From: Candidatus Poribacteria bacterium
Lineage (GTDB): Bacteria > Poribacteria > WGA-4E > WGA-3G
Assembly: GCA_022394775.1 (NCBI GenBank)
Contig: JAGFCB010000014.1
Coordinates: 7,715-71,714 of the forward strand
DNA length: 64,000 nt
Direction: 5' to 3'
A program made the translations under genes and the position numbers. Each line of letters opens with the position of its first letter. Position 1 is the first letter of the stretch. The notes below the pieces were generated by a model. The model was not told the origin of the DNA. It ran no database searches and saw only the letters and a program-made list of their open reading frames with translations. Below are positions 1-64,000 of the stretch, in pieces.

Positions 1-339
1 CTCCGATCCCTTGATTTACCGCTCTGTGGATATTCTGGATTAATGCTCCCTGTTCTTGAGGATGTCGGTTTAGGACAACGCAGTGAAGCAGGCTATTTTA
101 ATCTTGACAGCCTCCTCCTCTATTCTTCTGTCTGCGGTACGGGTTTGGATACAATTCCGATACCCGGCAACGCTTCGACATCCCAGATTGCCGCCATTCT
201 TGCTGACGTTGCCGCGCTTTCTACACAGTTAAGCAAACCGCTATCCGTACGCCTTTTTCCAGTCCCCGGATGCAACGCAGACTGTCTGACAGAATTTGAT
301 TCCCCTTATCTAACAAATACCACTGTAATGCAGATATAG
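1..339 (+). CDS. C-terminal fragment of a UPF0210/DUF711-like protein; 5' end lies outside the window
   Basis: The frame is open from base 1. The motif SVCGTGLDTIPIPG...ILADVAAL...KPLSVRLFPVPG resembles the conserved C-terminus of the UPF0210 family. Recalled from memory, not searched. Confidence 0.4.
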   Translation, partial: LRSLDLPLCGYSGLMLPVLEDVGLGQRSEAGYFNLDSLLLYSSVCGTGLDTIPIPGNASTSQIAAILADVAALSTQLSKPLSVRLFPVPGCNADCLTEFDSPYLTNTTVMQI

Positions 340-443
340 TGCTTTACAAGTTCAATCTGCTTCCTAACCGCACCCCCAGGCCCGGTAGGTTTGGTTTCCT
401 AACCGAACCGGATCCTTAAAAAAAGATGTGAAACCCAATAATC

Positions 444-702
444 TTAGGACTTACGCACTTCCTCTCAAAGTCCCCCTGATAAGGGGATTTAGGGGGTTAA
501 ACAACTAAAATCGCTACTTTTTCGGTGGAATATATCGCTTTTGGACACGATCTGCGTAAGTCCTAAATCTCTTAAAATTTAGGACTTACCGATGATGGTC
601 TTTTGTACCACAAACTTCCAGTTTGTGCTATCAGAAATGCTGTATAATCAGAAAAGTTTCATCTAACAAAACCGTCCACAGCCAAAATTGCGTAAGTCCT
701 GA
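444..702. repeat. Two adjacent MITE/REP-like elements bounded by TAGGACTTACGCA / TGCGTAAGTCCTAA inverted repeats. The first (444-566) carries the core CCTCTCAAAGTCCCCCTGATAAGGGGATTTAGGGGGTT; the second (579-702) carries a different core.
   Basis: TIR copies lie at 444-457, 553-566, 579-590 and 689-702. The same TIRs and cores recur at 12750, 22659, 29028, 40403 and 61749. Confidence 0.7.
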
Positions 703-844
703 AATTGAATAGCACTGCATTACTGAGCTTTTTCCTTGCTAATTGTCAAATCTTCTGATAAAATGATGCACATTCTTCTTGTAGGAGTGACCTTCGCTAA
801 CGCTTTGCTGATGACTAACAACTGAATACTTCTGGCTAAAAGGA

Positions 845-2308
845 ATGACTATGGCTGATAAACCACACGTTCTGCTCATCTCAACTGACCATTGGCCCAA
901 CTCACTTTTAGGTGTCAGTGGACATCCCGCCATCCAAACACCGACGCTGGACACGCTCGCACGAGCGGGCACCCGCTTCACGCGCGGATACAGCGAATGC
1001 CCCGTCTGTGTCCCCGCACGAAAAACCTTGATGACCGGCGCAACAACACGTACCCACAAAGACCGCGTTTTCAACGATCGAAAGGGAATAGACGGACTGC
1101 CGACAATTGCACAGACGTTTCGCAATGCCGGATATCAGGCTTACGCCGTTGGCAAGCTGCACGTCTATCCCCAACGGGACCGCATCGGATTTGACGATGT
1201 ACTGTTAGGTGAGGAAGGCAGGTTACAATACGGCGCGATTGACGACTATGAACTCTTCCTCGGCGATAGAGGCTATGCCGGTCAGCAATTCGCGCACGGG
1301 ATGTGTAATAACGATTACCTCAACCGTCCTTGGCATCTCCCCGAGGATTGTCACGTTACGAACTGGAGCACCCAACAGATGGTACGGATGATTAAACGCC
1401 GAGACCCAACCCGTCCCGGATTCTGGTTCCTCTCCTATTGCCATCCACATCCACCTTTAGCACCGCTCCAGTGTTATATGGACATGTATCGCAACATCGA
1501 CGTGGATATGCCCTATTACGGCGAATGGGCACAGCAGAACGAGGACCTCCCGCTACCGATAAAAGGACGGCAGAAACAGGACGAACAGTTTAATGAAGAC
1601 CTCGTCCGTTCGGCACGTCAAGCCTTTTACGCGCTTTGCACGCACATCGACCATCAGTTACGGGTCGTTATCGGCACGCTACGGGAGGAAGGCTTATTGA
1701 ACAACACCATTCTGCTGTTCACATCCGATCACGGCGATATGCTCGGTAATCATCGGATGTGGGCAAAACGGCTCTACTATGAAGATTCTGCCAACGTCCC
1801 GATGATTCTCGTTGGCACCGCAGGCGATGAACGCGTAGGACATCACAACGTCGATGATCGGCTCGTCGGATGGCAAGATGTGATGCCGACGCTCCTCCAC
1901 CTCGCAGGAATTGACATCCCAGATACCGTGGACGGGATACCGATGGTAGGCGACGAAAAACGAGAGTGGTTATATGGCGAATGTGGCGAAGGCGGAAGTG
2001 CGACCCGAATGATTCATGACGGACGCTTCAAACTCATCTACTACGCCACCGGTAACTACCGGCAACTCTTCGATCTGGAAGAAGATCCACGTGAACTAAA
2101 CGACCTCGCTGGTTCATCTGCACACGCCGAAATCCTTGAGCGATTGACAGGTCTCCTTATCGGTGAACTCTACGGCAGCGACGAAAAATGGATAGAAGAC
2201 GGAAAACTCGTCGGTTTACCCGACCGCGAGTACCGACCTTCAGCAAACCGAGCCTTATCGGGCCAACGCGGACTCCACTGGCCCCCACAGCCATCTGTAG
2301 GTCGTTAG
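845..2308 (+). CDS. Arylsulfatase (formylglycine-dependent sulfatase family)
   Basis: Sulfatase signature C-V-P-A-R-KTLMTG (CxPxR), LLISTDHWP, FTSDHGDMLGNH. An ATG at 851 has better RBS spacing (AAAGGA) and is probably the true start. Confidence 0.85.
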   Translation: MTMADKPHVLLISTDHWPNSLLGVSGHPAIQTPTLDTLARAGTRFTRGYSECPVCVPARKTLMTGATTRTHKDRVFNDRKGIDGLPTIAQTFRNAGYQAYAVGKLHVYPQRDRIGFDDVLLGEEGRLQYGAIDDYELFLGDRGYAGQQFAHGMCNNDYLNRPWHLPEDCHVTNWSTQQMVRMIKRRDPTRPGFWFLSYCHPHPPLAPLQCYMDMYRNIDVDMPYYGEWAQQNEDLPLPIKGRQKQDEQFNEDLVRSARQAFYALCTHIDHQLRVVIGTLREEGLLNNTILLFTSDHGDMLGNHRMWAKRLYYEDSANVPMILVGTAGDERVGHHNVDDRLVGWQDVMPTLLHLAGIDIPDTVDGIPMVGDEKREWLYGECGEGGSATRMIHDGRFKLIYYATGNYRQLFDLEEDPRELNDLAGSSAHAEILERLTGLLIGELYGSDEKWIEDGKLVGLPDREYRPSANRALSGQRGLHWPPQPSVGR

Positions 2309-2326
2309 GTAAAACTTATGAAAACC

Positions 2327-2355
2327 TTGACAAAATTTCAGAAAACGATTATATT
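2327..2355 (+). promoter_or_regulatory. Sigma70-like promoter: TTGACA, 17 nt spacer, TATATT
   Basis: -35 at 2327-2332 and -10 at 2350-2355, upstream of the STAS gene. Confidence 0.45.
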
Positions 2356-2436
2356 ATTTAAGGGAATATCTTCGTTAGGGCGTAACTCGCAAGCCCGTAT
2401 ATGTTAATTGTGCGACTAACCATGAAAGGAAAATAG

Positions 2437-2790
2437 ATGTTAGCAGAAATACGTCAAAGAGAAGGGGTCATTGTTATCCGACCCACCGGACGCATGATCG
2501 GTGCAGCAAACGCTGAAATCCGAGAACAGATTAATGAGGAACTCGAGGAGCATTTCGATTCTCCAAAAGTTATCTTTAACCTTGAGAATGTCACCCGTAT
2601 GGACAGTAGTGGACTCGGCACGCTTGTCTCTGTGAACGTGACGGTCTCTCGTAAAGGCGGACGGACAGCACTCGTCAATGCCGGTGCGCATATCCGTAAC
2701 CTGCTCATCCTCGGCCGCTTAATGACCGTTTTTGAGACTTACAACAGCGAAGAAGAGGGAATCCTCGCGCTAACCTCTGAGGAGAGTTAA
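2437..2790 (+). CDS. Anti-sigma factor antagonist (STAS domain, SpoIIAA-like)
   Basis: STAS-like segment VIVIRPTGRMIGAANAEIREQINEEL...MDSSGLGTLVSV. RBS GAAAGGAAAA lies upstream. No partner kinase or phosphatase gene is adjacent. Confidence 0.7.
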   Translation: MLAEIRQREGVIVIRPTGRMIGAANAEIREQINEELEEHFDSPKVIFNLENVTRMDSSGLGTLVSVNVTVSRKGGRTALVNAGAHIRNLLILGRLMTVFETYNSEEEGILALTSEES

Positions 2791-2924
2791 TGCGCGCGAT
2801 AGAGCCATTTAGTTCCCTGTTGACGAGACTGTAGTTAAGACTGAATGGCTCCGATAACACGGAGCCATACCCTTCGTTCCTACGCGAATTTTTGAGAGAA
2901 ACCAAGATACGGAAAAGGAAATTT

Positions 2925-4079
2925 ATGGCAAATCAGAACCTCCCAACGTTTACTGTTGATGCTGGCTTCCATGACCGAGACGGATGTCCGGTCAGTGTCA
3001 GTGTTGACCATCCCGACATTAGCCAACTTCACGATCATGCCGTCACATTAACAGATACGGCATCTAATAATACCATCTCAGCACAATGCTTCGCTGACGA
3101 GGATGGCGGCACAACCTTAAATTGGATACTCGATGGACTCGCCGCTGGTGAATCGCGTTCCTATACCCTTTCAGAAGGAGGCGTTGCTGGCGAATCAGGC
3201 GTTCAGCTAAACGAAGAAGCCGAAACTATCGCCGTCACGCTCAATGACCGACACTTTACAACATTTCGCTATGCTAAAACACAATTCCGTCCCTATTTTT
3301 TCCCTGTCCTCGGTCCCGATGGACGCGAAGTAACGCGTGGTGAAACAAGCGAGGTCTCGAAAGACCACGTGCATCACCGTTCCCTCTACGTCGCCTATGG
3401 CGAGGTTAATGACGTGGATCTATGGGGTGAAGGCAGCAATTCCGGAAGAGTTGTGCATCAAAACTTCACACAGAAACAAGGGGGGGCTGTCGTCGGTCGG
3501 ATTTATACACAAAATAATTGGGAGACGCAAGCTGGTGATGTCTTAATGGCAGACAAGCAGAACTTCCGAATCTATAACCTCCCCGAAGACGCTGCGCTTA
3601 TCGACTTAGATCTCAGTTTTATTGCCTCAACTGGCGACGTTCATTTCGGAGATACCAAAGAAGGCGGTATCATGTCAATCCGTGTCCATCCCTCAATGAA
3701 CGCTTCAGATGGCGGAAAGATAGAGAACGCTTTCGGTGGAATCAATGAGGCTGAAACTTGGGGGAAACGGGCAAACTGGTGTGATTATTCGGGTGTAGTT
3801 GATGGAACACCTGTTGGTCTCGCTGTATTCGATCATATCGTCAATCCACGCTATCCGACATATTGGCACGTCCGTAACTACGGGTTAATGGGAAGCAACA
3901 TCTTCGGCGGCGGCACTTTTGAAAAAGACCCTGCTAAAGACGGTTCCTATACACTCAAGCAGGGTGAAGAGATGCACTTCCGGTTCCGTGTCCTGATCCA
4001 TGCAGGCGATGCCACTGTTGGAAAGGTATCACAGAAATACCACGATTTCATCAATCCGCCTGCTGTTGAGGTTTCCTGA
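2925..4079 (+). CDS. Hypothetical protein, possibly PmoA-like (DUF6807) family
   Basis: The ATG at 2925 follows RBS AAAAGGAAA; the ORF-track start at 2892 is a TTG. Contains a DHVHHRSLY motif. This family is commonly adjacent to Gfo/Idh/MocA oxidoreductases, but the family assignment is from memory only. Confidence 0.4.
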   Translation: MANQNLPTFTVDAGFHDRDGCPVSVSVDHPDISQLHDHAVTLTDTASNNTISAQCFADEDGGTTLNWILDGLAAGESRSYTLSEGGVAGESGVQLNEEAETIAVTLNDRHFTTFRYAKTQFRPYFFPVLGPDGREVTRGETSEVSKDHVHHRSLYVAYGEVNDVDLWGEGSNSGRVVHQNFTQKQGGAVVGRIYTQNNWETQAGDVLMADKQNFRIYNLPEDAALIDLDLSFIASTGDVHFGDTKEGGIMSIRVHPSMNASDGGKIENAFGGINEAETWGKRANWCDYSGVVDGTPVGLAVFDHIVNPRYPTYWHVRNYGLMGSNIFGGGTFEKDPAKDGSYTLKQGEEMHFRFRVLIHAGDATVGKVSQKYHDFINPPAVEVS

Positions 4080-4113
4080 TCGTAAGCGCATACCAAATCA
4101 AGGAGATTCACGA

Positions 4114-5181
4114 ATGCCTATCCCAACGATTCATGTGGGATGTACTCATTTCGCGCACGGCCGTCTACAAGCACAGATCAACTCACACGGGTTAGAACCT
4201 GTCGCCTGTGTAGACATCGATCTTGAAGCCGCACGGGAAGGGGTAGCATCAATAGATGGTGCCCCTGAAGGCTTGGCGGAACGTATCTATACCACCATAA
4301 CCGAGGCGAAAGAGAAACACGACGCACAGGCTTGCCTTATCTATGCCTCCACAACCGTTCACGCCAAGTTAATCGTCGAAAGCCTGAACCTCGGTATGCA
4401 TACCCTCTGTGTCAAACCGATCGCGACAACACAGGCAGAATTCCACGACATTATTCGGGCACATAAAGCGAATCCGGGTTTAATGCTCGTGCAAGGGCAG
4501 AACAAACGCTGGAACCCAGCCGCCGCAAAAATGCGTGAATGGCTCCGCGAAGATGGTGGTATCGGTGAAATGTTAGCCGGTGAATGTCGATTCTGGATCC
4601 GACAAAATCTATATACCGGCCCCGATTCCCGACAACCGGACGCTTATGTGGATGGGCTCTTTTTCCATGCGGGCTGCAGCCATCAACTCGATCAACTTGT
4701 TGCTGCGAAGGGGCTCCCTAAATACGTTACAGCGCATGTCCATAACCGTCGAGATCCTGAACTTGGGCAAATTGATGCTTGGGGAACCGCCGGTGGCAAC
4801 GCACTCATGGAATACGCAAACGGCGCACCTTTCTCTTATGCCGGAACGCGGGCAGGACATACCGGACCCTTCGGGTGGAGTGGCAGCTGGAGTTTTCACG
4901 GTGAAGATGGGGACCTCCGACGAGACGCGGGACATCTCCAGCTTTTCCAACTCGGCGAAACCATTGAAGATTTAAACCTCCAAGATCTACACGCAGGACT
5001 CATAGAGGACGATCGACTCCAATTCGATGCCTTCGCGCAAGCGATCGCTAACGGCACCGATCGAGACTGGGTGCAGGACACGACCCTCGGTACATGGATA
5101 CTGATGGAAGCCTGTAACGAATCCGCGAGAACACACACCCGCGTTGATGTCGAAGCGTTCGCTAAGAAGATGCTTGCTTAA
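4114..5181 (+). CDS. Gfo/Idh/MocA family oxidoreductase
   Basis: The ATG at 4114 follows RBS AAGGAG. Motif HAKLIVESLNLGMHTLCVKP matches the family's H...AL.AGKHVLCEKP. The 4000 start in the ORF track would overlap the previous gene. Confidence 0.7.
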   Translation: MPIPTIHVGCTHFAHGRLQAQINSHGLEPVACVDIDLEAAREGVASIDGAPEGLAERIYTTITEAKEKHDAQACLIYASTTVHAKLIVESLNLGMHTLCVKPIATTQAEFHDIIRAHKANPGLMLVQGQNKRWNPAAAKMREWLREDGGIGEMLAGECRFWIRQNLYTGPDSRQPDAYVDGLFFHAGCSHQLDQLVAAKGLPKYVTAHVHNRRDPELGQIDAWGTAGGNALMEYANGAPFSYAGTRAGHTGPFGWSGSWSFHGEDGDLRRDAGHLQLFQLGETIEDLNLQDLHAGLIEDDRLQFDAFAQAIANGTDRDWVQDTTLGTWILMEACNESARTHTRVDVEAFAKKMLA

Positions 5182-6457
5182 ATCCTGCCGGAGGTTTCAA
5201 ATAAGATTTTTTGCCTTAATTTTTGTTGCCGTGCTTAGTACAACAATACTCATTGGGTGTGAAAGGCAACTTATACCACCGATAGATCCGACGGATCCAT
5301 CGCAAACAGCCTCACAATTGGCACAAAAAGCACTGTCAGACCTTGCGGACACCGCTGCTAAACGTGGATTTGTTGATCTTGCTAACGCTGCAAATGAAGT
5401 CGCAGAAGTCCTTACAGTAGAACAGGAACAAGAAACAACAGGAATAGCATTCTTGAAACTTTATCAGGAAGCATACACTTTACAAGATGCATTTGTTTTA
5501 GCAAGCTGCGGGATAACATTGGATGGGTTTTCTATGGTGTCCATGCGTGCAGCAGAGATATACATAACAGATCCATACTTAACAGAATTAGCTATGGAAC
5601 CGAGTGACAGGGAACAGGTATTGGAAAACCTTGCGCAAGAAGCATTGAATGCAGGAACGATATTGCGGCAGTTTCCTGCAGAGAACGCTTTTATTCCCTT
5701 TGCTTTCGGGTACAAGCCGTCCAGCTATCTTCCTTCAGGCACTGGGATAGTATACTTTCAGTCGTGCAACAACGAAATACTCATAAATTATGACGAAACA
5801 ATTCGGCTAGTGTTTATAACGCGGGCAGCTGTAGTTGAGTTTCTGACTCTCAAAGGATACGCGATGGTGCAAGAGGAATTATCATTTACTAATTATAAGT
5901 TTATAGATTTAAATAATTATGAGTTTATAGACTTAAATGCGGATGTTAATCCATATTCTATTAGGGAAGAATTACTCTCTATCCCCGGTGTTGCGAGAAT
6001 AAGTATCTGTGGGGATGAATACATTCCCGGACCTCCTGTCACAGTAGAAGAACCGACCTTCGATGCACAACCATTTTTTATTATCGTAGACCGGATAAGG
6101 GCAAGATACAATGAAGCTTGGTGTCAAGGCAACTTTGACATAATAGACAGTATCTTAATTGAAGAAAGCAGGGTGGATTTCTTTAATTATTCCTTCGTCC
6201 GCAACCTTGCAGATATCTATGCAGAAGAAATTCCGGAGGCTGCAGAACGTATCCGGACAAATGGTTTTTCCCTTCACAGTATAGCAGTGGCGTTTCTTTA
6301 TATCTATTCTCGGCATTCAGAGAAAAGTCATGAAGATATTACTGAACTCTTCCGACAATCCATCAGAGATGGATATGTGACTATAGAGCATTTTAGAGGT
6401 GGAACAATTTTAAATAATCTACACATTGAGGCACCAAGCATCCCAATCATTCAGTGA
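5144..6457 (+). CDS. Hypothetical lipoprotein with an internal tandem peptide repeat
   Basis: N-terminal signal with lipobox: RRFQIRFFALIFVAVLSTTILIGC. Repeat NYKFIDLN/NYEFIDLN. Markedly AT-rich relative to its neighbours. The true start is uncertain because the annotated ATG overlaps the previous gene. Confidence 0.5.
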   Translation: MMSKRSLRRCLLKSCRRFQIRFFALIFVAVLSTTILIGCERQLIPPIDPTDPSQTASQLAQKALSDLADTAAKRGFVDLANAANEVAEVLTVEQEQETTGIAFLKLYQEAYTLQDAFVLASCGITLDGFSMVSMRAAEIYITDPYLTELAMEPSDREQVLENLAQEALNAGTILRQFPAENAFIPFAFGYKPSSYLPSGTGIVYFQSCNNEILINYDETIRLVFITRAAVVEFLTLKGYAMVQEELSFTNYKFIDLNNYEFIDLNADVNPYSIREELLSIPGVARISICGDEYIPGPPVTVEEPTFDAQPFFIIVDRIRARYNEAWCQGNFDIIDSILIEESRVDFFNYSFVRNLADIYAEEIPEAAERIRTNGFSLHSIAVAFLYIYSRHSEKSHEDITELFRQSIRDGYVTIEHFRGGTILNNLHIEAPSIPIIQ

Positions 6458-6472
6458 ATAATGGAGGCTAAA

Positions 6473-8101
6473 ATGCAAACACCACACGGCTCAGCGTTTC
6501 GTCCATCTGTGATGGGTAGGAACGGGATGGTTACTTCTGGACACGTCCTCGCTTCGCAGGCAGGCATCCAGACAATGATGGCAGGAGGGAACGCCGTTGA
6601 TGCGGCTATCGCCACTGCTGCAGCACTCGGTATGGTTGAACCTGCTGGCTCTGGGGTCGGTGGCGATGGCTTTATCCTTATCTATTGGGCGGAAACCGGG
6701 CAGGTCGAGGCAGTAAATGGGACTGGACCGGCACCTCGCGCCGCAACTCGGGAAACCTATCTCAAGGACGGTGGAATCCCGATGAAAGGCATACGGAGTG
6801 TTTCTGTACCAGGAATCGTTGACGCATGGCTCCTCGCACATGAACGCTATGGGGCACTCAAATTAGAAGATGTTTTCGCGCCTGCAATTTCGCTCTGCGA
6901 AGAGGGGTTTCCTGTCAGCCACAGGCTCGCTGGTGGACTTAGAGGTGAAAACCCACGTTTCGCCGCCGAACCAGACAGCCGCGCTATCTTTACAAACGAT
7001 GGTGAACCTATCCCCGCCGGTCAGTTCATCGCCAACCCGAATCTCGGCACAACACTCCGGAAGATCGCAAAACACGGCAGAGATGTGTTCTACAAGGGTG
7101 AAATCGCTAAGGCTATCGGTGAATTCAGCCGTGCCTACGATGGACTCCTAACCGCTGAAGATCTTGCTGATTTCCACGCACACTGGGCTGAACCGATCCA
7201 TGTCAATTACCGCGGATACGAAGTCTACGAGATGCCGCCTAATTCGAGCGGGCATATCTTGCTTCAAGAATTGAATATGGTTGAGTTATTCGATTTGCAA
7301 GCCTTAGGATGCAATACCGCTGAAAGCGTGCATCTGATGGTTGAAGCGAAAAAACTCGCCTTCGCTGACCGTGAAAAATATATGGCAGACCCAGAATGGG
7401 TGGATGTACCTATAGAAGGCATGTTATCCAAATCTTACGCCGCCGAACAAGCAGACCGTATCGACTTAGACAAGGCTGCTTTTGATGTTCCGGCTGGTGG
7501 ACCAGAAGCACACGAAGATACAACCTGTTTCTGTACCGCGGACCGGGCAGGGAATCTCGTTTGTATACTACAGAGTATCCAATCCGGGTTCGGCTCCAGT
7601 TTGGTTGCAGGAGACACAGGGGTCCTTTTAAACAATCGTATGACCTATTGGCATCTCGAAGAAGAACACCCGAACTGCTTAATGCCGGGCAAACGCGTCC
7701 GACACACCATGAACCCTGTCATCGTCACGAAAGATGGTCAACCCTTCTTAGCTTGTGGCACACCCGGGGCAGATACACAGGTACAGACAAACCTGCAGCT
7801 CGTTACGCATATTGTTGATTTCGGAATGACACCGCAGGAAGCTGTCTCTGCACCGCGTTGGCGCAGCCTACAGAACCCCATGGAATCGACGATTCCGCAT
7901 ACCTGCTCTAATGACCTTCAGTTAGAAAACCGATTCTCTTCGGATACCAAGGACGGATTGGCAGAGAGAGGGCATGAACTCCAAATTTCTGGTGATTGGG
8001 GCGGTCCCGGAAGTGCTCAGGCTATTATGGTTCATCCGGAATCTGGTGCACTCATCGGTGGTTCCGATCCAAGAACAGACGGGTACGCTGTCACTTTTTA
8101 G
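6473..8101 (+). CDS. ggt: Gamma-glutamyltransferase
   Basis: Small-subunit N-terminal nucleophile region HEDTTCFCTADRAGN, GDGFILIY, and an overall Ggt-like layout. The ATG at 6473 follows AATGGAGG. Confidence 0.85.
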   Translation: MQTPHGSAFRPSVMGRNGMVTSGHVLASQAGIQTMMAGGNAVDAAIATAAALGMVEPAGSGVGGDGFILIYWAETGQVEAVNGTGPAPRAATRETYLKDGGIPMKGIRSVSVPGIVDAWLLAHERYGALKLEDVFAPAISLCEEGFPVSHRLAGGLRGENPRFAAEPDSRAIFTNDGEPIPAGQFIANPNLGTTLRKIAKHGRDVFYKGEIAKAIGEFSRAYDGLLTAEDLADFHAHWAEPIHVNYRGYEVYEMPPNSSGHILLQELNMVELFDLQALGCNTAESVHLMVEAKKLAFADREKYMADPEWVDVPIEGMLSKSYAAEQADRIDLDKAAFDVPAGGPEAHEDTTCFCTADRAGNLVCILQSIQSGFGSSLVAGDTGVLLNNRMTYWHLEEEHPNCLMPGKRVRHTMNPVIVTKDGQPFLACGTPGADTQVQTNLQLVTHIVDFGMTPQEAVSAPRWRSLQNPMESTIPHTCSNDLQLENRFSSDTKDGLAERGHELQISGDWGGPGSAQAIMVHPESGALIGGSDPRTDGYAVTF

Positions 8102-8180
8102 AGGAATTGTTTCATTAGGATTTACGCAAACTCCTACTACCACACTATCATTATTGGGCTAAGACCCACGGAGGCTAATT

Positions 8181-9035
8181 GTGAATAGCACCACTGTGAG
8201 AATCATGGCGTACTCGGTTTTTATGATAACCTTTTGTCTTGTAGCACCACAAACTTGGGGGCGTGAGGCTGTTCTTCTTGAAGAAGATTTTGAAGGCGTG
8301 AAACTCGAAGCAAGTATAATGGAACAGGTTAAAGATAAAGACGTTTGGTCAGGCACACCGCCTGAAGGTTGGGAAATTACAAACGAGAACCCTAAAGATC
8401 TCGGTATGCCTGAGTGGAGAACTTGGGCGATTGTTGATCTTGAGTGGTGGACACGAACAGCCGAAGACCAGCGGCGTAGTGAGTTCACCGGAGTCCACAA
8501 TGACGGCAAGGGCAAAGGGAACGGAGCCGTTTCTGATCCTGATGAGTGGGACGATTGGGAGGGAAATGGGGATCCTGATGCCCAGAGTCGTTGGAACGGT
8601 CACTTAATTACGCCACCCATTAAAATCAAAGGCGCAGCAGCAAAATCGCTCGTCTTAACATTGGATTCGAGCTGGCGACCTGAAGATACCCAAAATGGTG
8701 AGATCACAGTGAGTTTCGACGGCGATAAGGAAGAACGAATTCTATTCTTCAAGAGCGTCGGGATTGACGCAGGCGCGCATACCCTTGTTACGATTCCTAC
8801 CCTTAAACTAAAAGAGGAAAAAATAAACGATGGGGAACAGATAAACGAAACATTAGAAATCCCGATCGACAACCCCGCAGGTGCAGCGGAGATGACTATT
8901 AGTTTCGGTGTCGTTGACGCACAGAATGATTGGTGGTGGGCGATAGATAATATAAAACTTATAAGCACTGCCTTTGATGTAGAACCGAGAGATAAATTAG
9001 CAGTGAAATGGGGAGAAATGAAGTCCTTACAATAA
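8181..9035 (+). CDS. Hypothetical secreted protein
   Basis: Signal peptide MAYSVFMITFCLVAPQTWG; acidic, D/W-rich segments. Has a GTG start with GGAGG 7 nt upstream. Confidence 0.5.
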   Translation: MNSTTVRIMAYSVFMITFCLVAPQTWGREAVLLEEDFEGVKLEASIMEQVKDKDVWSGTPPEGWEITNENPKDLGMPEWRTWAIVDLEWWTRTAEDQRRSEFTGVHNDGKGKGNGAVSDPDEWDDWEGNGDPDAQSRWNGHLITPPIKIKGAAAKSLVLTLDSSWRPEDTQNGEITVSFDGDKEERILFFKSVGIDAGAHTLVTIPTLKLKEEKINDGEQINETLEIPIDNPAGAAEMTISFGVVDAQNDWWWAIDNIKLISTAFDVEPRDKLAVKWGEMKSLQ

Positions 9036-9152
9036 CCCCCCTCTATCAAATTGTGAGCAACGCAATATCACTTACAATTTCGCAAATATACGCTAAAAGA
9101 GTGATGCGCTTCCCTCAAGTGTATCGCTCTTTTATGCATTGGAGAAAAATTT

Positions 9153-10205
9153 ATGAAAATATTGGTCACAGGTGGCACGGGACGCATCGGGTCGAACCTC
9201 GTTAAAAAATTACTGGAAAAAGGACACGATATCCGAAGTTTCGTTTATCCGGGTGATGTCAACCGTGTTGGAAGATGGGACGGAACTGAACGCGTTGAGA
9301 CCGTCCTCGGCGACTTGCGCGAATATGAAGACGTTAAAAAAGCCGTTGAAGGTGTTGATGCTATCTATCATATCGCCGCTGCTTTCGGGGGGCCCTTTGA
9401 TAACCGCCAGTACTTGGAGATTAATGGTATGGGGACGCTCAACATTTTGGAGGCTGTCCGCGAATCCAATCCGAACCTTCACCGTCTCGTTTATGCCTGT
9501 ACCGAAGCAATCTATTGGGAACTTACTGAGAAGGGCAGATTTTTCGATAAACCGATCACGGAAGATATGGTTGCTAAATACCATCACATGCCTTATTTCC
9601 TTACCAAATGGATCGGTGAGGAATTGTGCATGACCTATCACCACCAATACGGCGTACCTTCCACTGTTTTCCGATTTACTACCGTTATTGAACCGAGCGA
9701 ATTCCTCAATGAAGATGATTTGCCGAAACTGTTTGTCTTTAGTAATATTTACAACCGATACAGCAATTATAAAGGCGATGATCCTGCTGAGTTAGAAACC
9801 GCTGAGACTGTCAAACGTCTCTGGGATGGACAAGAAAAATTTATACTCAAACGCAACCCTAACGGGCGACCTTATAAAGAACATTTCACTGATGTTCGCG
9901 ATATTGTGCAAGGATTGGTTTCCGGGATTGAGAAGGATGCCGCTATCGGCGAAGAATTCACACTCGGAGGGAACGGTGTTTTCAAACACGAAGAGGTTAT
10001 GCCATATCTATCCGAACGCTACCAGATGGATTTTGTTGATGTCCAACTCCCGCAACCTCTCTATTTTGAATTTGATTTGAGCAAAATCAAAACACTATTG
10101 GGCTTTGAACCACAACACGATTTAGCGAGTATCCTTGATGCCGCTGAAGCGATGCGCCGTGGTGAAGATGTCGGCATTATTCCAACAGGCGTTCGGTGGA
10201 ACTAA
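9153..10205 (+). CDS. NAD-dependent epimerase/dehydratase (SDR family)
   Basis: N-terminal Rossmann motif MKILVTGGTGRIGSNLV. RBS GGAGAAAAA. Confidence 0.85.
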   Translation: MKILVTGGTGRIGSNLVKKLLEKGHDIRSFVYPGDVNRVGRWDGTERVETVLGDLREYEDVKKAVEGVDAIYHIAAAFGGPFDNRQYLEINGMGTLNILEAVRESNPNLHRLVYACTEAIYWELTEKGRFFDKPITEDMVAKYHHMPYFLTKWIGEELCMTYHHQYGVPSTVFRFTTVIEPSEFLNEDDLPKLFVFSNIYNRYSNYKGDDPAELETAETVKRLWDGQEKFILKRNPNGRPYKEHFTDVRDIVQGLVSGIEKDAAIGEEFTLGGNGVFKHEEVMPYLSERYQMDFVDVQLPQPLYFEFDLSKIKTLLGFEPQHDLASILDAAEAMRRGEDVGIIPTGVRWN

Positions 10206-10310
10206 TGATAGACTGCTGATGCTTTTCCTTGACACATCCCTGAAAAGTAGGTTAGACTTAATAAAAACACACTTCAACCCTAAACTGTGTCCTGAGGAGG
10301 TTCGTCTACC

Positions 10311-11963
10311 ATGAAAAAATCCGTTGGAATGCTCCCTTTTTACGCTTTCACCCTGCTGGCTTTTGTTTTCTTAGCACTTAACTGCGCAAAAGTTACAAAC
10401 ACACCGACACGACAAGTATCCTCAAGTACAAAACACCTCGACCGACACATCAACGCTGTACTTAAAAAAGAAGGTATTCAACCCTCGGGTATATCAGTGG
10501 ATACAGAGTTTTTACGCCGTGTTCACCTCGATCTAACCGGAAAAATTCCGGCACCTGAACAAGTCTTAGATTTCCTCAAGGACGGCTCTCCGAGTAAACG
10601 CCAGAAAAAAATTGACCAATTGCTCGGAAGCCAAGCGTATGTTGACTATTGGACCGAATTGTGGGTGAACTGGTTAATCGGTAGGCGCGACGATAGCGAC
10701 GATCGGCGCGTCGGGTTGGCTTTTTGGGTACAGGATGCATTGACGAGAAATATGCCCTACAATCAGTTCGTTCAAGAACTTATCACAGCTGATGGTGAAC
10801 TGAAAGACAACGGTGCTGGAAACTATATTATGCGCTACGATAGGGCACCCGCCGTCCTCACTTCGCATAGTTCACGACTCTTTTTAGGGCTACCTATGCA
10901 GTGTGCCGAGTGCCACGATCATAAAACAGAAGCGTGGAGCCAAGAGGATTTCTACGGCATCGCCGCTTTCTTTGGTGGTATTGAGAGTGAACAAAAAGGA
11001 TATATTGAGACGATGGATATGGCGGGTAATGAGAAGCGAATGGACAATTATCTCATTACCAACGAACCACAGAAGGTTATCTGGGTGGAAAGACTCAAAG
11101 CGGAAATCCCACCACGCTTCCTTGGCAGCACAGAATACAAAGGTTCACTCATTAAGAAGCGTGAGGCACTTGCACAGTGGATGACTGATAAATCAAACCC
11201 CTATTTTAGCCGAGCAATTGTGAACCGCGTCTGGAAACACTTTATGGCACGCGCCTTTGTCGAACCTATTGATGGATTCGGCGAAGAGAATCTACCTACC
11301 AACCCAGAATTGTTAGACTGGCTCGCCGAAGATCTCATCATTCACGATTATGACTTACAGCACTTGATGCGGACAATCCTTAATTCCGAAACTTATCAGC
11401 GCACCTCACAAACGAATGAGAGTAACAAGGACGACGAAATTTATTACTCGCATGCGTATGTGAAACCCCTAAGTGCTGAACAGTTTTTCTATTCGCTGCT
11501 TCAGGCTACCGGTTTTGAAAGGTTTCAGCAGGTCAAAATGGAAGGCATGAAAAAGCAAGGAGGCGAGGATCGCAGAGGTATGCTACGGGCTCTCGAAGAC
11601 AGAAAACGGGAACATCTCAGGAAGTTTCTGTTTCTGCTTGATAACGGTGAAATGGAAGAAATCGAGGCTTTCAATGGAACTGTCCCACAAGCACTCATGA
11701 TGATTAATGGAGATATGGTGAACGACAGTGCAAGCCATGAAGAACACGGCAGTTTTGTCAATTACGTCTTGGAAAAATGGCGCGAACCCGCGGAACGCTT
11801 AGAGTTTATCTATCTTAACGTGCTTTCTCGGTTGCCAACCGCTAAAGAGAAAACCTATTTCCAACGCTACATGGAACGCAGCCTCTATCGCAACAAAGAC
11901 TTGGCTTACGAAGACCTTTATTGGGTCTTATTAAATTCAGCCGAATTTTCACTCAACCATTAA
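10311..11963 (+). CDS. DUF1549/DUF1553 domain protein (Planctomycete-type PSCyt/PSD-like)
   Basis: LRRVHLDLTGKIPAPEQVLDFL matches the DUF1549 motif; CAECHDHK matches the DUF1553 motif. There is an N-terminal signal peptide. At 550 aa it is compact for the family. A hairpin CTTAGTG-CTTACA-CACTAAG at 11976-11995 follows the stop. Confidence 0.65.
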   Translation: MKKSVGMLPFYAFTLLAFVFLALNCAKVTNTPTRQVSSSTKHLDRHINAVLKKEGIQPSGISVDTEFLRRVHLDLTGKIPAPEQVLDFLKDGSPSKRQKKIDQLLGSQAYVDYWTELWVNWLIGRRDDSDDRRVGLAFWVQDALTRNMPYNQFVQELITADGELKDNGAGNYIMRYDRAPAVLTSHSSRLFLGLPMQCAECHDHKTEAWSQEDFYGIAAFFGGIESEQKGYIETMDMAGNEKRMDNYLITNEPQKVIWVERLKAEIPPRFLGSTEYKGSLIKKREALAQWMTDKSNPYFSRAIVNRVWKHFMARAFVEPIDGFGEENLPTNPELLDWLAEDLIIHDYDLQHLMRTILNSETYQRTSQTNESNKDDEIYYSHAYVKPLSAEQFFYSLLQATGFERFQQVKMEGMKKQGGEDRRGMLRALEDRKREHLRKFLFLLDNGEMEEIEAFNGTVPQALMMINGDMVNDSASHEEHGSFVNYVLEKWREPAERLEFIYLNVLSRLPTAKEKTYFQRYMERSLYRNKDLAYEDLYWVLLNSAEFSLNH

Positions 11964-12027
11964 ACCCCTTGAAAGTGTGCTTAGTGCTTACACACTAAGG
12001 ACGTACGGTTAAAAGGAGAATTTTATT

Positions 12028-12750
12028 ATGAACAGACGTAATCTGTTTATTGCTATCTGCAGTGTCACCCTCGGCATCGCAGCTCTTGCGATGTCGCAGA
12101 CCTATTTTGAAGATAATTTTGATGATCCAAAGGAATCTGAGAAGAAGTGGGTCGCCCTCTTTGGAGACTGGGAACTCAAAGGTGATGAATACCATCAACT
12201 CCAAAATTCACCCAACTGCATGAGTGTTGTTGCTGATGAATTCTGGGATGACAAATGGAATGATTATACTTTTGAGGTAAGAGGGAGTAAAATCAGTGGT
12301 GCTGAAGGCTTTTTAATTATGTTCCGATGCCAAGGCTTGATGCAAGCCCGCGGTCAAGCACTCGAAGACCATCCGCCACGTATGGAGAAACTTAAACCTT
12401 CACTGGAGTACTGGTGGAACCTCGGCGGTTGGGGCAACACGCGCTCACAGGTTGAATCGTGGGGTGGTAAAGGTGGTGCCAATAGCAATCACACCATTGA
12501 AGATGATGAGTGGTATAACATCAAGATTGTCAATGAACCGGGCAGCTACACGCTCTTCCTCAACGACGAAAAAGTCGCCAAGGTAGATGATAATACCGAA
12601 GACGGTGTCGGCAGAGTCGGTCTCGCAACTTGGAGCACTGTCGCAAAGTATGACGATGTCATCGTTTACGGACCCGATGGACCCTCGTTACCGGTTGATG
12701 CGAAAAGCAAGCTCGCAACAACTTGGGCATATCTCAAATCCACAAAATAG
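12028..12750 (+). CDS. LamG-like jellyroll / DUF1080 (3-keto-disaccharide hydrolase-like) domain protein, secreted
   Basis: Signal peptide; FEDNFDD...W....GDWELKGDE; C-terminal GRVGLATWSTVAKYDDVIVYG is typical of DUF1080. Confidence 0.5.
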   Translation: MNRRNLFIAICSVTLGIAALAMSQTYFEDNFDDPKESEKKWVALFGDWELKGDEYHQLQNSPNCMSVVADEFWDDKWNDYTFEVRGSKISGAEGFLIMFRCQGLMQARGQALEDHPPRMEKLKPSLEYWWNLGGWGNTRSQVESWGGKGGANSNHTIEDDEWYNIKIVNEPGSYTLFLNDEKVAKVDDNTEDGVGRVGLATWSTVAKYDDVIVYGPDGPSLPVDAKSKLATTWAYLKSTK

Positions 12751-12810
12751 ATAGGACTCTCGTATCTCCTCTTAAAGTCCCCCTGATAAGGGGGATTTAG
12801 GGGGTTAAAG
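12750..12810. repeat. Degenerate copy of the MITE/REP-like core CCTCTTAAAGTCCCCCTGATAAGGGGGATTTAGGGGGTTAAAG
   Basis: Begins at the stop codon TAG-ATAGGACT, as the copy at 29028 does. A 9-bp stem hairpin TAGCGCGAG..CTCGCGCTA follows at 12817-12846. Confidence 0.6.
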
Positions 12811-12850
12811 ATACCGATAGCGCGAGTGACCGTTACCTCGCGCTACCTTT

Positions 12851-14035
12851 ATGCAAAAATTTCAAATGCAAAACTACTTTTTACCCCCACGTATTGAATT
12901 AGGCGACGGTGCCATCCAAAACTTAGGTGAACATGTCAAAACGTTTGAAGGCAAAAAACCGTTCTTGGTGAGCGATGCCGGTGTTATCAACGCCGGTATT
13001 CTTGCCAGAGCGATAGATGCTTTAGACACAAGTGGTTTACCCCATGCGATATATTCAGAGATCGAACCGAATCCCACAGATACCAGCATCACACACGGGG
13101 TTGAAGCTTATAAGTCTGAAGCGTGCGATGTCGTCATCGCTGTAGGTGGGGGCAGCGTTATGGATGCTGCCAAAGCCATCCGGCTTTTGACAACCCATGA
13201 GCCGCCCTTAGAGCCTTATTACGCGGATGTCGGTGGTGCTGAAAGGATTCGAGATGATATGCCGCCCTTAATCTGCGTCCCTACAACCGCAGGCACTGGC
13301 AGCGAAGTCTCACAAGGATCGATCATTACAGATACATCGTTCAACACGACCAACAGATGGCGGAAACGTGCGATCGTTACCCCGCTCAATATGTCGAATA
13401 TAGCACTCCTTGATCCGGGTATAACGGTCGGCATGCCGACCGCACTCACTGCTGCAACCGGTATGGATGCCATTACGCACGGGATTGAGGCGTATGTCGC
13501 AACGAAGTATCACCCTATTGCCGAAGGGGTCGCATTGCAGGCTCTCAGAATTTTGAGTGCGAACATCCAAAAAGTGTATCACAACGGGGAGGACGTGGCT
13601 GCGCGAGGAGAGATGCTACTCGGATCGTGTATGGCAGCGTTCGCGTTCCAGAAAGGACTCGGTGCTGTTCACTCGCTGGCGCATCAACTTTCCACGGACG
13701 CACCGATCCCACACGGCGTAGCAAACGCAATTTTGCTCCCACCTGTCATGGAATTTAACTTTTCCCATGCAACCGAGAAATACGCCGAAATCGCGCGCGC
13801 CTTGGGGATAGATACCAACGGGATGGATAGCAGTGAAGCAGGACGTGCCGCTATTGATAAAATTAGGGCGTTCAACACAGAATTAAATATGCCTGCCGGG
13901 CTTGGAGAGGCTGGCTTAGACCGAAAAAAGATTCCAAAACTCGGCGCAGATGCAATGCTTGATCACTGCCACAAATTCAACCCAAGAGCCTGCACGGAAG
14001 CAGATATGATAGCGTTATTTGAGGCGGCCTTTTAG
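12851..14035 (+). CDS. Iron-containing alcohol dehydrogenase
   Basis: Fe-ADH signature GGGSVMDAAKA and the family's His-rich metal site region. Confidence 0.9.
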   Translation: MQKFQMQNYFLPPRIELGDGAIQNLGEHVKTFEGKKPFLVSDAGVINAGILARAIDALDTSGLPHAIYSEIEPNPTDTSITHGVEAYKSEACDVVIAVGGGSVMDAAKAIRLLTTHEPPLEPYYADVGGAERIRDDMPPLICVPTTAGTGSEVSQGSIITDTSFNTTNRWRKRAIVTPLNMSNIALLDPGITVGMPTALTAATGMDAITHGIEAYVATKYHPIAEGVALQALRILSANIQKVYHNGEDVAARGEMLLGSCMAAFAFQKGLGAVHSLAHQLSTDAPIPHGVANAILLPPVMEFNFSHATEKYAEIARALGIDTNGMDSSEAGRAAIDKIRAFNTELNMPAGLGEAGLDRKKIPKLGADAMLDHCHKFNPRACTEADMIALFEAAF

Positions 14036-14102
14036 TGTTGCTTGCGAACTAAAACTTGCTATTCAAAAGAGTGTTGCTTGCGAACTAAAACTTGCTATTC
14101 AA
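14031..14102. repeat. 36-bp direct tandem repeat, 2 copies (GTGTTGCTTGCGAACTAAAACTTGCTATTCAAAAGA)
   Basis: Near-perfect duplication lying between the convergent stop codons of the Fe-ADH and PQQ/WD40 genes. Confidence 0.8.
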
Positions 14103-16422
14103 AAGCAGGAAGATCAACCGGTGCAATCCACGCCTGCGTCAACGCTGGTTTATACGCATTATCGCGCAGATAGTCTGATGTCTGCCACAAACAGAGATGT
14201 TTACCATCTGGCATCCAGACAACAGATGTCAGTTTCATAGCAGTGCGGGCGATAGGCACCTTCTTACCGCTTTCAAGGTCATAAACCCAGACTTTCCAAC
14301 GAATCCCTTGACAATCCTCGCGTTCCAAATACGCTAACTGTCTCCCTGTCGGTGACCAAGCAGGCGACGTGTGTTTCAATATCTGGCTCTGCGTCAGTGT
14401 AGGCGTTGACTCCGATATATGCAACTGCTTATCCATCCGCTGACCTGGACGATTACTACCGGATAAAACGTAAGCCAGTTGTGTGCTATCTGCTGACCAA
14501 TTCAACTGCTGAACCTTTTGATGTTGGGTTTGGATCTCCTTTATGCGTTCACCCTCTATATTTTGGATGCGGACACCGACATATTTCGAGTTATTCACAC
14601 CAAAAGCGACGCGGGTGCCATCAGGTGCCCAAGTTGGGGCAGGGAGATAGGTGTAATTGCGTTGTCGGCGTTCAATCGGCACACGCGCGATTGCACTTAA
14701 ATCGCTGCCATCGCTATTAATACGGTAGATAACATCCATCCCCCCAGCTTGAGAGGCGTCGTATCTTCTAAATACCAAGCGATTTGACGTAGGCGACCAA
14801 GCAGGTCCCTCGCCGAGAACCAACTGTTTAACGCGTCCGAATTGCCAATCCACTGTATAGATATACCGTTCGCCGCCTTCATCAACCTCAAATGCCAAAA
14901 GTCTGCTATCCAGCGACCAAGAGATATGCGGATTGTAAAACTGTCCAGTGTAAAGCCTGCGTGCTTGTTGCCCTTCCCGATCCATAATCCACAGTTCATC
15001 CGCACGCCAGTACCGACTCCTTAAGTCATTCCTTTTTAGAAATGCGATCAGTTTGCCGTCAGGACTCCAGCGCGGGAATTCCGCACCTTCAAGCAATTGC
15101 ATCCTACGTGGCAGGGCAGTCGAGAGACCATGTCCACCACTAAAAGTCGTGTTGAACATGACACCGTCAGTATCTTCAAATTCCCCAAGAGCGAACTTGT
15201 CCATCCATCCCCGGACACCGTTCGGGAGTTCAACCTCATACCCGTCGAATGCCATACGCGCATTTGGCGTTGATTCGTCCGAAGCTTGCACGATCGGCAA
15301 ACGTACCCCGTCGTTGAGGTTTAACAACACAGATGTGCCTTCTTTATTTGCGTAAACCGGTGCAGCATCATGCACCACAATTCCCGTTTGCCGCGAGTCT
15401 GACGCACCCTCCGTACTGCCGGAGCTTGTAACCTCGCCTGCATTTGTGAACGCATAGACCCTGCCGTCACCCGATGCAGCGTAAAGGATACCATCAGAAA
15501 TCGCTGGTGCGGCTTCCACAAAACCACCGAGTTGATGCGCCCAAGTCTGTGTTTTTGATGAAGCGTCAAACGCGTGCAGATGTCCATCGCGCGCCCCAAT
15601 ATAGACGCTGCCATTTGCGATGACAGGATAACTCTCACTTCCTGCTGTCTGAGCCCTCCACATCTTCGCATTGTGTTCTGGGAAAACGGGACGGAATACA
15701 CCTTTCGCACATCCGTATTCGACCCCATTAATATGAATTGTCCGCTCGCGCACCGATTCAACTGTCCCTGTCCTCGCGTTCAACACGTAGATTTTTGAAG
15801 GGAACACGCCAATATAAACTTTGTTATCCGCAACGACCGGTGGCGCGTCCATCCAATTTTTTGATTTGAACTCCCAGAGTTTCTCACCTGTTTTTGTATC
15901 TAAGGCATAGACCTTGTTATTCCGGGCATTGAAATAGACCCGATCTCCAAGCACAGCAGCAGAATAGCGAATAGCATCTCCCGCATCAAAAACCCATTTA
16001 ATCCCCCACTGCTTGGCATCGAGGGCGTACAATTTGCCATCAGTTGAACCAATATATAGAATGCCATTCGCGATGACAGGGGAGGCGTAGAGCGGTCCAC
16101 CCGTTTTGAATTTCCACAGCAATGCCAACGGTGGCGCGAGGCTTTGATCAGGGCTCATTCCCGAAAAGCCTAAATCGTACATGAAGATGTGCCAATCTTC
16201 AGCACGCGGCGGTGTGACGGATTCCATCACTCCGGAGGGGACGGGCTGCTGACCGCCTGACCGCTGTGCTTGTTGTTTCTGTTGTGAGTCACATCCCCAC
16301 ACAAGCAGTACCATGAATAGGATTATCAACTTTTTAGCGCAGCTCGCGGGTTTCCAAAATTTATTGTACAAGTGTCTGTTCCAGAGATACACATTAACCC
16401 TTTCGTTCAGTGCCTCGATCAA
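14095..16422 (-). CDS. PQQ-like beta-propeller plus TolB-like WD40 repeat lipoprotein
   Basis: N-terminal KKLIILFMVLLVWGC; repeated G.LYA...G.LYA.D PQQ-type blades; C-terminal WSPDGK/WAPDGT/WSPTGR TolB-type repeats. Confidence 0.75.
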   Translation of the reverse strand: MIEALNERVNVYLWNRHLYNKFWKPASCAKKLIILFMVLLVWGCDSQQKQQAQRSGGQQPVPSGVMESVTPPRAEDWHIFMYDLGFSGMSPDQSLAPPLALLWKFKTGGPLYASPVIANGILYIGSTDGKLYALDAKQWGIKWVFDAGDAIRYSAAVLGDRVYFNARNNKVYALDTKTGEKLWEFKSKNWMDAPPVVADNKVYIGVFPSKIYVLNARTGTVESVRERTIHINGVEYGCAKGVFRPVFPEHNAKMWRAQTAGSESYPVIANGSVYIGARDGHLHAFDASSKTQTWAHQLGGFVEAAPAISDGILYAASGDGRVYAFTNAGEVTSSGSTEGASDSRQTGIVVHDAAPVYANKEGTSVLLNLNDGVRLPIVQASDESTPNARMAFDGYEVELPNGVRGWMDKFALGEFEDTDGVMFNTTFSGGHGLSTALPRRMQLLEGAEFPRWSPDGKLIAFLKRNDLRSRYWRADELWIMDREGQQARRLYTGQFYNPHISWSLDSRLLAFEVDEGGERYIYTVDWQFGRVKQLVLGEGPAWSPTSNRLVFRRYDASQAGGMDVIYRINSDGSDLSAIARVPIERRQRNYTYLPAPTWAPDGTRVAFGVNNSKYVGVRIQNIEGERIKEIQTQHQKVQQLNWSADSTQLAYVLSGSNRPGQRMDKQLHISESTPTLTQSQILKHTSPAWSPTGRQLAYLEREDCQGIRWKVWVYDLESGKKVPIARTAMKLTSVVWMPDGKHLCLWQTSDYLRDNAYKPALTQAWIAPVDLPAFE

Positions 16423-16760
16423 GAGGTTAAGGTTATGGGTGAACCGTAGTTTTTTAAGGTTACTAAAACATCTTATTGTCTATTAGATTATCATATTATT
16501 CAATAGCATGCAACTGAAATACTTAGAGCATCAGTTGATAATGATCTTCCTGAAATGTTACACCTTCGTGTTTTTTGAAGAAACTAAAGTGAAAGACAAC
16601 AAATACAATAGTATTGATCAGGACGACACTGATTTTACAATGGCAACTTTCGGAAACCCGCAAGAATTAGAAAAATTTGAATTTGTGGCAAATCTGTGTT
16701 AAAATTTATCTTCTAAACCTTTACAATACAACACTAATTTAATCGCAAGCGGTACACAAA

Positions 16761-18014
16761 ATGAACAAATTATTAGGTGAAGTTGACCCACAAATCGTTG
16801 AAATCGCCGCCAAAGACCTAACACGCCAGCAAGATTCCCTCATGTTAATCCCGTCGGAAAACTACGCCAGCCGTGCCGTTATGGAGGCTCAAAGCAGCAT
16901 TCTCGCCAATAAGTACGCCGAAGGCTACCCCGGCGAACGCTACTATAACGGATGTCAGTTTATGGACGATGTCGAATCACTCGCAATCGAACGCGCGAAG
17001 GCACTCTTCGGCGTTGAACACGTTAACGTCCAACCGCACGCGGGCAGCCAAGCGAACATGGCAGTTTACCATGCCTTGCTTGAACCGGGTGATACGGTTC
17101 TCGGTATGTCTCTCAGTCAAGGTGGACATCTTACGCACGGTGCTGGTGTCAACTTTTCAGGAAACCTTTACAATATTGCTGCTTATGGTGTAGATGCTGA
17201 AACTGAGCGGATCGACATGGAAGAGATCGCACGTCTCGCAGAAGAGCATCGTCCCAAACTTATTGTTGTCGGTGCCACAGCCTATCCTCGGCATTTTGAC
17301 TTTGCCGCGTGGCGGCAGGTTGCTGATGCCGTAGGTGCTTATCTTCTCGCTGATATAGCCCATATTGCAGGGCTTATCGCAGGCGGTGTTCATCCAGACC
17401 CTGTTCCCTATGCCGATGTAATTACGACGACAACACATAAAACTTTACGGGGTCCCCGCGGGGCAATGATTATGTGTAGAGCCGAGTACGCAGACAAAAT
17501 TGATCGCGCCGTGTTCCCTGGCTTACAAGGCGGACCTTTCCTGCATACAATCGCCGCGAGGGCTGTCGCATTCAAAGAGGCGAGCGAACCCGACTTTAAA
17601 GTATATCAAGCGCAGATTGTTAAAAATGCAAAGGCACTTGCTGAGAGGCTCATCGAAAATGGGTTCCGATTGGTGAGCGGCGGAACGGACAATCACCTCA
17701 TGCTGATAGATCTCACCTCAAAGTACGAAAAACTCAGTGGACGACAAGCTGCCGATCACTTAGAAGATGCTGGAATTATCGTCAATAAAAACACAATCCC
17801 TTTCGACAAAAGGAAACCGAAAACAACGAGCGGTTTGCGGCTCGGCACACCGATGATTACCACACGCGGCATGAAAGAAGATGACATGGTTCAGGTTGCC
17901 GACTTTATCACAGAGACGCTTGAAAACAGGCAAAAAACCGCCATCAAACGCCAGCTTCGGGAGAAAGTCAGGGAACTCTGCACACAATTCCCGATTTACG
18001 AATATTTAGAATAG
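16761..18014 (+). CDS. glyA: Serine hydroxymethyltransferase
   Basis: [16 protein letters not shown]-lysine motif; full-length SHMT. Confidence 0.95.
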
Positions 18015-18164
18015 TTGTTGGTTATTAGTTGTCAGTTATCAGTTAAGAGGTTTCTGATTCATTAACAAAAACTTAGGAACCGTCGGTATTTCAATTGGAT
18101 AACAACCTTTACAAGAAGATTTTGGGGCATCGAAAACCAGACTAATAACTGAAAACTGAAAACT

Positions 18165-19583
18165 ATGGACTATGAAGCGGCACTTGCTTATATTGAAGCG
18201 TTTATCGATTACGAAAGAAGTCCTGATTTTTCACGACAGGCACGGCTCTATAATCTCAACCGCATCTCTCTCTTGCTAAAACTACTCGGTAATCCACACC
18301 ATAGATTACGGGTTATCCATGTCGCCGGAAGCAAAGGGAAAGGTTCTACTGCCGCACTCATCGCATCTGTACTGACACACGCAGGCTATAAGACCGGTTT
18401 GTTTACATCGCCACATCTCATTACGCCGCGAGAACGTTGTCGTATTGATAATGCGTTGATTTCAGAGGCTGAGATCGCTCACTATGTTGATAAGATCAAA
18501 CCCGCAATCGAAACCGCTTCTGCTGCCGAATTCGGGCGTGTCTCGTTTTTTGAGATATACACTGCACTCGCTTTTTCCTATTTCGCCGACAAAGCGACTG
18601 ACTTTGCTGTGATTGAAGTCGGCTTAGGGGGTAGACTCGACGCGACGAATGTTGTTAAACCTGTTACGACTGTTATCACGCCGATCAGTTTAGAACACAC
18701 GGCGATATTAGGGGAAACTTATACTCAGATAGCTGGCGAGAAAGCAGAAATCATTAAAGAAGGGTGTCCGCTCGCACTCGCACCACAGCATCCGGAAGCG
18801 CGAACTGTGTTTCAAAGGATCGCTAAAGAGCGGAACGCACGGGTCGTCGAAGTTAAACCCCATAGGACGGTTGGTAAACCAATTCGTGGAGACGTAGCAC
18901 CGGATTATCAGGCATCTGTCTCTCGTCTCCTCCTGAATACCGATGGTGTACCTGTGGCACAACAATTTAACGTGGAAATGGATGCCGAAAGTTATCCGCA
19001 ACTTACTATGCCGCTTCTCGGACACCACCAATTTGTAAATGCTTTGACGGCTATCGCAGCGATTGAATGCCTGAAACAGGCTGGATACAGTGTTCCGAAA
19101 ACCCGCGTTTACGAGGGATTCAAGAATGTGCAATGGCGCGGACGCATCCAGCGGATTATGTCTTCGCCACTCGTTGTACTCGATGGCGCGCACGCTCCTG
19201 TTTCAATGCAGGCTTTATGCCAAACACTTCGTGAAAGTTTTTGTTACGATAAGGCAATTTTTGTCGTTAGTTTAATGAAGGATAAAAATCTCACAGAAAT
19301 CGGAAACATTGTCGCTAACACCGCTGACATTGTGATTGCTACGGAAGTTTCGGATAACCCGCGTGTCATGTCTGCTGAGACAATACGGAATACATGGTCT
19401 GGTGTATGTAAGGAAATTACAGCGTTTCCAAACCCAGAAAAAGCAATCGGACAAGCATTAGCGTCCGCATCGTTGACAGATCTAATCTGCATCACAGGTT
19501 CGCTCTATCTCGTTGGTCAAGCACTTGAAATATTTGAATCAAAATTTTCAGCGAAAGATTCCGTTGGAATTCCTATTTCTTAA
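18165..19583 (+). CDS. folC: Bifunctional folylpolyglutamate synthase / dihydrofolate synthase
   Basis: Mur-ligase P-loop HVAGSKGKGST; synteny with glyA. Confidence 0.85.
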   Translation: MDYEAALAYIEAFIDYERSPDFSRQARLYNLNRISLLLKLLGNPHHRLRVIHVAGSKGKGSTAALIASVLTHAGYKTGLFTSPHLITPRERCRIDNALISEAEIAHYVDKIKPAIETASAAEFGRVSFFEIYTALAFSYFADKATDFAVIEVGLGGRLDATNVVKPVTTVITPISLEHTAILGETYTQIAGEKAEIIKEGCPLALAPQHPEARTVFQRIAKERNARVVEVKPHRTVGKPIRGDVAPDYQASVSRLLLNTDGVPVAQQFNVEMDAESYPQLTMPLLGHHQFVNALTAIAAIECLKQAGYSVPKTRVYEGFKNVQWRGRIQRIMSSPLVVLDGAHAPVSMQALCQTLRESFCYDKAIFVVSLMKDKNLTEIGNIVANTADIVIATEVSDNPRVMSAETIRNTWSGVCKEITAFPNPEKAIGQALASASLTDLICITGSLYLVGQALEIFESKFSAKDSVGIPIS

Positions 19584-19649
19584 CGAAAGATCGCAAACTC
19601 GTAATGAAGCAGATCGCTTATGGGCGAGTACGCCGCAAAATGGAGAGCG

Positions 19650-19740
19650 GTTCTACGGAAAGGAACCTCAAGGTTCAAACCCACTTCATCGAACCGCAAG
19701 GAAAATTAAAAAAACGAACCGCAAGGAAATTAAAAAACAA
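19650..19740 (+). promoter_or_regulatory. Conserved 5' leader module: TACGGAAAGG, about 30 nt, then two tandem copies of GAACCGCAAGGAAA(A)TTAAAAAA abutting the hppA start
   Basis: The same module is seen at 38675-38742 (ilvN) and 39288-39378 (ilvC). Confidence 0.6.
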
Positions 19741-19753
19741 AGAGAGGTTTTAA

Positions 19754-22111
19754 ATGCGTGATATCACCTGCAAAAGCTGGTGGCTAAATTGGAAATCATT
19801 GCTGGTATTCCTACCCACCCTAAATTTAGCCACCGAGGCTTTTGCCCAAACAGATCCTCGTCCAGATGTACCTCCGATATGGTGGATTGCCCCTATCGGC
19901 GCGCTTATCGCTTTGGCGTTTGCTTACCATTTCTACCGCGCTGTGATGAAACAGGACGAGGGCAACGAAACAATGCGCGATATAGCACAATCCGTGCGCG
20001 AAGGTGCAATGGCATATCTCAGGCAACAATATAAAGTGGTAGGTATCGTCTTTGTTGTCCTCTGTCTCATCTTTATCTTTATGGCTTTCGTCCTCAAAGC
20101 CCAAAATGAGGTTGTCCCGTTCGCGTTCCTCACAGGCGGTTTTTTCTCAGGACTCTGCGGTTTTCTCGGCATGAAAACCGCTACCAACGCCTCTGCCCGT
20201 ACCACAAGTGCTGCCATGCAAGGACTCAACGCTGGCTTAAAGGTCTCATTCCGCGCTGGCGCTGTTATGGGGTTGATTGTTGTAGGATTCGCACTCCTTG
20301 ATATTACCGGATGGTTCCTCATTCTCTACTATTTATTCCCTAAAATGTTACCCGGATTTTTAGAAGTAAATCCCCTGCCACAGATTACTGTGATTATGCT
20401 CAGTTTTGGTATGGGCGCTTCAACGCAGGCACTCTTTGCCCGTGTCGGTGGCGGTATTTACACAAAAGCAGCAGATGTCGGGGCGGATCTCGTGGGGAAA
20501 GTCGAAGCGGGAATCCCGGAGGATGACCCTCGCAATCCTGCTGTAATCGCAGATAACGTCGGTGATAACGTCGGCGATGTCGCAGGCATGGGGGCTGACC
20601 TCTATGAATCTTACGCAGGCTCAATTCTCGCAACTGCTGCCCTCGGTGTTGCTGCTGTCGCTGCTAAAGACCACGCAGACGTTGCACTCCAACTTAAATA
20701 CCTTTCGGCGCCCATGATTATCGCTGGCATCGGCGTGATTCTCTCTATCTTGGGGATTTATCTTGTCCGAACAAAAGAGGGCGCATCAATGAAACAGTTG
20801 ATGGGTTCACTTAACTTCGGCATTAACGGTAGTGCTGCAGGCATTGCAGTCATATCACTTCCTGTGCTTATCTACCTCGATCTTCCGAACAAATGGCAGA
20901 TATGGGGGGCAATCGTCGCTGGACTCGTCGCAGGCTTGATCATCGGTAAAGTCACTGAAATCTTCACTTCTCACGATTATTCCCCGACACGTGCGATCGC
21001 CAAACAGGCACAAACCGGCCCCGCAACAGTCATCATTGAAGGAATCGCTGTCGGTATGGAATCAACGGCGATTCCTGTGGTGACGATCGTCGCTGCGGTT
21101 GCTGTCAGTTACTACCTCCCCGGGGGCGCATCCGAACCGCTGATGGGGCTTTACGGTGTCGGTATCGCTGCCGTCGGTATGCTCGCAACGCTCGGTATCA
21201 CGCTCGCCACAGATGCTTATGGACCCATCGCTGACAACGCGGGTGGGAACGCTGAAATGGCAAAACTCGATGAAAGTGTCCGTGAACGCACAGATCAGTT
21301 AGACGCGCTCGGTAATACGACTGCCGCAACCGGCAAAGGGTTCGCTATCGGCTCAGCAGCACTCACAGCACTCGCACTCCTTGCCGCCTACTTAGAAGAA
21401 ATCCGGTATGGCTTAATCCATTTGGCGGGCAAAGACACACTGGAGATTGAGGGCGAGGGCACGGTTGAGACGCTAAAGGTCTCCGTCAGCCAATTTATGG
21501 ATTACTATGATGTCACCCTGATGAACCCACAAGTGCTCATCGGATTGTTCATAGGGGCGGTAATGGCGTTCTATTTTTGTGCCTTGACAATGAAAGCTGT
21601 CGGACGTGCCGCTGGTGCTATGGTCGCAGAAGTCCGCCGCCAGTTTCAAGAGAAACCCGGTATTATGAAAGGTGAAGAGAAACCCGATTACGCACGATGC
21701 GTCGAGATCTCTACAGCTGGGGCGCAACGCGAAATGATTTTTCCATCGCTGATCGCTATTGTTGTACCTGTCGCTGTTGGGTTGATCTTTGATGTCGGTG
21801 GTGTGTTAGGACTGTTGGCTGGCGGCTTAGCAACTGGGTTTGTCCTCGCAATCATGATGGCAAATGCCGGTGGAGCTTGGGACAACGCCAAAAAGTTTAT
21901 TGAAGAAGAGAAACACGTTGATGAATACGGTGAAAAAGGATCTGAACAGCACAAAGCTACCATTGTTGGGGATACCGTCGGGGATCCTTTCAAAGATACT
22001 TCCGGTCCCTCGCTTAACATCCTGATTAAGTTGATGTCTATGGTGTCTGTCGTGTTTGCCGGACTCATCGCAAAATACGGTGGGCTGCTTAGCAGTTGGC
22101 TCGGTATGTAG
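19754..22111 (+). CDS. hppA: Membrane-bound proton-translocating pyrophosphatase (V-type H+-PPase)
   Basis: IADNVGDNVGDVAGMGADL; DTVGDPFKDTSGPSLNILIKLM; multi-pass membrane protein. Confidence 0.95.
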   Translation: MRDITCKSWWLNWKSLLVFLPTLNLATEAFAQTDPRPDVPPIWWIAPIGALIALAFAYHFYRAVMKQDEGNETMRDIAQSVREGAMAYLRQQYKVVGIVFVVLCLIFIFMAFVLKAQNEVVPFAFLTGGFFSGLCGFLGMKTATNASARTTSAAMQGLNAGLKVSFRAGAVMGLIVVGFALLDITGWFLILYYLFPKMLPGFLEVNPLPQITVIMLSFGMGASTQALFARVGGGIYTKAADVGADLVGKVEAGIPEDDPRNPAVIADNVGDNVGDVAGMGADLYESYAGSILATAALGVAAVAAKDHADVALQLKYLSAPMIIAGIGVILSILGIYLVRTKEGASMKQLMGSLNFGINGSAAGIAVISLPVLIYLDLPNKWQIWGAIVAGLVAGLIIGKVTEIFTSHDYSPTRAIAKQAQTGPATVIIEGIAVGMESTAIPVVTIVAAVAVSYYLPGGASEPLMGLYGVGIAAVGMLATLGITLATDAYGPIADNAGGNAEMAKLDESVRERTDQLDALGNTTAATGKGFAIGSAALTALALLAAYLEEIRYGLIHLAGKDTLEIEGEGTVETLKVSVSQFMDYYDVTLMNPQVLIGLFIGAVMAFYFCALTMKAVGRAAGAMVAEVRRQFQEKPGIMKGEEKPDYARCVEISTAGAQREMIFPSLIAIVVPVAVGLIFDVGGVLGLLAGGLATGFVLAIMMANAGGAWDNAKKFIEEEKHVDEYGEKGSEQHKATIVGDTVGDPFKDTSGPSLNILIKLMSMVSVVFAGLIAKYGGLLSSWLGM

Positions 22112-22127
22112 TGATTGGTGCATCAAA

Positions 22128-22655
22128 ATGGAGATGAACATGAAAATAAAAAACGTCATTATATATGCCTTGGGTGTATCTATCTTTTTCATCGGATGTC
22201 AACAGTTAGACAACCAGGTGAAGATAGGACTCGATGATCCTGTATCTGTTTCTGTGGATGACGTTAATCCAGACGAAATATTTTACACAGGCACTGTTTT
22301 CATTGGCGACGCCGGAAATAGGTTCGGAACCGACGAATATGCCTTAAATTCCGCTACTATCACAGACGATACACTGAATATCAGTGTATCCTACAGCGGT
22401 GGATGTGAAGAACATCAATTCACACTCGTTGCTTCGGATGCGTTTCTCGAATCATTCCCCGTTCAACTGTCCGCTTCTCTCGCACACAATGCTAACGGCG
22501 ACACATGCGAAGCCTATCCAACGGAAAACTATCGTTTCGATCTTACGCCAATCAAGACAATGTATCAAGAGGCTTACCGACAGGAAGCTGGCACCGTCGT
22601 TTTACAACTCAAAGATGCACCAGATGGGGAACTGGTCTACGAATTTACAATGTAA
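22128..22655 (+). CDS. Hypothetical lipoprotein
   Basis: MEMNMKIKNVIIYALGVSIFFIGC lipobox signal. The 22056 start in the ORF track overlaps the hppA 3' end. Confidence 0.5.
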   Translation: MEMNMKIKNVIIYALGVSIFFIGCQQLDNQVKIGLDDPVSVSVDDVNPDEIFYTGTVFIGDAGNRFGTDEYALNSATITDDTLNISVSYSGGCEEHQFTLVASDAFLESFPVQLSASLAHNANGDTCEAYPTENYRFDLTPIKTMYQEAYRQEAGTVVLQLKDAPDGELVYEFTM

Positions 22656-22658
22656 TAG

Positions 22659-22748
22659 AACTTACGCATCCCCATTGCTGGCGGGGTTTGAAACCCCGCC
22701 AGCAGTGCGTAATACATAGGTTATCGTAGAAAGATGCGTAAGTTCTGG
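22659..22748. repeat. MITE/REP-like element, second core type: degenerate TIRs CTTACGCATCC / GATGCGTAAGTTC around the palindrome CTGGCGGGGTTTGAAACCCCGCCAG
   Basis: Perfect 11-bp stem palindrome at 22677-22701. Same architecture as the element at 61749-61843. Confidence 0.65.
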
Positions 22749-22841
22749 GAACTGCGATCTCTAAATTTCGGCGTTGTCGGGAAACCGGTTTTCCATGCCT
22801 CCGCCTTCTGCTTGTTTGCTAATTTGTAGGAGAAAAAAGAA

Positions 22842-24521
22842 ATGTCCAATAAGTTGAAACCCCGAAGTTATGCGATCACCGACGGACCCGACCGCGCCGC
22901 TGCTCGGACAATGCTCATGTTCGGCGATGGCGGGCTTTCACCTGAAGACCTTGACAAACCAATTATCGGGGTTGCCAATACATGGATTGAAATCGGTCCC
23001 TGTAACTTCCACTTAAGAAGACTTGCTGCCAAAGTCAAAGAAGGCATCCGTGCTGCAGGTGGAACGCCTCTTGAATTCAATACTGTCAGCATCTCTGATG
23101 GTATCACTATGGGCACCGAGGGCATGAAAACCTCGCTAATCAGCCGAGAGATCATCGCCGATTCGATTGAGTTGGTTTCCATCGGTAACATGTTTGATGC
23201 TGTCGTTGCCCTCTGTGGATGCGACAAGACCGTCCCCGGTACCGTCATGGCATTGGCACGGTTAGATATTCCGTCTCTTACGCTTTACGGTGGTTCAATC
23301 ATGCCGGGCAACTTTCAAGGACGCGATGTCACGATCCAAGATGTATTTGAAGCAGTCGGACAGCACGCTGAAGGTACAATAACGGTCGAGGAACTTGATG
23401 ACCTCATTAGCAAAGGGTGTCCGGGCCCCGGGGCATGCGGTGGACAATTTACCGCCAACACCATGGCAACAGCCGTTGAAATGTTAGGTATCGCTCCGAT
23501 GGGAAGTGGTAGCGTTCCGGCTGTCGTGGAAGAAAAGGACGATGAGGCATACAAAGCCGGACAACTCGTCATGGATATGCTTGCTGCTGACCGACGACCG
23601 AGCCAAATTATTACCCGTAAGTCGCTTGAGAACGCGATTACCTCTGTCGCCGCTACCGGTGGCTCTACCAACGGCGTTCTGCATCTCCTCGCTATCGCAC
23701 ACGAAGCACAGGTCCCGATAACAATTGAGGATTTCCACACGATTAGCCAGAGAACACCAGTCCTTGCTGATCTTAAACCCGGTGGTCAGTTTGTTGCCAA
23801 CGACCTTTATGAGGCGGGCGGCATCCCGTTCTTGGCAAAACGCTTGGCAGAAGCTGGACTGCTCCATACCGACGAACTCACTGTCACAGGCAATACCATC
23901 GGTGAAGAGGCAAATGCAGCCGTTGAGACAGATGGGCAAAAGGTCGTCAGACCCGTAGATTTACCGCTCAAACCGACCGGCGGATTTGCGATCTTGAGGG
24001 GTAATCTCTCACCAGAAGGTTGTGTCATCAAGTTAGCAGGACAGGAAAAAACGCTCCATCGCGGTCCCGCACGGATCTTTGAACGTGAGGAAGACACCTT
24101 CGCCGCCATTAAGGACGGCGAGATTAAACCGGGTGATGTTGTCGTTATCCGTTATGAGGGACCCACCGGTGGTCCCGGTATGCGTGAGATGTTAGGTGTA
24201 ACGGCAGCACTCGTCGGCGCGGGTTTAAGTGAGGATGTCGCGCTCTTGACCGACGGTAGATTCTCTGGGGCAACGCACGGCTTCATGATCTGTCACGTCG
24301 CACCTGAAGCAGCTAGAGGCGGTCCCATCGCTATCCTCCAAGAAGGTGACGAAATCGTCATTGACGCAAAGGAACGAAAACTTGACGTTCAACTCTCCGA
24401 CGCTGAAATCCAAGCACGTTTTGAGCAGTGGACACCCCCTGAACCGCGTTATGCACGCGGTGTCATGGCGAAATATGCAAACGCCGTCTCCTCCGCCTCC
24501 GAAGGTGCTGTGACAGGATAA
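22842..24521 (+). CDS. ilvD: Dihydroxy-acid dehydratase
   Basis: CDKTVPG Fe-S ligand motif; IlvD/EDD family layout. Confidence 0.95.
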   Translation: MSNKLKPRSYAITDGPDRAAARTMLMFGDGGLSPEDLDKPIIGVANTWIEIGPCNFHLRRLAAKVKEGIRAAGGTPLEFNTVSISDGITMGTEGMKTSLISREIIADSIELVSIGNMFDAVVALCGCDKTVPGTVMALARLDIPSLTLYGGSIMPGNFQGRDVTIQDVFEAVGQHAEGTITVEELDDLISKGCPGPGACGGQFTANTMATAVEMLGIAPMGSGSVPAVVEEKDDEAYKAGQLVMDMLAADRRPSQIITRKSLENAITSVAATGGSTNGVLHLLAIAHEAQVPITIEDFHTISQRTPVLADLKPGGQFVANDLYEAGGIPFLAKRLAEAGLLHTDELTVTGNTIGEEANAAVETDGQKVVRPVDLPLKPTGGFAILRGNLSPEGCVIKLAGQEKTLHRGPARIFEREEDTFAAIKDGEIKPGDVVVIRYEGPTGGPGMREMLGVTAALVGAGLSEDVALLTDGRFSGATHGFMICHVAPEAARGGPIAILQEGDEIVIDAKERKLDVQLSDAEIQARFEQWTPPEPRYARGVMAKYANAVSSASEGAVTG

Positions 24522-24540
24522 ACACCATCTTTTTCTACAC

Positions 24541-24576
24541 GTAAGGGCAAGTTTTTACACTTGCCCTTTTCCTTTT
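24541..24576 (+). terminator. Intrinsic terminator AAGGGCAAGT-TTTTACA-CTTGCCCTTTTCCTTTTT
   Basis: GC stem followed by a T-run downstream of ilvD. Confidence 0.6.
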
Positions 24577-24652
24577 TACGCAGATTCGTTTTAGGTCTAT
24601 CCACTCCGAAAAACGCTTGTAAAATAGCCCTTAATTTGTTAGACTATATTTC

Positions 24653-25051
24653 ATGAGTGAACAGAGACCAATCATCCTCAACCAAGCAGAACTTGACTGG
24701 GAAACTTGGGACGACCCAGAACTCGCTGACAAAAGTCCAGTGCGTTGGAAAATTCTCATATCCGGTGAACGTGGACCCAGTAGTCAACTCTCTACTGGAA
24801 TAGCAGAGATGACTCCGGGGACATTGCTGCCGCTCCATCACCATGCCCCCACAGAGACATACTATGTCATCAGCGGTTCCGGGTATGTAACAGTGGACGA
24901 TCACGAAGCATCGCTCAGTCCAGGCGCGTCAGTCTTTATACCTTCTAACGCGAAACATTCGCTCCGTTGCACTGGCACTGAAAACCTTGTTTTTCTATTC
25001 ACTTTTGCAGCGGACCGATTCGATGAAATCGTCTATCATTTTGATGTGTAG
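24653..25051 (+). CDS. Cupin domain protein
   Basis: HHHAPTETYYVISGSGYV cupin motif 1. Confidence 0.65.
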   Translation: MSEQRPIILNQAELDWETWDDPELADKSPVRWKILISGERGPSSQLSTGIAEMTPGTLLPLHHHAPTETYYVISGSGYVTVDDHEASLSPGASVFIPSNAKHSLRCTGTENLVFLFTFAADRFDEIVYHFDV

Positions 25052-25087
25052 TATCAGTTGACAGCTCCACAAGGATAAGCTACCGAC

Positions 25088-26077
25088 ATGCCAACGTTAA
25101 AAACCACAGACACCAAACCTGTTATTTCCAATGCAGATGCCAGTCTAATAGACATCGGTGACGGTATTGCACGACTTGAACTGCACAGCAAACTGAACAT
25201 CATAGGCGATGAAATGCTGGAGATGTTTGATGCCGCGTTGGACGAGGTGGAAACCAATTACACAGGCATGGTTATCGCCACAGAGGCGAAACATTTTTCC
25301 GTAGGACTCAACATCGTCCTCCTGCTGGAGCGCGCGAAGAACCAAAATTGGGACGCGATTTCGACAACACTTCGCAAACTACAAGCCGTTTGTACAAGAT
25401 TCCGCACGGCATCAAAACCGGTCGTCGCAGCGACAGCAGGTATGGCACTCGGTGGTGGATGTGAAATCGCATTCGGTGCTGATGCAGTACAGGCTTACAC
25501 TGAAAGCAATCTCGGTCTCGTTGAACTCCGCGTCGGGCTTATTCCGGGCGGCGGTGGTACTAAGGAGATGGCATTTCGATGCTTGGAGGCGCAAACGTTG
25601 CCTGCACCGATTCAGAATCTATTTCCTTATGTGAATAAGGCTTTTGATACTATTCGCGAATCCACGGTTTCACAAAACGCTGTAGAGGCAGTAGAACTCG
25701 GTTATCTCCGACACACGGATGTGATCTCATCAGACCAAGAGACGCATCTTGAAGATGCCAAGCAACTTGTGCTCTCAATGCACAAGGCGGGGTATCACCC
25801 ACCCGAACCACAACAGATATTTGTGCTTGGCGAGGAAGGGATTGCTCGACTCAATCTACAAACACATCTACTCCGACAAGCGGGCACGATTGACCCTTAT
25901 ACACAGTCCCTCGCCGATAAGTTGGCTTATGTGCTTTGTGGCGGCAAACTTTCAACCCCGCAGTTCGTCACTGAACAATATCTACTTGACTTGGAGCATG
26001 AGGTGTTCCTCGGTCTTTGTGGCGAACCAGAAACGCACGCGAGGATAGAAGCGACGCTCCAGAGAGGGAAGAAATAA
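25088..26077 (+). CDS. Enoyl-CoA hydratase/isomerase family protein (FadB/FadJ N-terminal-like)
   Basis: Crotonase motif ATAGMALGGGCEIAFGADA...LGLVELRVGLIPGGGGT. Ends TAATG, overlapping the thiolase start. Confidence 0.7.
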   Translation: MPTLKTTDTKPVISNADASLIDIGDGIARLELHSKLNIIGDEMLEMFDAALDEVETNYTGMVIATEAKHFSVGLNIVLLLERAKNQNWDAISTTLRKLQAVCTRFRTASKPVVAATAGMALGGGCEIAFGADAVQAYTESNLGLVELRVGLIPGGGGTKEMAFRCLEAQTLPAPIQNLFPYVNKAFDTIRESTVSQNAVEAVELGYLRHTDVISSDQETHLEDAKQLVLSMHKAGYHPPEPQQIFVLGEEGIARLNLQTHLLRQAGTIDPYTQSLADKLAYVLCGGKLSTPQFVTEQYLLDLEHEVFLGLCGEPETHARIEATLQRGKK

Positions 26078-27276
26078 TGCAAACGACACCGAGTGTAGTG
26101 ATCGTATCCGCTGTGCGTACAGCCGTAGGAAGAGCAGGGAGAGGCACGCTGAAAAACACGCGTCCAGATGAACTCGCCGCCGCTGCGCTCAGTGGCACAG
26201 TTGAGCGACTTCCCCAACTGGATTTGGAGACGATAGACGATGTCGTCATCGGATGCGCGACACATGAGGGACCACAAGGATACAATGTCGCGCGTATTGC
26301 CAGTTTACGCGCAGGGTTTCCGGTTTCCGTGCCTGCACTTACAATCAATCGGTTCTGTGCATCCGGTTTAGAAACGATAGTGATGGGTGCTGAGCGCATT
26401 CTATCTGGACGTGCTGAAGTCGTTATAGCAGGCGGTGTGGAGAGTATGAGTCAGGTGCCGTTCGGTGCTAACCTCTCGCCGAACCCTACGCTCATAGAAC
26501 ACGCGCCCGATACCTATCTCGGCATGGGGTTGACTGCTGAAAATCTGGCGCGAAAATATAGTATCTCTCGCAGTGCGCAAGATGTGTACGCTTATGAAAG
26601 TCACTGCAAAGCAATAGAAGCGATTGATGCAGGCAAATTCCGGGAAGAGATTATGCCGTTGGCGATAGAGGAGACGCATCTCAACTCGGAAGATACACCT
26701 GAAACTATTCGTACCGTCTTTGATACAGATGAGGGACCGCGTCGAGACACTTCGCCGGAAGCGTTAGCAGATCTCAAGCCTGTTTTTCACGTAGATGGCA
26801 CAGTAACGGCTGGCAACGCCTCCCAGATGAGCGACGGTGCCGCTGCTGTTGTCCTTATGTCCGAGGCGCGAGCAAAAGCAGAGGGTTACGATCCATTGGC
26901 ACGTTTTGTTAGTTATGCGACAGCCGGTGTTCCTCCTGAAATTATGGGAATCGGACCCGTGCCAGCAATCCCGAAGGCACTCGCGGCGGCAGAGTTAACT
27001 TTAGATGATATTGATGTCATAGAACTTAACGAAGCGTTTGCTGTGCAAGCCCTCGCTGTGATTCACGAAGCGCAACTACCCTCCGAAAAGGTAAACGTCA
27101 ACGGTGGTGCTGTCGCGCTTGGACATCCGCTCGGTTGCACAGGCACAAAGCTTACAGTGAGTCTCATCAACGAAATGCACAGGCAAAATCATCGATACGG
27201 CATGGTAACGATGTGTGTCGGCGGAGGCATGGGTGCCGCCGGTATTTTTAGCCTTACACCAAGGAAGAAAAATTAA
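26077..27276 (+). CDS. Acetyl-CoA C-acyltransferase (thiolase)
   Basis: NRFCASGLE, GAVALGHPLGCTG, MCVGGGMG thiolase signatures. ATG at 26077; the ORF-track start at 26017 is a frame extension. Confidence 0.9.
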   Translation: MQTTPSVVIVSAVRTAVGRAGRGTLKNTRPDELAAAALSGTVERLPQLDLETIDDVVIGCATHEGPQGYNVARIASLRAGFPVSVPALTINRFCASGLETIVMGAERILSGRAEVVIAGGVESMSQVPFGANLSPNPTLIEHAPDTYLGMGLTAENLARKYSISRSAQDVYAYESHCKAIEAIDAGKFREEIMPLAIEETHLNSEDTPETIRTVFDTDEGPRRDTSPEALADLKPVFHVDGTVTAGNASQMSDGAAAVVLMSEARAKAEGYDPLARFVSYATAGVPPEIMGIGPVPAIPKALAAAELTLDDIDVIELNEAFAVQALAVIHEAQLPSEKVNVNGGAVALGHPLGCTGTKLTVSLINEMHRQNHRYGMVTMCVGGGMGAAGIFSLTPRKKN

Positions 27277-27381
27277 GATCCCAAAACAGAAGAATACAAT
27301 TACCCAAGCACTATACAGAATCACACTCAAAACCAGATTGACCAGTAAGGGCAATCTGCGCGGAGGTCCACAGTTAAAAAT

Positions 27382-28398
27382 ATGCAAACACATGTCTATC
27401 TCTCCATAGCCGGAGAAAACAGAATCGCCATTTACACATTTGATGCTACTAACGGCGGCATAGAACTTCAGGAAAATATTAACGTCAGCGGATCTCCAGG
27501 TCCGTTAGCACTTTCACCCTGTGGGAACTACTTATATGCCGGACTGCGATCAAGTCGCGAAATCGCCAGTTTCCGCATTGATGAGGAGACAAAACACCTT
27601 TCACTCTTGCGGACAGCCCAACTCGATGCGGATACGTGTTATGTCGCAACGGACAAGACAGGAAATTTCCTACTCTCCGCCTATTACGGCGCGGGCAAAG
27701 TTACCGTTCACAGGATCGGCGACGATAAAACCGTTCAAGGCGATCCGCTTCAAACTGTCGAAACCGATATACACGCGCACTGTGTTGAGACGGACGCCTC
27801 AAACCGATACGCCTTTGTCCCACATACTGTCCCGCGAAACGCTATCTATCAGTTTCATTTTGATGAGCGGACAGGTAAACTTACACAGAATATCGTAGGA
27901 AATCTCAATCCGGGGGCACCGATCGGACCCCGGCACTTCTGTTTCCACCCAAGCAAACCGATCCTCTATTTCTCAAACGAAAATGGATCGAGTGTCTCAG
28001 CCTACACGCTTGAAGAAGAAGGTGAGCATCCCGGAATCTTAGCAGACCTACAGGAAGACCTCTCTACCCTCCCCGCAGATTTTGAAGACGATAACACCTG
28101 CGCACAGATTCACATTGATCCACAGGGGCAATTTCTCTACGTCTCCAATCGCGGACACGATAGTATCGCAGGATTTGCTGTTGACGAAGAAAGCGGGAAA
28201 CTCAGTGCTATTGGGCAGCAGCTAACCGAACCGATACCCCGCGTCTTCAACATTGATGGGGCTGGCAATTTTCTCTTTGCGGGGGGGCAAGGTTCTGGCA
28301 GGCTTGCGACTTACCGCATCAATCGGCAGAATGGCGAATTATTACCGCTTGCTACATACACAGTCGGTGAAAGCCCGATGTGGGTGCTTTTTATCTAA
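27382..28398 (+). CDS. Lactonase, 7-bladed beta-propeller (6-phosphogluconolactonase/3-carboxymuconate cyclase-like)
   Basis: N-terminus VYLSIAGENRIAIYTFD...GPLALSPCGNYLYAG is typical of PF10282. Confidence 0.65.
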   Translation: MQTHVYLSIAGENRIAIYTFDATNGGIELQENINVSGSPGPLALSPCGNYLYAGLRSSREIASFRIDEETKHLSLLRTAQLDADTCYVATDKTGNFLLSAYYGAGKVTVHRIGDDKTVQGDPLQTVETDIHAHCVETDASNRYAFVPHTVPRNAIYQFHFDERTGKLTQNIVGNLNPGAPIGPRHFCFHPSKPILYFSNENGSSVSAYTLEEEGEHPGILADLQEDLSTLPADFEDDNTCAQIHIDPQGQFLYVSNRGHDSIAGFAVDEESGKLSAIGQQLTEPIPRVFNIDGAGNFLFAGGQGSGRLATYRINRQNGELLPLATYTVGESPMWVLFI

Positions 28399-28409
28399 TA
28401 AGAGGAAAA

Positions 28410-29027
28410 ATGGCACATCGCGGTACGTTTATTACATTTGAAGGTGTGGAAGGGGCGGGTAAAACCACACAAGTTCAACGGTTGGCAGCCGCTCTCGGTC
28501 CAGACGTAGTCCTCACCCGTGAACCGGGGGGCACGCCTGTTTCAGAGCGGATCCGCGACATCTTTCTGACATCCGACAGGATAACAACGATGACAGAGTT
28601 GTTGTTGATTGCTGCTGCACGCGCACAACACGTAGACGAGCGTATACGTCCCGCATTGGCAGCAAATCAGATTGTTATCTGTGACAGATTTATTGATGCG
28701 ACCGTGGCGTATCAAGGCTATCGTGGTGGTATTGATCTTGAGATTATCCATCAATTGAATCATATTGCTACGGGCGGTTTGACCCCGGATATCACCTTTA
28801 TCCTTGACCTACCCCCAGAGATCGGTTTGCAACGTCAACAACAAAGCGAGGCACACCGCGACCGTTTGGATAAAGAACCGTTGGAATTCCATCGTAAAGT
28901 TCGTGAGGGATACTTGTCCGTTGTGGAAGCAGAACCGCAGCGCGTTAAACTAATAGACGCAACGCAGTCGCCTGATGCTGTCCACACCGCGATCTTAACC
29001 GAATATCAGGTGCACCTATCAAAATAG
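28410..29027 (+). CDS. tmk: Thymidylate kinase
   Basis: FITFEGVEGAGKTTQ P-loop. RBS AAGAGGAAAA. Confidence 0.9.
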   Translation: MAHRGTFITFEGVEGAGKTTQVQRLAAALGPDVVLTREPGGTPVSERIRDIFLTSDRITTMTELLLIAAARAQHVDERIRPALAANQIVICDRFIDATVAYQGYRGGIDLEIIHQLNHIATGGLTPDITFILDLPPEIGLQRQQQSEAHRDRLDKEPLEFHRKVREGYLSVVEAEPQRVKLIDATQSPDAVHTAILTEYQVHLSK

Positions 29028-29154
29028 ATAGGACTTACGCATTTCCTCTTAAAGTCCCCCTGATAAGGGGCGGTGAATGCCCATAAGGCATTCATACCGT
29101 TGATTCTTTAGGGGGTTTGAAACATTGAAATTACTGCTTTTGCGTAAGTCCTAA
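29028..29154. repeat. MITE/REP-like element with intact TIRs (ATAGGACTTACGCA ... TGCGTAAGTCCTAA) and the core CCCCTGATAAGGGG..TTAGGGGGTT, interrupted by a palindromic insert GTGAATGCCCATAAGGCATTCAT
   Basis: Starts exactly at the tmk stop codon. TIRs at 29028-29041 and 29141-29154. Confidence 0.75.
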
Positions 29155-29178
29155 TAGAAGCACCTCTTGGAAGAAAAA

Positions 29179-30135
29179 ATGCAAAATCCAATCATCGGGC
29201 ATCAACAGATTGTTGAGCAACTCCAGCATACCGTGGCATCAGACCGTATCGCTGGCGCATATCTTTTCGTCGGACCAACAGGTGTTGGAAAAGAGACTGT
29301 CGCACGCTATTTCGCACAACTCATCTTCTGTGAGCAAGAGGCGCAGCCTCCCATTGTATGCGGCGAGTGTCTCGCTTGCCGCAAGGTGGATTCTGGAAAT
29401 CACCCAGATTTACAGTTTATCCGACCTGAAGGCAGCCTACTGAAAATTGGACAAATTCGGGAATTACAAAAACAGATTATTTATGAACCCCTTGAAGCAC
29501 ACCGGAAGGTCTACATCTTGACGGATGTCGAGCGGATGAACGCAGAGGCAGAAAATTGTTTACTTAAGACCCTTGAGGAACCACCTGCATCCTCCGTTTT
29601 AATCCTACTGACATCAAACATCCGGGCATTGCTACCAACCACGCGTTCCCGATGCCAAATTCTGCAATTCCATCCGATGCCGACACAGGAATTAACCGAA
29701 ATCTTGGTGGAAAGGTTTTCAGTGGCGCCGGAGCAAGCGACGACACTCGCCATTACTGCCGACGGCGCGATCGGAAAAGCACTCACGCAACTTGAAAAAG
29801 GTGATACATTTGCAGAAGAAGTCCCCGAAATCCTCAAGACAACGGATCGATTAGCTGCTTTCAGACTCGCCGAGCATTTCAAAGATAATCCTGATACTTT
29901 AGGCGAGTTAGTCACATGGTATCGCGATTTACTCTTCTTACAACAAGGCGCGCCCAATGACCTCATAACACACATCCACTCTCTTAGGGAACTCCAATCT
30001 ATTGTCCCGCGCTACTCTCGGTTACGTCTACAACAAGCCATCCAGACGGTATTTGACACCAAATCCCTCATCGAAAACACAAACACAAACGCCACCTTAG
30101 CCTTAGAGGTCATGTGTTTGAAGTTACTCAAATAG
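29179..30135 (+). CDS. holB: DNA polymerase III subunit delta-prime
   Basis: LFVGPTGVGKETVARYFAQ Walker A; Zn module CGECLACRKV...NHPD; tmk-holB synteny. The ORF-track start at 29167 is a TTG. Confidence 0.85.
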   Translation: MQNPIIGHQQIVEQLQHTVASDRIAGAYLFVGPTGVGKETVARYFAQLIFCEQEAQPPIVCGECLACRKVDSGNHPDLQFIRPEGSLLKIGQIRELQKQIIYEPLEAHRKVYILTDVERMNAEAENCLLKTLEEPPASSVLILLTSNIRALLPTTRSRCQILQFHPMPTQELTEILVERFSVAPEQATTLAITADGAIGKALTQLEKGDTFAEEVPEILKTTDRLAAFRLAEHFKDNPDTLGELVTWYRDLLFLQQGAPNDLITHIHSLRELQSIVPRYSRLRLQQAIQTVFDTKSLIENTNTNATLALEVMCLKLLK

Positions 30136-30358
30136 ATGTTATCTCCCCTTTGACAGCCAACTACTGACCGCTGATTGCTGATGGCTGATAGCCGAGCAGG
30201 ACTATTTAGTTTTCGGCTTTGATTTTGATTTTGGTTTATGTAAGTTGACGTTTTCTTATCGAAGATCGCGAGCACAGCTCGCTCCTACAGAAGATAAGAT
30301 AGTCACATATAAAGTGAATATGTAAAACTAAATAGCCCTGGATAGCCGAGAAACAGAG

Positions 30359-30387
30359 ATTGACAAACGGATTTCCTCGTGGTATAA
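30359..30387 (+). promoter_or_regulatory. Consensus sigma70-like promoter TTGACA, 17 nt spacer, TATAAT upstream of metG
   Basis: Perfect hexamers with a 17-nt spacer. Confidence 0.55.
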
Positions 30388-30440
30388 TTCTTACCAAATT
30401 AGTCAATACTGCCTGAACTGGAGTCCCGAAAAGGAATATA

Positions 30441-32336
30441 ATGAGCACATTTTACGTCACCACCCCTATCTACTACGTGAATGGCGAACCGCATGCAGGA
30501 CACGCCTATACCACTATCATCGCTGATGTTTTGGCGCGTTATCACCGTATCAAAGGCGATGAGGTGTTCTTCCTGACTGGCGTTGATGAACACGGGGCAA
30601 ACATACATAAAGCCGCTGAGAACGCAGGACTTGCTCCACAAGACTATTGCAATAAAATGGCACCTACGTTTACAAAACTTTGGGAACGGTTGAATATCTC
30701 GCACGACATCTTCATGCGGACAACAAGCGATATGCACAAAAGCGGCGCGGAGAAATTCCTCACCGCCCTCTATGATAGTGGCGATGTCTATAAAGGTTCT
30801 TATGAGGGGCATTATTGCCGACCGTGCGAGCGGTTTGTCCCTGAAAAAGAGTTGACGGACGAAAAGATCTGCCCGATTCATAAATTGCCTTTGGAATGGC
30901 TCGAAGAGGAAAACTACTTCTTTAGACTTTCTAAGTATCAAGATCGCTTACTCACACATTTTCACGAGAATCCCGACTTTGTCTACCCCGCAGCTCGACG
31001 CAATGAACTTTTGAGCGTACTTGATTCCGGATTGGAAGACATAAGCATATCTCGCTCCTCTGTTTCATGGGGAATTTCCTTACCCTTTGATCGCGAGCAT
31101 ATCGTCTATGTCTGGATTGAAGCGTTAATGAACTATATGACAGCACTCGGTTATGAAACCGATGATAAGCAGTACCGTACTTTTTGGCCCGCTGATGTCC
31201 ACATGATGGCAAAGGATATCTCCCGTTTTCACGCGCTGATCTGGCCCGCAATGCTAATGGCTGTTAACTTGCCACTTCCAAAACAGGTTGTTGCGCACGG
31301 TTGGCTGACGAAGGACGGCGAAGCATTGAGCAAAACGCGAGGCATTGCCATTGATATGGACACGGACATTGATACCTACGGATTGGATACATTCCGTTAT
31401 TATCTTCTGCGCGAATTTAGTTTCGGAAACGATGGTGATTATCGTCCTACCCGTTTGCATGCACGCTACAACGCTGATCTCGCGAACGACCTCGGCAATC
31501 TGCTCAATCGCGTCCTCGGTTTACTCAACAAGAACTTTGAGGCAATTCCTCCACCGACAACGCCCGGGGAATTCGACGACGAAATCAAGGAAATGGCACA
31601 GACGACGGTAGATAAATTAGATGCGCATATAAACGCATTCGCGTTTGATGCTGCATTGGAGACTATCTGGGAATTTGTGCGACGCATCAATCGGTATATC
31701 CAACAGACCCAAGTCTGGACGCTCGCGAAGCCAGAGACGAAGCCGAGAATGGGAACGATCCTGTACAATAGTTTAGAAGCACTCCGCGTCATCTCTGTGT
31801 TGATTGCCCCCTTTATTCCGGAAACTGCTCAGAAAATTCAGAAACAGATCGGTTTATCCGAATTTGATACCGCCGCAGAGTGGGGACGCTTACCTGTAGA
31901 TATTGCCGTTAGCAGAGGTGAACCCATCTTCCCGCGGGTTGATACAAAAGATCAGAAACAGGCACGACCTGAAAAAGCAGCGAAGCCGAAGCCGAAGACG
32001 GCAAAGCAAACAACCGACTTAGTCTCCTTCGCGGATTTCCAAAAGTTGGATCTTCGGGTCGCGCGTATTCTCACTGCTGAACCCATTGAAGGTGCGGACC
32101 GACTCCTCAAGTTGCAAGTAGACCTCGGTACTGAGAAACGGCAAGTCGTCGCAGGGATTGCCGAACACTATACCTCTGAAACCCTCGTAGGCAAACAGAT
32201 AATCATCGTCGCGAATCTTGAACCCGCAACTATCCGTGGTGTCGAATCACACGGTATGATTCTCGCAGGCAGCGCGGACGCTGTAGTTTTAGCGACCCTT
32301 GAAACCGAAATGCCCCTCGGCACACAGGTAAGGTAG
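30441..32336 (+). CDS. metG: Methionine--tRNA ligase with C-terminal EMAP/Trbp111-type tRNA-binding domain
   Basis: HIGH region PIYYVNGEPHAGHAY; KMSKS-type ALSKTRG; C-terminal LDLRVARIL...GADRLLKLQVDLG. Confidence 0.95.
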   Translation: MSTFYVTTPIYYVNGEPHAGHAYTTIIADVLARYHRIKGDEVFFLTGVDEHGANIHKAAENAGLAPQDYCNKMAPTFTKLWERLNISHDIFMRTTSDMHKSGAEKFLTALYDSGDVYKGSYEGHYCRPCERFVPEKELTDEKICPIHKLPLEWLEEENYFFRLSKYQDRLLTHFHENPDFVYPAARRNELLSVLDSGLEDISISRSSVSWGISLPFDREHIVYVWIEALMNYMTALGYETDDKQYRTFWPADVHMMAKDISRFHALIWPAMLMAVNLPLPKQVVAHGWLTKDGEALSKTRGIAIDMDTDIDTYGLDTFRYYLLREFSFGNDGDYRPTRLHARYNADLANDLGNLLNRVLGLLNKNFEAIPPPTTPGEFDDEIKEMAQTTVDKLDAHINAFAFDAALETIWEFVRRINRYIQQTQVWTLAKPETKPRMGTILYNSLEALRVISVLIAPFIPETAQKIQKQIGLSEFDTAAEWGRLPVDIAVSRGEPIFPRVDTKDQKQARPEKAAKPKPKTAKQTTDLVSFADFQKLDLRVARILTAEPIEGADRLLKLQVDLGTEKRQVVAGIAEHYTSETLVGKQIIIVANLEPATIRGVESHGMILAGSADAVVLATLETEMPLGTQVR

Positions 32337-32360
32337 TAGGCACACTCCGCGTGCCGTAAC
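32334..32360 (+). repeat. Stop-codon-associated palindromic element TAGTAG-GCACACTCCGCGTGCC-GTAAC
   Basis: Paralogous copies lie at 40945-40974 and 61716-61746, both directly after stop codons. Confidence 0.6.
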
Positions 32361-32362
32361 AA

Positions 32363-35300
32363 ATGCAAGATATAGAAAACACCCTTAAAACCCGCATCCT
32401 GAACGATCAAGCGGACACCTTCATCGTCATTGTGCCGACCGATGCCGCACGTTTACATCGCCAACGCGAATTGGTCGGTTATCATCCTAACGGCGCAGTT
32501 GTCAATTTAGGCGTGTATACCAGTGTGGAGTTCATTCAAAAGCTATACCGTCAAACTCGATCACCAAGGCAACATATTTTATCAGGAATCCAACACCTTT
32601 GGCTTCACGAAATAGCAGATCCTGAGGCTGACAATACCGACCTATATAACACATTTCGTCCAATCCAAAATACCGCCATCCCCGACAGTACACTCTCCCT
32701 CATCTTGGACACGATAAATCACCTTAGAGACCAAGGAGAGACTGAACCTAACTTTGTAGAAGATAATCTAATCCAAGTAGATCTGGCTCACCTTTACAGC
32801 GAATATGAGGCGAAACTTGGGAACCAATGGATAGATGAGAAGGGCAGACACCATTATCTTGCAAACAATTTCAAAAAAGAGTTCATCAAGAACGCATTTT
32901 TTGGTGTTGATCTTGTTGTTTTTGAAGGTTTTACTTTGATTTCAAAAGCCGATATTAAACTCTTGAAACACATTGCGGAGATACCTAACATAGAGATGTG
33001 GTTTCGCACCGATTGTGTTGAAGACAATAAAGCCCTTTATAAAAATATTATTGACCTCGTCTCACAATTTAAAGACACAAATGCTCACATTGATACCAAC
33101 TATGAACAGGATCCTAATCAACATAAACATTTCGCTGAGAACCTGTTCAAAACGAATGTTACCTTGGAGACCCCCAAAACTGATCTAACAGAGAAAATTA
33201 AGGTTTTAAAGCCATCTGATCGATCCGAAGAGGTGGAGCAGATCGCTCATCTAATTCAGCAACGGGTCTTAAGTACCGACTGTAAAATGGGTGAAATTTG
33301 TGTTGTATTCTACAATATAGGTAATTACCAACAGCGAATTGCAGAAGTTTTTCCGACGTATGGCCTCCCATATTCACTCGTTGAAAATGTGTCATTAATG
33401 AAATCAGAGGTTGTTAAAGAAATCTTTTCTCACCTTTCACCGCGGCAAACTCCCATCGGTAACACCTATTTTCCTAACGTTAAGTCTAAATCACGTCCAG
33501 ACGATTTGTCTCCCGACGAATTTAAGAATTACATCAATAACTTTCTCGAATCCGAGGAAGTCATTCTCACTATTTTAAACCCGATGCTATTGAAAAATAG
33601 AAAAATTGTTGAAGGCGAGGTAAACGCATTCCAGCAGTTTCAAAAAATAGTTAAAGGGTTTTGTGACATGCTAAAATCTGAAGAAGATGGGTCATATAAA
33701 TATGAAAATTATATTAATAAACTCAGATATATTGCGAAGCATACCCGCTATCAAAATAGAGCATCGGTAAATGCGGAAACTGTTAAGATCTTTTCACTGA
33801 GTGAACTCACAAGTTTAGCATATACTAATGAACTCAGAAGTTTAGAGTTTGACACCGTCTTTTTAGGCGATTTTGTAGAGGGTAGGTTTCCAGAAAATTA
33901 TCGTCCAGATCCGTTATTACCAGAAAACCCTTATCGCAATGAAGAAGAGCAATTACACGATAACCGATTCATATTCTATCGGGTTCTCAAGTCTTTTCGC
34001 GAACGACTCTACCTCCTTGTACCACAACGCGAGCGCGAAGCAGAACAGATCCCTTCTCCTTTTCTTGGAGAATTAAAAGCAATCGCTGACATTGACGAAA
34101 CCCAGGATATTCCAAATCCTTCACAAGGTAGTGTAACCGGTTTCCTCAGTGCGTACGGAGATCATGTTTGGATGGCACCGACCGCTGCCGATGGAGAATT
34201 CCCTCCTGAAATTGCGAATATGCGTCCGCTGATAGACCACGTCGTTAAAATTGAGAAGAGCCGCGAGACGACACATAAATATTTGGATTATGAAGGCGTG
34301 TTAACGGCAGAAATGCTTTCTCCCGAAAGCCGAAATCAGTTGCAAAGCCTTCACGATGAACTATATTCTGTCACAGCATTGGAAACTTACGCCAAGTGTC
34401 CTTTTCAGTACTTTGTGGGTAACGTTTTGAAACTCGGTGTTAAAGATGAAGAGGAGGAAGATGAATTATCAAGCTTGGAGAGAGGAAAACTCCTTCACAA
34501 AGTTCTCTTCACATTCTTCTATAATCGCCGAGACCGAAGGGATCCACCTATCCCGCAATGTGTTGACAATGACTTTGAAAAAGCGAAACGCCAATTGAAT
34601 GAAATTTTACAAGATGCCGCTGAGGAACGCCGCGGAGAGCGAAACGAGCCACCCATCGGAGCGAACAATCTCTTTTGGGAAACTGATATAGCGAAACTGC
34701 GTGTTGCCCTGCACAAATGGCTCGAAGCAGAGCGCAGTTCCGATTTACCGCTCATACCAAGTTACTTTGAAGTCAACTTCGGGCAGGCGGGCGAACCGGC
34801 AGATTCCGAACTCAGTTGTACGAAGCCAATCCGTATCGGTGATGTGCGTATGAAGGGTAAAATAGATCGCCTTGATCTCGGCAATGGTGCCTTTAATATT
34901 ATTGACTATAAGACCGGCAGTTCCACGATTAGAATGCCGGAGATCCGTAGCGGACGGAGTCTCCAACTCCCCATCTATCTACGCATTGCACAGGAATTGC
35001 TAAACGACGGGTTAGAGCCAGCAGCAGGACTCTATTATAAAATCAGACTGGACCAATTCACAGCAGAACTGGGCATCGGAACGGAATCCCAAAACGGAGC
35101 CACTTACAACAGTTACAACGGTACAGGCTGGAAATCGGTGCATTCAAGAAGTGGGCAGTTATTAGCGGATGAAATTTTCGATGACCGACTTATGTGCGTC
35201 AGTGGCTATGTTCAGCAATACGTTGAGAGTATATCTAATGGTACATTTCCACTCATTACACGCGTCGAGACATTTGTGGATTCAGAGGAAGAAGGCGACG

Positions 35301-35404
35301 CACCCATCACACCTAAAAACAAAACGGAACCTTGCAGCTATTGCGATTATAAACGAGTCTGCCGCGTCGGGGCGTTCGTTGAAGCAAGTGAATCAGACGA
35401 ATAG
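32363..35404 (+). CDS. AddB-like PD-(D/E)XK nuclease family protein
   Basis: RecB-type nuclease motif GKIDRLDLGNGAFNIIDYKTGSS; C-terminal Cys cluster CSYCDYKRVC. No N-terminal Walker A was seen. The middle of the gene is AT-rich. Confidence 0.6.
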   Translation: MQDIENTLKTRILNDQADTFIVIVPTDAARLHRQRELVGYHPNGAVVNLGVYTSVEFIQKLYRQTRSPRQHILSGIQHLWLHEIADPEADNTDLYNTFRPIQNTAIPDSTLSLILDTINHLRDQGETEPNFVEDNLIQVDLAHLYSEYEAKLGNQWIDEKGRHHYLANNFKKEFIKNAFFGVDLVVFEGFTLISKADIKLLKHIAEIPNIEMWFRTDCVEDNKALYKNIIDLVSQFKDTNAHIDTNYEQDPNQHKHFAENLFKTNVTLETPKTDLTEKIKVLKPSDRSEEVEQIAHLIQQRVLSTDCKMGEICVVFYNIGNYQQRIAEVFPTYGLPYSLVENVSLMKSEVVKEIFSHLSPRQTPIGNTYFPNVKSKSRPDDLSPDEFKNYINNFLESEEVILTILNPMLLKNRKIVEGEVNAFQQFQKIVKGFCDMLKSEEDGSYKYENYINKLRYIAKHTRYQNRASVNAETVKIFSLSELTSLAYTNELRSLEFDTVFLGDFVEGRFPENYRPDPLLPENPYRNEEEQLHDNRFIFYRVLKSFRERLYLLVPQREREAEQIPSPFLGELKAIADIDETQDIPNPSQGSVTGFLSAYGDHVWMAPTAADGEFPPEIANMRPLIDHVVKIEKSRETTHKYLDYEGVLTAEMLSPESRNQLQSLHDELYSVTALETYAKCPFQYFVGNVLKLGVKDEEEEDELSSLERGKLLHKVLFTFFYNRRDRRDPPIPQCVDNDFEKAKRQLNEILQDAAEERRGERNEPPIGANNLFWETDIAKLRVALHKWLEAERSSDLPLIPSYFEVNFGQAGEPADSELSCTKPIRIGDVRMKGKIDRLDLGNGAFNIIDYKTGSSTIRMPEIRSGRSLQLPIYLRIAQELLNDGLEPAAGLYYKIRLDQFTAELGIGTESQNGATYNSYNGTGWKSVHSRSGQLLADEIFDDRLMCVSGYVQQYVESISNGTFPLITRVETFVDSEEEGDAPITPKNKTEPCSYCDYKRVCRVGAFVEASESDE

Positions 35405-35434
35405 CCTGCCTTCCACTATTTCCTGAGAAAAAAC

Positions 35435-35463
35435 TTGCACACTTCTGCTAAATCTGCTATACT
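35435..35463 (+). promoter_or_regulatory. Sigma70-like promoter TTGCAC, 17 nt spacer, TATACT upstream of sodA
   Basis: An operator-like repeat TTTGCAACC..GGTTTGCAA follows at 35487-35515. Confidence 0.45.
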
Positions 35464-35552
35464 CTTGTAGATTTTTTAAGGACATTGTTTGCAACCCTAT
35501 AGCACGCGGTTTGCAAGCGTATGAAAAAAATAAAATAGGAGGCTATTTTTAA

Positions 35553-36158
35553 ATGGCACACACATTACCAGCGCTCCCTTACGCGCACGATGCTTTGGCA
35601 CCTCACATCGGTGCTGATACGATGGAAATTCATCACGGCAAACACCATCAAGGCTACGTCAATAATCTTAACGCTGCTTTAGAAGGACTCGGTGCCCTCG
35701 CCGATATGGATGTTCACGAACTCCTCCAGAATCTTGACCAGGTTCCAGAAGACAAGCGTCAAGCCGTCATTAACAACGGTGGCGGACACGCCAATCATTC
35801 ACTCTTTTGGTCCATTATGAGCCCTAACGGTGGCGAGCCCGGCGGTGAAATCGCAGCAGCGATAACCTCCACCTTTGGGTCACTTGAGGCTGCAAATGAA
35901 GCGTTCACGACTGCAGCCGCCACACGTTTCGGATCCGGTTGGGCATGGCTCGTCCTCGGCGACAACGGCTTGGAAATCTACTCCACCGCAAATCAGGACA
36001 GCCCGATTATGCAGGGGCATACCCCACTTCTCGGAATTGATGTCTGGGAACACGCATACTATCTCAACTACCAGAATCGCCGTCCAGATTACATTGAAGC
36101 TTGGAAGAATGTCATCAACTGGTCACGGGTTAACGAGCTCTACGTAGCGAACGCTTAA
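35553..36158 (+). CDS. sodA: Superoxide dismutase [Fe/Mn]
   Basis: [14 protein letters not shown]; DVWEHAYY. Confidence 0.95.
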
Positions 36159-36272
36159 CGTCCATATAACTTTTGGGTGTCGTAGGGGTAGGTCTGAGCA
36201 GCATTTCAAACCTACCCTCTACTTCCCAAAACAGCATTTGTCCGCTCAAATTACCTACCGGATTAAAATTTC

Positions 36273-36301
36273 TTGACATCTCTCTTTAAATGTGTTATAC
36301 T
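36273..36301 (+). promoter_or_regulatory. Sigma70-like promoter TTGACA, 17 nt spacer, TATACT driving the T-box leader and ilvBNC
   Basis: -35 at 36273-36278 and -10 at 36296-36301. Confidence 0.5.
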
Positions 36302-36399
36302 TAAAATGTAAATATAATTTAGCACGCCCTGAAACTTCATAAAACGGGGTGCGTAATTAACATTTAAATAGATTACCAAAAAAGCGTTGAAAGGGAGGA

Positions 36400-36706
36400 G
36401 TAAGTCGTCCGGGCTTGCGAGAGATGGAAACTCACCGGCTGAAAGGTTTCCTCAAGTTCCCTCGACTGAAGGTCGCCCTGGAGCTGCTAATCTGAACAAT
36501 TGTAGGTGCGAGTTTCGCTCGCGACAGGTAGGATTGGTCGGTGTGATGCCCGTTATCGCATCCCAAAGAGTGCTCTTTCTCATTGTAGGCGGGCTTTGTA
36601 AGCCCGATACCTCCAATAAAAATGGGAAGAGAATTGGAGTGGTACCACGGTAAGGCAAGTGTAATGCCCTTCTCGTCTCCATGTTTGGAACGAGAAGGTT
36701 TTTTTA
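36400..36706 (+). ncRNA. T-box riboswitch leader with intrinsic terminator, upstream of ilvB
   Basis: T-box sequence AATTGGAGTGGTACCACGG at 36632-36650 (consensus AAUUAGGGUGGUACCGCG). F-box CCGTTA at 36549-36554. GA-rich GCGAGAGATGG near the 5' end. Terminator CCTTCTCGT..ACGAGAAGG plus T7 at 36668-36705. Confidence 0.75.
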
Positions 36707-36890
36707 ATTTCACTCCTTTGACCTGCGTACCTGTTGTTCATTTTCTCCGTTGTCGAAAAATCGGGCTTGTTTCAGTTTATATGAGTGTTTGCTCAGCACG
36801 CCTTAGAAGGGTATTGAACTGAACCTAAACCCGTTTTGAACAACGAACAAAACGGTCAAAAACTGAATCTTTAAAAAAAGGAAAATTGGC

Positions 36891-38567
36891 ATGGAACTTT
36901 CAGGAGCACAAATCCTGGTTGATGGTCTCAAGCGGGAAGGTGTCGAATATATCTTCGGTGTCAACGGTGGCGCAGCGATGCCGATTTTCGATGCTCTGTA
37001 CGGCGAGACCGAAGTTAAATTAATTCCGATGCGGCATGAACAAGGGGCTTCCCACGCCGCTGATGGCTACGCGCGCGCCACAGGGAAAGTCGGCGTTGCA
37101 CTCGCAACCTCCGGTCCCGGCGCGACCAACCTCGTCACTGGTATCGCTACTGCCTATATGGATTCTATTCCGATGGTCGCGATTACTGGACAGGTTTTTA
37201 CTCACTATATTGGCAGTGATGCATTCCAAGAATGTGATGTTATTGGCGTAACGCGTCCGATTTGTAAGCACAGTTACCTCATTAAAAGCAGTGACGAAAT
37301 CGCGGATGTTGTCGCTGAAGCGTTTCACATCGCAAAAACTGGGAAACCGGGACCTGTTATCATTGATATCGCCAAAGATGCCCAGAACAATGAAGCACTG
37401 TTTCAGTATCCAGAAACGGTTGACATCCGCAGCTACAAACCCCAAGTTCATGGCGACCCAGGACAAATTGCAAAGGCAGCGGCACTAATTAAAGAAGCCA
37501 AACGTCCCATGCTTTATGCCGGTGGCGGTGTTGTCCTTGCGAATGCCAGCGAAGAACTACGGCAGCTGACTTTGAATACACAAATCCCGATTACTGTCAC
37601 TCTGATGGGGCTTGGTGCGTTCCCTGAGACGCATCCGTTGGCGATGGAGATGCCCGGTATGCACGGCTCTTGTTGCGCAAATTACGCCTTCACCGATTCA
37701 GACCTTGTTATCGCTGTGGGTTCGAGATTCGACGACCGCGTTACAGGTGATCTCAGTAAATTCGCACCTAACGCCAAAAAGATCCACATTGATATTGATG
37801 CGTCTTGTATCGGGAAAAATGTCCCTGTAGATGTCCCCATCGTCGGCGATGCGAAAAGCGTCCTAACGGAGCTCAACAAACAGGTGAGCACTGCGGATAT
37901 CGACCCATGGCGCGCTCAAATTCAGGAGTGGAAACAGAAATATCCGTTTGAATACGAGCAAAAATCGGATGTTGTTATGCCGCAATACGTTATTGAGAAA
38001 ATATATGAGCATTACAGTGATGCCATTGTTGTTGCGGATGTCGGGCAGCACCAGATGTGGGCGGCGCAATACTTCAAATTTACTGAACCTCGACAGTGGC
38101 TCAATTCTGGCGGTCTCGGCACGATGGGCTTTAGCCTCCCTGCCGCAATTGGTGCACAACTCGGATGCCCGGACAAAACCGTCGTCAACATCAACGGGGA
38201 CGGCTCCTATATCATGACGATCCAAGAACTGGTGCCAGCAGTTACGATGAAGCTGCCACTTAAGGTCTTTATCATCAACAATATGTACTTAGGGATGGTG
38301 CGTCAATGGCAGGAACTGTTCCACGGCAAACGCTACTCCGCTGTTGATTATCACGACAACCCTGATTTCGCCTTGCTCGCGCAAGCATTCGGTGCCACAG
38401 GTTTGCGGGTCGAACACCCCGACGACGTTGAACCGGCATTGCAGAAGGCAAAAGGGATTACCGACGGTCCTGTCGTCATTGACTTCATTGTTGATGAAGA
38501 GGAGAACGTGTTCCCAATGGTACCAGCAGGTGCCGGACTTGGAGATGTTATCCGCGGGTTATCTTAA
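36891..38567 (+). CDS. ilvB: Acetolactate synthase large subunit (biosynthetic)
   Basis: TPP-binding GDGSYIM...NN motif; FAD-binding core. Confidence 0.95.
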   Translation: MELSGAQILVDGLKREGVEYIFGVNGGAAMPIFDALYGETEVKLIPMRHEQGASHAADGYARATGKVGVALATSGPGATNLVTGIATAYMDSIPMVAITGQVFTHYIGSDAFQECDVIGVTRPICKHSYLIKSSDEIADVVAEAFHIAKTGKPGPVIIDIAKDAQNNEALFQYPETVDIRSYKPQVHGDPGQIAKAAALIKEAKRPMLYAGGGVVLANASEELRQLTLNTQIPITVTLMGLGAFPETHPLAMEMPGMHGSCCANYAFTDSDLVIAVGSRFDDRVTGDLSKFAPNAKKIHIDIDASCIGKNVPVDVPIVGDAKSVLTELNKQVSTADIDPWRAQIQEWKQKYPFEYEQKSDVVMPQYVIEKIYEHYSDAIVVADVGQHQMWAAQYFKFTEPRQWLNSGGLGTMGFSLPAAIGAQLGCPDKTVVNINGDGSYIMTIQELVPAVTMKLPLKVFIINNMYLGMVRQWQELFHGKRYSAVDYHDNPDFALLAQAFGATGLRVEHPDDVEPALQKAKGITDGPVVIDFIVDEEENVFPMVPAGAGLGDVIRGLS

Positions 38568-38674
38568 GATTTTCATCATTAACTGCTTTGGGCACTGCCT
38601 CATTACATTACGCAATCGTTTCTGGTGAAGAATAAACCCTTAACTCAAAAACACAGTCCGTAATGGAATGGAGG

Positions 38675-38742
38675 ACGGATATACGGAAAGGCACGGTGAG
38701 TGCCCAACCCCCCCTGACTTAACCGCAAGGTAAAATTAAAAA
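38675..38742 (+). promoter_or_regulatory. Conserved leader module (ATACGGAAAGG ... AACCGCAAGGTAAAATTAAAAA) abutting the ilvN ATG
   Basis: Same module as at 19650 and 39288. Confidence 0.6.
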
Positions 38743-39243
38743 ATGAATCCAGAAGAACGACATATCTTTTCCGTTTTAGTCGAAAACCGATTCGGAGTCC
38801 TCGCCCGTGTTGCAGGACTTTTCAGCGGGCGCGGCTTTAATATCGACAGTCTTAACGTCGCCGAGACGCATGACAAAAGCATTTCCCAGATAACCCTTGT
38901 CACGCACGGGGACGCACAGATCATTGAACAGATCTATCACCATTTAAACAGACTCATTGACGTTATTGAGGTGACCGACCTCTCCACCGCTGGAACGCAT
39001 GTTGAGCGAGAACTTGTCCTTATCAAGATCGCTACCGATGATCCTCAAAAACGTACCGAGGTTCTACAAGTCGCGGAAGTCTTCCGAGGGCGGGTTATAG
39101 ATATGAAGCCTGCCTCACTTGTCCTTGAAGTTACAGGGGATGAAGGGAAATTGAAAGCGGCGATTGATGTTTTCAATACGTACGGTATCCTTGAGTTAGC
39201 ACGCACCGGCAAAATAGCGATGCTGCGTGGATCTGAAAAATAA
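38743..39243 (+). CDS. ilvN: Acetolactate synthase small (regulatory) subunit
   Basis: ACT domain RHIFSVLVENRFGVLARVAGLFSGRGFNIDSL. Confidence 0.95.
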   Translation: MNPEERHIFSVLVENRFGVLARVAGLFSGRGFNIDSLNVAETHDKSISQITLVTHGDAQIIEQIYHHLNRLIDVIEVTDLSTAGTHVERELVLIKIATDDPQKRTEVLQVAEVFRGRVIDMKPASLVLEVTGDEGKLKAAIDVFNTYGILELARTGKIAMLRGSEK

Positions 39244-39287
39244 TCTTTTAACGATCCGCAAAGTAAGTCCAAGCATCGCGCCGGGCT

Positions 39288-39378
39288 GGATATACGGAGA
39301 GAACTGTTTTTCCATACAAGGCTCCTGAACGAACCGCAAGGAAATACAAAAAGACGAACCGCAAGGAAATATAAAAAT
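39288..39378 (+). promoter_or_regulatory. Conserved leader module (TATACGGAGAG ... 2x GAACCGCAAGGAAATA(C/T)AAAAA) abutting the ilvC ATG
   Basis: Tandem duplication of the 22-nt unit, as seen upstream of hppA. Confidence 0.6.
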
Positions 39379-40371
39379 ATGGCAACGATTTATTACGAGA
39401 GTGATGCTAATTTTGATTTACTGAAAGAACGCACCGTCGCTGTTGTTGGCTACGGAGCACAAGGACGCGCACAGTCGCTAAACCTCAAAGACAGCGGGGC
39501 AAACGTGATTGTCGCATTATACGAAGGCAGCCCTTCAAAAGCCCGCGCAGAGGCAGAAGGCTTGAGCGTCAAGAACGTTGAAGAAGCCGCAGCAATGGCC
39601 GATATTGTTCAGGTACTCATACCTGATGAACGCCATGCAGCCGTCTATCGTGACCAGATCGCCCCGAATATGGAAGCAGGCAATATGCTGCTTGTCTCAC
39701 ACGGGTTTAGTGTCCATTTTGGGCAGATTGTACCCGCCAGCGATATTGATGTCGCAATGATTGCACCGAAAGGCCCCGGATCCCTCGTTCGTGAAGTGTT
39801 TGAAGGCGGTGGCGGCGTGCCGTGTCTTATCGCTATCCATCAAGATACGACGGGTCTCGCACGCGATGTCGCACTCGCTTATGCGAAAGGCATCGGCGGC
39901 ACGCGCTCAGGGGTCATCGAAACCACGTTCCGTGAGGAAACCGAAACAGATCTCTTCGGTGAACAAGCTGTCCTGTGCGGTGGAACCGCTGCACTCATCA
40001 AAGCCGCCTTCGATACACTTGTTGAAGCCGGTTACCAACCAGAGATGGCTTACTTTGAGTGTCTCCATGAGCTCAAGTTGATTGTTGATCTAATTTACGC
40101 CGGCGGGTTAAGCAAAATGCGGAATGATATTAGCAATACTGCCGAATTCGGGGATCTCACACGTGGTCCGCAGATTATTGACGACGGTATCCGAGATAAA
40201 ATGCGCCAAATCTTGAAGGATGTGCAGGAAGGTGTTTTTGCACGGGAGTGGGTCTTGGAAAACGAGGCGAATCAACCCGTACTCAGCGCACTCCGCCGAC
40301 AGGAAGCAGAACTCCAGATTGAAGAGGTTGGCAAAAATCTGCGTAGCATGATGAGTTGGCTTGACGAATAA
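39379..40371 (+). CDS. ilvC: Ketol-acid reductoisomerase
   Basis: [23 protein letters not shown] motif; class I KARI length. Confidence 0.95.
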
Positions 40372-40402
40372 CCGCTCCTTTTTCTAATTGGTAGGTGCGG
40401 TT

Positions 40403-40492
40403 TTGCGATGTACGCATCTGCCCCCTTGATAAGGGGGATAAAGGGGAGTTGCGGTGTACGCATCTGCCCCCTTGATAAGGGGGGATAAAGGG
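40403..40492. repeat. Tandem 2-copy, roughly 45-bp repeat TTGCG(A/G)TGTACGCATCTGCCCCCTTGATAAGGGGG(G)ATAAAGGGG, related to the MITE core family
   Basis: Shares ACGCAT...CCCC(C)TGATAAGGGG..A(A/T)AGGGG with the elements at 461-500, 12770-12810 and 29045-29120. Confidence 0.7.
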
Positions 40493-40496
40493 GGTT

Positions 40497-40943
40497 ATGG
40501 ATTTATCCGATAACGCAAATGTCCATTCAGACCCATTTCTCATTCGGGAATGTCGTTCAGAAGAAGCAGAAGCACTTCTTGCATTATGGCACGCTGCTGG
40601 AACATCTCCGAGCGTCACAGATACCATTACAGACATCCAAGGTGCGATAGAAAGTTCCGCATTGGTATTGGTTGCTGAAGTGAATCAACGCATTGTTGGT
40701 TCCATAATCGCCACTTTTGATGGGTGGCGCGGCAATATGTATCGCATCGCGGTTCATCCTAACTACCGACGGCGGGGTATCGGGCGAGCATTGGTCAAAG
40801 AAGGCGAGCGATATTTAGCGGAACTGGGTGTTAAACGCATCACAGCACTTGTAGAAGAAAAGTATCCGTGGGCGATTGCATTCTGGGCAGGGGTCGGGTA
40901 TGAAGTAGAGCCAGGAATCGTCCGTTTTTTCCGCAATCCATAA
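40497..40943 (+). CDS. GNAT family N-acetyltransferase
   Basis: Acetyl-CoA site motif IAVHPNYRRRGIGRALV. Confidence 0.8.
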   Translation: MDLSDNANVHSDPFLIRECRSEEAEALLALWHAAGTSPSVTDTITDIQGAIESSALVLVAEVNQRIVGSIIATFDGWRGNMYRIAVHPNYRRRGIGRALVKEGERYLAELGVKRITALVEEKYPWAIAFWAGVGYEVEPGIVRFFRNP

Positions 40944-40944
40944 A

Positions 40945-40974
40945 TAGTAGTAGACACACGCCGTGTGCGGTTAC
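40945..40974 (+). repeat. Stop-codon-associated element TAGTAGTAG-ACACACGCCGTGTGCGG-TTAC, a variant of the 32334 family
   Basis: Directly follows the GNAT TAA stop. The FG-GAP RBS GAGGAGG follows immediately. Confidence 0.5.
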
Positions 40975-40989
40975 ATGAGGAGGTCAGCC

Positions 40990-42105
40990 GTGAAATTCAA
41001 GGGACATCTACTCGACGATACCGTCAAAAGCGTTTACGGATTGGCTGTTGCCGATATAAACGGTGACGGACAACTCGACATCATCGCAGGCTCCACAGGC
41101 GAACCCATCATCGCTTGGTACGAAGCACCTCACTGGAAAAGACACCTCGTAACCGATCAGGGCAGCGGACACATCACTATCGCTCCTTACGATCTCACAG
41201 GTAACGGCATCCCTGACCTCATCGCCGGGAGCGGTTTTAACCGCGGCGTAAACGCTGCAGGTGGCTACCTCCACTGGCTTGAATCACCAATACAAGACGG
41301 ACAGAACTGGAAAAGCCACCACATTGCTGATGTCCCTTTCATCCACCGCATCGCGCTCGCAAATTTCTCCGACAACGCAATATCGACACCTTTTCTTATC
41401 GTCGCCTCAATTCGCGGTGAAGACGGCAACCCCGGCGAATGGCACAGCCCTGGCTCCCTTTGGTGTTATGAACTCTCTGATACGCCACGAGATACAGCCT
41501 CTTGGCAATCCCATCTCCTTGACGATTCCCTCCACATCAACCACGGCTTGAGCATCAACGATGTTGACCAAGATGGACGCGACGATGTGCTAATTAGCTG
41601 CACAGAAGGCTTAATCTGGTACGAACCGCCTGTTAACCCAATGACAGACGACTGGGGCAAGTGGATTATCAGTGACCGCGAGTGTAGCGATACCTACACT
41701 GCAGATATTGATGGTGATGGTATCAACGAAATTTTAGCGATTGAACCGTGGCACGGGAACAATCTCGTCTGGTATAAAGCCACCGGTGATCTACGCACCG
41801 ACCCGTGGGAACGCCACCTCATTGACGACACACTCAACCGCGGACACTCCCTCGCCGCCGTGGACATCGATGATGACGGTATGCTTGAGGTGGTCTGTGG
41901 CTACAACGGCGAAGGCACAAGTCTGCACCTCTACCGTCCGGAGAATCTGGCGCATAATCACTGGCGTAAAGAGACGATTGACAATGGCGGCTTAGGCGTT
42001 GGACAAATGCATGTCTTGGACGTGAACGGAAACGGTAGACTGGACATCGTCGCCAGCGGCCTCAGCACCGGTAACGTCAAGTGGTATGAAAACGAACCCA
42101 GTTGA
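40990..42105 (+). CDS. FG-GAP repeat beta-propeller protein
   Basis: DINGDGQLDIIAGS, DIDGDGINEILAIE, DIDDDGMLEVVCG, DVNGNGRLDIVASG. A GTG at 40990 lies 6 nt after GAGGAGG; the ORF-track start is at 40963. Confidence 0.7.
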   Translation: MKFKGHLLDDTVKSVYGLAVADINGDGQLDIIAGSTGEPIIAWYEAPHWKRHLVTDQGSGHITIAPYDLTGNGIPDLIAGSGFNRGVNAAGGYLHWLESPIQDGQNWKSHHIADVPFIHRIALANFSDNAISTPFLIVASIRGEDGNPGEWHSPGSLWCYELSDTPRDTASWQSHLLDDSLHINHGLSINDVDQDGRDDVLISCTEGLIWYEPPVNPMTDDWGKWIISDRECSDTYTADIDGDGINEILAIEPWHGNNLVWYKATGDLRTDPWERHLIDDTLNRGHSLAAVDIDDDGMLEVVCGYNGEGTSLHLYRPENLAHNHWRKETIDNGGLGVGQMHVLDVNGNGRLDIVASGLSTGNVKWYENEPS

Positions 42106-42111
42106 AAGCCT

Positions 42112-43245
42112 TTATTTCTCAATCGTCTCAACATTAGCGCGAGGGAGTGTCGTCTGTTGACCGTCATTGAGTTCAACACGCAGCACCCGCACCTGTGCTT
42201 CTGTCTCCAAATTCTGAAGTGCTACCGGCAGCTCCGTAACACGTCCCAATTGTCCGAAATACGGTTCCCGAATAATACGCACTGAGCTGCCAACCTCCAG
42301 AACACCTTCAGAAGCGCCATCCACAGTATCAGGTGTTGATTCTGTGGTCTCTGATAATAACGGAATCACAATCTCTGGACGCACAACCCCCGCACGAATC
42401 TGCGTCGCACCGTTGATGGAAGTCTTCATACCTTCTCGCGCTTTCAGGAGTGTGAACGTCTGCTCCGCCATCGCGATGCTCCCAAATCCTTCTGTAATAA
42501 CGATAGTAATGCCAATCTCCTCGGAACCGGTAATCGCAACCCCAAGTTCATAGCCGAGAAGTTCTCGTAGGTCCGCGTCATCAATACCGCCAGCAATAAT
42601 CCCCTTCACGCCATGCTGAATCGCTTTCTGGATCGCCTCCGTTGTGACCAATGAACCACCAACAAGAATATTATCCCGATGCTCAGGCAGTATCTGTTCG
42701 GCAGACAGTTCATCACTTGGCGATGCCGCAACGATGGTTAAGTTTCCTATCGTCTCACCACCAACCCCAAAGATGCCTTGGATATAGGTCCCGTATGTTT
42801 CCACGGTGACACCTTCATTCGGAACGGTTTCCGTTACTGTACCATCCGTGTAGGCTTTGACTTCAACAGGGACGGGCGGCTCGCGCAGGATTACCTGTCC
42901 TGTAACATCCGATACTGATTCAATCGTACCATCAATTGGTGAACGTGCTTGTGATTTGAAAAGCCCAAAAATTCCTTTGGTTGTAGCAATAATCTCGTCT
43001 TTTGAGACAGTTTCGCCTACAGGTTTGAGCATGTATTCAGCACTTTCTTCTGGTGGAATACTCAGTAGGTTCGCAACGTTTACGAGTTGAACATTGCCCG
43101 GCAGGTCTGCCTTTGCAACGACATCTTCTGCCTTAACTGTTGTACCGGCTTGCACGAGTACTTCACCTTCAAGTGGGAGCCGGCGTTCTTTTTCTATTAT
43201 CATCCCCTCGGTCACCTTAAGACCGGGGGTATATGCATGCGCCAT
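42112..43245 (-). CDS. Hypothetical protein, family not recognised
   Basis: A 377-aa ORF with protein-like, Gly/Val/Thr/Ile-rich composition and no recognisable motif. Confidence 0.45.
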   Translation of the reverse strand: MAHAYTPGLKVTEGMIIEKERRLPLEGEVLVQAGTTVKAEDVVAKADLPGNVQLVNVANLLSIPPEESAEYMLKPVGETVSKDEIIATTKGIFGLFKSQARSPIDGTIESVSDVTGQVILREPPVPVEVKAYTDGTVTETVPNEGVTVETYGTYIQGIFGVGGETIGNLTIVAASPSDELSAEQILPEHRDNILVGGSLVTTEAIQKAIQHGVKGIIAGGIDDADLRELLGYELGVAITGSEEIGITIVITEGFGSIAMAEQTFTLLKAREGMKTSINGATQIRAGVVRPEIVIPLLSETTESTPDTVDGASEGVLEVGSSVRIIREPYFGQLGRVTELPVALQNLETEAQVRVLRVELNDGQQTTLPRANVETIEK

Positions 43246-43505
43246 TAAAAAGCCTCAATTTCAAAATATGATTCCTAATATAACCCAAGTCGCTACTAAC
43301 AGATTTTGCGCACTTCCGAACGGGTTTTCGTCTTTTTCCGCACCCCAGAGGGGTGATATATCTATAGAAAATGGCGTATTTGCGCGATCGCACTCCAGCG
43401 GAGTGCTATGTGGATAAAAGGTGGCAACTTGCGTTAATATATTATACCATTTTGATTGTATTTATGGTAGAATGAAATCAGAATTTACATAAGGTGAAGC
43501 AACAC

Positions 43506-44354
43506 ATGTCAAACCAAGGCGTAACCTACAAAACCGACAAAATCATGCCGACGTGGGAACAACTCGCTGAAATAGGACGTGACCTTCGGTTTTATCCGAG
43601 CACCACAGAGCAGCCAAAGGTACTCACTCAGGAACAGGTGGCTAATTTCAACCGCGTCGGTTATATCAAAGGCATCTCAATTTTCGATGCAATCGAAATC
43701 GGTGAACATCGCAAGTACTTTGATGCCCTGTTAACAAATGTCCTTTCAGAAGGCGGAAGTAGTTACTCAATTATCTCTGCGCACATGAGATACGGAAAGG
43801 TCTATGATCTACTCACGCATCCCAAGATTGTTGCCTGTGTGAAGGATCTGATTGGTGAGGATGTTATCGGCTGGGGCGCGCACTATTTCTGCAAAATGCC
43901 GCACGATCCAAAGAACGTCGGCTGGCATCAAGATGCTGGCTACTGGCCCCTCAGTCCCTCTAAAACCGTCACCGTCTGGCTCGCAATTGACGATGCAACT
44001 ATTGAGAACGGTGCAATGCGGTTTATCGCAGGTTCCCATCACCTCGGACACTTAACCGCTCGGCACAGGGAACCTGATGAAAACAGCATCCTGGGTCAAA
44101 TCGTTGAAAACGCAGAGGCGTATGGTGAACCGGTAGATGTTGAACTCAAAGCAGGCGAAATCTCCATCCATACCGACTTGCTGCTGCACGGTTCAAACGC
44201 CAACCCATCACCGAGGCGACGGTGCGGTCTCACGCTCCGCTACTGCTCCTCTGATGTCCAGGCATCGTTTCGATGGGATAGAGAAGGGGTCGTCGTGAGT
44301 GGAAACGACAGAAACGGACACTGGGGCAACCCATCACGTCCTGCTGTCGATTAA
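43506..44354 (+). CDS. Phytanoyl-CoA dioxygenase (PhyH) family Fe(II)/2OG oxygenase
   Basis: HQDAGYWPL; WLAIDDATIENGAMRFIAGSH. ATG at 43506; the ORF-track start at 43494 is a GTG. Confidence 0.75.
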   Translation: MSNQGVTYKTDKIMPTWEQLAEIGRDLRFYPSTTEQPKVLTQEQVANFNRVGYIKGISIFDAIEIGEHRKYFDALLTNVLSEGGSSYSIISAHMRYGKVYDLLTHPKIVACVKDLIGEDVIGWGAHYFCKMPHDPKNVGWHQDAGYWPLSPSKTVTVWLAIDDATIENGAMRFIAGSHHLGHLTARHREPDENSILGQIVENAEAYGEPVDVELKAGEISIHTDLLLHGSNANPSPRRRCGLTLRYCSSDVQASFRWDREGVVVSGNDRNGHWGNPSRPAVD

Positions 44355-44390
44355 TCCCAAACGGCAGAAGAGGTAGACGAAATCGCAATA

Positions 44391-45167
44391 TCAATTCTGA
44401 GTCTTAAGTGCCCCCCAAGTTACTGCTAATTTTTCAGCAGGTTCAACTGCCAACGCCAATGTATGCAATCTCCGCACCTCGGCGTCGCTTAACGCCCCTT
44501 CAAAAACGGCAACTTCGTCAATAGCACCAGCGTACCAAATACCGCCTAAATGCTGTGTGTAAGCGATTGTCGGTTTATGTGCAGCACCGTAAGCAATGCT
44601 GATTGGATCGGGTGCCTCGGTAGTCTTTTTCAACTCACCGTCGAGATAGATTCGGACAGATTTTTTACTCTCAACAACCCCAACGACATGATGCCACTCA
44701 CCGTCAGTCGGAAACGGCACGTAAGCGGAGGGCCAATGCTTTGCCGCTTTTGCCGCGTCTGCGCGAATCCAGATACCAACATTATTGTTATCCAGCAGTT
44801 GAATGCCGTAGTTATATTTGTCATAGATCGGATTTCGTGTGCCAAGGGTCGGCTTAATAACCGCCTCCATTGTCACAGAAGGGAAGAAGATATCCTCACC
44901 CATTCGTATCAAATCAACAGCACCGTCAAAATCGAAGGCTTCGCTGCGAAACCCGTCGATTTGGTCGGGTTTGCCGATAATGGTGCCGCTGTTATCCCCG
45001 AAAACATCTTCAACGTCTTTCCCTTGAACCGTGCCTTTATCAAAAGTCCAAAGTGCCGCAAGCCCCATTTTTTCTCGGGGATCGTCGGCTGCTGCGGACT
45101 GAATCACTGTGACAGAAATTACGAAACCGACCAAAAGCAGAGCAGAGACAGACAATTTCATTTTCAT
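44391..45167 (-). CDS. Secreted LamG/concanavalin-A-like lectin domain protein
   Basis: Signal peptide MKMKLSVSALLLVGFVISVTVIQSAAA; DGEWHHVVGVV...IYLDGEL; RBS AGGAGG. Confidence 0.55.
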   Translation of the reverse strand: MKMKLSVSALLLVGFVISVTVIQSAAADDPREKMGLAALWTFDKGTVQGKDVEDVFGDNSGTIIGKPDQIDGFRSEAFDFDGAVDLIRMGEDIFFPSVTMEAVIKPTLGTRNPIYDKYNYGIQLLDNNNVGIWIRADAAKAAKHWPSAYVPFPTDGEWHHVVGVVESKKSVRIYLDGELKKTTEAPDPISIAYGAAHKPTIAYTQHLGGIWYAGAIDEVAVFEGALSDAEVRRLHTLALAVEPAEKLAVTWGALKTQN

Positions 45168-45235
45168 GAGTGCTTCCTCCTTAGATTCTAATTTCCTCTG
45201 GAGGAAATTATATCACGATGCCTTGTTTAAATCCA

Positions 45236-46705
45236 CTATTTCACATCGCTCCGTAAAAACGTTAAGACAGCCGCCATAAACAGAAGTAGCGCGAGTAAAA
45301 CTAACAACGTCAGGTCCAACAGTGCTTCTTTGAAAGTGATACCTAAAGTCAATTCGTCTGAAAATTTAGGAATACTATTAAAAGCAACCGGTTTTTGGGA
45401 TAACCCTTCCTTTACAAGATAGACATGGTGACTTTCATTGTCTCCTCTGTCCTCTGATTTGATGAAGTCGATAAACTGTTGTCTGTAGCGTCGCGTTTGT
45501 TGCACGAACCTTTGATGTCTGGCAAATCCTGTGCCTGCCAGAGATTCTACGGCGTATGTGTAAATAGCCGCCGGGGATAGCCGCGTAATTTGTTGTGTAA
45601 ACGCAACCTGTGCAAACTGTTTATTTAAATGTTCATCATCAAATCTGCTCTTTGCATCAGCATGTTCATTTAGGTAGTCAGCCCACATCCTTAACACCTC
45701 AATTTTAGGTGGTTGGTCAGAAGGCGAACCTGTTCGGTACAGTTTGTCTCCTGCTTTGTGTCGATTATCAATTGCGTCCTCCTTTGCTTTCTTTATCCGA
45801 GATATTTCACTTCTGGAGGGAACCTGCTTGAAACCGCTTGCCAATACTCCCATTGTGTTCGGAATAAGCACCACAAAGACGATCCAAATTAACAACAACG
45901 TCAGTAAGCTGCTTGACGAATTAGAAAATTGACTTGAGATAAACAATCCAAGCCATAAGAATATTGAGATGTAGATCATAGAAATAACACAGATTATTCC
46001 CACTCGCGCCCATTCGTCTCCGCTAAATGACGCTAATCTTGACGCGCTGACGACCATTAAGTTCAGTAATACGCCAATAAACAAGGGAATCAAGATCGTG
46101 AGAAACGCACCCGTGAATTTTCCGAGAAGTACAGTCGCTCGTGACACGGAATTAGCCATGAGTAAGCTTAACGTTCCTGTTTCACGCTCTCCAGAGATGG
46201 TGTCATAAGTGAACAGAATCGCCATAAAACTCATCACCACTCCGATGATGAACGTCCAATCTAATTCCGTGAAATTGGGTAGCGAATCGTTTTTACGGGA
46301 TGTGTCCTGTGGGTACTGAAGCCACCAGTTTGCTGACCAAGAATACTGGAAACTCAAATCAGGCGTTGTCATGCCAATACCATAGCCGCCACTGGAAGCA
46401 CCTTCAACTCGCTTTGGTAAGTTCGCATCTTCACCAGTAGCAATAAAGGTTAATGGACTCACGGGTTTGTACAAATTTCCTGGGCCTTTTACTGCAAGAT
46501 CGCCTAAATTGCTGCTTTTCTTTCTGATTGACGCAACGGCTTCGCGGGTGTCTTCGGAGTATTCTGTTATTCTTCGCGGATATTGACTGCTCACAAATAC
46601 CCCGGCATTCATCACCATTAGCACCATCACCAGAATTAGCGTGAGGGCAAACCGAAAACGCGTCACATTATCAAGGATTTCCCGTTTTGCTATGTGCCAA
46701 ATCAT
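45236..46705 (-). CDS. ABC-2-type transporter permease-like membrane protein, paralog 1
   Basis: N-terminus MIWHIAKREILDNVTRFRF parallels paralog 2's MMLWAIIRREITANILSFRF. Multi-TM core plus a large extracytoplasmic loop. RBS AGGAAGGAAG. The 46735 start in the ORF track is an extension. Confidence 0.6.
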   Translation of the reverse strand: MIWHIAKREILDNVTRFRFALTLILVMVLMVMNAGVFVSSQYPRRITEYSEDTREAVASIRKKSSNLGDLAVKGPGNLYKPVSPLTFIATGEDANLPKRVEGASSGGYGIGMTTPDLSFQYSWSANWWLQYPQDTSRKNDSLPNFTELDWTFIIGVVMSFMAILFTYDTISGERETGTLSLLMANSVSRATVLLGKFTGAFLTILIPLFIGVLLNLMVVSASRLASFSGDEWARVGIICVISMIYISIFLWLGLFISSQFSNSSSSLLTLLLIWIVFVVLIPNTMGVLASGFKQVPSRSEISRIKKAKEDAIDNRHKAGDKLYRTGSPSDQPPKIEVLRMWADYLNEHADAKSRFDDEHLNKQFAQVAFTQQITRLSPAAIYTYAVESLAGTGFARHQRFVQQTRRYRQQFIDFIKSEDRGDNESHHVYLVKEGLSQKPVAFNSIPKFSDELTLGITFKEALLDLTLLVLLALLLFMAAVLTFLRSDVK

Positions 46706-46737
46706 ATCGCTTCCTTCCAGACAACTCAGAACCACTA

Positions 46738-48228
46738 TTACACAACATCATATCGCAGGAATGAGATAAATGCACCCATGAAGAGTAGGATGTTTAATAT
46801 AGCGAGTGTCATAATGTCTAATGTTGCGCGTTGCAGACTACTGCCAATGCCTTCGCTCTGTTCCTTAAATTTTGGAACTTTACCTAAATCAAAAGGCTCG
46901 TCGAATTCAGTCGTAAACCATCTGCGTGAAGAAAATATTTTTTCATCTCTCAGATAGTCGATCCATTCACGGCGATATTGTCGCGTCTGTTCCATAAATC
47001 GCCAGAAACTTCCCAAATCTGTTTCTGCCAGAATTGCAGCGGTGTTATAATAAACCGCTGCCGGAGATATACGCGATATGTTTAGTGCCAATAGAGATTG
47101 TCTGTTTGGGTTTTTGTCGAGATACGCTTTGCGTATTTGCCAGATCCTGTCAGCGTATTGCGCACGGAGATTTTCCTTAAACTCGTAGCACTCTTGGGCA
47201 AGAGGCAGGCCTTCTTCATTCCGAAAACCGCTCGCACTGACTGTCTCTCCACTGTCGTAATCATTGACACCTGATCGGGAACCAATGCCACTCGGATTAG
47301 CCAGGTCAAGAGAAGACTCCACCCCTCGTTTTTGTAAGTAGTCTTTGACTTCGGTTTCAAATTTTTTCCACTGTTCGCCCGCCTGTTCTTTATAGGGCTC
47401 CTCCGATTGTATTGGGCTTGCATGTTCCACTAATAAAACTGTTAGGTTCGGAACGATAAGTACGAAAAGTATCCAAACGCACATTGAGAACATCAGAGTG
47501 ATAGAAGGCCTGTCCGTTCGAGTGGAAAGAAAAAGTCCGATAAGAAAAAAGAGAGATACATAGAGCATCGATACAAGGAAGATTAGCAATATCCGTATCC
47601 AATCTGAACTGTTGAAAGAGACGTAAGGAGAGAATTGTATCACCAATAAGCCTGCAACAAAACTCGCAATAAGCGGAAGAGAAATAGATACCATTCCTGC
47701 AATGTATTTTCCCAAAAGCAGTGTCGGCCTCGCAACCGCACAAGAGAGTGTTAAGCTTAAGGTTCCCGCCACCTTCTCCCGCGATATCGCGTCGTAAGAA
47801 AAGAGCAGTGCCAGCAGACTCATTACAACTTGGCAGATTACCGTGAAGTCAATAGAGGAAAAGATGTTCAGATATGGGTTATCAGAACCGTGTTTTTCGG
47901 CAACGGCGGGGACATATCCGTGTGCCACCGTTACTGTATTTCCTTTCCTTTTATCCACGCCTTCGTTGAAAATGCTAAGTAGCTTCGGGCTTCTATCACA
48001 CTTTAACATGTGAGTGAGTCCGAATTCAGAGTATTTCGTTACCTGATTTATCCTATCTTCATTTTCTCGAATAGCAGTTTGGTAGCTTTGGAGTCTATCC
48101 TCATAGCCCCTGGTCAAAACGAAGAGATTTGTCACAATCAGAGAGAAATAGATGAGGAGCCCCATCAGGAATCTGAAACTTAAGATATTCGCTGTAATTT
48201 CCCTTCTAATAATTGCCCAAAGCATCAA
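46738..48228 (-). CDS. ABC-2-type transporter permease-like membrane protein, paralog 2
   Basis: Same architecture and length as paralog 1. No ATPase gene is adjacent. Confidence 0.6.
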   Translation of the reverse strand: MMLWAIIRREITANILSFRFLMGLLIYFSLIVTNLFVLTRGYEDRLQSYQTAIRENEDRINQVTKYSEFGLTHMLKCDRSPKLLSIFNEGVDKRKGNTVTVAHGYVPAVAEKHGSDNPYLNIFSSIDFTVICQVVMSLLALLFSYDAISREKVAGTLSLTLSCAVARPTLLLGKYIAGMVSISLPLIASFVAGLLVIQFSPYVSFNSSDWIRILLIFLVSMLYVSLFFLIGLFLSTRTDRPSITLMFSMCVWILFVLIVPNLTVLLVEHASPIQSEEPYKEQAGEQWKKFETEVKDYLQKRGVESSLDLANPSGIGSRSGVNDYDSGETVSASGFRNEEGLPLAQECYEFKENLRAQYADRIWQIRKAYLDKNPNRQSLLALNISRISPAAVYYNTAAILAETDLGSFWRFMEQTRQYRREWIDYLRDEKIFSSRRWFTTEFDEPFDLGKVPKFKEQSEGIGSSLQRATLDIMTLAILNILLFMGAFISFLRYDVV

Positions 48229-48510
48229 CTTACCTCATTATTTTCCATCGGAACCCCTTGCTATTGCTGTTAAGCTTGTATCTCAAATCTCAGTGTTCAT
48301 CTGATTTTTAACCTACGTGACGCGAACTGAGCAGGAAAGGTTGCATAATTCTGCAAGTGAACGGATAGGTGTGTTTTGCGGAAAGCAGCATCAACTGCTT
48401 GAAAAGATTAAGTGACGTTGTGGAGGGTAGGCAGAGCAATCTACTACAGCTATAGGTTAACCCAACAGTTTCAAACACCGACATTAAAGGAAAGTTAGAT
48501 GACTCTAAAT

Positions 48511-49305
48511 TTAAACGGGATCCAAAAACCCCAATTCACCTAACCGATTAATCCACCGTTGTCGCTTTTCATTTCCCGCTCGGTTTTCAACCCAATGTGG
48601 ATCATAGAGTGAGGTACCTGGTCGGTTAAAATGTTCGGGACTCTTCGCGTTGCTTCGCGCGCGATTGCGTGTGGCAGCTTCCTCTTCAGGAGTCTTCGGG
48701 TTGTTATAATAAACCACAGTGCACATTCGGCGATCATCGTTGCCGCCCCAGCTGGCGTGCCAGCAACGCATATCAAAGGCGACTACATCCCCCGGTTCGG
48801 ATTTACAAATATAACTCGGCACCTCACAAATCTCCGATCCCAATTCATTTAAATTTTCACGTAGATCATCGTGCAGCGGATTCTTATGAGAACCCGGAAT
48901 CAGTCGCAACGCACCACTTTCAGCAGCAACGGGTTCAAGGTAATATGCGAATTTCACGCCATAGCAGTCTTGGGTTAGATCGGCACTGTGGTCCGGATGC
49001 CAATTGGTATTGCCGACATAACGGTTCGCATCCGAGACAACGAGAAATACGTCATCCCCGTAAAGCTGCTCTGCCACTTCACAGAACCTTGGATCTTCTG
49101 GCAGCTTCGTAAAAAATGGCGTTTCAGGTCCCAGCATCGGCAGCCAATGTCGGTGTGTGCCATCAAACGGTGCGTGACGATACGCTGTCTCCATCGCCGC
49201 TTCAAACTCTTTGTGTATGGTGTTCAGTTCGTCTGGGTTGAGTAACTGCCGAAAAATCAGGAATCCGAAGGTGTGGAAGTGCTTGATTTGCTGTTCTGTA
49301 AGCAT
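48511..49305 (-). CDS. Phytanoyl-CoA dioxygenase (PhyH) family protein
   Basis: PhyH-like N-terminus QQIKHFHTFGFLIF; WHPDHSAD; RLIPGSHK. Confidence 0.7.
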   Translation of the reverse strand: MLTEQQIKHFHTFGFLIFRQLLNPDELNTIHKEFEAAMETAYRHAPFDGTHRHWLPMLGPETPFFTKLPEDPRFCEVAEQLYGDDVFLVVSDANRYVGNTNWHPDHSADLTQDCYGVKFAYYLEPVAAESGALRLIPGSHKNPLHDDLRENLNELGSEICEVPSYICKSEPGDVVAFDMRCWHASWGGNDDRRMCTVVYYNNPKTPEEEAATRNRARSNAKSPEHFNRPGTSLYDPHWVENRAGNEKRQRWINRLGELGFLDPV

Positions 49306-49321
49306 GAGGTCCCTCCCTGTT

Positions 49322-50347
49322 TCATCGCGCTAACTTCTGTTGCAGTTTGGGGCTATCTGTGACCTCCCCATTCACAATCCAGGGTGGCATTTGCCCAGAA
49401 GCCACATCAATAATGCTACCGCACGCGCTCTTAGCATTGCCGTCGAAACACTCATCCGTCCAGCAGATACTGTGCGGCGTAGCGATAACGTTGTCCAGAC
49501 TTAAGAGCGGATCATCATCGCGAATCGGTTCTTGCTCAAAGACATCGAGTCCAGCCCCTTGAATCCGTCGATTTTGAAGTGCTTCTGTAAGTGCCTTTTG
49601 GTCAACGATGGGACCGCGCGCTGTGTTAATCAGGTAGGCTGTCGGCTTCATCAGCCCGATACGTCTCTCATCAACAAGACCACGCGTCTCTTCATTTAGT
49701 GGACAACAGACACAGACAAAATCAGCGGTTCGCATCAAAGTGTCCAAGTCAACAAGTTCTACGCCGACTTCTGCTGCCTCAGCAGGTGTGACGTACGGAT
49801 CGGAGGTGATATGGCGCATTCCAAAAGGTTTTGCCAGTTTGAACGCCTCTTTTCCAATGTTACCCATACCAACAAGTCCCAAGGTCCTGCCTACCAATCC
49901 CATCCCTCTATAGTTTTGGGTATTTCTCCATCCACCTGAACGGGTAAGTCGATCTTTTATCAGCAACTGATGGCTCAACGACAAGACAAAAGTCATGATG
50001 GAAGTAGCAACCGGGCGACGAACGCCATCCGGTGCGATCGTCAGCAGCACGCCATTTTCGGTACAGGCTTCCACGTCCACCTTATCGTATCCCACACCGA
50101 AGCGAGCAATGACTTTCAATCTATCAGCACTAGTCAACGTCTCCGCTGTGATGCCCGCACCCAAAACTAAGAGCGCATCATAATCTTGCACCTGTGTTGC
50201 CTGTAACACCGGTGTGTTTTCTGAAATATATTCCCACTGTAGACCGGCGCCGTCAAAAAGCGGACCGGCAATGTCGTCTAAATCGCAGGTGCCATCGGGT
50301 CCCAAAAAGTCCCGCGTAACACCTACGCGAAATACAGATTTATCCAT
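49322..50347 (-). CDS. D-isomer-specific 2-hydroxyacid dehydrogenase (NAD-binding)
   Basis: GLVGMGNIGKEAFKLAKPFGM Rossmann motif; catalytic region VLLTIAPDG...R..AT; C-terminal HS..WT. Confidence 0.8.
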   Translation of the reverse strand: MDKSVFRVGVTRDFLGPDGTCDLDDIAGPLFDGAGLQWEYISENTPVLQATQVQDYDALLVLGAGITAETLTSADRLKVIARFGVGYDKVDVEACTENGVLLTIAPDGVRRPVATSIMTFVLSLSHQLLIKDRLTRSGGWRNTQNYRGMGLVGRTLGLVGMGNIGKEAFKLAKPFGMRHITSDPYVTPAEAAEVGVELVDLDTLMRTADFVCVCCPLNEETRGLVDERRIGLMKPTAYLINTARGPIVDQKALTEALQNRRIQGAGLDVFEQEPIRDDDPLLSLDNVIATPHSICWTDECFDGNAKSACGSIIDVASGQMPPWIVNGEVTDSPKLQQKLAR

Positions 50348-50376
50348 TTACTATTCCTGCTTAATTTTGTTGATAT

Positions 50377-52179
50377 TTACTCCGATTCAAGCGATGCTCT
50401 ACGGATGTATTTCCACCCTATTGGCGAAAGTTTAATATTTTTAACCCTTCTGTCAATAACCAAAAGCTGTTGTGCGTGCGCCAACGGCACCCACGGCGCG
50501 TCTTCATGAAAAATTGCTTGTGCTTGCCGATAAAGGGCAGTACGCACATCTCGATCGGTAGAATGTGTCCCTACCCTATCTATGCCACGCAATGCCGGGT
50601 TATTCGCGAACTCCTGAATGTCTTGATCAGTGCTCGTCCTGGCACGCTCCAGAATGTGCTGCAGCTCCTCGTTTCGGTAGAACGAGATATTATATGCTGG
50701 TTTCTCTGCAGATGGTATACTCAAAAGCGTGTAGAGAAAATTATCAGGGTCTGCCACGTCGGCGATCCAACCTAACATCGCCATATCGTGCTCTCCGTTT
50801 GCTGTTTTATCGAGATAGATCCCCCAGTCGTCCGTCACAATTCTCGCTTCAACGCCAATAATTTGGAGGTCAGCTTGAATGGCTTCTGCCAGTGCCATTC
50901 CGTCAGGAATGTACGGGCGCGGCACGGGTAATGCCCAGAGGGTCGTCTCAAAACCTTCGGCATACCCCGCCTCAGCGAGGAGCCGTTTTGCGAGTTCTGG
51001 ATCGTATGCGTAGTCTTGAATCGAATCGTCATAACTCCAGAGTGTGGGCGGAAGCGGATTCTTCGCAGGGATGCCTAAGCCCTGATAAAGACGGTCAACG
51101 ATTTCGGTTTTGTTAATGGCATGGTTAATCGCGAGCCGGACTTTGAGGTTATCAAAAGGAGGCTTTTCCATGTTCATCGCCAAATAGCCGATATTTAGGC
51201 TCGGTTGTATAAGAATCTCAAACTCTGGATCGCCTTGAAGTCGTGCTATTACGTCAGGGTTCGGAAGGTCCATGACGTGGATATTACCTTGCTGAAGTTC
51301 GTCGAAACGCTCAGAATTGTTCGGAATGGATCGAAAAATAAGCCTATCTAATGCGGGGCTTCCTGCCCAATGTTGACTGTTTGCTGCAAGGGTAATTGTG
51401 TCGTCCCGAACCCAGTGAACGAACTTGAAGGGACCCGTGCCTACCGGATTATTGCCAAAATCTTCGCCAAAACTTTGAACAGCTATCGGGCTCACAATAG
51501 AAAATGCGGTGCCTGCCAATGTACTGATAAACGGCGCATACGGTGTTTTAAGTTGAATCTGCACCGTAAACGGATCAAGCGCAATAATCTGGTCGATGAA
51601 TTGTTCATGAAAAGTAGGAAATAGGGCGAGTGGACGAGTGAGTGAAAAAACGACTGCGTCGGCATCAAATGGGGTACCATCGTGGAATTGGACACCTTGC
51701 CGCAATTGAAATGTCCATATTAAGCCATCAGCGGAACGCTGCCACGTTTCAGCTAAACCGGGTTCAAGATTAGTCGTGGCTTCTCTATATTGAACCAGTG
51801 TATCATAGAGCATATCGCAAACTTTTCCCGATTCTCCATCAATCGCTTCAGCCGGATCAAGTGTAAGAGAGTCACCGCCTCGCCCGAAGATCAGTGTACC
51901 GCCTGTCCGCGTAACCGCTGCTTCACTGCCCCCCATAATGTTAGCAATGAAAACTAAATCAAGGATATTCACAGTGCCATCATCGTTGACATCAGGGTTC
52001 GTTTCACCCGTTAGATTGGTACTTTCAGCCAACCGCGAAGCTACAAGGACTAAGTCAAGGATATTCACAACACCATCGCCATTGGCATCGCCTGCGATTT
52101 TCGCCTCTTGCGCACTGCTTCCTGTTAAAAATAGAACTGATAGTCCAAGAATTATTGCAATAAAAATTAAATTTTTCAT
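50377..52179 (-). CDS. Solute-binding protein family 5 (DppA/OppA-like) with N-terminal dockerin type I repeats
   Basis: Dockerin segments DANGDGVVNILDLVLV and DVNDDGTVNILDLVFI, then SBP_bac_5-like GGTLIFGRGGDSLTLDPAEAIDGES. ATG at 52179 (MKNLIF); the ORF-track start at 52191 is a TTG. Confidence 0.7.
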   Translation of the reverse strand: MKNLIFIAIILGLSVLFLTGSSAQEAKIAGDANGDGVVNILDLVLVASRLAESTNLTGETNPDVNDDGTVNILDLVFIANIMGGSEAAVTRTGGTLIFGRGGDSLTLDPAEAIDGESGKVCDMLYDTLVQYREATTNLEPGLAETWQRSADGLIWTFQLRQGVQFHDGTPFDADAVVFSLTRPLALFPTFHEQFIDQIIALDPFTVQIQLKTPYAPFISTLAGTAFSIVSPIAVQSFGEDFGNNPVGTGPFKFVHWVRDDTITLAANSQHWAGSPALDRLIFRSIPNNSERFDELQQGNIHVMDLPNPDVIARLQGDPEFEILIQPSLNIGYLAMNMEKPPFDNLKVRLAINHAINKTEIVDRLYQGLGIPAKNPLPPTLWSYDDSIQDYAYDPELAKRLLAEAGYAEGFETTLWALPVPRPYIPDGMALAEAIQADLQIIGVEARIVTDDWGIYLDKTANGEHDMAMLGWIADVADPDNFLYTLLSIPSAEKPAYNISFYRNEELQHILERARTSTDQDIQEFANNPALRGIDRVGTHSTDRDVRTALYRQAQAIFHEDAPWVPLAHAQQLLVIDRRVKNIKLSPIGWKYIRRASLESE

Positions 52180-52180
52180 A

Positions 52181-53773
52181 TTATTCTGCAAGCCAAATTT
52201 GGCGGAAGTACCTCCATTTCAGTGGATGCAATTTGAGGTCCTTAACCTTTTTGTTGATGACTAAAATCTGTTTGGCGTGCGCCAACGGCACCCACGGCAC
52301 ATCTTTGTGGAAAATCTGCTGTGCTTCTTGATAGAGCGAGATCCGTTTGTCTCGATCTGTAGTCGATCTTGCCTGTTCTAAGACGTTTTGCATCTCATCG
52401 CTCCGATAAAATGCAATGTTACCAGCAGGTTTCTCCGCTGACGATTTACTTAAAAGAAAATAGAGGAAGTTATCTGGATCGCCGAGATCCGCACTCCATC
52501 CTAACATTGCCATATCGTGCTCGCCATTCTTCGTTTTCTCAAGGTAAGTGCCCCAATCGTAGGTCACGATTTTCGTCTCAATTCCGATGTTTCGGAACTC
52601 AGATTGCAGAACTTCCGCAAGGGCACGTCCGTCGGGGATATACGGGCGCGGCACCGGCAGTGCCCAAAGTGTCGTCTCAAAGCCATCAGGATAACCTGCC
52701 TCTGCAAGAAGCCGCTTTGACAGTTCAGGATCGTAGGCGTAAGCCTCAATGGAATCATTGTAACTCCAAAGTGTCGGTGGAATCGGGTTTTTCGCGGGGA
52801 TCCCCAAACCTTGATACAGGTGTTCAATAATCGCAGATTTGTTAATCGCGTGATTGATAGCGAGTCGGACTTTGAGATCGTCAAATGGCGGCTTGTCCAT
52901 GTTCATTGCCAAATAACCGATGCTCATCCCGGGTTGTGATAGCAATTCAAGTGATGCATCATCTCGAATCTGTTGCAGATCGTCCGGGTTCGGAAACTCC
53001 ATCGCATGGAGGCTACCTTGCTGAAGTTCAATGAGACGTACCGAGTTGTCAGGAATAGAGCGGAAGATAACCCTGTCTAACATCGGACGTCCGCCCCAAT
53101 AAGCCTCGTTCGCTTCAAGCACGATTTTATCTTTCCTGTCCCACCTCACAAATTTGAAAGGTCCTGTGCCAACTGGATTGTTGGAAAACTCGTCACCCCA
53201 TTTTTGCACTGCTGTTGGGCTGACGATTGAAAAAGGCGTTATGGCAATCGTGTAAATAAACGGCGCGTAAGCCGTCTTAAGACGAATCTGGACAGTAAAT
53301 TCATCAATAGCAGTAATTGTATCCACGATCTCTGCCAAACCGGTGGCTATCCAATAAATATAGCTGCCGCCAACGTTATGAAACGGATGCGTGTCATCGT
53401 GTTGGCGGTTAAGCGAAAAAAGAACGGCTTCGGCGTTGAAAGGAGTGCCATCATGGAAGGTTACACCTTGTCGCAAGTGAAACGTCCAGGTCAAACCATC
53501 TGCTGAACTTTCCCAACTTGTAGCGAGACCCGGTTCAATTTCAGTGCTGCCATCTTTGTATTCAATGAGTGTATCGTAGATGTTGTCGCAAACTTTGAAA
53601 GATTCTCCATCTTCTTCAAGTGCTGGATCCAATCCCACAGAGTCGCCACCACGCCCAAAAATTAGGGTGCCACCGCGTTTTTGATGAGAATCTGCAAACG
53701 CCGCTGAAGGCACTACAAAGGGTAGGACCAGAATGATGAGTAAGAAGACCTGTGCGTAAAATCTCTTTTGCAT
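52181..53773 (-). CDS. Solute-binding protein family 5, paralog without dockerin
   Basis: RGGTLIFGRGGDSVGLDPALEEDGES. Collinear similarity to the 50377 gene throughout. Confidence 0.75.
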   Translation of the reverse strand: MQKRFYAQVFLLIILVLPFVVPSAAFADSHQKRGGTLIFGRGGDSVGLDPALEEDGESFKVCDNIYDTLIEYKDGSTEIEPGLATSWESSADGLTWTFHLRQGVTFHDGTPFNAEAVLFSLNRQHDDTHPFHNVGGSYIYWIATGLAEIVDTITAIDEFTVQIRLKTAYAPFIYTIAITPFSIVSPTAVQKWGDEFSNNPVGTGPFKFVRWDRKDKIVLEANEAYWGGRPMLDRVIFRSIPDNSVRLIELQQGSLHAMEFPNPDDLQQIRDDASLELLSQPGMSIGYLAMNMDKPPFDDLKVRLAINHAINKSAIIEHLYQGLGIPAKNPIPPTLWSYNDSIEAYAYDPELSKRLLAEAGYPDGFETTLWALPVPRPYIPDGRALAEVLQSEFRNIGIETKIVTYDWGTYLEKTKNGEHDMAMLGWSADLGDPDNFLYFLLSKSSAEKPAGNIAFYRSDEMQNVLEQARSTTDRDKRISLYQEAQQIFHKDVPWVPLAHAKQILVINKKVKDLKLHPLKWRYFRQIWLAE

Positions 53774-54085
53774 AAATTTCTCCGATGTGTACTAAAAATA
53801 TATTCCATAATACAGGCTTTTCTGCGAAATGTCAAGCGGACTTTTCTGAAAACTGATAAATATCCTTCATCTTTACGGTTTCTATACGTTCCACGCGCCT
53901 ACCGTGCTACGAAGATTTGAAACCACATCCCATAAAAGTCGTTCTGTTAAAAGGCGTAGTATATTAAGTGAAACGAGCAAAATTTTGAATACCCTGAGTT
54001 CGAGGCACATAGATGTTTCAAAACATTACTGGTAAGGCATGGTGTAAATCTCCCGCTGTGAACACATCGCGTCGAAAAAATAAAT

Positions 54086-56008
54086 ATGTTATCTTTTGAA
54101 CAACTCCTCCAGAATTTAACGGATACAACGCAGCCGAACCTTGTGCGAAGCACTGCTATCGCTGGGATTGTCGCGCAATACGGTTCACAGGGCGTGAAAT
54201 TTCTGGTTGAGGCACTCAACGACGCTGACGCAGTAATACGGCGCGAGGCGGCGAAAGCACTTCAGGATTTAAATGCCACAAGTGCAATAGAACCGCTTCT
54301 CCACGCACTGCAAACGGAGTCGAATGATATAACGCTTTGGGCAATGCTTGAAGCGATCAGTGAATTGGGATCCCCCAGTGTGCTGCCTGTACTTGAATCA
54401 CTTTCTAATGTTGATTCTATGCTCACACGGATAGAAATCAAGAAAAGTATCTCCCGAATCCAGACCCGCCATGCCGATGAGGCTGCTCAGATAGACGCAT
54501 CCAACCATACACCTATAGAAAAAACAGAAGAAACCGCAACAAATGAAGCATCAATTGACAAACGACCGAACATTTCTATAGAATTAACCTCTGCAAATCC
54601 CCTCACCGATCCAACGCAAGATACTATCGATACTGCAACTGTCTCGGAAAAGCCGACTGAAACAGAAAACAAGGTCCAGACGACTGATCAATCTGGTGAA
54701 ATTATAAGTGAAACCGAGCCTACAGAAACAGAAGATGCCGTCACGAATTTGCTTACCGATCCGGATGAAAGGGTTCCAACGGACTCCGAAGATACAGTTG
54801 AACCCATAGATGATACGCAATTTGCTGAAGCGGCAGTTGAAACTATAGATGAGGGAGAAGATACGGAGACAGTCGCAGCTGATGCGGAATCACCACAACC
54901 GGAAGAAAATACGGATATAAAGGATTTATCGGAAACAATAGCACAATCGCCGCGACTTGCTGGTTCGTCTGTTAACCTGCCTATGTTGGCACCTAATGCC
55001 GCGACCGTGCCGTATCACGCAACGGAAACCTCACTTGAACCAACACATGCCAATTTCTTTCTCACACTGCTGCACCCAAGCAAACATTTCTCCAAACAAT
55101 GGGTATCCCGAACGCGCGCATATCTAATATTGTGGGCTGTGCTCATTGCTGCAGTCGTTGGTTTCACACAACATCAAAAGCACTTCAGAGCAGAGACAAC
55201 CTCACTCTTCTCTATCGGCCTTTCGGCTGGTGAACTGCCGGAACTCGTAAAACGATCCTTGGCTGAAGGGGACTTCTACATTCAAGAAGGTCTTTATAGA
55301 AAAGCTATTAGTTCTTATGAATTAAGCCGTAGGCTTGACGTGCTGCCGCTTAGTTTCTATCGGAAACTCGGATTTGCATACTTCAAGGAGGGGCAATACG
55401 CCCTTGCCGTTGAAGCGTATGAACTATTTTTAGAAGCACGGAATAACGGAACGCCTGATGTGTTTGCGGCTGAAGCCTCGCTTTCGGATGTATACCCGCT
55501 CACTTCGGTCGAAGAACAGATTGCGCGCGACTACGAAACCTATAATATCCTTGGCATGGCGTACGCAAAACTTGGACGTGTATTAGATGCCCAGCGCGCT
55601 TATAGGCAGGCAATACGTATGGCGCCAAAGTATGGGGAAGCCTACAATAACCTCGCTCGTCTCTATGCGGACAACCACCAACAGCTGTTAGCAGCAGACC
55701 TCGGGAATCCGACAATTTCTCAAAAACTGAGACTCGCTGAGGCATTGGCATATACGGCAGTTACATTGAATCCTGATGTAGCCGCATATCATGATACCTT
55801 GGGCTGGATTCTGTCAAAGCGGGGACAGGTGAATAAGGCGATCAAAACCTTAGAACGGGCTATTGATCTTCAAAAAGATGCTGTTGAACCGCACTACCAT
55901 CTCGCACAAGTCGCACTTGAAGTCAAGGATCGAAAAAAAGCGGTAAAAGCGATCCGTAACGTGTTCAAACTCCAGCCCGCCTTTGTGTCTCTCAAAACTG
56001 GTGAGTAG
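54086..56008 (+). CDS. HEAT-repeat / TPR-repeat membrane protein with an acidic low-complexity linker
   Basis: HEAT (PBS-lyase type) region IRREAAKALQDL; E/T/D-rich segment; TM helix AYLILWAVLIAAVVGF; C-terminal TPR region YNILGMAYAKLG...AYNNLARLY. Confidence 0.6.
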   Translation: MLSFEQLLQNLTDTTQPNLVRSTAIAGIVAQYGSQGVKFLVEALNDADAVIRREAAKALQDLNATSAIEPLLHALQTESNDITLWAMLEAISELGSPSVLPVLESLSNVDSMLTRIEIKKSISRIQTRHADEAAQIDASNHTPIEKTEETATNEASIDKRPNISIELTSANPLTDPTQDTIDTATVSEKPTETENKVQTTDQSGEIISETEPTETEDAVTNLLTDPDERVPTDSEDTVEPIDDTQFAEAAVETIDEGEDTETVAADAESPQPEENTDIKDLSETIAQSPRLAGSSVNLPMLAPNAATVPYHATETSLEPTHANFFLTLLHPSKHFSKQWVSRTRAYLILWAVLIAAVVGFTQHQKHFRAETTSLFSIGLSAGELPELVKRSLAEGDFYIQEGLYRKAISSYELSRRLDVLPLSFYRKLGFAYFKEGQYALAVEAYELFLEARNNGTPDVFAAEASLSDVYPLTSVEEQIARDYETYNILGMAYAKLGRVLDAQRAYRQAIRMAPKYGEAYNNLARLYADNHQQLLAADLGNPTISQKLRLAEALAYTAVTLNPDVAAYHDTLGWILSKRGQVNKAIKTLERAIDLQKDAVEPHYHLAQVALEVKDRKKAVKAIRNVFKLQPAFVSLKTGE

Positions 56009-56023
56009 CGACAACGCAGGATT

Positions 56024-59000
56024 TCAACGAATAATAGTAAGTTTCCCAACACGCCGATCCTTTTCAGACGAAAGCACATAAATATAAATACCGCTACTGA
56101 TGCCTGATACATCCCAAACTTTTTTATCCCGCTCATGTTCCGTCTTAGCGAACGACGCAATACAGTTACCACTAACATCGTAAATATAAATATTAGTCCC
56201 CACAGGCAGGTTATCAAACGTAACCTGATCGAATTCCACAGGATTCGGATAGACAATTATATCGCCTAATTCGGGGACTGGTAGTGTTACCGTCAGTATT
56301 CTTGCCTCGTCTTCAAGGTCGGCACCGTGTATGTCTGAAAGTTGTAATGCCTCAATCTGATAGCGGCTGCCCGTCCGAAAGACTGTCGAAGGAAATGTGA
56401 GAACAACTCGATGCCCCGTCTTATCAAGAATCGCTGAACGTGGGGTGTAACTCTCTATCCCGCTTGCCATATCTCGCTGCTTGTGCAAGCGGTAGCGTCC
56501 AGCGTAGGTAGCGGAAATGCCCATCGGTTTGTCAAATGCCAAGGACAGCTGATTCGGTGGTGAATACACCGCATTTCGTAGTCGGGGTCGTTGGGTTGCT
56601 ACAACAGATACAGGTATAGATCGTGCTGAAGATTTACCGCTTGAATCCTGAGACGTAAGCGCGTACCAGTAAATGCGGCCTGCTGTGAGTTCTCTATCTG
56701 TAAAGTCTGTCCCCTGAATCCCTTCTCGAATCTGTGCCACCGAATCTTCACTTTCGCCGCGATAGAGGGTATATGTTGCAACGTTCGGCACTATCTGCCA
56801 TGAAAGCTGCACGGATGTTGGTCCAACAGGTTTAGCCGTAATATTCCACGGAATACTCAGCGGACCGCTTGATTGTAAGTTCAAAGCTGTAGGTGTTCCA
56901 AAGACAGTTAAGGCATTATTGCTATTAAACAACAAAACATTCTCACCATCTCCATTAGTATCTACTACAATCGGATTGAAAGTGTTGGTCGCAGCATGAT
57001 GCCAGATGGGACGATAATCTATTCCATCATATTGCACAAGATAGAAGTTCGGTGCAAGGGCAAGGCATAATTCATTCTGTCCGTCGTTGTTCGCGTCGGC
57101 AATAGTCATACCGTTCCCACCATTTCGCACATCATGGATACGTTGTGTCCATACCGGACGGTAGGTATCATCGCCATCGGACGTAAAAACAGTTAAAAGC
57201 CAGTGGTTGTACCGAATGTCAAGTACGATAGTACCGACCTCAGTGCCTGTCATCGCGCAGACAGCAAACTCCGCTTTACCATCACCATCCATGTCCCCAG
57301 CAGCAAAGAGTTGAGGACTGCCTTCCGGCAATCTAACTGCCCATGTCTGTCTATATTGGTTATTTCCAATTGCTTCGTATACAAATACGTCCCCGTCACT
57401 ATCCCCGATTAAAATTTCCATCTGGCCATCGTTATCAAAATCACCTGTGGCAGCATTCGCGCGAATCCCGTTGCTGCCTAACGTCAGGTTTTCAAAGGTG
57501 GCGGTAGGACGGTGATTGTTATCTCCGACTGCTTCATATACCAAAATGGAATTGGTGGCATCAGCGCGAGTGAAAATCTCAGGTTTACCATCTGCATCTG
57601 CATCCACCATTGCTATACTCCAGTGCCCTTGTGATTCCCAGATGCGTTCCGTTGGAAACCCATTTTGTGTGGGTTGTTCCAGTAAAAATGTCGCCTCTGG
57701 AGAGTTACATAATATCTCTATAAGTCCATCTTTATCTGTATCCAAGATTGCTCGCGGTAGGAACGGTTCATTGAATGCAAAGATTTCTCTAAATGAACCG
57801 TCAACCGCTATCTCAATAATCTGTACCAGATTTGTACCCATTTCTGCTGTGATAAGTTCGAGTCTTCCATTTCTGTTTATATCGACTGGCGGACCAACAG
57901 CATGTCGCGCACGTGCGGTTGATGTTCCTGCCGAGAGATGTAGCGGATTTATAGGCGCGTTTTGCATCTCTATCTCATACAACGCCTTATTATTGTCATC
58001 AACCGACAACAACCCGGCGCGATTTTCCATCGACAAACGATACTTATAAGCACCAGTGGATATACCTAAATCAGACAAATTCACAATATGAAGAAAGTTC
58101 TCTGAATCTGAACGGGCAGTCCTAACGACGTTCCCGTTTGCTTGAAAAATTTCTATGCCGCCAATAGATACTTCATGCGTCTGCCACATCACCACCGATT
58201 CAACGGTATTTCCGACAAACCATGCCTGCGATTCATGCATAGAAATACGCGGTGCTGTCCGATTCACTTCAACAACGGTCCTGTCTCTTTTGCTGTTGCC
58301 GTTTTCCGATTGAACGCTCAGGCGCACTGTATATTGACCCTCAGATAAGCCAGAGGTGTCCCATTTGTACAGGCAAACATTGAATTTCGGTTTCGTTTGC
58401 ACAGTTCCCAATGGAAACCATAAATTCGGCACTTCACCAATCCCATATTCCAACCAATACTCAGTAAATCCAATCCCACCGGCACTACCGAAAATCTCAA
58501 TTTTCTCAATATCGCTGGATTCTGTAGTTTGTAGGGATATCTGATGCGTATCAATCTGTGCGATTAGCTCTGTTGAAGCGGTAAGTGCAGCGGACGCATC
58601 AAGCAAACCAGCACCAACAAGACCACTAATAAAAAGCGGTTCTGCAGTGGTAATAAGAGTTTCCTTAATCCCCGCATTAGTGTAATCCGGGTTTCCCGAC
58701 AAAACCAAAGCAGCCACCCCAGATACATGCGCAGCTGCCATAGATGTGCCAGATAAATTTTGATACCCACCGTTCAGATATGTGCTGAGGATTTCGTCAC
58801 CCGGAGCAGCTATATCAATTGTTGCTCCGAAATTGGAATCCGTGTACAGCTGCCGCTCCGCATCAATCCCTGCTACAGAGATAACAGTTTTCAGCCCGGC
58901 AGGGTACCACGATCCGACTGCGCCGTCATTTCCAGCGGCAGCAACCAGCACACACCCACGGGCGTAAGCATACGCTATAGCATCTTCTATAATGAATGCA

Positions 59001-59890
59001 TTTACCGTGTCACCCCAGCTCATGTTAATCACCTGGGCACCATTATCCGCTGCGTAAACGATAGCCGCAGCAACATCGTCGTTCTGGAGATACCCACCGC
59101 CCCCATATTTAAAATCGGCTCTCAACGGCATGAGACGACACCGCCATGCTATGCCCGCAATTCCAATGCCATTGTTTGCTGCGGCAGCGATAATGCCGGA
59201 GACGTGCGTCCCGTGTCCAATTTCGTCCTCTGGTTCGTTATCGCGCACTGTCCAATCCCCGCTACCCGGTAGGGTAGGGGCATCACTGAAATCCCAGCCA
59301 TTAATATCATCAACGTAGCCGTTTCCATCGTCGTCAATACCGTTCCTTGGAATCTCACGAGCATTTCGCCACAGTTGTGAACGAAATTCTGGATGTTGCA
59401 TATCTACACCGCCATCTACAACAGCCACAGTGACTGCTGGAGTCCCTTGCTCAATACCCCACGCTTCTGACATATTCATTAAGGCTAAATTCCATTGTTC
59501 ATCATAACTCGGATCGTTCGGAACTACTTCAGCACAAGGTCGATTGAGGCGGTTCATCTCAACCGCTTCAATCGCAGGGTGTCTTGCATACCGTTGCCGC
59601 AACGGTTCTAATGCCCATGCTGCTGGAAACTGAATCAGATAATTACGGCGGAGCAGCGCATGTTGTCCGGCAGGTGTCGTCGGTGAAAAAACAGGTGAAA
59701 CAGACACCGCACCGAGTTTTCTACTCAACCTATCAAACTGCTTGCTGGAAACGTTAGGACGTAGGCGGACAATCAGTTCACCCGGAGTGTGAGTGATTTG
59801 AGAAAAGTTGTCTGAGTTGCTCTGCGCAAAAACAAATTGGGCATTTATGAACGACACGAGAATATAGATATAGATAGATTTTTTCGTCAT
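56024..59890 (-). CDS. Secreted subtilisin-like serine peptidase (S8) with FG-GAP/VCBS repeats, Ig/Fn3-like region and T9SS C-terminal sorting domain
   Basis: Catalytic triad motifs VAVVDGGVD, HGTHVSGIIAA, GTSMAAAHVSGVAAL; signal peptide; repeats GDFDNDGQMEILIGDSDGD etc.; C-terminus IIVYPNPVEF...NIYIYDVSGNCIA...GIYIYVLS...KLTIIR matches the Por_Secre_tail pattern. Confidence 0.85.
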   Translation of the reverse strand: MTKKSIYIYILVSFINAQFVFAQSNSDNFSQITHTPGELIVRLRPNVSSKQFDRLSRKLGAVSVSPVFSPTTPAGQHALLRRNYLIQFPAAWALEPLRQRYARHPAIEAVEMNRLNRPCAEVVPNDPSYDEQWNLALMNMSEAWGIEQGTPAVTVAVVDGGVDMQHPEFRSQLWRNAREIPRNGIDDDGNGYVDDINGWDFSDAPTLPGSGDWTVRDNEPEDEIGHGTHVSGIIAAAANNGIGIAGIAWRCRLMPLRADFKYGGGGYLQNDDVAAAIVYAADNGAQVINMSWGDTVNAFIIEDAIAYAYARGCVLVAAAGNDGAVGSWYPAGLKTVISVAGIDAERQLYTDSNFGATIDIAAPGDEILSTYLNGGYQNLSGTSMAAAHVSGVAALVLSGNPDYTNAGIKETLITTAEPLFISGLVGAGLLDASAALTASTELIAQIDTHQISLQTTESSDIEKIEIFGSAGGIGFTEYWLEYGIGEVPNLWFPLGTVQTKPKFNVCLYKWDTSGLSEGQYTVRLSVQSENGNSKRDRTVVEVNRTAPRISMHESQAWFVGNTVESVVMWQTHEVSIGGIEIFQANGNVVRTARSDSENFLHIVNLSDLGISTGAYKYRLSMENRAGLLSVDDNNKALYEIEMQNAPINPLHLSAGTSTARARHAVGPPVDINRNGRLELITAEMGTNLVQIIEIAVDGSFREIFAFNEPFLPRAILDTDKDGLIEILCNSPEATFLLEQPTQNGFPTERIWESQGHWSIAMVDADADGKPEIFTRADATNSILVYEAVGDNNHRPTATFENLTLGSNGIRANAATGDFDNDGQMEILIGDSDGDVFVYEAIGNNQYRQTWAVRLPEGSPQLFAAGDMDGDGKAEFAVCAMTGTEVGTIVLDIRYNHWLLTVFTSDGDDTYRPVWTQRIHDVRNGGNGMTIADANNDGQNELCLALAPNFYLVQYDGIDYRPIWHHAATNTFNPIVVDTNGDGENVLLFNSNNALTVFGTPTALNLQSSGPLSIPWNITAKPVGPTSVQLSWQIVPNVATYTLYRGESEDSVAQIREGIQGTDFTDRELTAGRIYWYALTSQDSSGKSSARSIPVSVVATQRPRLRNAVYSPPNQLSLAFDKPMGISATYAGRYRLHKQRDMASGIESYTPRSAILDKTGHRVVLTFPSTVFRTGSRYQIEALQLSDIHGADLEDEARILTVTLPVPELGDIIVYPNPVEFDQVTFDNLPVGTNIYIYDVSGNCIASFAKTEHERDKKVWDVSGISSGIYIYVLSSEKDRRVGKLTIIR

Positions 59891-60077
59891 ATTTTTTTCT
59901 GCTTACTGGCTTGGATTGCCTCCATTTTGTTGACACCACACCAACTGTGCCTACTCACTATGTATTTAAAATTGCATTTCTAAACCTAATCTGATATATT
60001 AATTAATGGTACGGAATTCAGAGAGAAAAAGCAAATATTTTTCTTTTTTTTCATAAATAAATATAAGGAATGAACTC

Positions 60078-61715
60078 ATGAAAGCCTCAGAACTCACCGT
60101 AAAATGCTTAGAAAACGAAAACGTTGACTATATTTTCGGGATACCAGGCGAAGAAAACCTGGATCTCATGGATGCCTTATTGGAATCCGAAATTCAATTT
60201 ATTCAGACGCGCGACGAACGCGGTGCTGCCTTCATGGCAGATGTCTATGGGCGGCTCACTGGACGCGCAGGTGTGTGTCTCGCGACGCTTGGTCCTGGTG
60301 CGATGAACCTTGTCACGGGAGTTGCTGATGCCAATATGGATAGGGCACCTCTCGTTGCGATTACTGGACAAGCCAGTCTGGACAGGATGCACAAGGAATC
60401 GCATCAATACATGGATGTCGTCTCTGTTTTCAAACCGATGACAAAATGGAATACGCTCCTCCATCTACCTGAAATCATCCCCGAATCAATAAGCAAAGCC
60501 TTCAAAATCGCAACAGGCGAAAAGCCTGGGGCTACCCACATCGATTTTCCTGAAGATGTCGCAAAAATACAAATCGACGCAGAACCTATTCCACACGACT
60601 TTCCGAGTGAAGCAGAACCTATCGCCTCTTGTTTACAACGTGCTGCACAACTGATTAACGACGCGAAACAACCCATTATTCTCGCAGGGAACGGTGTCAT
60701 CCGACAAAACGCCTCTCGAATGCTAACCCAATTCGCAGAAATGACCAATATCCCGGTGGCGCATACCTTTATGGGTAAAGGGAGCATCCCTTGGACGCAT
60801 CGCCTTTCGCTTTTAAGTGTCGGCTTGCAAGCAAACGATTTTGTCTCCTGCGGGTTTGATCGCGCCGACCTCGTTATTGCTATCGGTTACGATATTGTCG
60901 AATACCACCCACGCCTCTGGAACCCGAATCGAGATAAGAAACTCATCCATATTGACACACAACCGAGTGAAAGTGATGCTTCTTACGTCACTGATGTGGA
61001 AATGGTCGGCAACATCCGCCAAAGTCTCAGACACCTCATGGCACAAGAAATTTATCCCAAAGATGCGGAGTATGCCTCAAACACTTTAAGGAAAATCATA
61101 CTTGATCAACTTGAAGAACATCGCGATGACGCAGATTTTCCGATGAAACCACAAAAAGTTTTAAGCGATGTCCGTTCTGTACTCGCCGATGATGATATTC
61201 TCATTTCCGATGTCGGCGCACATAAAATGTGGATTGCACGCATGTATCCGTGCGCTCAACCCAATACATGCATCATCTCCAATGGATTCGCCGCCATGGG
61301 GATCGCACTCCCCGGGGCTTTCGTCGCCAAACTTATCTATCCAGAGCGTAAATGTTTGGCTGTCTGCGGCGATGGTGGGTTCATGATGAACTCTCAAGAA
61401 CTCGAAACCGCTGTCCGAACAGAAGTGCCTTTTGTTACCCTTATCTTCAATGATGAGGCTTATGGACTCATTGAATGGAAGCAGATGAATGGCTTTGGTA
61501 GACCCGCACACATTGATTTCACGAATCCTGATTTCGTCAAGTACGCCGAAGCCTTCGGCGCCAAAGGTTATAGAGTTGAAGGCAGCGACGAACTCGTTCC
61601 TATACTCAAAGATGCGTTCAACCAAAAGGTTCCTTCAGTCATTGATTGCCCTGTCAACTACGCAGAAAACCTACGCTTGACGAACGAACTCGGACAACTG
61701 ACATGTCCCATTTAA
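60078..61715 (+). CDS. Acetolactate synthase, catabolic-type (AlsS-like TPP enzyme)
   Basis: N-terminus VDYIFGIPGEENLDLMDAL...RDERGAAFMADVYGRLTGRAGVCLATLGPGAMNLVTGVADA; TPP motif GDGGFMMNSQE. Confidence 0.75.
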   Translation: MKASELTVKCLENENVDYIFGIPGEENLDLMDALLESEIQFIQTRDERGAAFMADVYGRLTGRAGVCLATLGPGAMNLVTGVADANMDRAPLVAITGQASLDRMHKESHQYMDVVSVFKPMTKWNTLLHLPEIIPESISKAFKIATGEKPGATHIDFPEDVAKIQIDAEPIPHDFPSEAEPIASCLQRAAQLINDAKQPIILAGNGVIRQNASRMLTQFAEMTNIPVAHTFMGKGSIPWTHRLSLLSVGLQANDFVSCGFDRADLVIAIGYDIVEYHPRLWNPNRDKKLIHIDTQPSESDASYVTDVEMVGNIRQSLRHLMAQEIYPKDAEYASNTLRKIILDQLEEHRDDADFPMKPQKVLSDVRSVLADDDILISDVGAHKMWIARMYPCAQPNTCIISNGFAAMGIALPGAFVAKLIYPERKCLAVCGDGGFMMNSQELETAVRTEVPFVTLIFNDEAYGLIEWKQMNGFGRPAHIDFTNPDFVKYAEAFGAKGYRVEGSDELVPILKDAFNQKVPSVIDCPVNYAENLRLTNELGQLTCPI

Positions 61716-61746
61716 AAGTAGTAGGCACGCGCCGCGTGCCGTAAAC
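61716..61746 (+). repeat. Stop-codon-associated palindromic element AAGTAGTAG-GCACGCGCCGCGTGCC-GTAAAC
   Basis: Perfect 8-bp palindrome GGCACGCG/CGCGTGCC immediately after the alsS-like stop. Third member of the 32334 family. Confidence 0.6.
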
Positions 61747-61748
61747 AT

Positions 61749-61843
61749 CTTAGGACTTACGCGTTTTTCTATGATAATCTACATATTATGTCCTGCTGGC
61801 TGGGTTTGAAACCCCGCCAGCGCGGAGGGCTGCGTAAGTCCTA
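61749..61843. repeat. MITE/REP-like element with TIRs TTAGGACTTACGCG / GCGTAAGTCCTAC and palindromic core CTGGCTGGGTTTGAAACCCCGCCAG
   Basis: Same TIR as 444 and 29028; same core as 22677. Confidence 0.75.
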
Positions 61844-61928
61844 CATCTTTCAGACGCTAATCGTGGTTTTAGTCTATTTGTTTTCGGAGATGCTTCGTTT
61901 TTTCTAAAGGAGGACCCTCTACCCAAAA

Positions 61929-62969
61929 ATGGCAGTTTCAACAATTGAATGGGCTGACGGCAGAATTCGGATGATTGACCAAACGCTGTTGCCCAACGAA
62001 TTCAAACATATTTATTGCGATGATCTCCCCTCAACCTGGGAGGCAATTAAATCGCTACGTGTTCGCGGTGCCCCCGCTATCGGAATCGCTGGCGCATTAG
62101 GGGCAGTACTCGGAATTTGGAATTCTACTGCGAAAACCTACGAGGCATTCGCTGCTGAACTCAAGTCCGCAACCGATTATCTCGCAACTTCTCGACCGAC
62201 AGCCGTCAATCTCTTTTGGGCGCTGGATCGAATGACACGCACAACGGAAGAAAATAATCATCTTCCAATTCCTGAACTCAAAGAGGTACTGCTCGCTGAG
62301 GCTTTGGAGATTATTGATGAGGATAAGGCGATGTGCCGGGCGATCGGGCAACACGGTATGACGTTGCTAAGCGAAAACGATACCATTCTGACGCATTGTA
62401 ACGCTGGCGGATTGGCTACATCCGACTACGGCACTGCCTTGGCTGTAATGTTTAGCGCGCACGAAGCCGGTAAGCAAATCCAAGTTTACGCCGATGAGAC
62501 GCGTCCGCTTTTACAAGGCGCACGTCTCACCACGTGGGAACTCATGCAAGCCGGCATTGATGTAACGCTTATCTGTGATAACATGGCTGCACAAGTCATG
62601 AAAGAGGGCAAAATCCAATGTGTTATTGTCGGAGCGGACCGGATTGCAGCAAATGGCGACACTGCAAACAAGATCGGCACCTATAACGTCGCTATCCTCG
62701 CTGAGGCACACGGCATCCCTTTTTATGTCGCTGCACCGACTTCAACATTAGATTTCGCCCTCGAAACAGGCGCGGAGATTCCTATTGAGCAACGCGCGTC
62801 GGAGGAGGTGACAGAGGGCTTCGGTAAACTTACTGCCCCTGAGGGCGTGAAAGTTTATAGTCCCGCATTCGATGTTACGCCTGCGGCGTTAGTCACAGCA
62901 ATTATCACCGAAAAAGGAATCGCGCACGCACCTTATACCGACAGCTTGAAGGCTTTACGGGATGCATAA
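61929..62969 (+). CDS. mtnA: S-methyl-5-thioribose-1-phosphate isomerase
   Basis: N-terminus IEWADGRIRMIDQTLLP...LRVRGAPAIGIAGA; eIF-2B/MtnA family. Confidence 0.85.
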   Translation: MAVSTIEWADGRIRMIDQTLLPNEFKHIYCDDLPSTWEAIKSLRVRGAPAIGIAGALGAVLGIWNSTAKTYEAFAAELKSATDYLATSRPTAVNLFWALDRMTRTTEENNHLPIPELKEVLLAEALEIIDEDKAMCRAIGQHGMTLLSENDTILTHCNAGGLATSDYGTALAVMFSAHEAGKQIQVYADETRPLLQGARLTTWELMQAGIDVTLICDNMAAQVMKEGKIQCVIVGADRIAANGDTANKIGTYNVAILAEAHGIPFYVAAPTSTLDFALETGAEIPIEQRASEEVTEGFGKLTAPEGVKVYSPAFDVTPAALVTAIITEKGIAHAPYTDSLKALRDA

Positions 62970-62983
62970 AACGATTCTGCAAG

Positions 62984-64000
62984 TTATGCCGCTTTGGCAA
63001 TGTTCGCCCGGGTGCCACCTATATCAAAGCAGTCGTACTGATTCGTATGCATAATCCGAGTCGCGAACGCCATTGCTTGTTTTTCTGTGAGGTAACCCTC
63101 TGCGATTTCGGCTTCAAGGGCGCGACGGATTTCGTTCCTCGCTTGAATCGCATAAGCCATCGCACTGGTTGGCCACCCTGTATCGCCGCCGAAGGCAAAC
63201 AGTTTATTTGACGGGACAGCATGGATACACCGACGCAGGAAATCGCGCGAACTGTACGGATCAATGCTCCATGCCCAGCAGAAGTCAACCCAAATATTGC
63301 GATAGTGTTTGGCGAGTGCGACCAATTCGTCGTTATAAGGGTAGGAGATGTGCATCAGGACGAACTTCGCGTCAAGATAGCGAGCAAATAAAGCGCACAT
63401 GTTGCCAGCACGGATACGGCGCACGGGCATCCGGTCATTGCCCGCATAATAGCCCGTGTGGATTTTAAAGGGCAGGTTGTGTTCAATCGTGAGCTCGACA
63501 CCGCGCGCCCAGCACCAATCACCGAGACACAAACGCGTCGCTTCATCAATGTCGCCAGCGGGTTTCGTGAGAACGGCGTTCAGCGCAGCGGCAGCCTCCG
63601 CATCGCTTCTTTCGCTCCAGTCGAGCGTCCGGTTATAAGCGTGTTGCGATTTTACGGCGATAGCGCACGGGGCATGTTTCGCGAAAAGTGCATCCATGCC
63701 GTGTTTAAGAGAAACGAGATCCTTGACTTCAACCCCCGTTTCGGCGTGGATAGCACTCGGATCCACCTGTCCGTTACAGAATGTTGCCCACGAAAGATCG
63801 TAGAGGAAAAAATCGGGACCAGAGGTGTCTGGTGTGCACTGCCAACTAAAATCGTCTGTTTGAATGTGATCAAGATTCGCGAGATCGTGTAAAATGTGAT
63901 AACGTTTGCCGGGCTCACGCAGCGTCTTTAAGTTATTGGCACCCGCGAGCCCATCGCCTGTCAGTTCCTCGAGTCCATAGATGTGTTTCGCGATGAGGCT
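62984..64000 (-). CDS. Amidohydrolase-family metal-dependent hydrolase; N-terminus lies outside the window
   Basis: The frame is open on the minus strand from 62984 to the window end, which I verified by hand translation. C-terminal KLFAFGGDTGWP is reminiscent of the amidohydrolase_2 Asp motif; His-containing strands HTGYY and LMHISYP. Confidence 0.5.
   Translation of the reverse strand, partial: SLIAKHIYGLEELTGDGLAGANNLKTLREPGKRYHILHDLANLDHIQTDDFSWQCTPDTSGPDFFLYDLSWATFCNGQVDPSAIHAETGVEVKDLVSLKHGMDALFAKHAPCAIAVKSQHAYNRTLDWSERSDAEAAAALNAVLTKPAGDIDEATRLCLGDWCWARGVELTIEHNLPFKIHTGYYAGNDRMPVRRIRAGNMCALFARYLDAKFVLMHISYPYNDELVALAKHYRNIWVDFCWAWSIDPYSSRDFLRRCIHAVPSNKLFAFGGDTGWPTSAMAYAIQARNEIRRALEAEIAEGYLTEKQAMAFATRIMHTNQYDCFDIGGTRANIAKAA

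Follow-up and report, generated by a model that had tools for sequence, protein, structure and literature searches.

Described binding proteins and cohesin–dockerin assemblies

The periplasmic dipeptide-binding protein DppA of E. coli and Yersinia (1DPP, 1DPE, 5F1Q, 8Z1Y), the receptor of the DppABCDF importer, has the SBP_bac_5 fold and a Sec signal peptide, and in E. coli its gene lies beside dppBCDF. We take the peptide clamp of the E. coli protein to consist of Arg355 and Tyr357 on the carboxylate side and Asp408 at the alpha-amino group (mature numbering). E. coli MppA is an unlinked, accessory cluster-C binding protein that uses OppBCDF. In Gram-positive bacteria and archaea, binding proteins are held by covalent anchors, either as lipoproteins or as SBDs fused to the permease (GlnPQ, OpuA). 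The clostridial cellulosome, exemplified by C. thermocellum Xyn10B (1OHZ, 2CCL) and B. cellulosolvens (2Y3N), relies on dockerins built of a duplicated 22-residue calcium segment. A cohesin–dockerin complex has also been proposed for Ca. Stygibacter (Cloacimonadota), a diderm candidate phylum, in which signal-peptide-bearing proteins carry C-terminal dockerins on hydrolases and peptidases; its T9SS-tailed scaffoldin has many cohesins and CBMs and a conserved C-terminal sorting domain for surface attachment, and no binding protein is reported among the cargo (PMC8542988).

Organization of the Poribacterial locus

The 64-kb stretch of DNA analyzed here (the window) originates from a sponge-associated bacterium, Candidatus Poribacteria. 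It encodes two SBP_bac_5 paralogues, arranged in tandem on the minus strand as first described, and both ORFs and their Pfam matches were confirmed. The features of the locus are the following:

48511..49305, minus strand: PhyH-family dioxygenase, 16 nt downstream of the dehydrogenase gene
49322..50347, minus strand: D-isomer-specific 2-hydroxyacid dehydrogenase (Pfam 2-Hacid_dh_C, E = 1e-59)
50377..52179, minus strand: dockerin-SBP fusion gene, 600 aa from the ATG at 52179
50563..50634 (approximate), minus strand: insertion of ~24 aa, DQDIQEFANNPALRGIDRVGTHST, in the fusion relative to the plain paralogue (BLASTP gap)
50719..51768, minus strand: SBP_bac_5 domain of the fusion (Pfam)
51940..52095, minus strand: type-I dockerin (Pfam Dockerin_1, residues 33-84 of the 604-aa ORF)
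52108..52179, minus strand: Sec signal peptide of the fusion, MKNLIFIAIILGLSVLFLTGSSA, then QE (read from the sequence)
52181..53773, minus strand: plain DppA-like SBP gene (ORF, 530 aa)
53807..53835, minus strand: sigma-70-like promoter candidate TTGACA-17-TATTAT, upstream of the plain SBP gene
54086..56008, plus strand: HEAT/TPR repeat protein, encoded divergently to the SBP operon
56024..59890, minus strand: S8 subtilase containing FG-GAP repeats and, at its C-terminus, a T9SS sorting domain (Pfam)

The plain and dockerin-bearing proteins share 62% identity across 521 residues (BLASTP). The ORF caller places the start of the fusion at a TTG at 52191 (50377-52191, 604 aa); the ATG at 52179, one base past the TAA stop of the upstream plain SBP gene, is the more likely start. 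The dehydrogenase gene begins 29 nt downstream of the fusion gene and, according to a synteny census, lies directly behind one or both SBP genes at almost every Poribacterial locus, and dehydrogenase and SBP genes probably form one operon. Synteny of the PhyH dioxygenase is frequent, not universal. The candidate promoter of the plain SBP gene matches 11 of 12 consensus positions and is suggestive only, the total of promoter-like sites in the region being no higher than in shuffled sequence. Upstream, the HEAT/TPR protein gene is a conserved neighbor of the operon, as is the S8 subtilase gene in the synteny census. The subtilase (Peptidase_S8, E = 5e-54; Por_Secre_tail, 51 bits) is predicted to be a secreted or surface protease and could supply peptides to the binding proteins. 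Two ABC-2-type permease genes at 45236-48228 belong to a family unrelated to Dpp, and their adjacency to the SBP pair is not kept in more distant relatives.

Two DppA-like binding proteins

Pfam analysis assigns SBP_bac_5 (PF00496, gathering score 32.4 bits) to the plain copy with 382.5 bits (E = 3e-114) and to the dockerin copy with 343.3 bits (E = 2e-102). The best NCBIfam model for both is the DppA equivalog NF043070 (DppA_dipep), with 474.5 bits for the plain and 368.7 bits for the dockerin copy, both below its curated cut-off of 1005 bits; the two proteins are thus DppA-like and not certified DppA equivalogs. The plain copy matches the DppA structures 5F1Q, 8Z1Y and 1DPP over its full length at ~450 bits. 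Comparison of the ligand pockets, as proposed in the preliminary description, reveals the DppA clamp in both proteins: when aligned with 8Z1Y, R376, Y378 and D429 of the plain copy and R421, Y423 and D474 of the fusion (600-aa numbering) correspond to R355, Y357 and D408. Besides their scores, the two proteins differ from E. coli DppA in that they are not encoded beside dppBCDF, occur in tandem, are probably co-transcribed with the 2-hydroxyacid dehydrogenase and the PhyH dioxygenase, and in one case bear an N-terminal dockerin.

The plain copy has a Sec signal peptide, MQKRFYAQVFLLIILVLPFVVPSAAFA, with cleavage followed by DS, and neither protein displays a lipobox Cys within its first 110 residues. 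The plain gene is intact at every locus examined, with a dN/dS of 0.04-0.08. We propose that the plain copy would serve as the primary periplasmic peptide receptor.

A type-I dockerin between signal peptide and binding domain

The fusion comprises, in order, a signal peptide, a type-I dockerin and the DppA-like SBP domain. The cleavage site of its signal peptide was inferred by reading, without a predictor; 32 orthologues possess an equivalent signal peptide, in no case with a lipobox Cys. The dockerin, claimed at the outset for this position, passes the Dockerin_1 HMM (PF00404) with 39.7 bits against a cut-off of 22.9 (E = 5e-10, 54 of 57 profile positions), and this match is restricted to the downstream copy. 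The first estimate of its coordinates, 51905-52080, was offset by ~15-35 nt. The module is formed by two calcium-loop and helix segments, DANGDGVVNILDLVLVAS and DVNDDGTVNILDLVFIAN, and the linker between them ends in NP. The loops read D-A-N-G-D-G-V-V-N-I-L-D and D-V-N-D-D-G-T-V-N-I-L-D, with Asp or Asn at positions 1, 3, 5, 9 and 12 in both. Both the calcium-ligand positions and the NILDL start of the helices recur across the 32 orthologues.

The best PDB matches of the N-terminal module are cohesin-binding dockerins, led by 2Y3N_B (E = 4.6e-8) and followed by 2CCL, 1OHZ, 1DAQ and others. As these dockerins (E = 5e-8 to 1e-3) match far better than calmodulin-type EF-hands (E ~0.5 or worse), the module is a dockerin and not a generic EF-hand or low-complexity segment. 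The duplicated segment, the Dockerin_1 pass and the PDB ranking are features shared with the clostridial cellulosome. In contrast to the usual C-terminal position of cellulosomal dockerins, however, the Poribacterial one is N-terminal, and its cargo, in a diderm, is a transport receptor instead of a CAZyme.

At the other end, the C-terminus of the fusion aligns with that of the plain paralogue, and the protein stops, with the SBP fold, where DppA stops; Pfam analysis reports no T9SS tail of the Por_Secre_tail, CHU_C or FlgD_ig type. The ~24-aa insertion of the fusion is bordered by STDQD and STDRD. A database protein 100% identical to the fusion (P0001) is named 'ABC transporter substrate-binding protein [Candidatus Poribacteria bacterium]'. 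PF00404 and PF00496 occur together in 120 of the 120 homologue clusters listed (62-100% identity), and the dockerin-SBP fusion is a conserved family. An AlphaFold monomer model, at a pLDDT of 49, was too poor to be informative.

A dispersed dpp system

Among window ORFs of at least 150 aa, none matches BPD_transp_1, OppC_N or ABC_tran, and tblastn with DppB, DppC, DppD and DppF probes from outgroup loci returns nothing in the 64 kb. Both searches agree with the initial claim that no DppBCDF-type genes are present in the window. In ~27 tandem-pair loci of relatives, no permease or ATPase gene is found within 10 kb on either side. The pair can be called orphan only locally: in relatives that have it, dppB-dppC is located on the same chromosome at a distance of 0.9-1.1 Mb. 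On the record ERZ25072076:ctg246090_15x_c, 0.89 Mb separates the tandem pair from a bare dppB-dppC, and on a contig of 4,364,704 bp the pair is ~1.08 Mb from dppB-dppC. In these two relatives, the distant dppB-dppC pairs have no adjoining SBP gene, so at least one SBP of the tandem pair is needed for transport. In earlier-branching Poribacteria, SBP, dppB and dppC are contiguous. Genes for the DppD and DppF ATPases were not found at any Poribacterial locus searched, which leaves the importer incomplete as reconstructed. The SBP pair belongs to a dispersed dpp system, and its arrangement is not evidence against transport. It resembles MppA-type proteins in that an SBP gene stands apart from the presumed permease genes and encodes a paralogue with potentially shifted specificity, although in Poribacteria the primary receptor is also unlinked, the permease pair stands alone and the accessory copy bears a tethering module.

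Evolution of the dockerin copy

In the phylogeny, dppBC-linked SBPs split first, and a single duplication then yields the plain and dockerin clades. The dockerin copy evolves ~1.5x faster than the plain copy and is the more divergent of the two in 316 of 325 genome pairs. Against three orthologues of ~85% identity, the dN/dS of the fusion is 0.12-0.15, and that of its dockerin segment ~0.18-0.37. These values denote purifying selection on both, and thus a functional dockerin copy in the lineage of the window. Elsewhere this copy is absent from ~20 loci nested among genomes possessing one, and in at least 4 and perhaps as many as 8 further loci it has suffered a deletion or frameshift; it is a dispensable accessory paralogue, repeatedly lost or pseudogenised. 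In one member of the dockerin clade (L012), the dockerin is gone and the SBP intact. The Asp408 equivalent, kept in the copy of the window, is lost in 22 of 36 members of the clade, in which the pocket of one subclade has been remodelled.

Cohesins in Poribacteria

The preliminary description held that the dockerin would tether the binding protein to a cohesin-bearing scaffold. The genuine dockerin and the presence in the phylum of cohesin anchor proteins, some of them T9SS-tailed and one set beside the SBP pair, speak for tethering; no cohesin gene is found within the 64-kb window, which speaks against it. On a Candidatus Poribacteria chromosome (L005) encoding a dockerin-SBP 85% identical to that of the window, three cohesin genes lie 1-4 kb from the SBP pair. 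Their products score above the Pfam Cohesin cut-off (PF00963, 24.1 bits): a lipoprotein with an N-terminal ...IITGC lipobox (51.7 bits), a cohesin with a T9SS surface-sorting tail (43.7 bits) and a Cohesin, Dockerin and FGE-sulfatase protein (39.5 bits). Cohesins beside the pair are seen at this locus only, out of ~27 tandem-pair loci, and the genes adjoin an IS element, within a gap prone to insertions; their adjacency may therefore be coincidental. Proteins combining a cohesin, a dockerin and a T9SS tail (P0477, P0489, P0440 and P0486) have dockerins 48-56% identical to that of the fusion, and L083-L085 match a local cohesin HMM. The contig encoding P0440 has the same length as one on which a dockerin-SBP of 84% identity is encoded.

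Cohesins that pass the Pfam cut-off thus occur in the same phylum as the dockerin-SBP, as in the clostridial cellulosome. Unlike cellulosomal cohesins, they reside on lipoproteins or T9SS-tailed proteins and not on S-layer-homology or sortase anchors. A protein contains two of them at most (P0477), and no multi-cohesin scaffoldin was seen among the Poribacterial proteins found. Most of these cohesins belong to proteins that end in a T9SS sorting domain, and dockerins of the phylum typically stand just before T9SS tails in surface proteins of the WD40, LRR and cadherin types. Ca. Stygibacter is likewise a diderm with a T9SS-sorted cohesin protein, but its dockerins are C-terminal on enzymes and its scaffoldin is multi-cohesin (PMC8542988).

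Proposed function and alternatives

On balance, the dockerin-SBP is probably a cohesin-tethered accessory peptide receptor of the dispersed Dpp importer. Both genes would be lineage-specific DppA paralogues in a genome with scattered dpp genes. The plain copy would act as the housekeeping periplasmic receptor for short peptides with free N- and C-termini and presumably hand them to the DppB-DppC permease encoded far off. After one tandem duplication, the second copy would have gained the type-I dockerin between its signal peptide and binding domain. Following Sec export and Ca2+-dependent folding, this dockerin most likely binds the cohesin of an anchored protein, either a lipoprotein or a T9SS-anchored one, at the periplasmic face or the cell surface, and the outcome would be a tethered accessory peptide receptor. 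The lipoprotein cohesin would be an equally good periplasmic tether for the fusion. Such a receptor, like the anchored binding proteins of Gram-positive bacteria and archaea, would be retained at the membrane or envelope instead of diffusing freely; unlike theirs, its proposed anchor is non-covalent, a Ca2+-dependent dockerin-cohesin pair, in a diderm.

Surface display or sensing, put forward at first in place of periplasmic transport, is a possible but not a favored role. It would have the dockerin-SBP held outside on T9SS-anchored cohesin scaffolds, where it captures or senses peptides released by the S8 protease without docking to the inner-membrane permease. The predominance of T9SS tails among cohesin proteins and next to dockerins, the T9SS-tailed S8 peptidase as a conserved neighbor, the separation of the dockerin copy from permease genes and the loss of the Asp408 equivalent in one subclade, which suggests an altered role, fit this explanation. 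However, since the fusion has a Sec signal peptide only, with no lipobox, T9SS tail or other recognizable export signal, its sequence gives no reason to predict passage through the outer membrane. It ends at the end point of DppA, has kept the complete DppA clamp and shares a transcript with the plain receptor at 1-nt spacing, while dppBC are encoded elsewhere in relatives and a lipoprotein cohesin able to act within the periplasm exists. We consider surface capture unlikely.

A broader proposal, which we regard as doubtful, is that the Poribacterial envelope carries a non-cellulosomal cohesin-dockerin network for which the dockerin-SBP is a scaffold-recruited receptor. It would combine cohesins held by T9SS or lipid anchors with dockerin-tagged proteins of the WD40, LRR and cadherin types, FGE-like enzymes and proteases, and the dockerin-SBP would possibly be exported piggy-back on cohesin-bearing T9SS cargo. 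If true, the network would place the receptor beside secreted proteases and funnel host-derived peptides to the cell. The sponge symbiont would then possess a nutrient-harvesting complex, and the receptor of an ABC transporter would be anchored in a novel manner.

It is comparably doubtful that the module does not bind cohesin at all. A dockerin-like Ca2+ module, of a kind common on secreted Poribacterial proteins, might instead promote folding or stabilize the protein in Ca-rich seawater, or have another target such as sponge matrix or polysaccharide. The protein would then be a free periplasmic SBP paralogue of shifted specificity. Dockerins are present on far more proteins than cohesins: among 56 dockerin proteins sampled, only 8 also have a cohesin, and cohesins occur in 1 of 81 sampled loci against 46 ORF segments, mostly SBPs, that match the dockerin HMM. 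Many stand-alone dockerin proteins of ~120 aa exist, and the L012 protein functions, or at least persists intact, without its dockerin. The far better match to cohesin-binding dockerins than to EF-hands argues against this explanation, as does the retention, in both segments, of the symmetric helix residues that typify dockerins with a cohesin partner. Moreover, a single closely related cohesin type co-occurs with such dockerins in the same proteins and genomes.

DppA of E. coli has a dual role, as it also signals through the Tap chemoreceptor, and no genome examined has permease genes linked to the dockerin copy. A non-transport role as a sensor or chemoreceptor ligand-binding protein signaling via a membrane sensor is nevertheless very improbable: the conserved neighbors of the pair are the dehydrogenase, the dioxygenase, the HEAT/TPR protein and the protease, with no sensor kinase, MCP or regulator among them, and the plain copy is equally unlinked while dppBC lack an SBP gene of their own. 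Lastly, that the dockerin copy of the window is a decaying duplicate devoid of present function is hardly credible, because, despite recurrent loss and pseudogenisation in other lineages and its faster divergence, its ORF is intact over 600 codons, its dN/dS is low and its dockerin and pocket residues are conserved.

Gene layout and domains of the tandem pair

The two family-5 solute-binding proteins (SBPs) are encoded in tandem, with the following features.

53835-53807, minus strand: promoter-like TTGACA-17-TATTAT upstream of the plain SBP gene
52181-53773, minus strand: plain SBP, 530 aa
50377-52191 as called, minus strand: dockerin-SBP; likelier start ATG at 52179, giving 600 aa
49322-50347, minus strand: D-2-hydroxyacid dehydrogenase, 29 nt after the dockerin-SBP gene
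48511-49305, minus strand: PhyH dioxygenase, 16 nt after the dehydrogenase gene

The junction of the two SBP genes reads ...GAA TAA T ATG AAA AAT..., and the dockerin copy therefore most likely starts at ATG 52179, one base after the plain-copy stop. This 1-base spacing suggests translational coupling, and the plain SBP, dockerin-SBP, dehydrogenase and PhyH genes likely form an operon of four. Pfam analysis assigns SBP_bac_5 to both proteins (E = 3e-114 for the plain copy, 2e-102 for the dockerin copy) and Dockerin_1 to the downstream protein only (39.7 bits, curated cut-off 22.9), as the preliminary description had proposed. The isolated module is a genuine dockerin and not a generic EF-hand: its best PDB matches are cohesin-binding dockerins (2Y3N_B with E = 4.6e-8, 2CCL, 1OHZ, 1DAQ and others), which outrank calmodulin-like EF-hand chains (E ~0.5 or worse). 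Both SBPs possess a Sec-type signal peptide (cleavage sites and lipobox judged by eye), and both are devoid of a lipobox cysteine and of a C-terminal sorting domain. Compared with the plain copy, to which it is 62% identical, the dockerin copy lacks a block of 14 residues and carries an insertion of 24. The latter (window ~50563-50634, minus strand) is flanked by the near-repeats STDQD and STDRD, a possible trace of local duplication or insertion within a surface loop. An AlphaFold2 model of the dockerin-SBP, computed with 46 orthologues, close ones only, was too poor to be of use (mean pLDDT 49, pTM 0.30).

Binding domain and ligand class

The best NCBIfam model is DppA for both copies, with 474 bits for the plain and 369 bits for the dockerin copy, both below the equivalog cut-off of 1005; the plain copy also matches the DppA structures 5F1Q, 8Z1Y and 1DPP at ~450 bits. 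Counting along the 8Z1Y alignment, in which PVQRPY contains Arg355 and Tyr357 and GWTGD contains Asp408, maps these three E. coli DppA residues, which clamp the peptide termini, to R376, Y378 and D429 (plain copy) and R421, Y423 and D474 (dockerin copy). Short peptides with free termini are the most economical ligand assignment. Nickel, opine, haem and oligosaccharide specificities were rejected, since the DppA clamp is intact and the NikA, AgaA/AccA, HbpA and OppA models score well below DppA.

The equivalents of Arg355 and Tyr357 are invariant across all clades. That of Asp408, the alpha-amino clamp, does not vary among the plain copies (54/54), the copies linked to the permease genes dppB and dppC (8/8) or the outgroups (8/8). 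In 22 of the 36 dockerin-clade members it is missing through deletion of a single residue (GWSAG-GDPD). The dockerin copy of the window retains it (GWIADVADPD). The dockerin-clade SBPs devoid of Asp408 belong to the relative loci L002, L011, L014, L015, L017-L026, L037, L038, L049, L054, L065 and L066. This deletion suggests that the ligand of this subclade has no free N-terminal amine, and it may even be a non-peptide.

Conservation, loss and selection

The dockerin-SBP is 100% identical to an NCBI entry named 'ABC transporter substrate-binding protein [Candidatus Poribacteria bacterium]', and each of the 120 homologue clusters listed, which span 62-100% identity, carries both Dockerin_1 and SBP_bac_5. 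A one-genome-per-species scan gave 77 loci. Almost all lie in Poribacteria MAGs, many of which are complete chromosomes. A scripted census reports a conserved frame made up of an S8 peptidase with a T9SS tail (a C-terminal sorting domain), a HEAT/TPR protein, the plain SBP, the dockerin-SBP where present, the 2-hydroxyacid dehydrogenase and, often but not always, PhyH. About 27 loci have an intact dockerin copy and ~20 have none. The copy is disrupted in at least 4 and up to 8 loci: those of L032, L035 and L036 carry internal deletions and frameshifts, that of L046 is reduced to a 98-aa C-terminal remnant, and those of L017, L024, L040 and L061 have one stop or frameshift each. The adjoining plain copy is intact everywhere. 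A second SBP copy without a dockerin occurs in L012 and L028, three SBP copies occur in L007 and L011, and a solo dockerin-SBP is found in another context in 5 loci.

In a simple neighbour-joining tree of 107 SBPs, computed without support values, the outgroups branch first, followed by the Poribacterial SBPs adjoining dppBC and then by the plain and dockerin clades. This branching places a single duplication at the origin of the plain clade, which has short branches, and of the dockerin clade, which has longer ones. Since plain-only genomes nest among pair-bearing ones, the dockerin copy was lost repeatedly. Its core is 1.53 times as divergent as that of the plain copy over 325 genome pairs, being the more divergent of the two in 316 of them. 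Purifying selection acts on both copies in the window's lineage, with the following dN/dS values.

Plain copy: 0.04-0.08
Dockerin copy, whole gene: 0.12-0.15
Dockerin segment only: 0.18-0.37

When the window is compared with L001, L004 and L005, the dS of the dockerin copy (0.49-0.60) is lower than that of the adjoining plain copy (0.78-1.18); codon bias, recombination and gene conversion are possible reasons.

Candidate cohesin partners and other dockerins

The preliminary description anticipated a cohesin-bearing scaffold as the partner of the dockerin. The window itself holds a single dockerin and no cohesin, as judged from a dockerin scan and a local cohesin HMM; candidate partners do exist elsewhere in the phylum and, in one genome, beside the SBP pair. 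Searched exhaustively by phmmer, the 68-residue dockerin gave 4,159 cluster representatives at E <= 1e-3. Pfam analysis of 56 of these reports Dockerin_1 in all 56 and a cohesin in 8. In four proteins a cohesin is followed by a dockerin and then by a T9SS C-terminal domain, with cohesin scores above the Pfam cut-off of 24.1 bits:

P0477: 70.7 bits
P0489: 39.3 bits
P0440: 37.4 bits
P0486: 32.3 bits

Their dockerins are 48-56% identical to that of the window and their tails match Poribacterial proteins. P0440 and P0007, a dockerin-SBP 84% identical to ours, each come from a contig of 6,154,590 bp, and this equal size is the sole basis for their presumed co-occurrence.

The local HMM, built from these cohesins and searched against every fetched locus as well as the window, reports three matches (E = 3e-38 to 8e-30), all in L005, a Poribacteria chromosome with a dockerin-SBP 85% identical to that of the window. 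They are located 1-4 kb upstream of its SBP pair:

L005 6773-7444, minus strand: lipoprotein cohesin, 223 aa; ...AVIITGC signal, Pro/Thr/Glu-rich linker, cohesin (51.7 bits)
L005 5877-6692, minus strand: T9SS cohesin, 271 aa; signal peptide, cohesin (43.7 bits), T9SS tail
L005 4198-5664, minus strand: FGE cohesin, 488 aa; signal peptide, cohesin (39.5 bits), dockerin, FGE-sulfatase

Cohesins and a dockerin-SBP thus co-occur in one genome. Their adjacency may be fortuitous, because an IS-type transposase adjoins the cohesin cluster and, in other genomes, defence genes or transposases occupy the same gap. For a cohesin-dockerin adaptor, the FGE-sulfatase (formylglycine-generating-enzyme-like) domain of the secreted protein L005:4198-5664 is unusual cargo; sulfatases abound in this phylum.

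The cohesin alignment, used as a metagenome query, returned further proteins of the order X-cohesin-dockerin-T9SS tail (L083-L085) and a probable lipoprotein cohesin (L082). In other Poribacterial loci, a dockerin directly precedes the T9SS tail of WD40, LRR and cadherin proteins. The strongest matches to the window dockerin are P0362, P0365, P0378 and P0379, in which 7-9 tandem dockerins are followed by Peptidase_S8. The dockerin-only homologue search returned almost only proteins of <=125 aa, probably through a word-filter bias that under-samples large dockerin proteins. A phmmer search of the dockerin matches with cohesin 2 of C. thermocellum CipA returned nothing, and masked all-against-all BLAST clustering did not separate the cohesin-bearing proteins, which Pfam scans of chosen subsets did.

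A dispersed dpp system

Window ORFs of >=150 aa return no match to BPD_transp_1, OppC_N or ABC_tran, and tblastn with DppB, DppC, DppD and DppF probes from the outgroup loci finds none in the window or in any tandem-pair locus. The outgroup loci exhibit the classic SBP-permease-permease-ATPase order, and dppB and dppC come immediately after a dockerless SBP gene in L053, L060, L062, L064 and L160. On contig ERZ25072076:ctg246090_15x_c (5,507,996 bp), the tandem pair is located at ~3.999 Mb and dppB-dppC at ~4.893 Mb, with no SBP or ATPase gene beside the latter; on a 4,364,704-bp relative contig the positions are ~3.10 and ~4.18 Mb. A third chromosome, ERZ18545484:ptg000386l, carries a contiguous SBP-dppB-dppC and a separate solo dockerin-SBP. 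The dpp system of the window's lineage is dispersed, because the chromosomes of its relatives carry dppBC far from, or apart from, the SBP genes, and the receptor-less permease pair and the permease-less receptor pair are complementary. The SBP pair, initially described as orphan, is so locally but not at genome scale: permease genes exist, not just outside the window but far off, which goes against that description in spirit if not to the letter. The fetched Poribacterial loci contain no DppD or DppF gene, whether next to dppBC or elsewhere.

Stand-alone dppB-dppC pairs occur in L080 and L081 (~10001-11880), adjoining an HTH_3/Lactamase_B gene and without SBP or ATPase gene beside them. In two Poribacteria genomes (L056:12897-20354 and L058:14231-19930), the canonical SBP gene is separated from dppB by an inserted giant gene for a WD40/LRR/Big_1 'eukaryote-like' protein of up to 2,485 aa.

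A proposed tethered accessory receptor

Going beyond domain identity and gene order throughout, we infer the following arrangement. The plain copy would serve a dispersed Dpp importer as its constitutive peptide receptor in the periplasm, and the dockerin copy would be an accessory paralogue tethered by a predicted dockerin-cohesin contact, kept by selection where present yet dispensable, and probably altered in specificity in one subclade. The Sec signal peptide is the sole export signal of the dockerin-SBP, which favours the periplasm; there a lipoprotein cohesin could hold it at a membrane, akin to a Gram-positive lipoprotein SBP. As a whole, we hold this model with moderate confidence. The preliminary description favoured surface capture or sensing instead of transport. 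Surface capture by the dockerin-SBP with no direct role in transport would agree with the T9SS tails carried by most of the cohesins found and with the T9SS-secreted S8 protease encoded as a conserved neighbour; we consider it unlikely.

Poribacteria are abundant, uncultured sponge symbionts. The known binding proteins of ABC importers diffuse freely in the periplasm, carry a lipid anchor or form a fusion with their permease. A receptor held non-covalently by a Ca2+-dependent dockerin-cohesin contact would, if true, represent a fourth arrangement, modular and reversible. The finding also reveals a Poribacterial cohesin-dockerin repertoire linked to lipoprotein and T9SS anchors. The sequence itself is not new, as the protein is public under a generic name with a precomputed Pfam architecture; the finding is the combination of a DppA-type receptor with a type-I dockerin. 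The literature searched contains no paper on dockerins or cohesins in Poribacteria, or on fusion of a dockerin with a solute-binding protein. Among published systems, the T9SS-anchored cohesin-dockerin complex proposed for Ca. Stygibacter (PMC8542988) comes closest; its cargo consists of hydrolases, whereas the Poribacterial cargo would be a DppA-type receptor. With plain, dockerin and dockerin-lost copies, repeated losses and a remodelled pocket, these loci form a natural experiment that makes the value of tethering testable, and the dockerin-cohesin pairs could serve as orthogonal protein-assembly parts.

Other features of the locus

The intergenic gap between the HEAT/TPR and plain SBP genes (~53774-54085, only ~310 nt in the window) is an insertion hot spot in the relatives L001/L003, L005 and L159: L001 has N6_Mtase/SIR2 defence genes there, L159 a DDE transposase, and L005 the IS element and cohesin cluster. 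The window holds three further features.

45236-48228, minus strand: two adjacent ABC-2-type permease genes (ABC2_membrane_2 and DUF3526)
36378-36683, plus strand: T-box leader, Rfam RF00230
36891-40371: ilvB-ilvN-ilvC

Close relatives keep the ABC-2 permease genes in synteny with the SBP operon and distant ones do not, and the whole 64-kb window contains no ABC ATPase gene. They were rejected as partners of the SBPs, belonging to another transporter family, being separated by a 282-nt gap and missing from the locus of distant relatives. The T-box leader (95.8 bits, gathering score 93) lies upstream of ilvB-ilvN-ilvC, and T-box regulation in a Poribacterium may merit attention.
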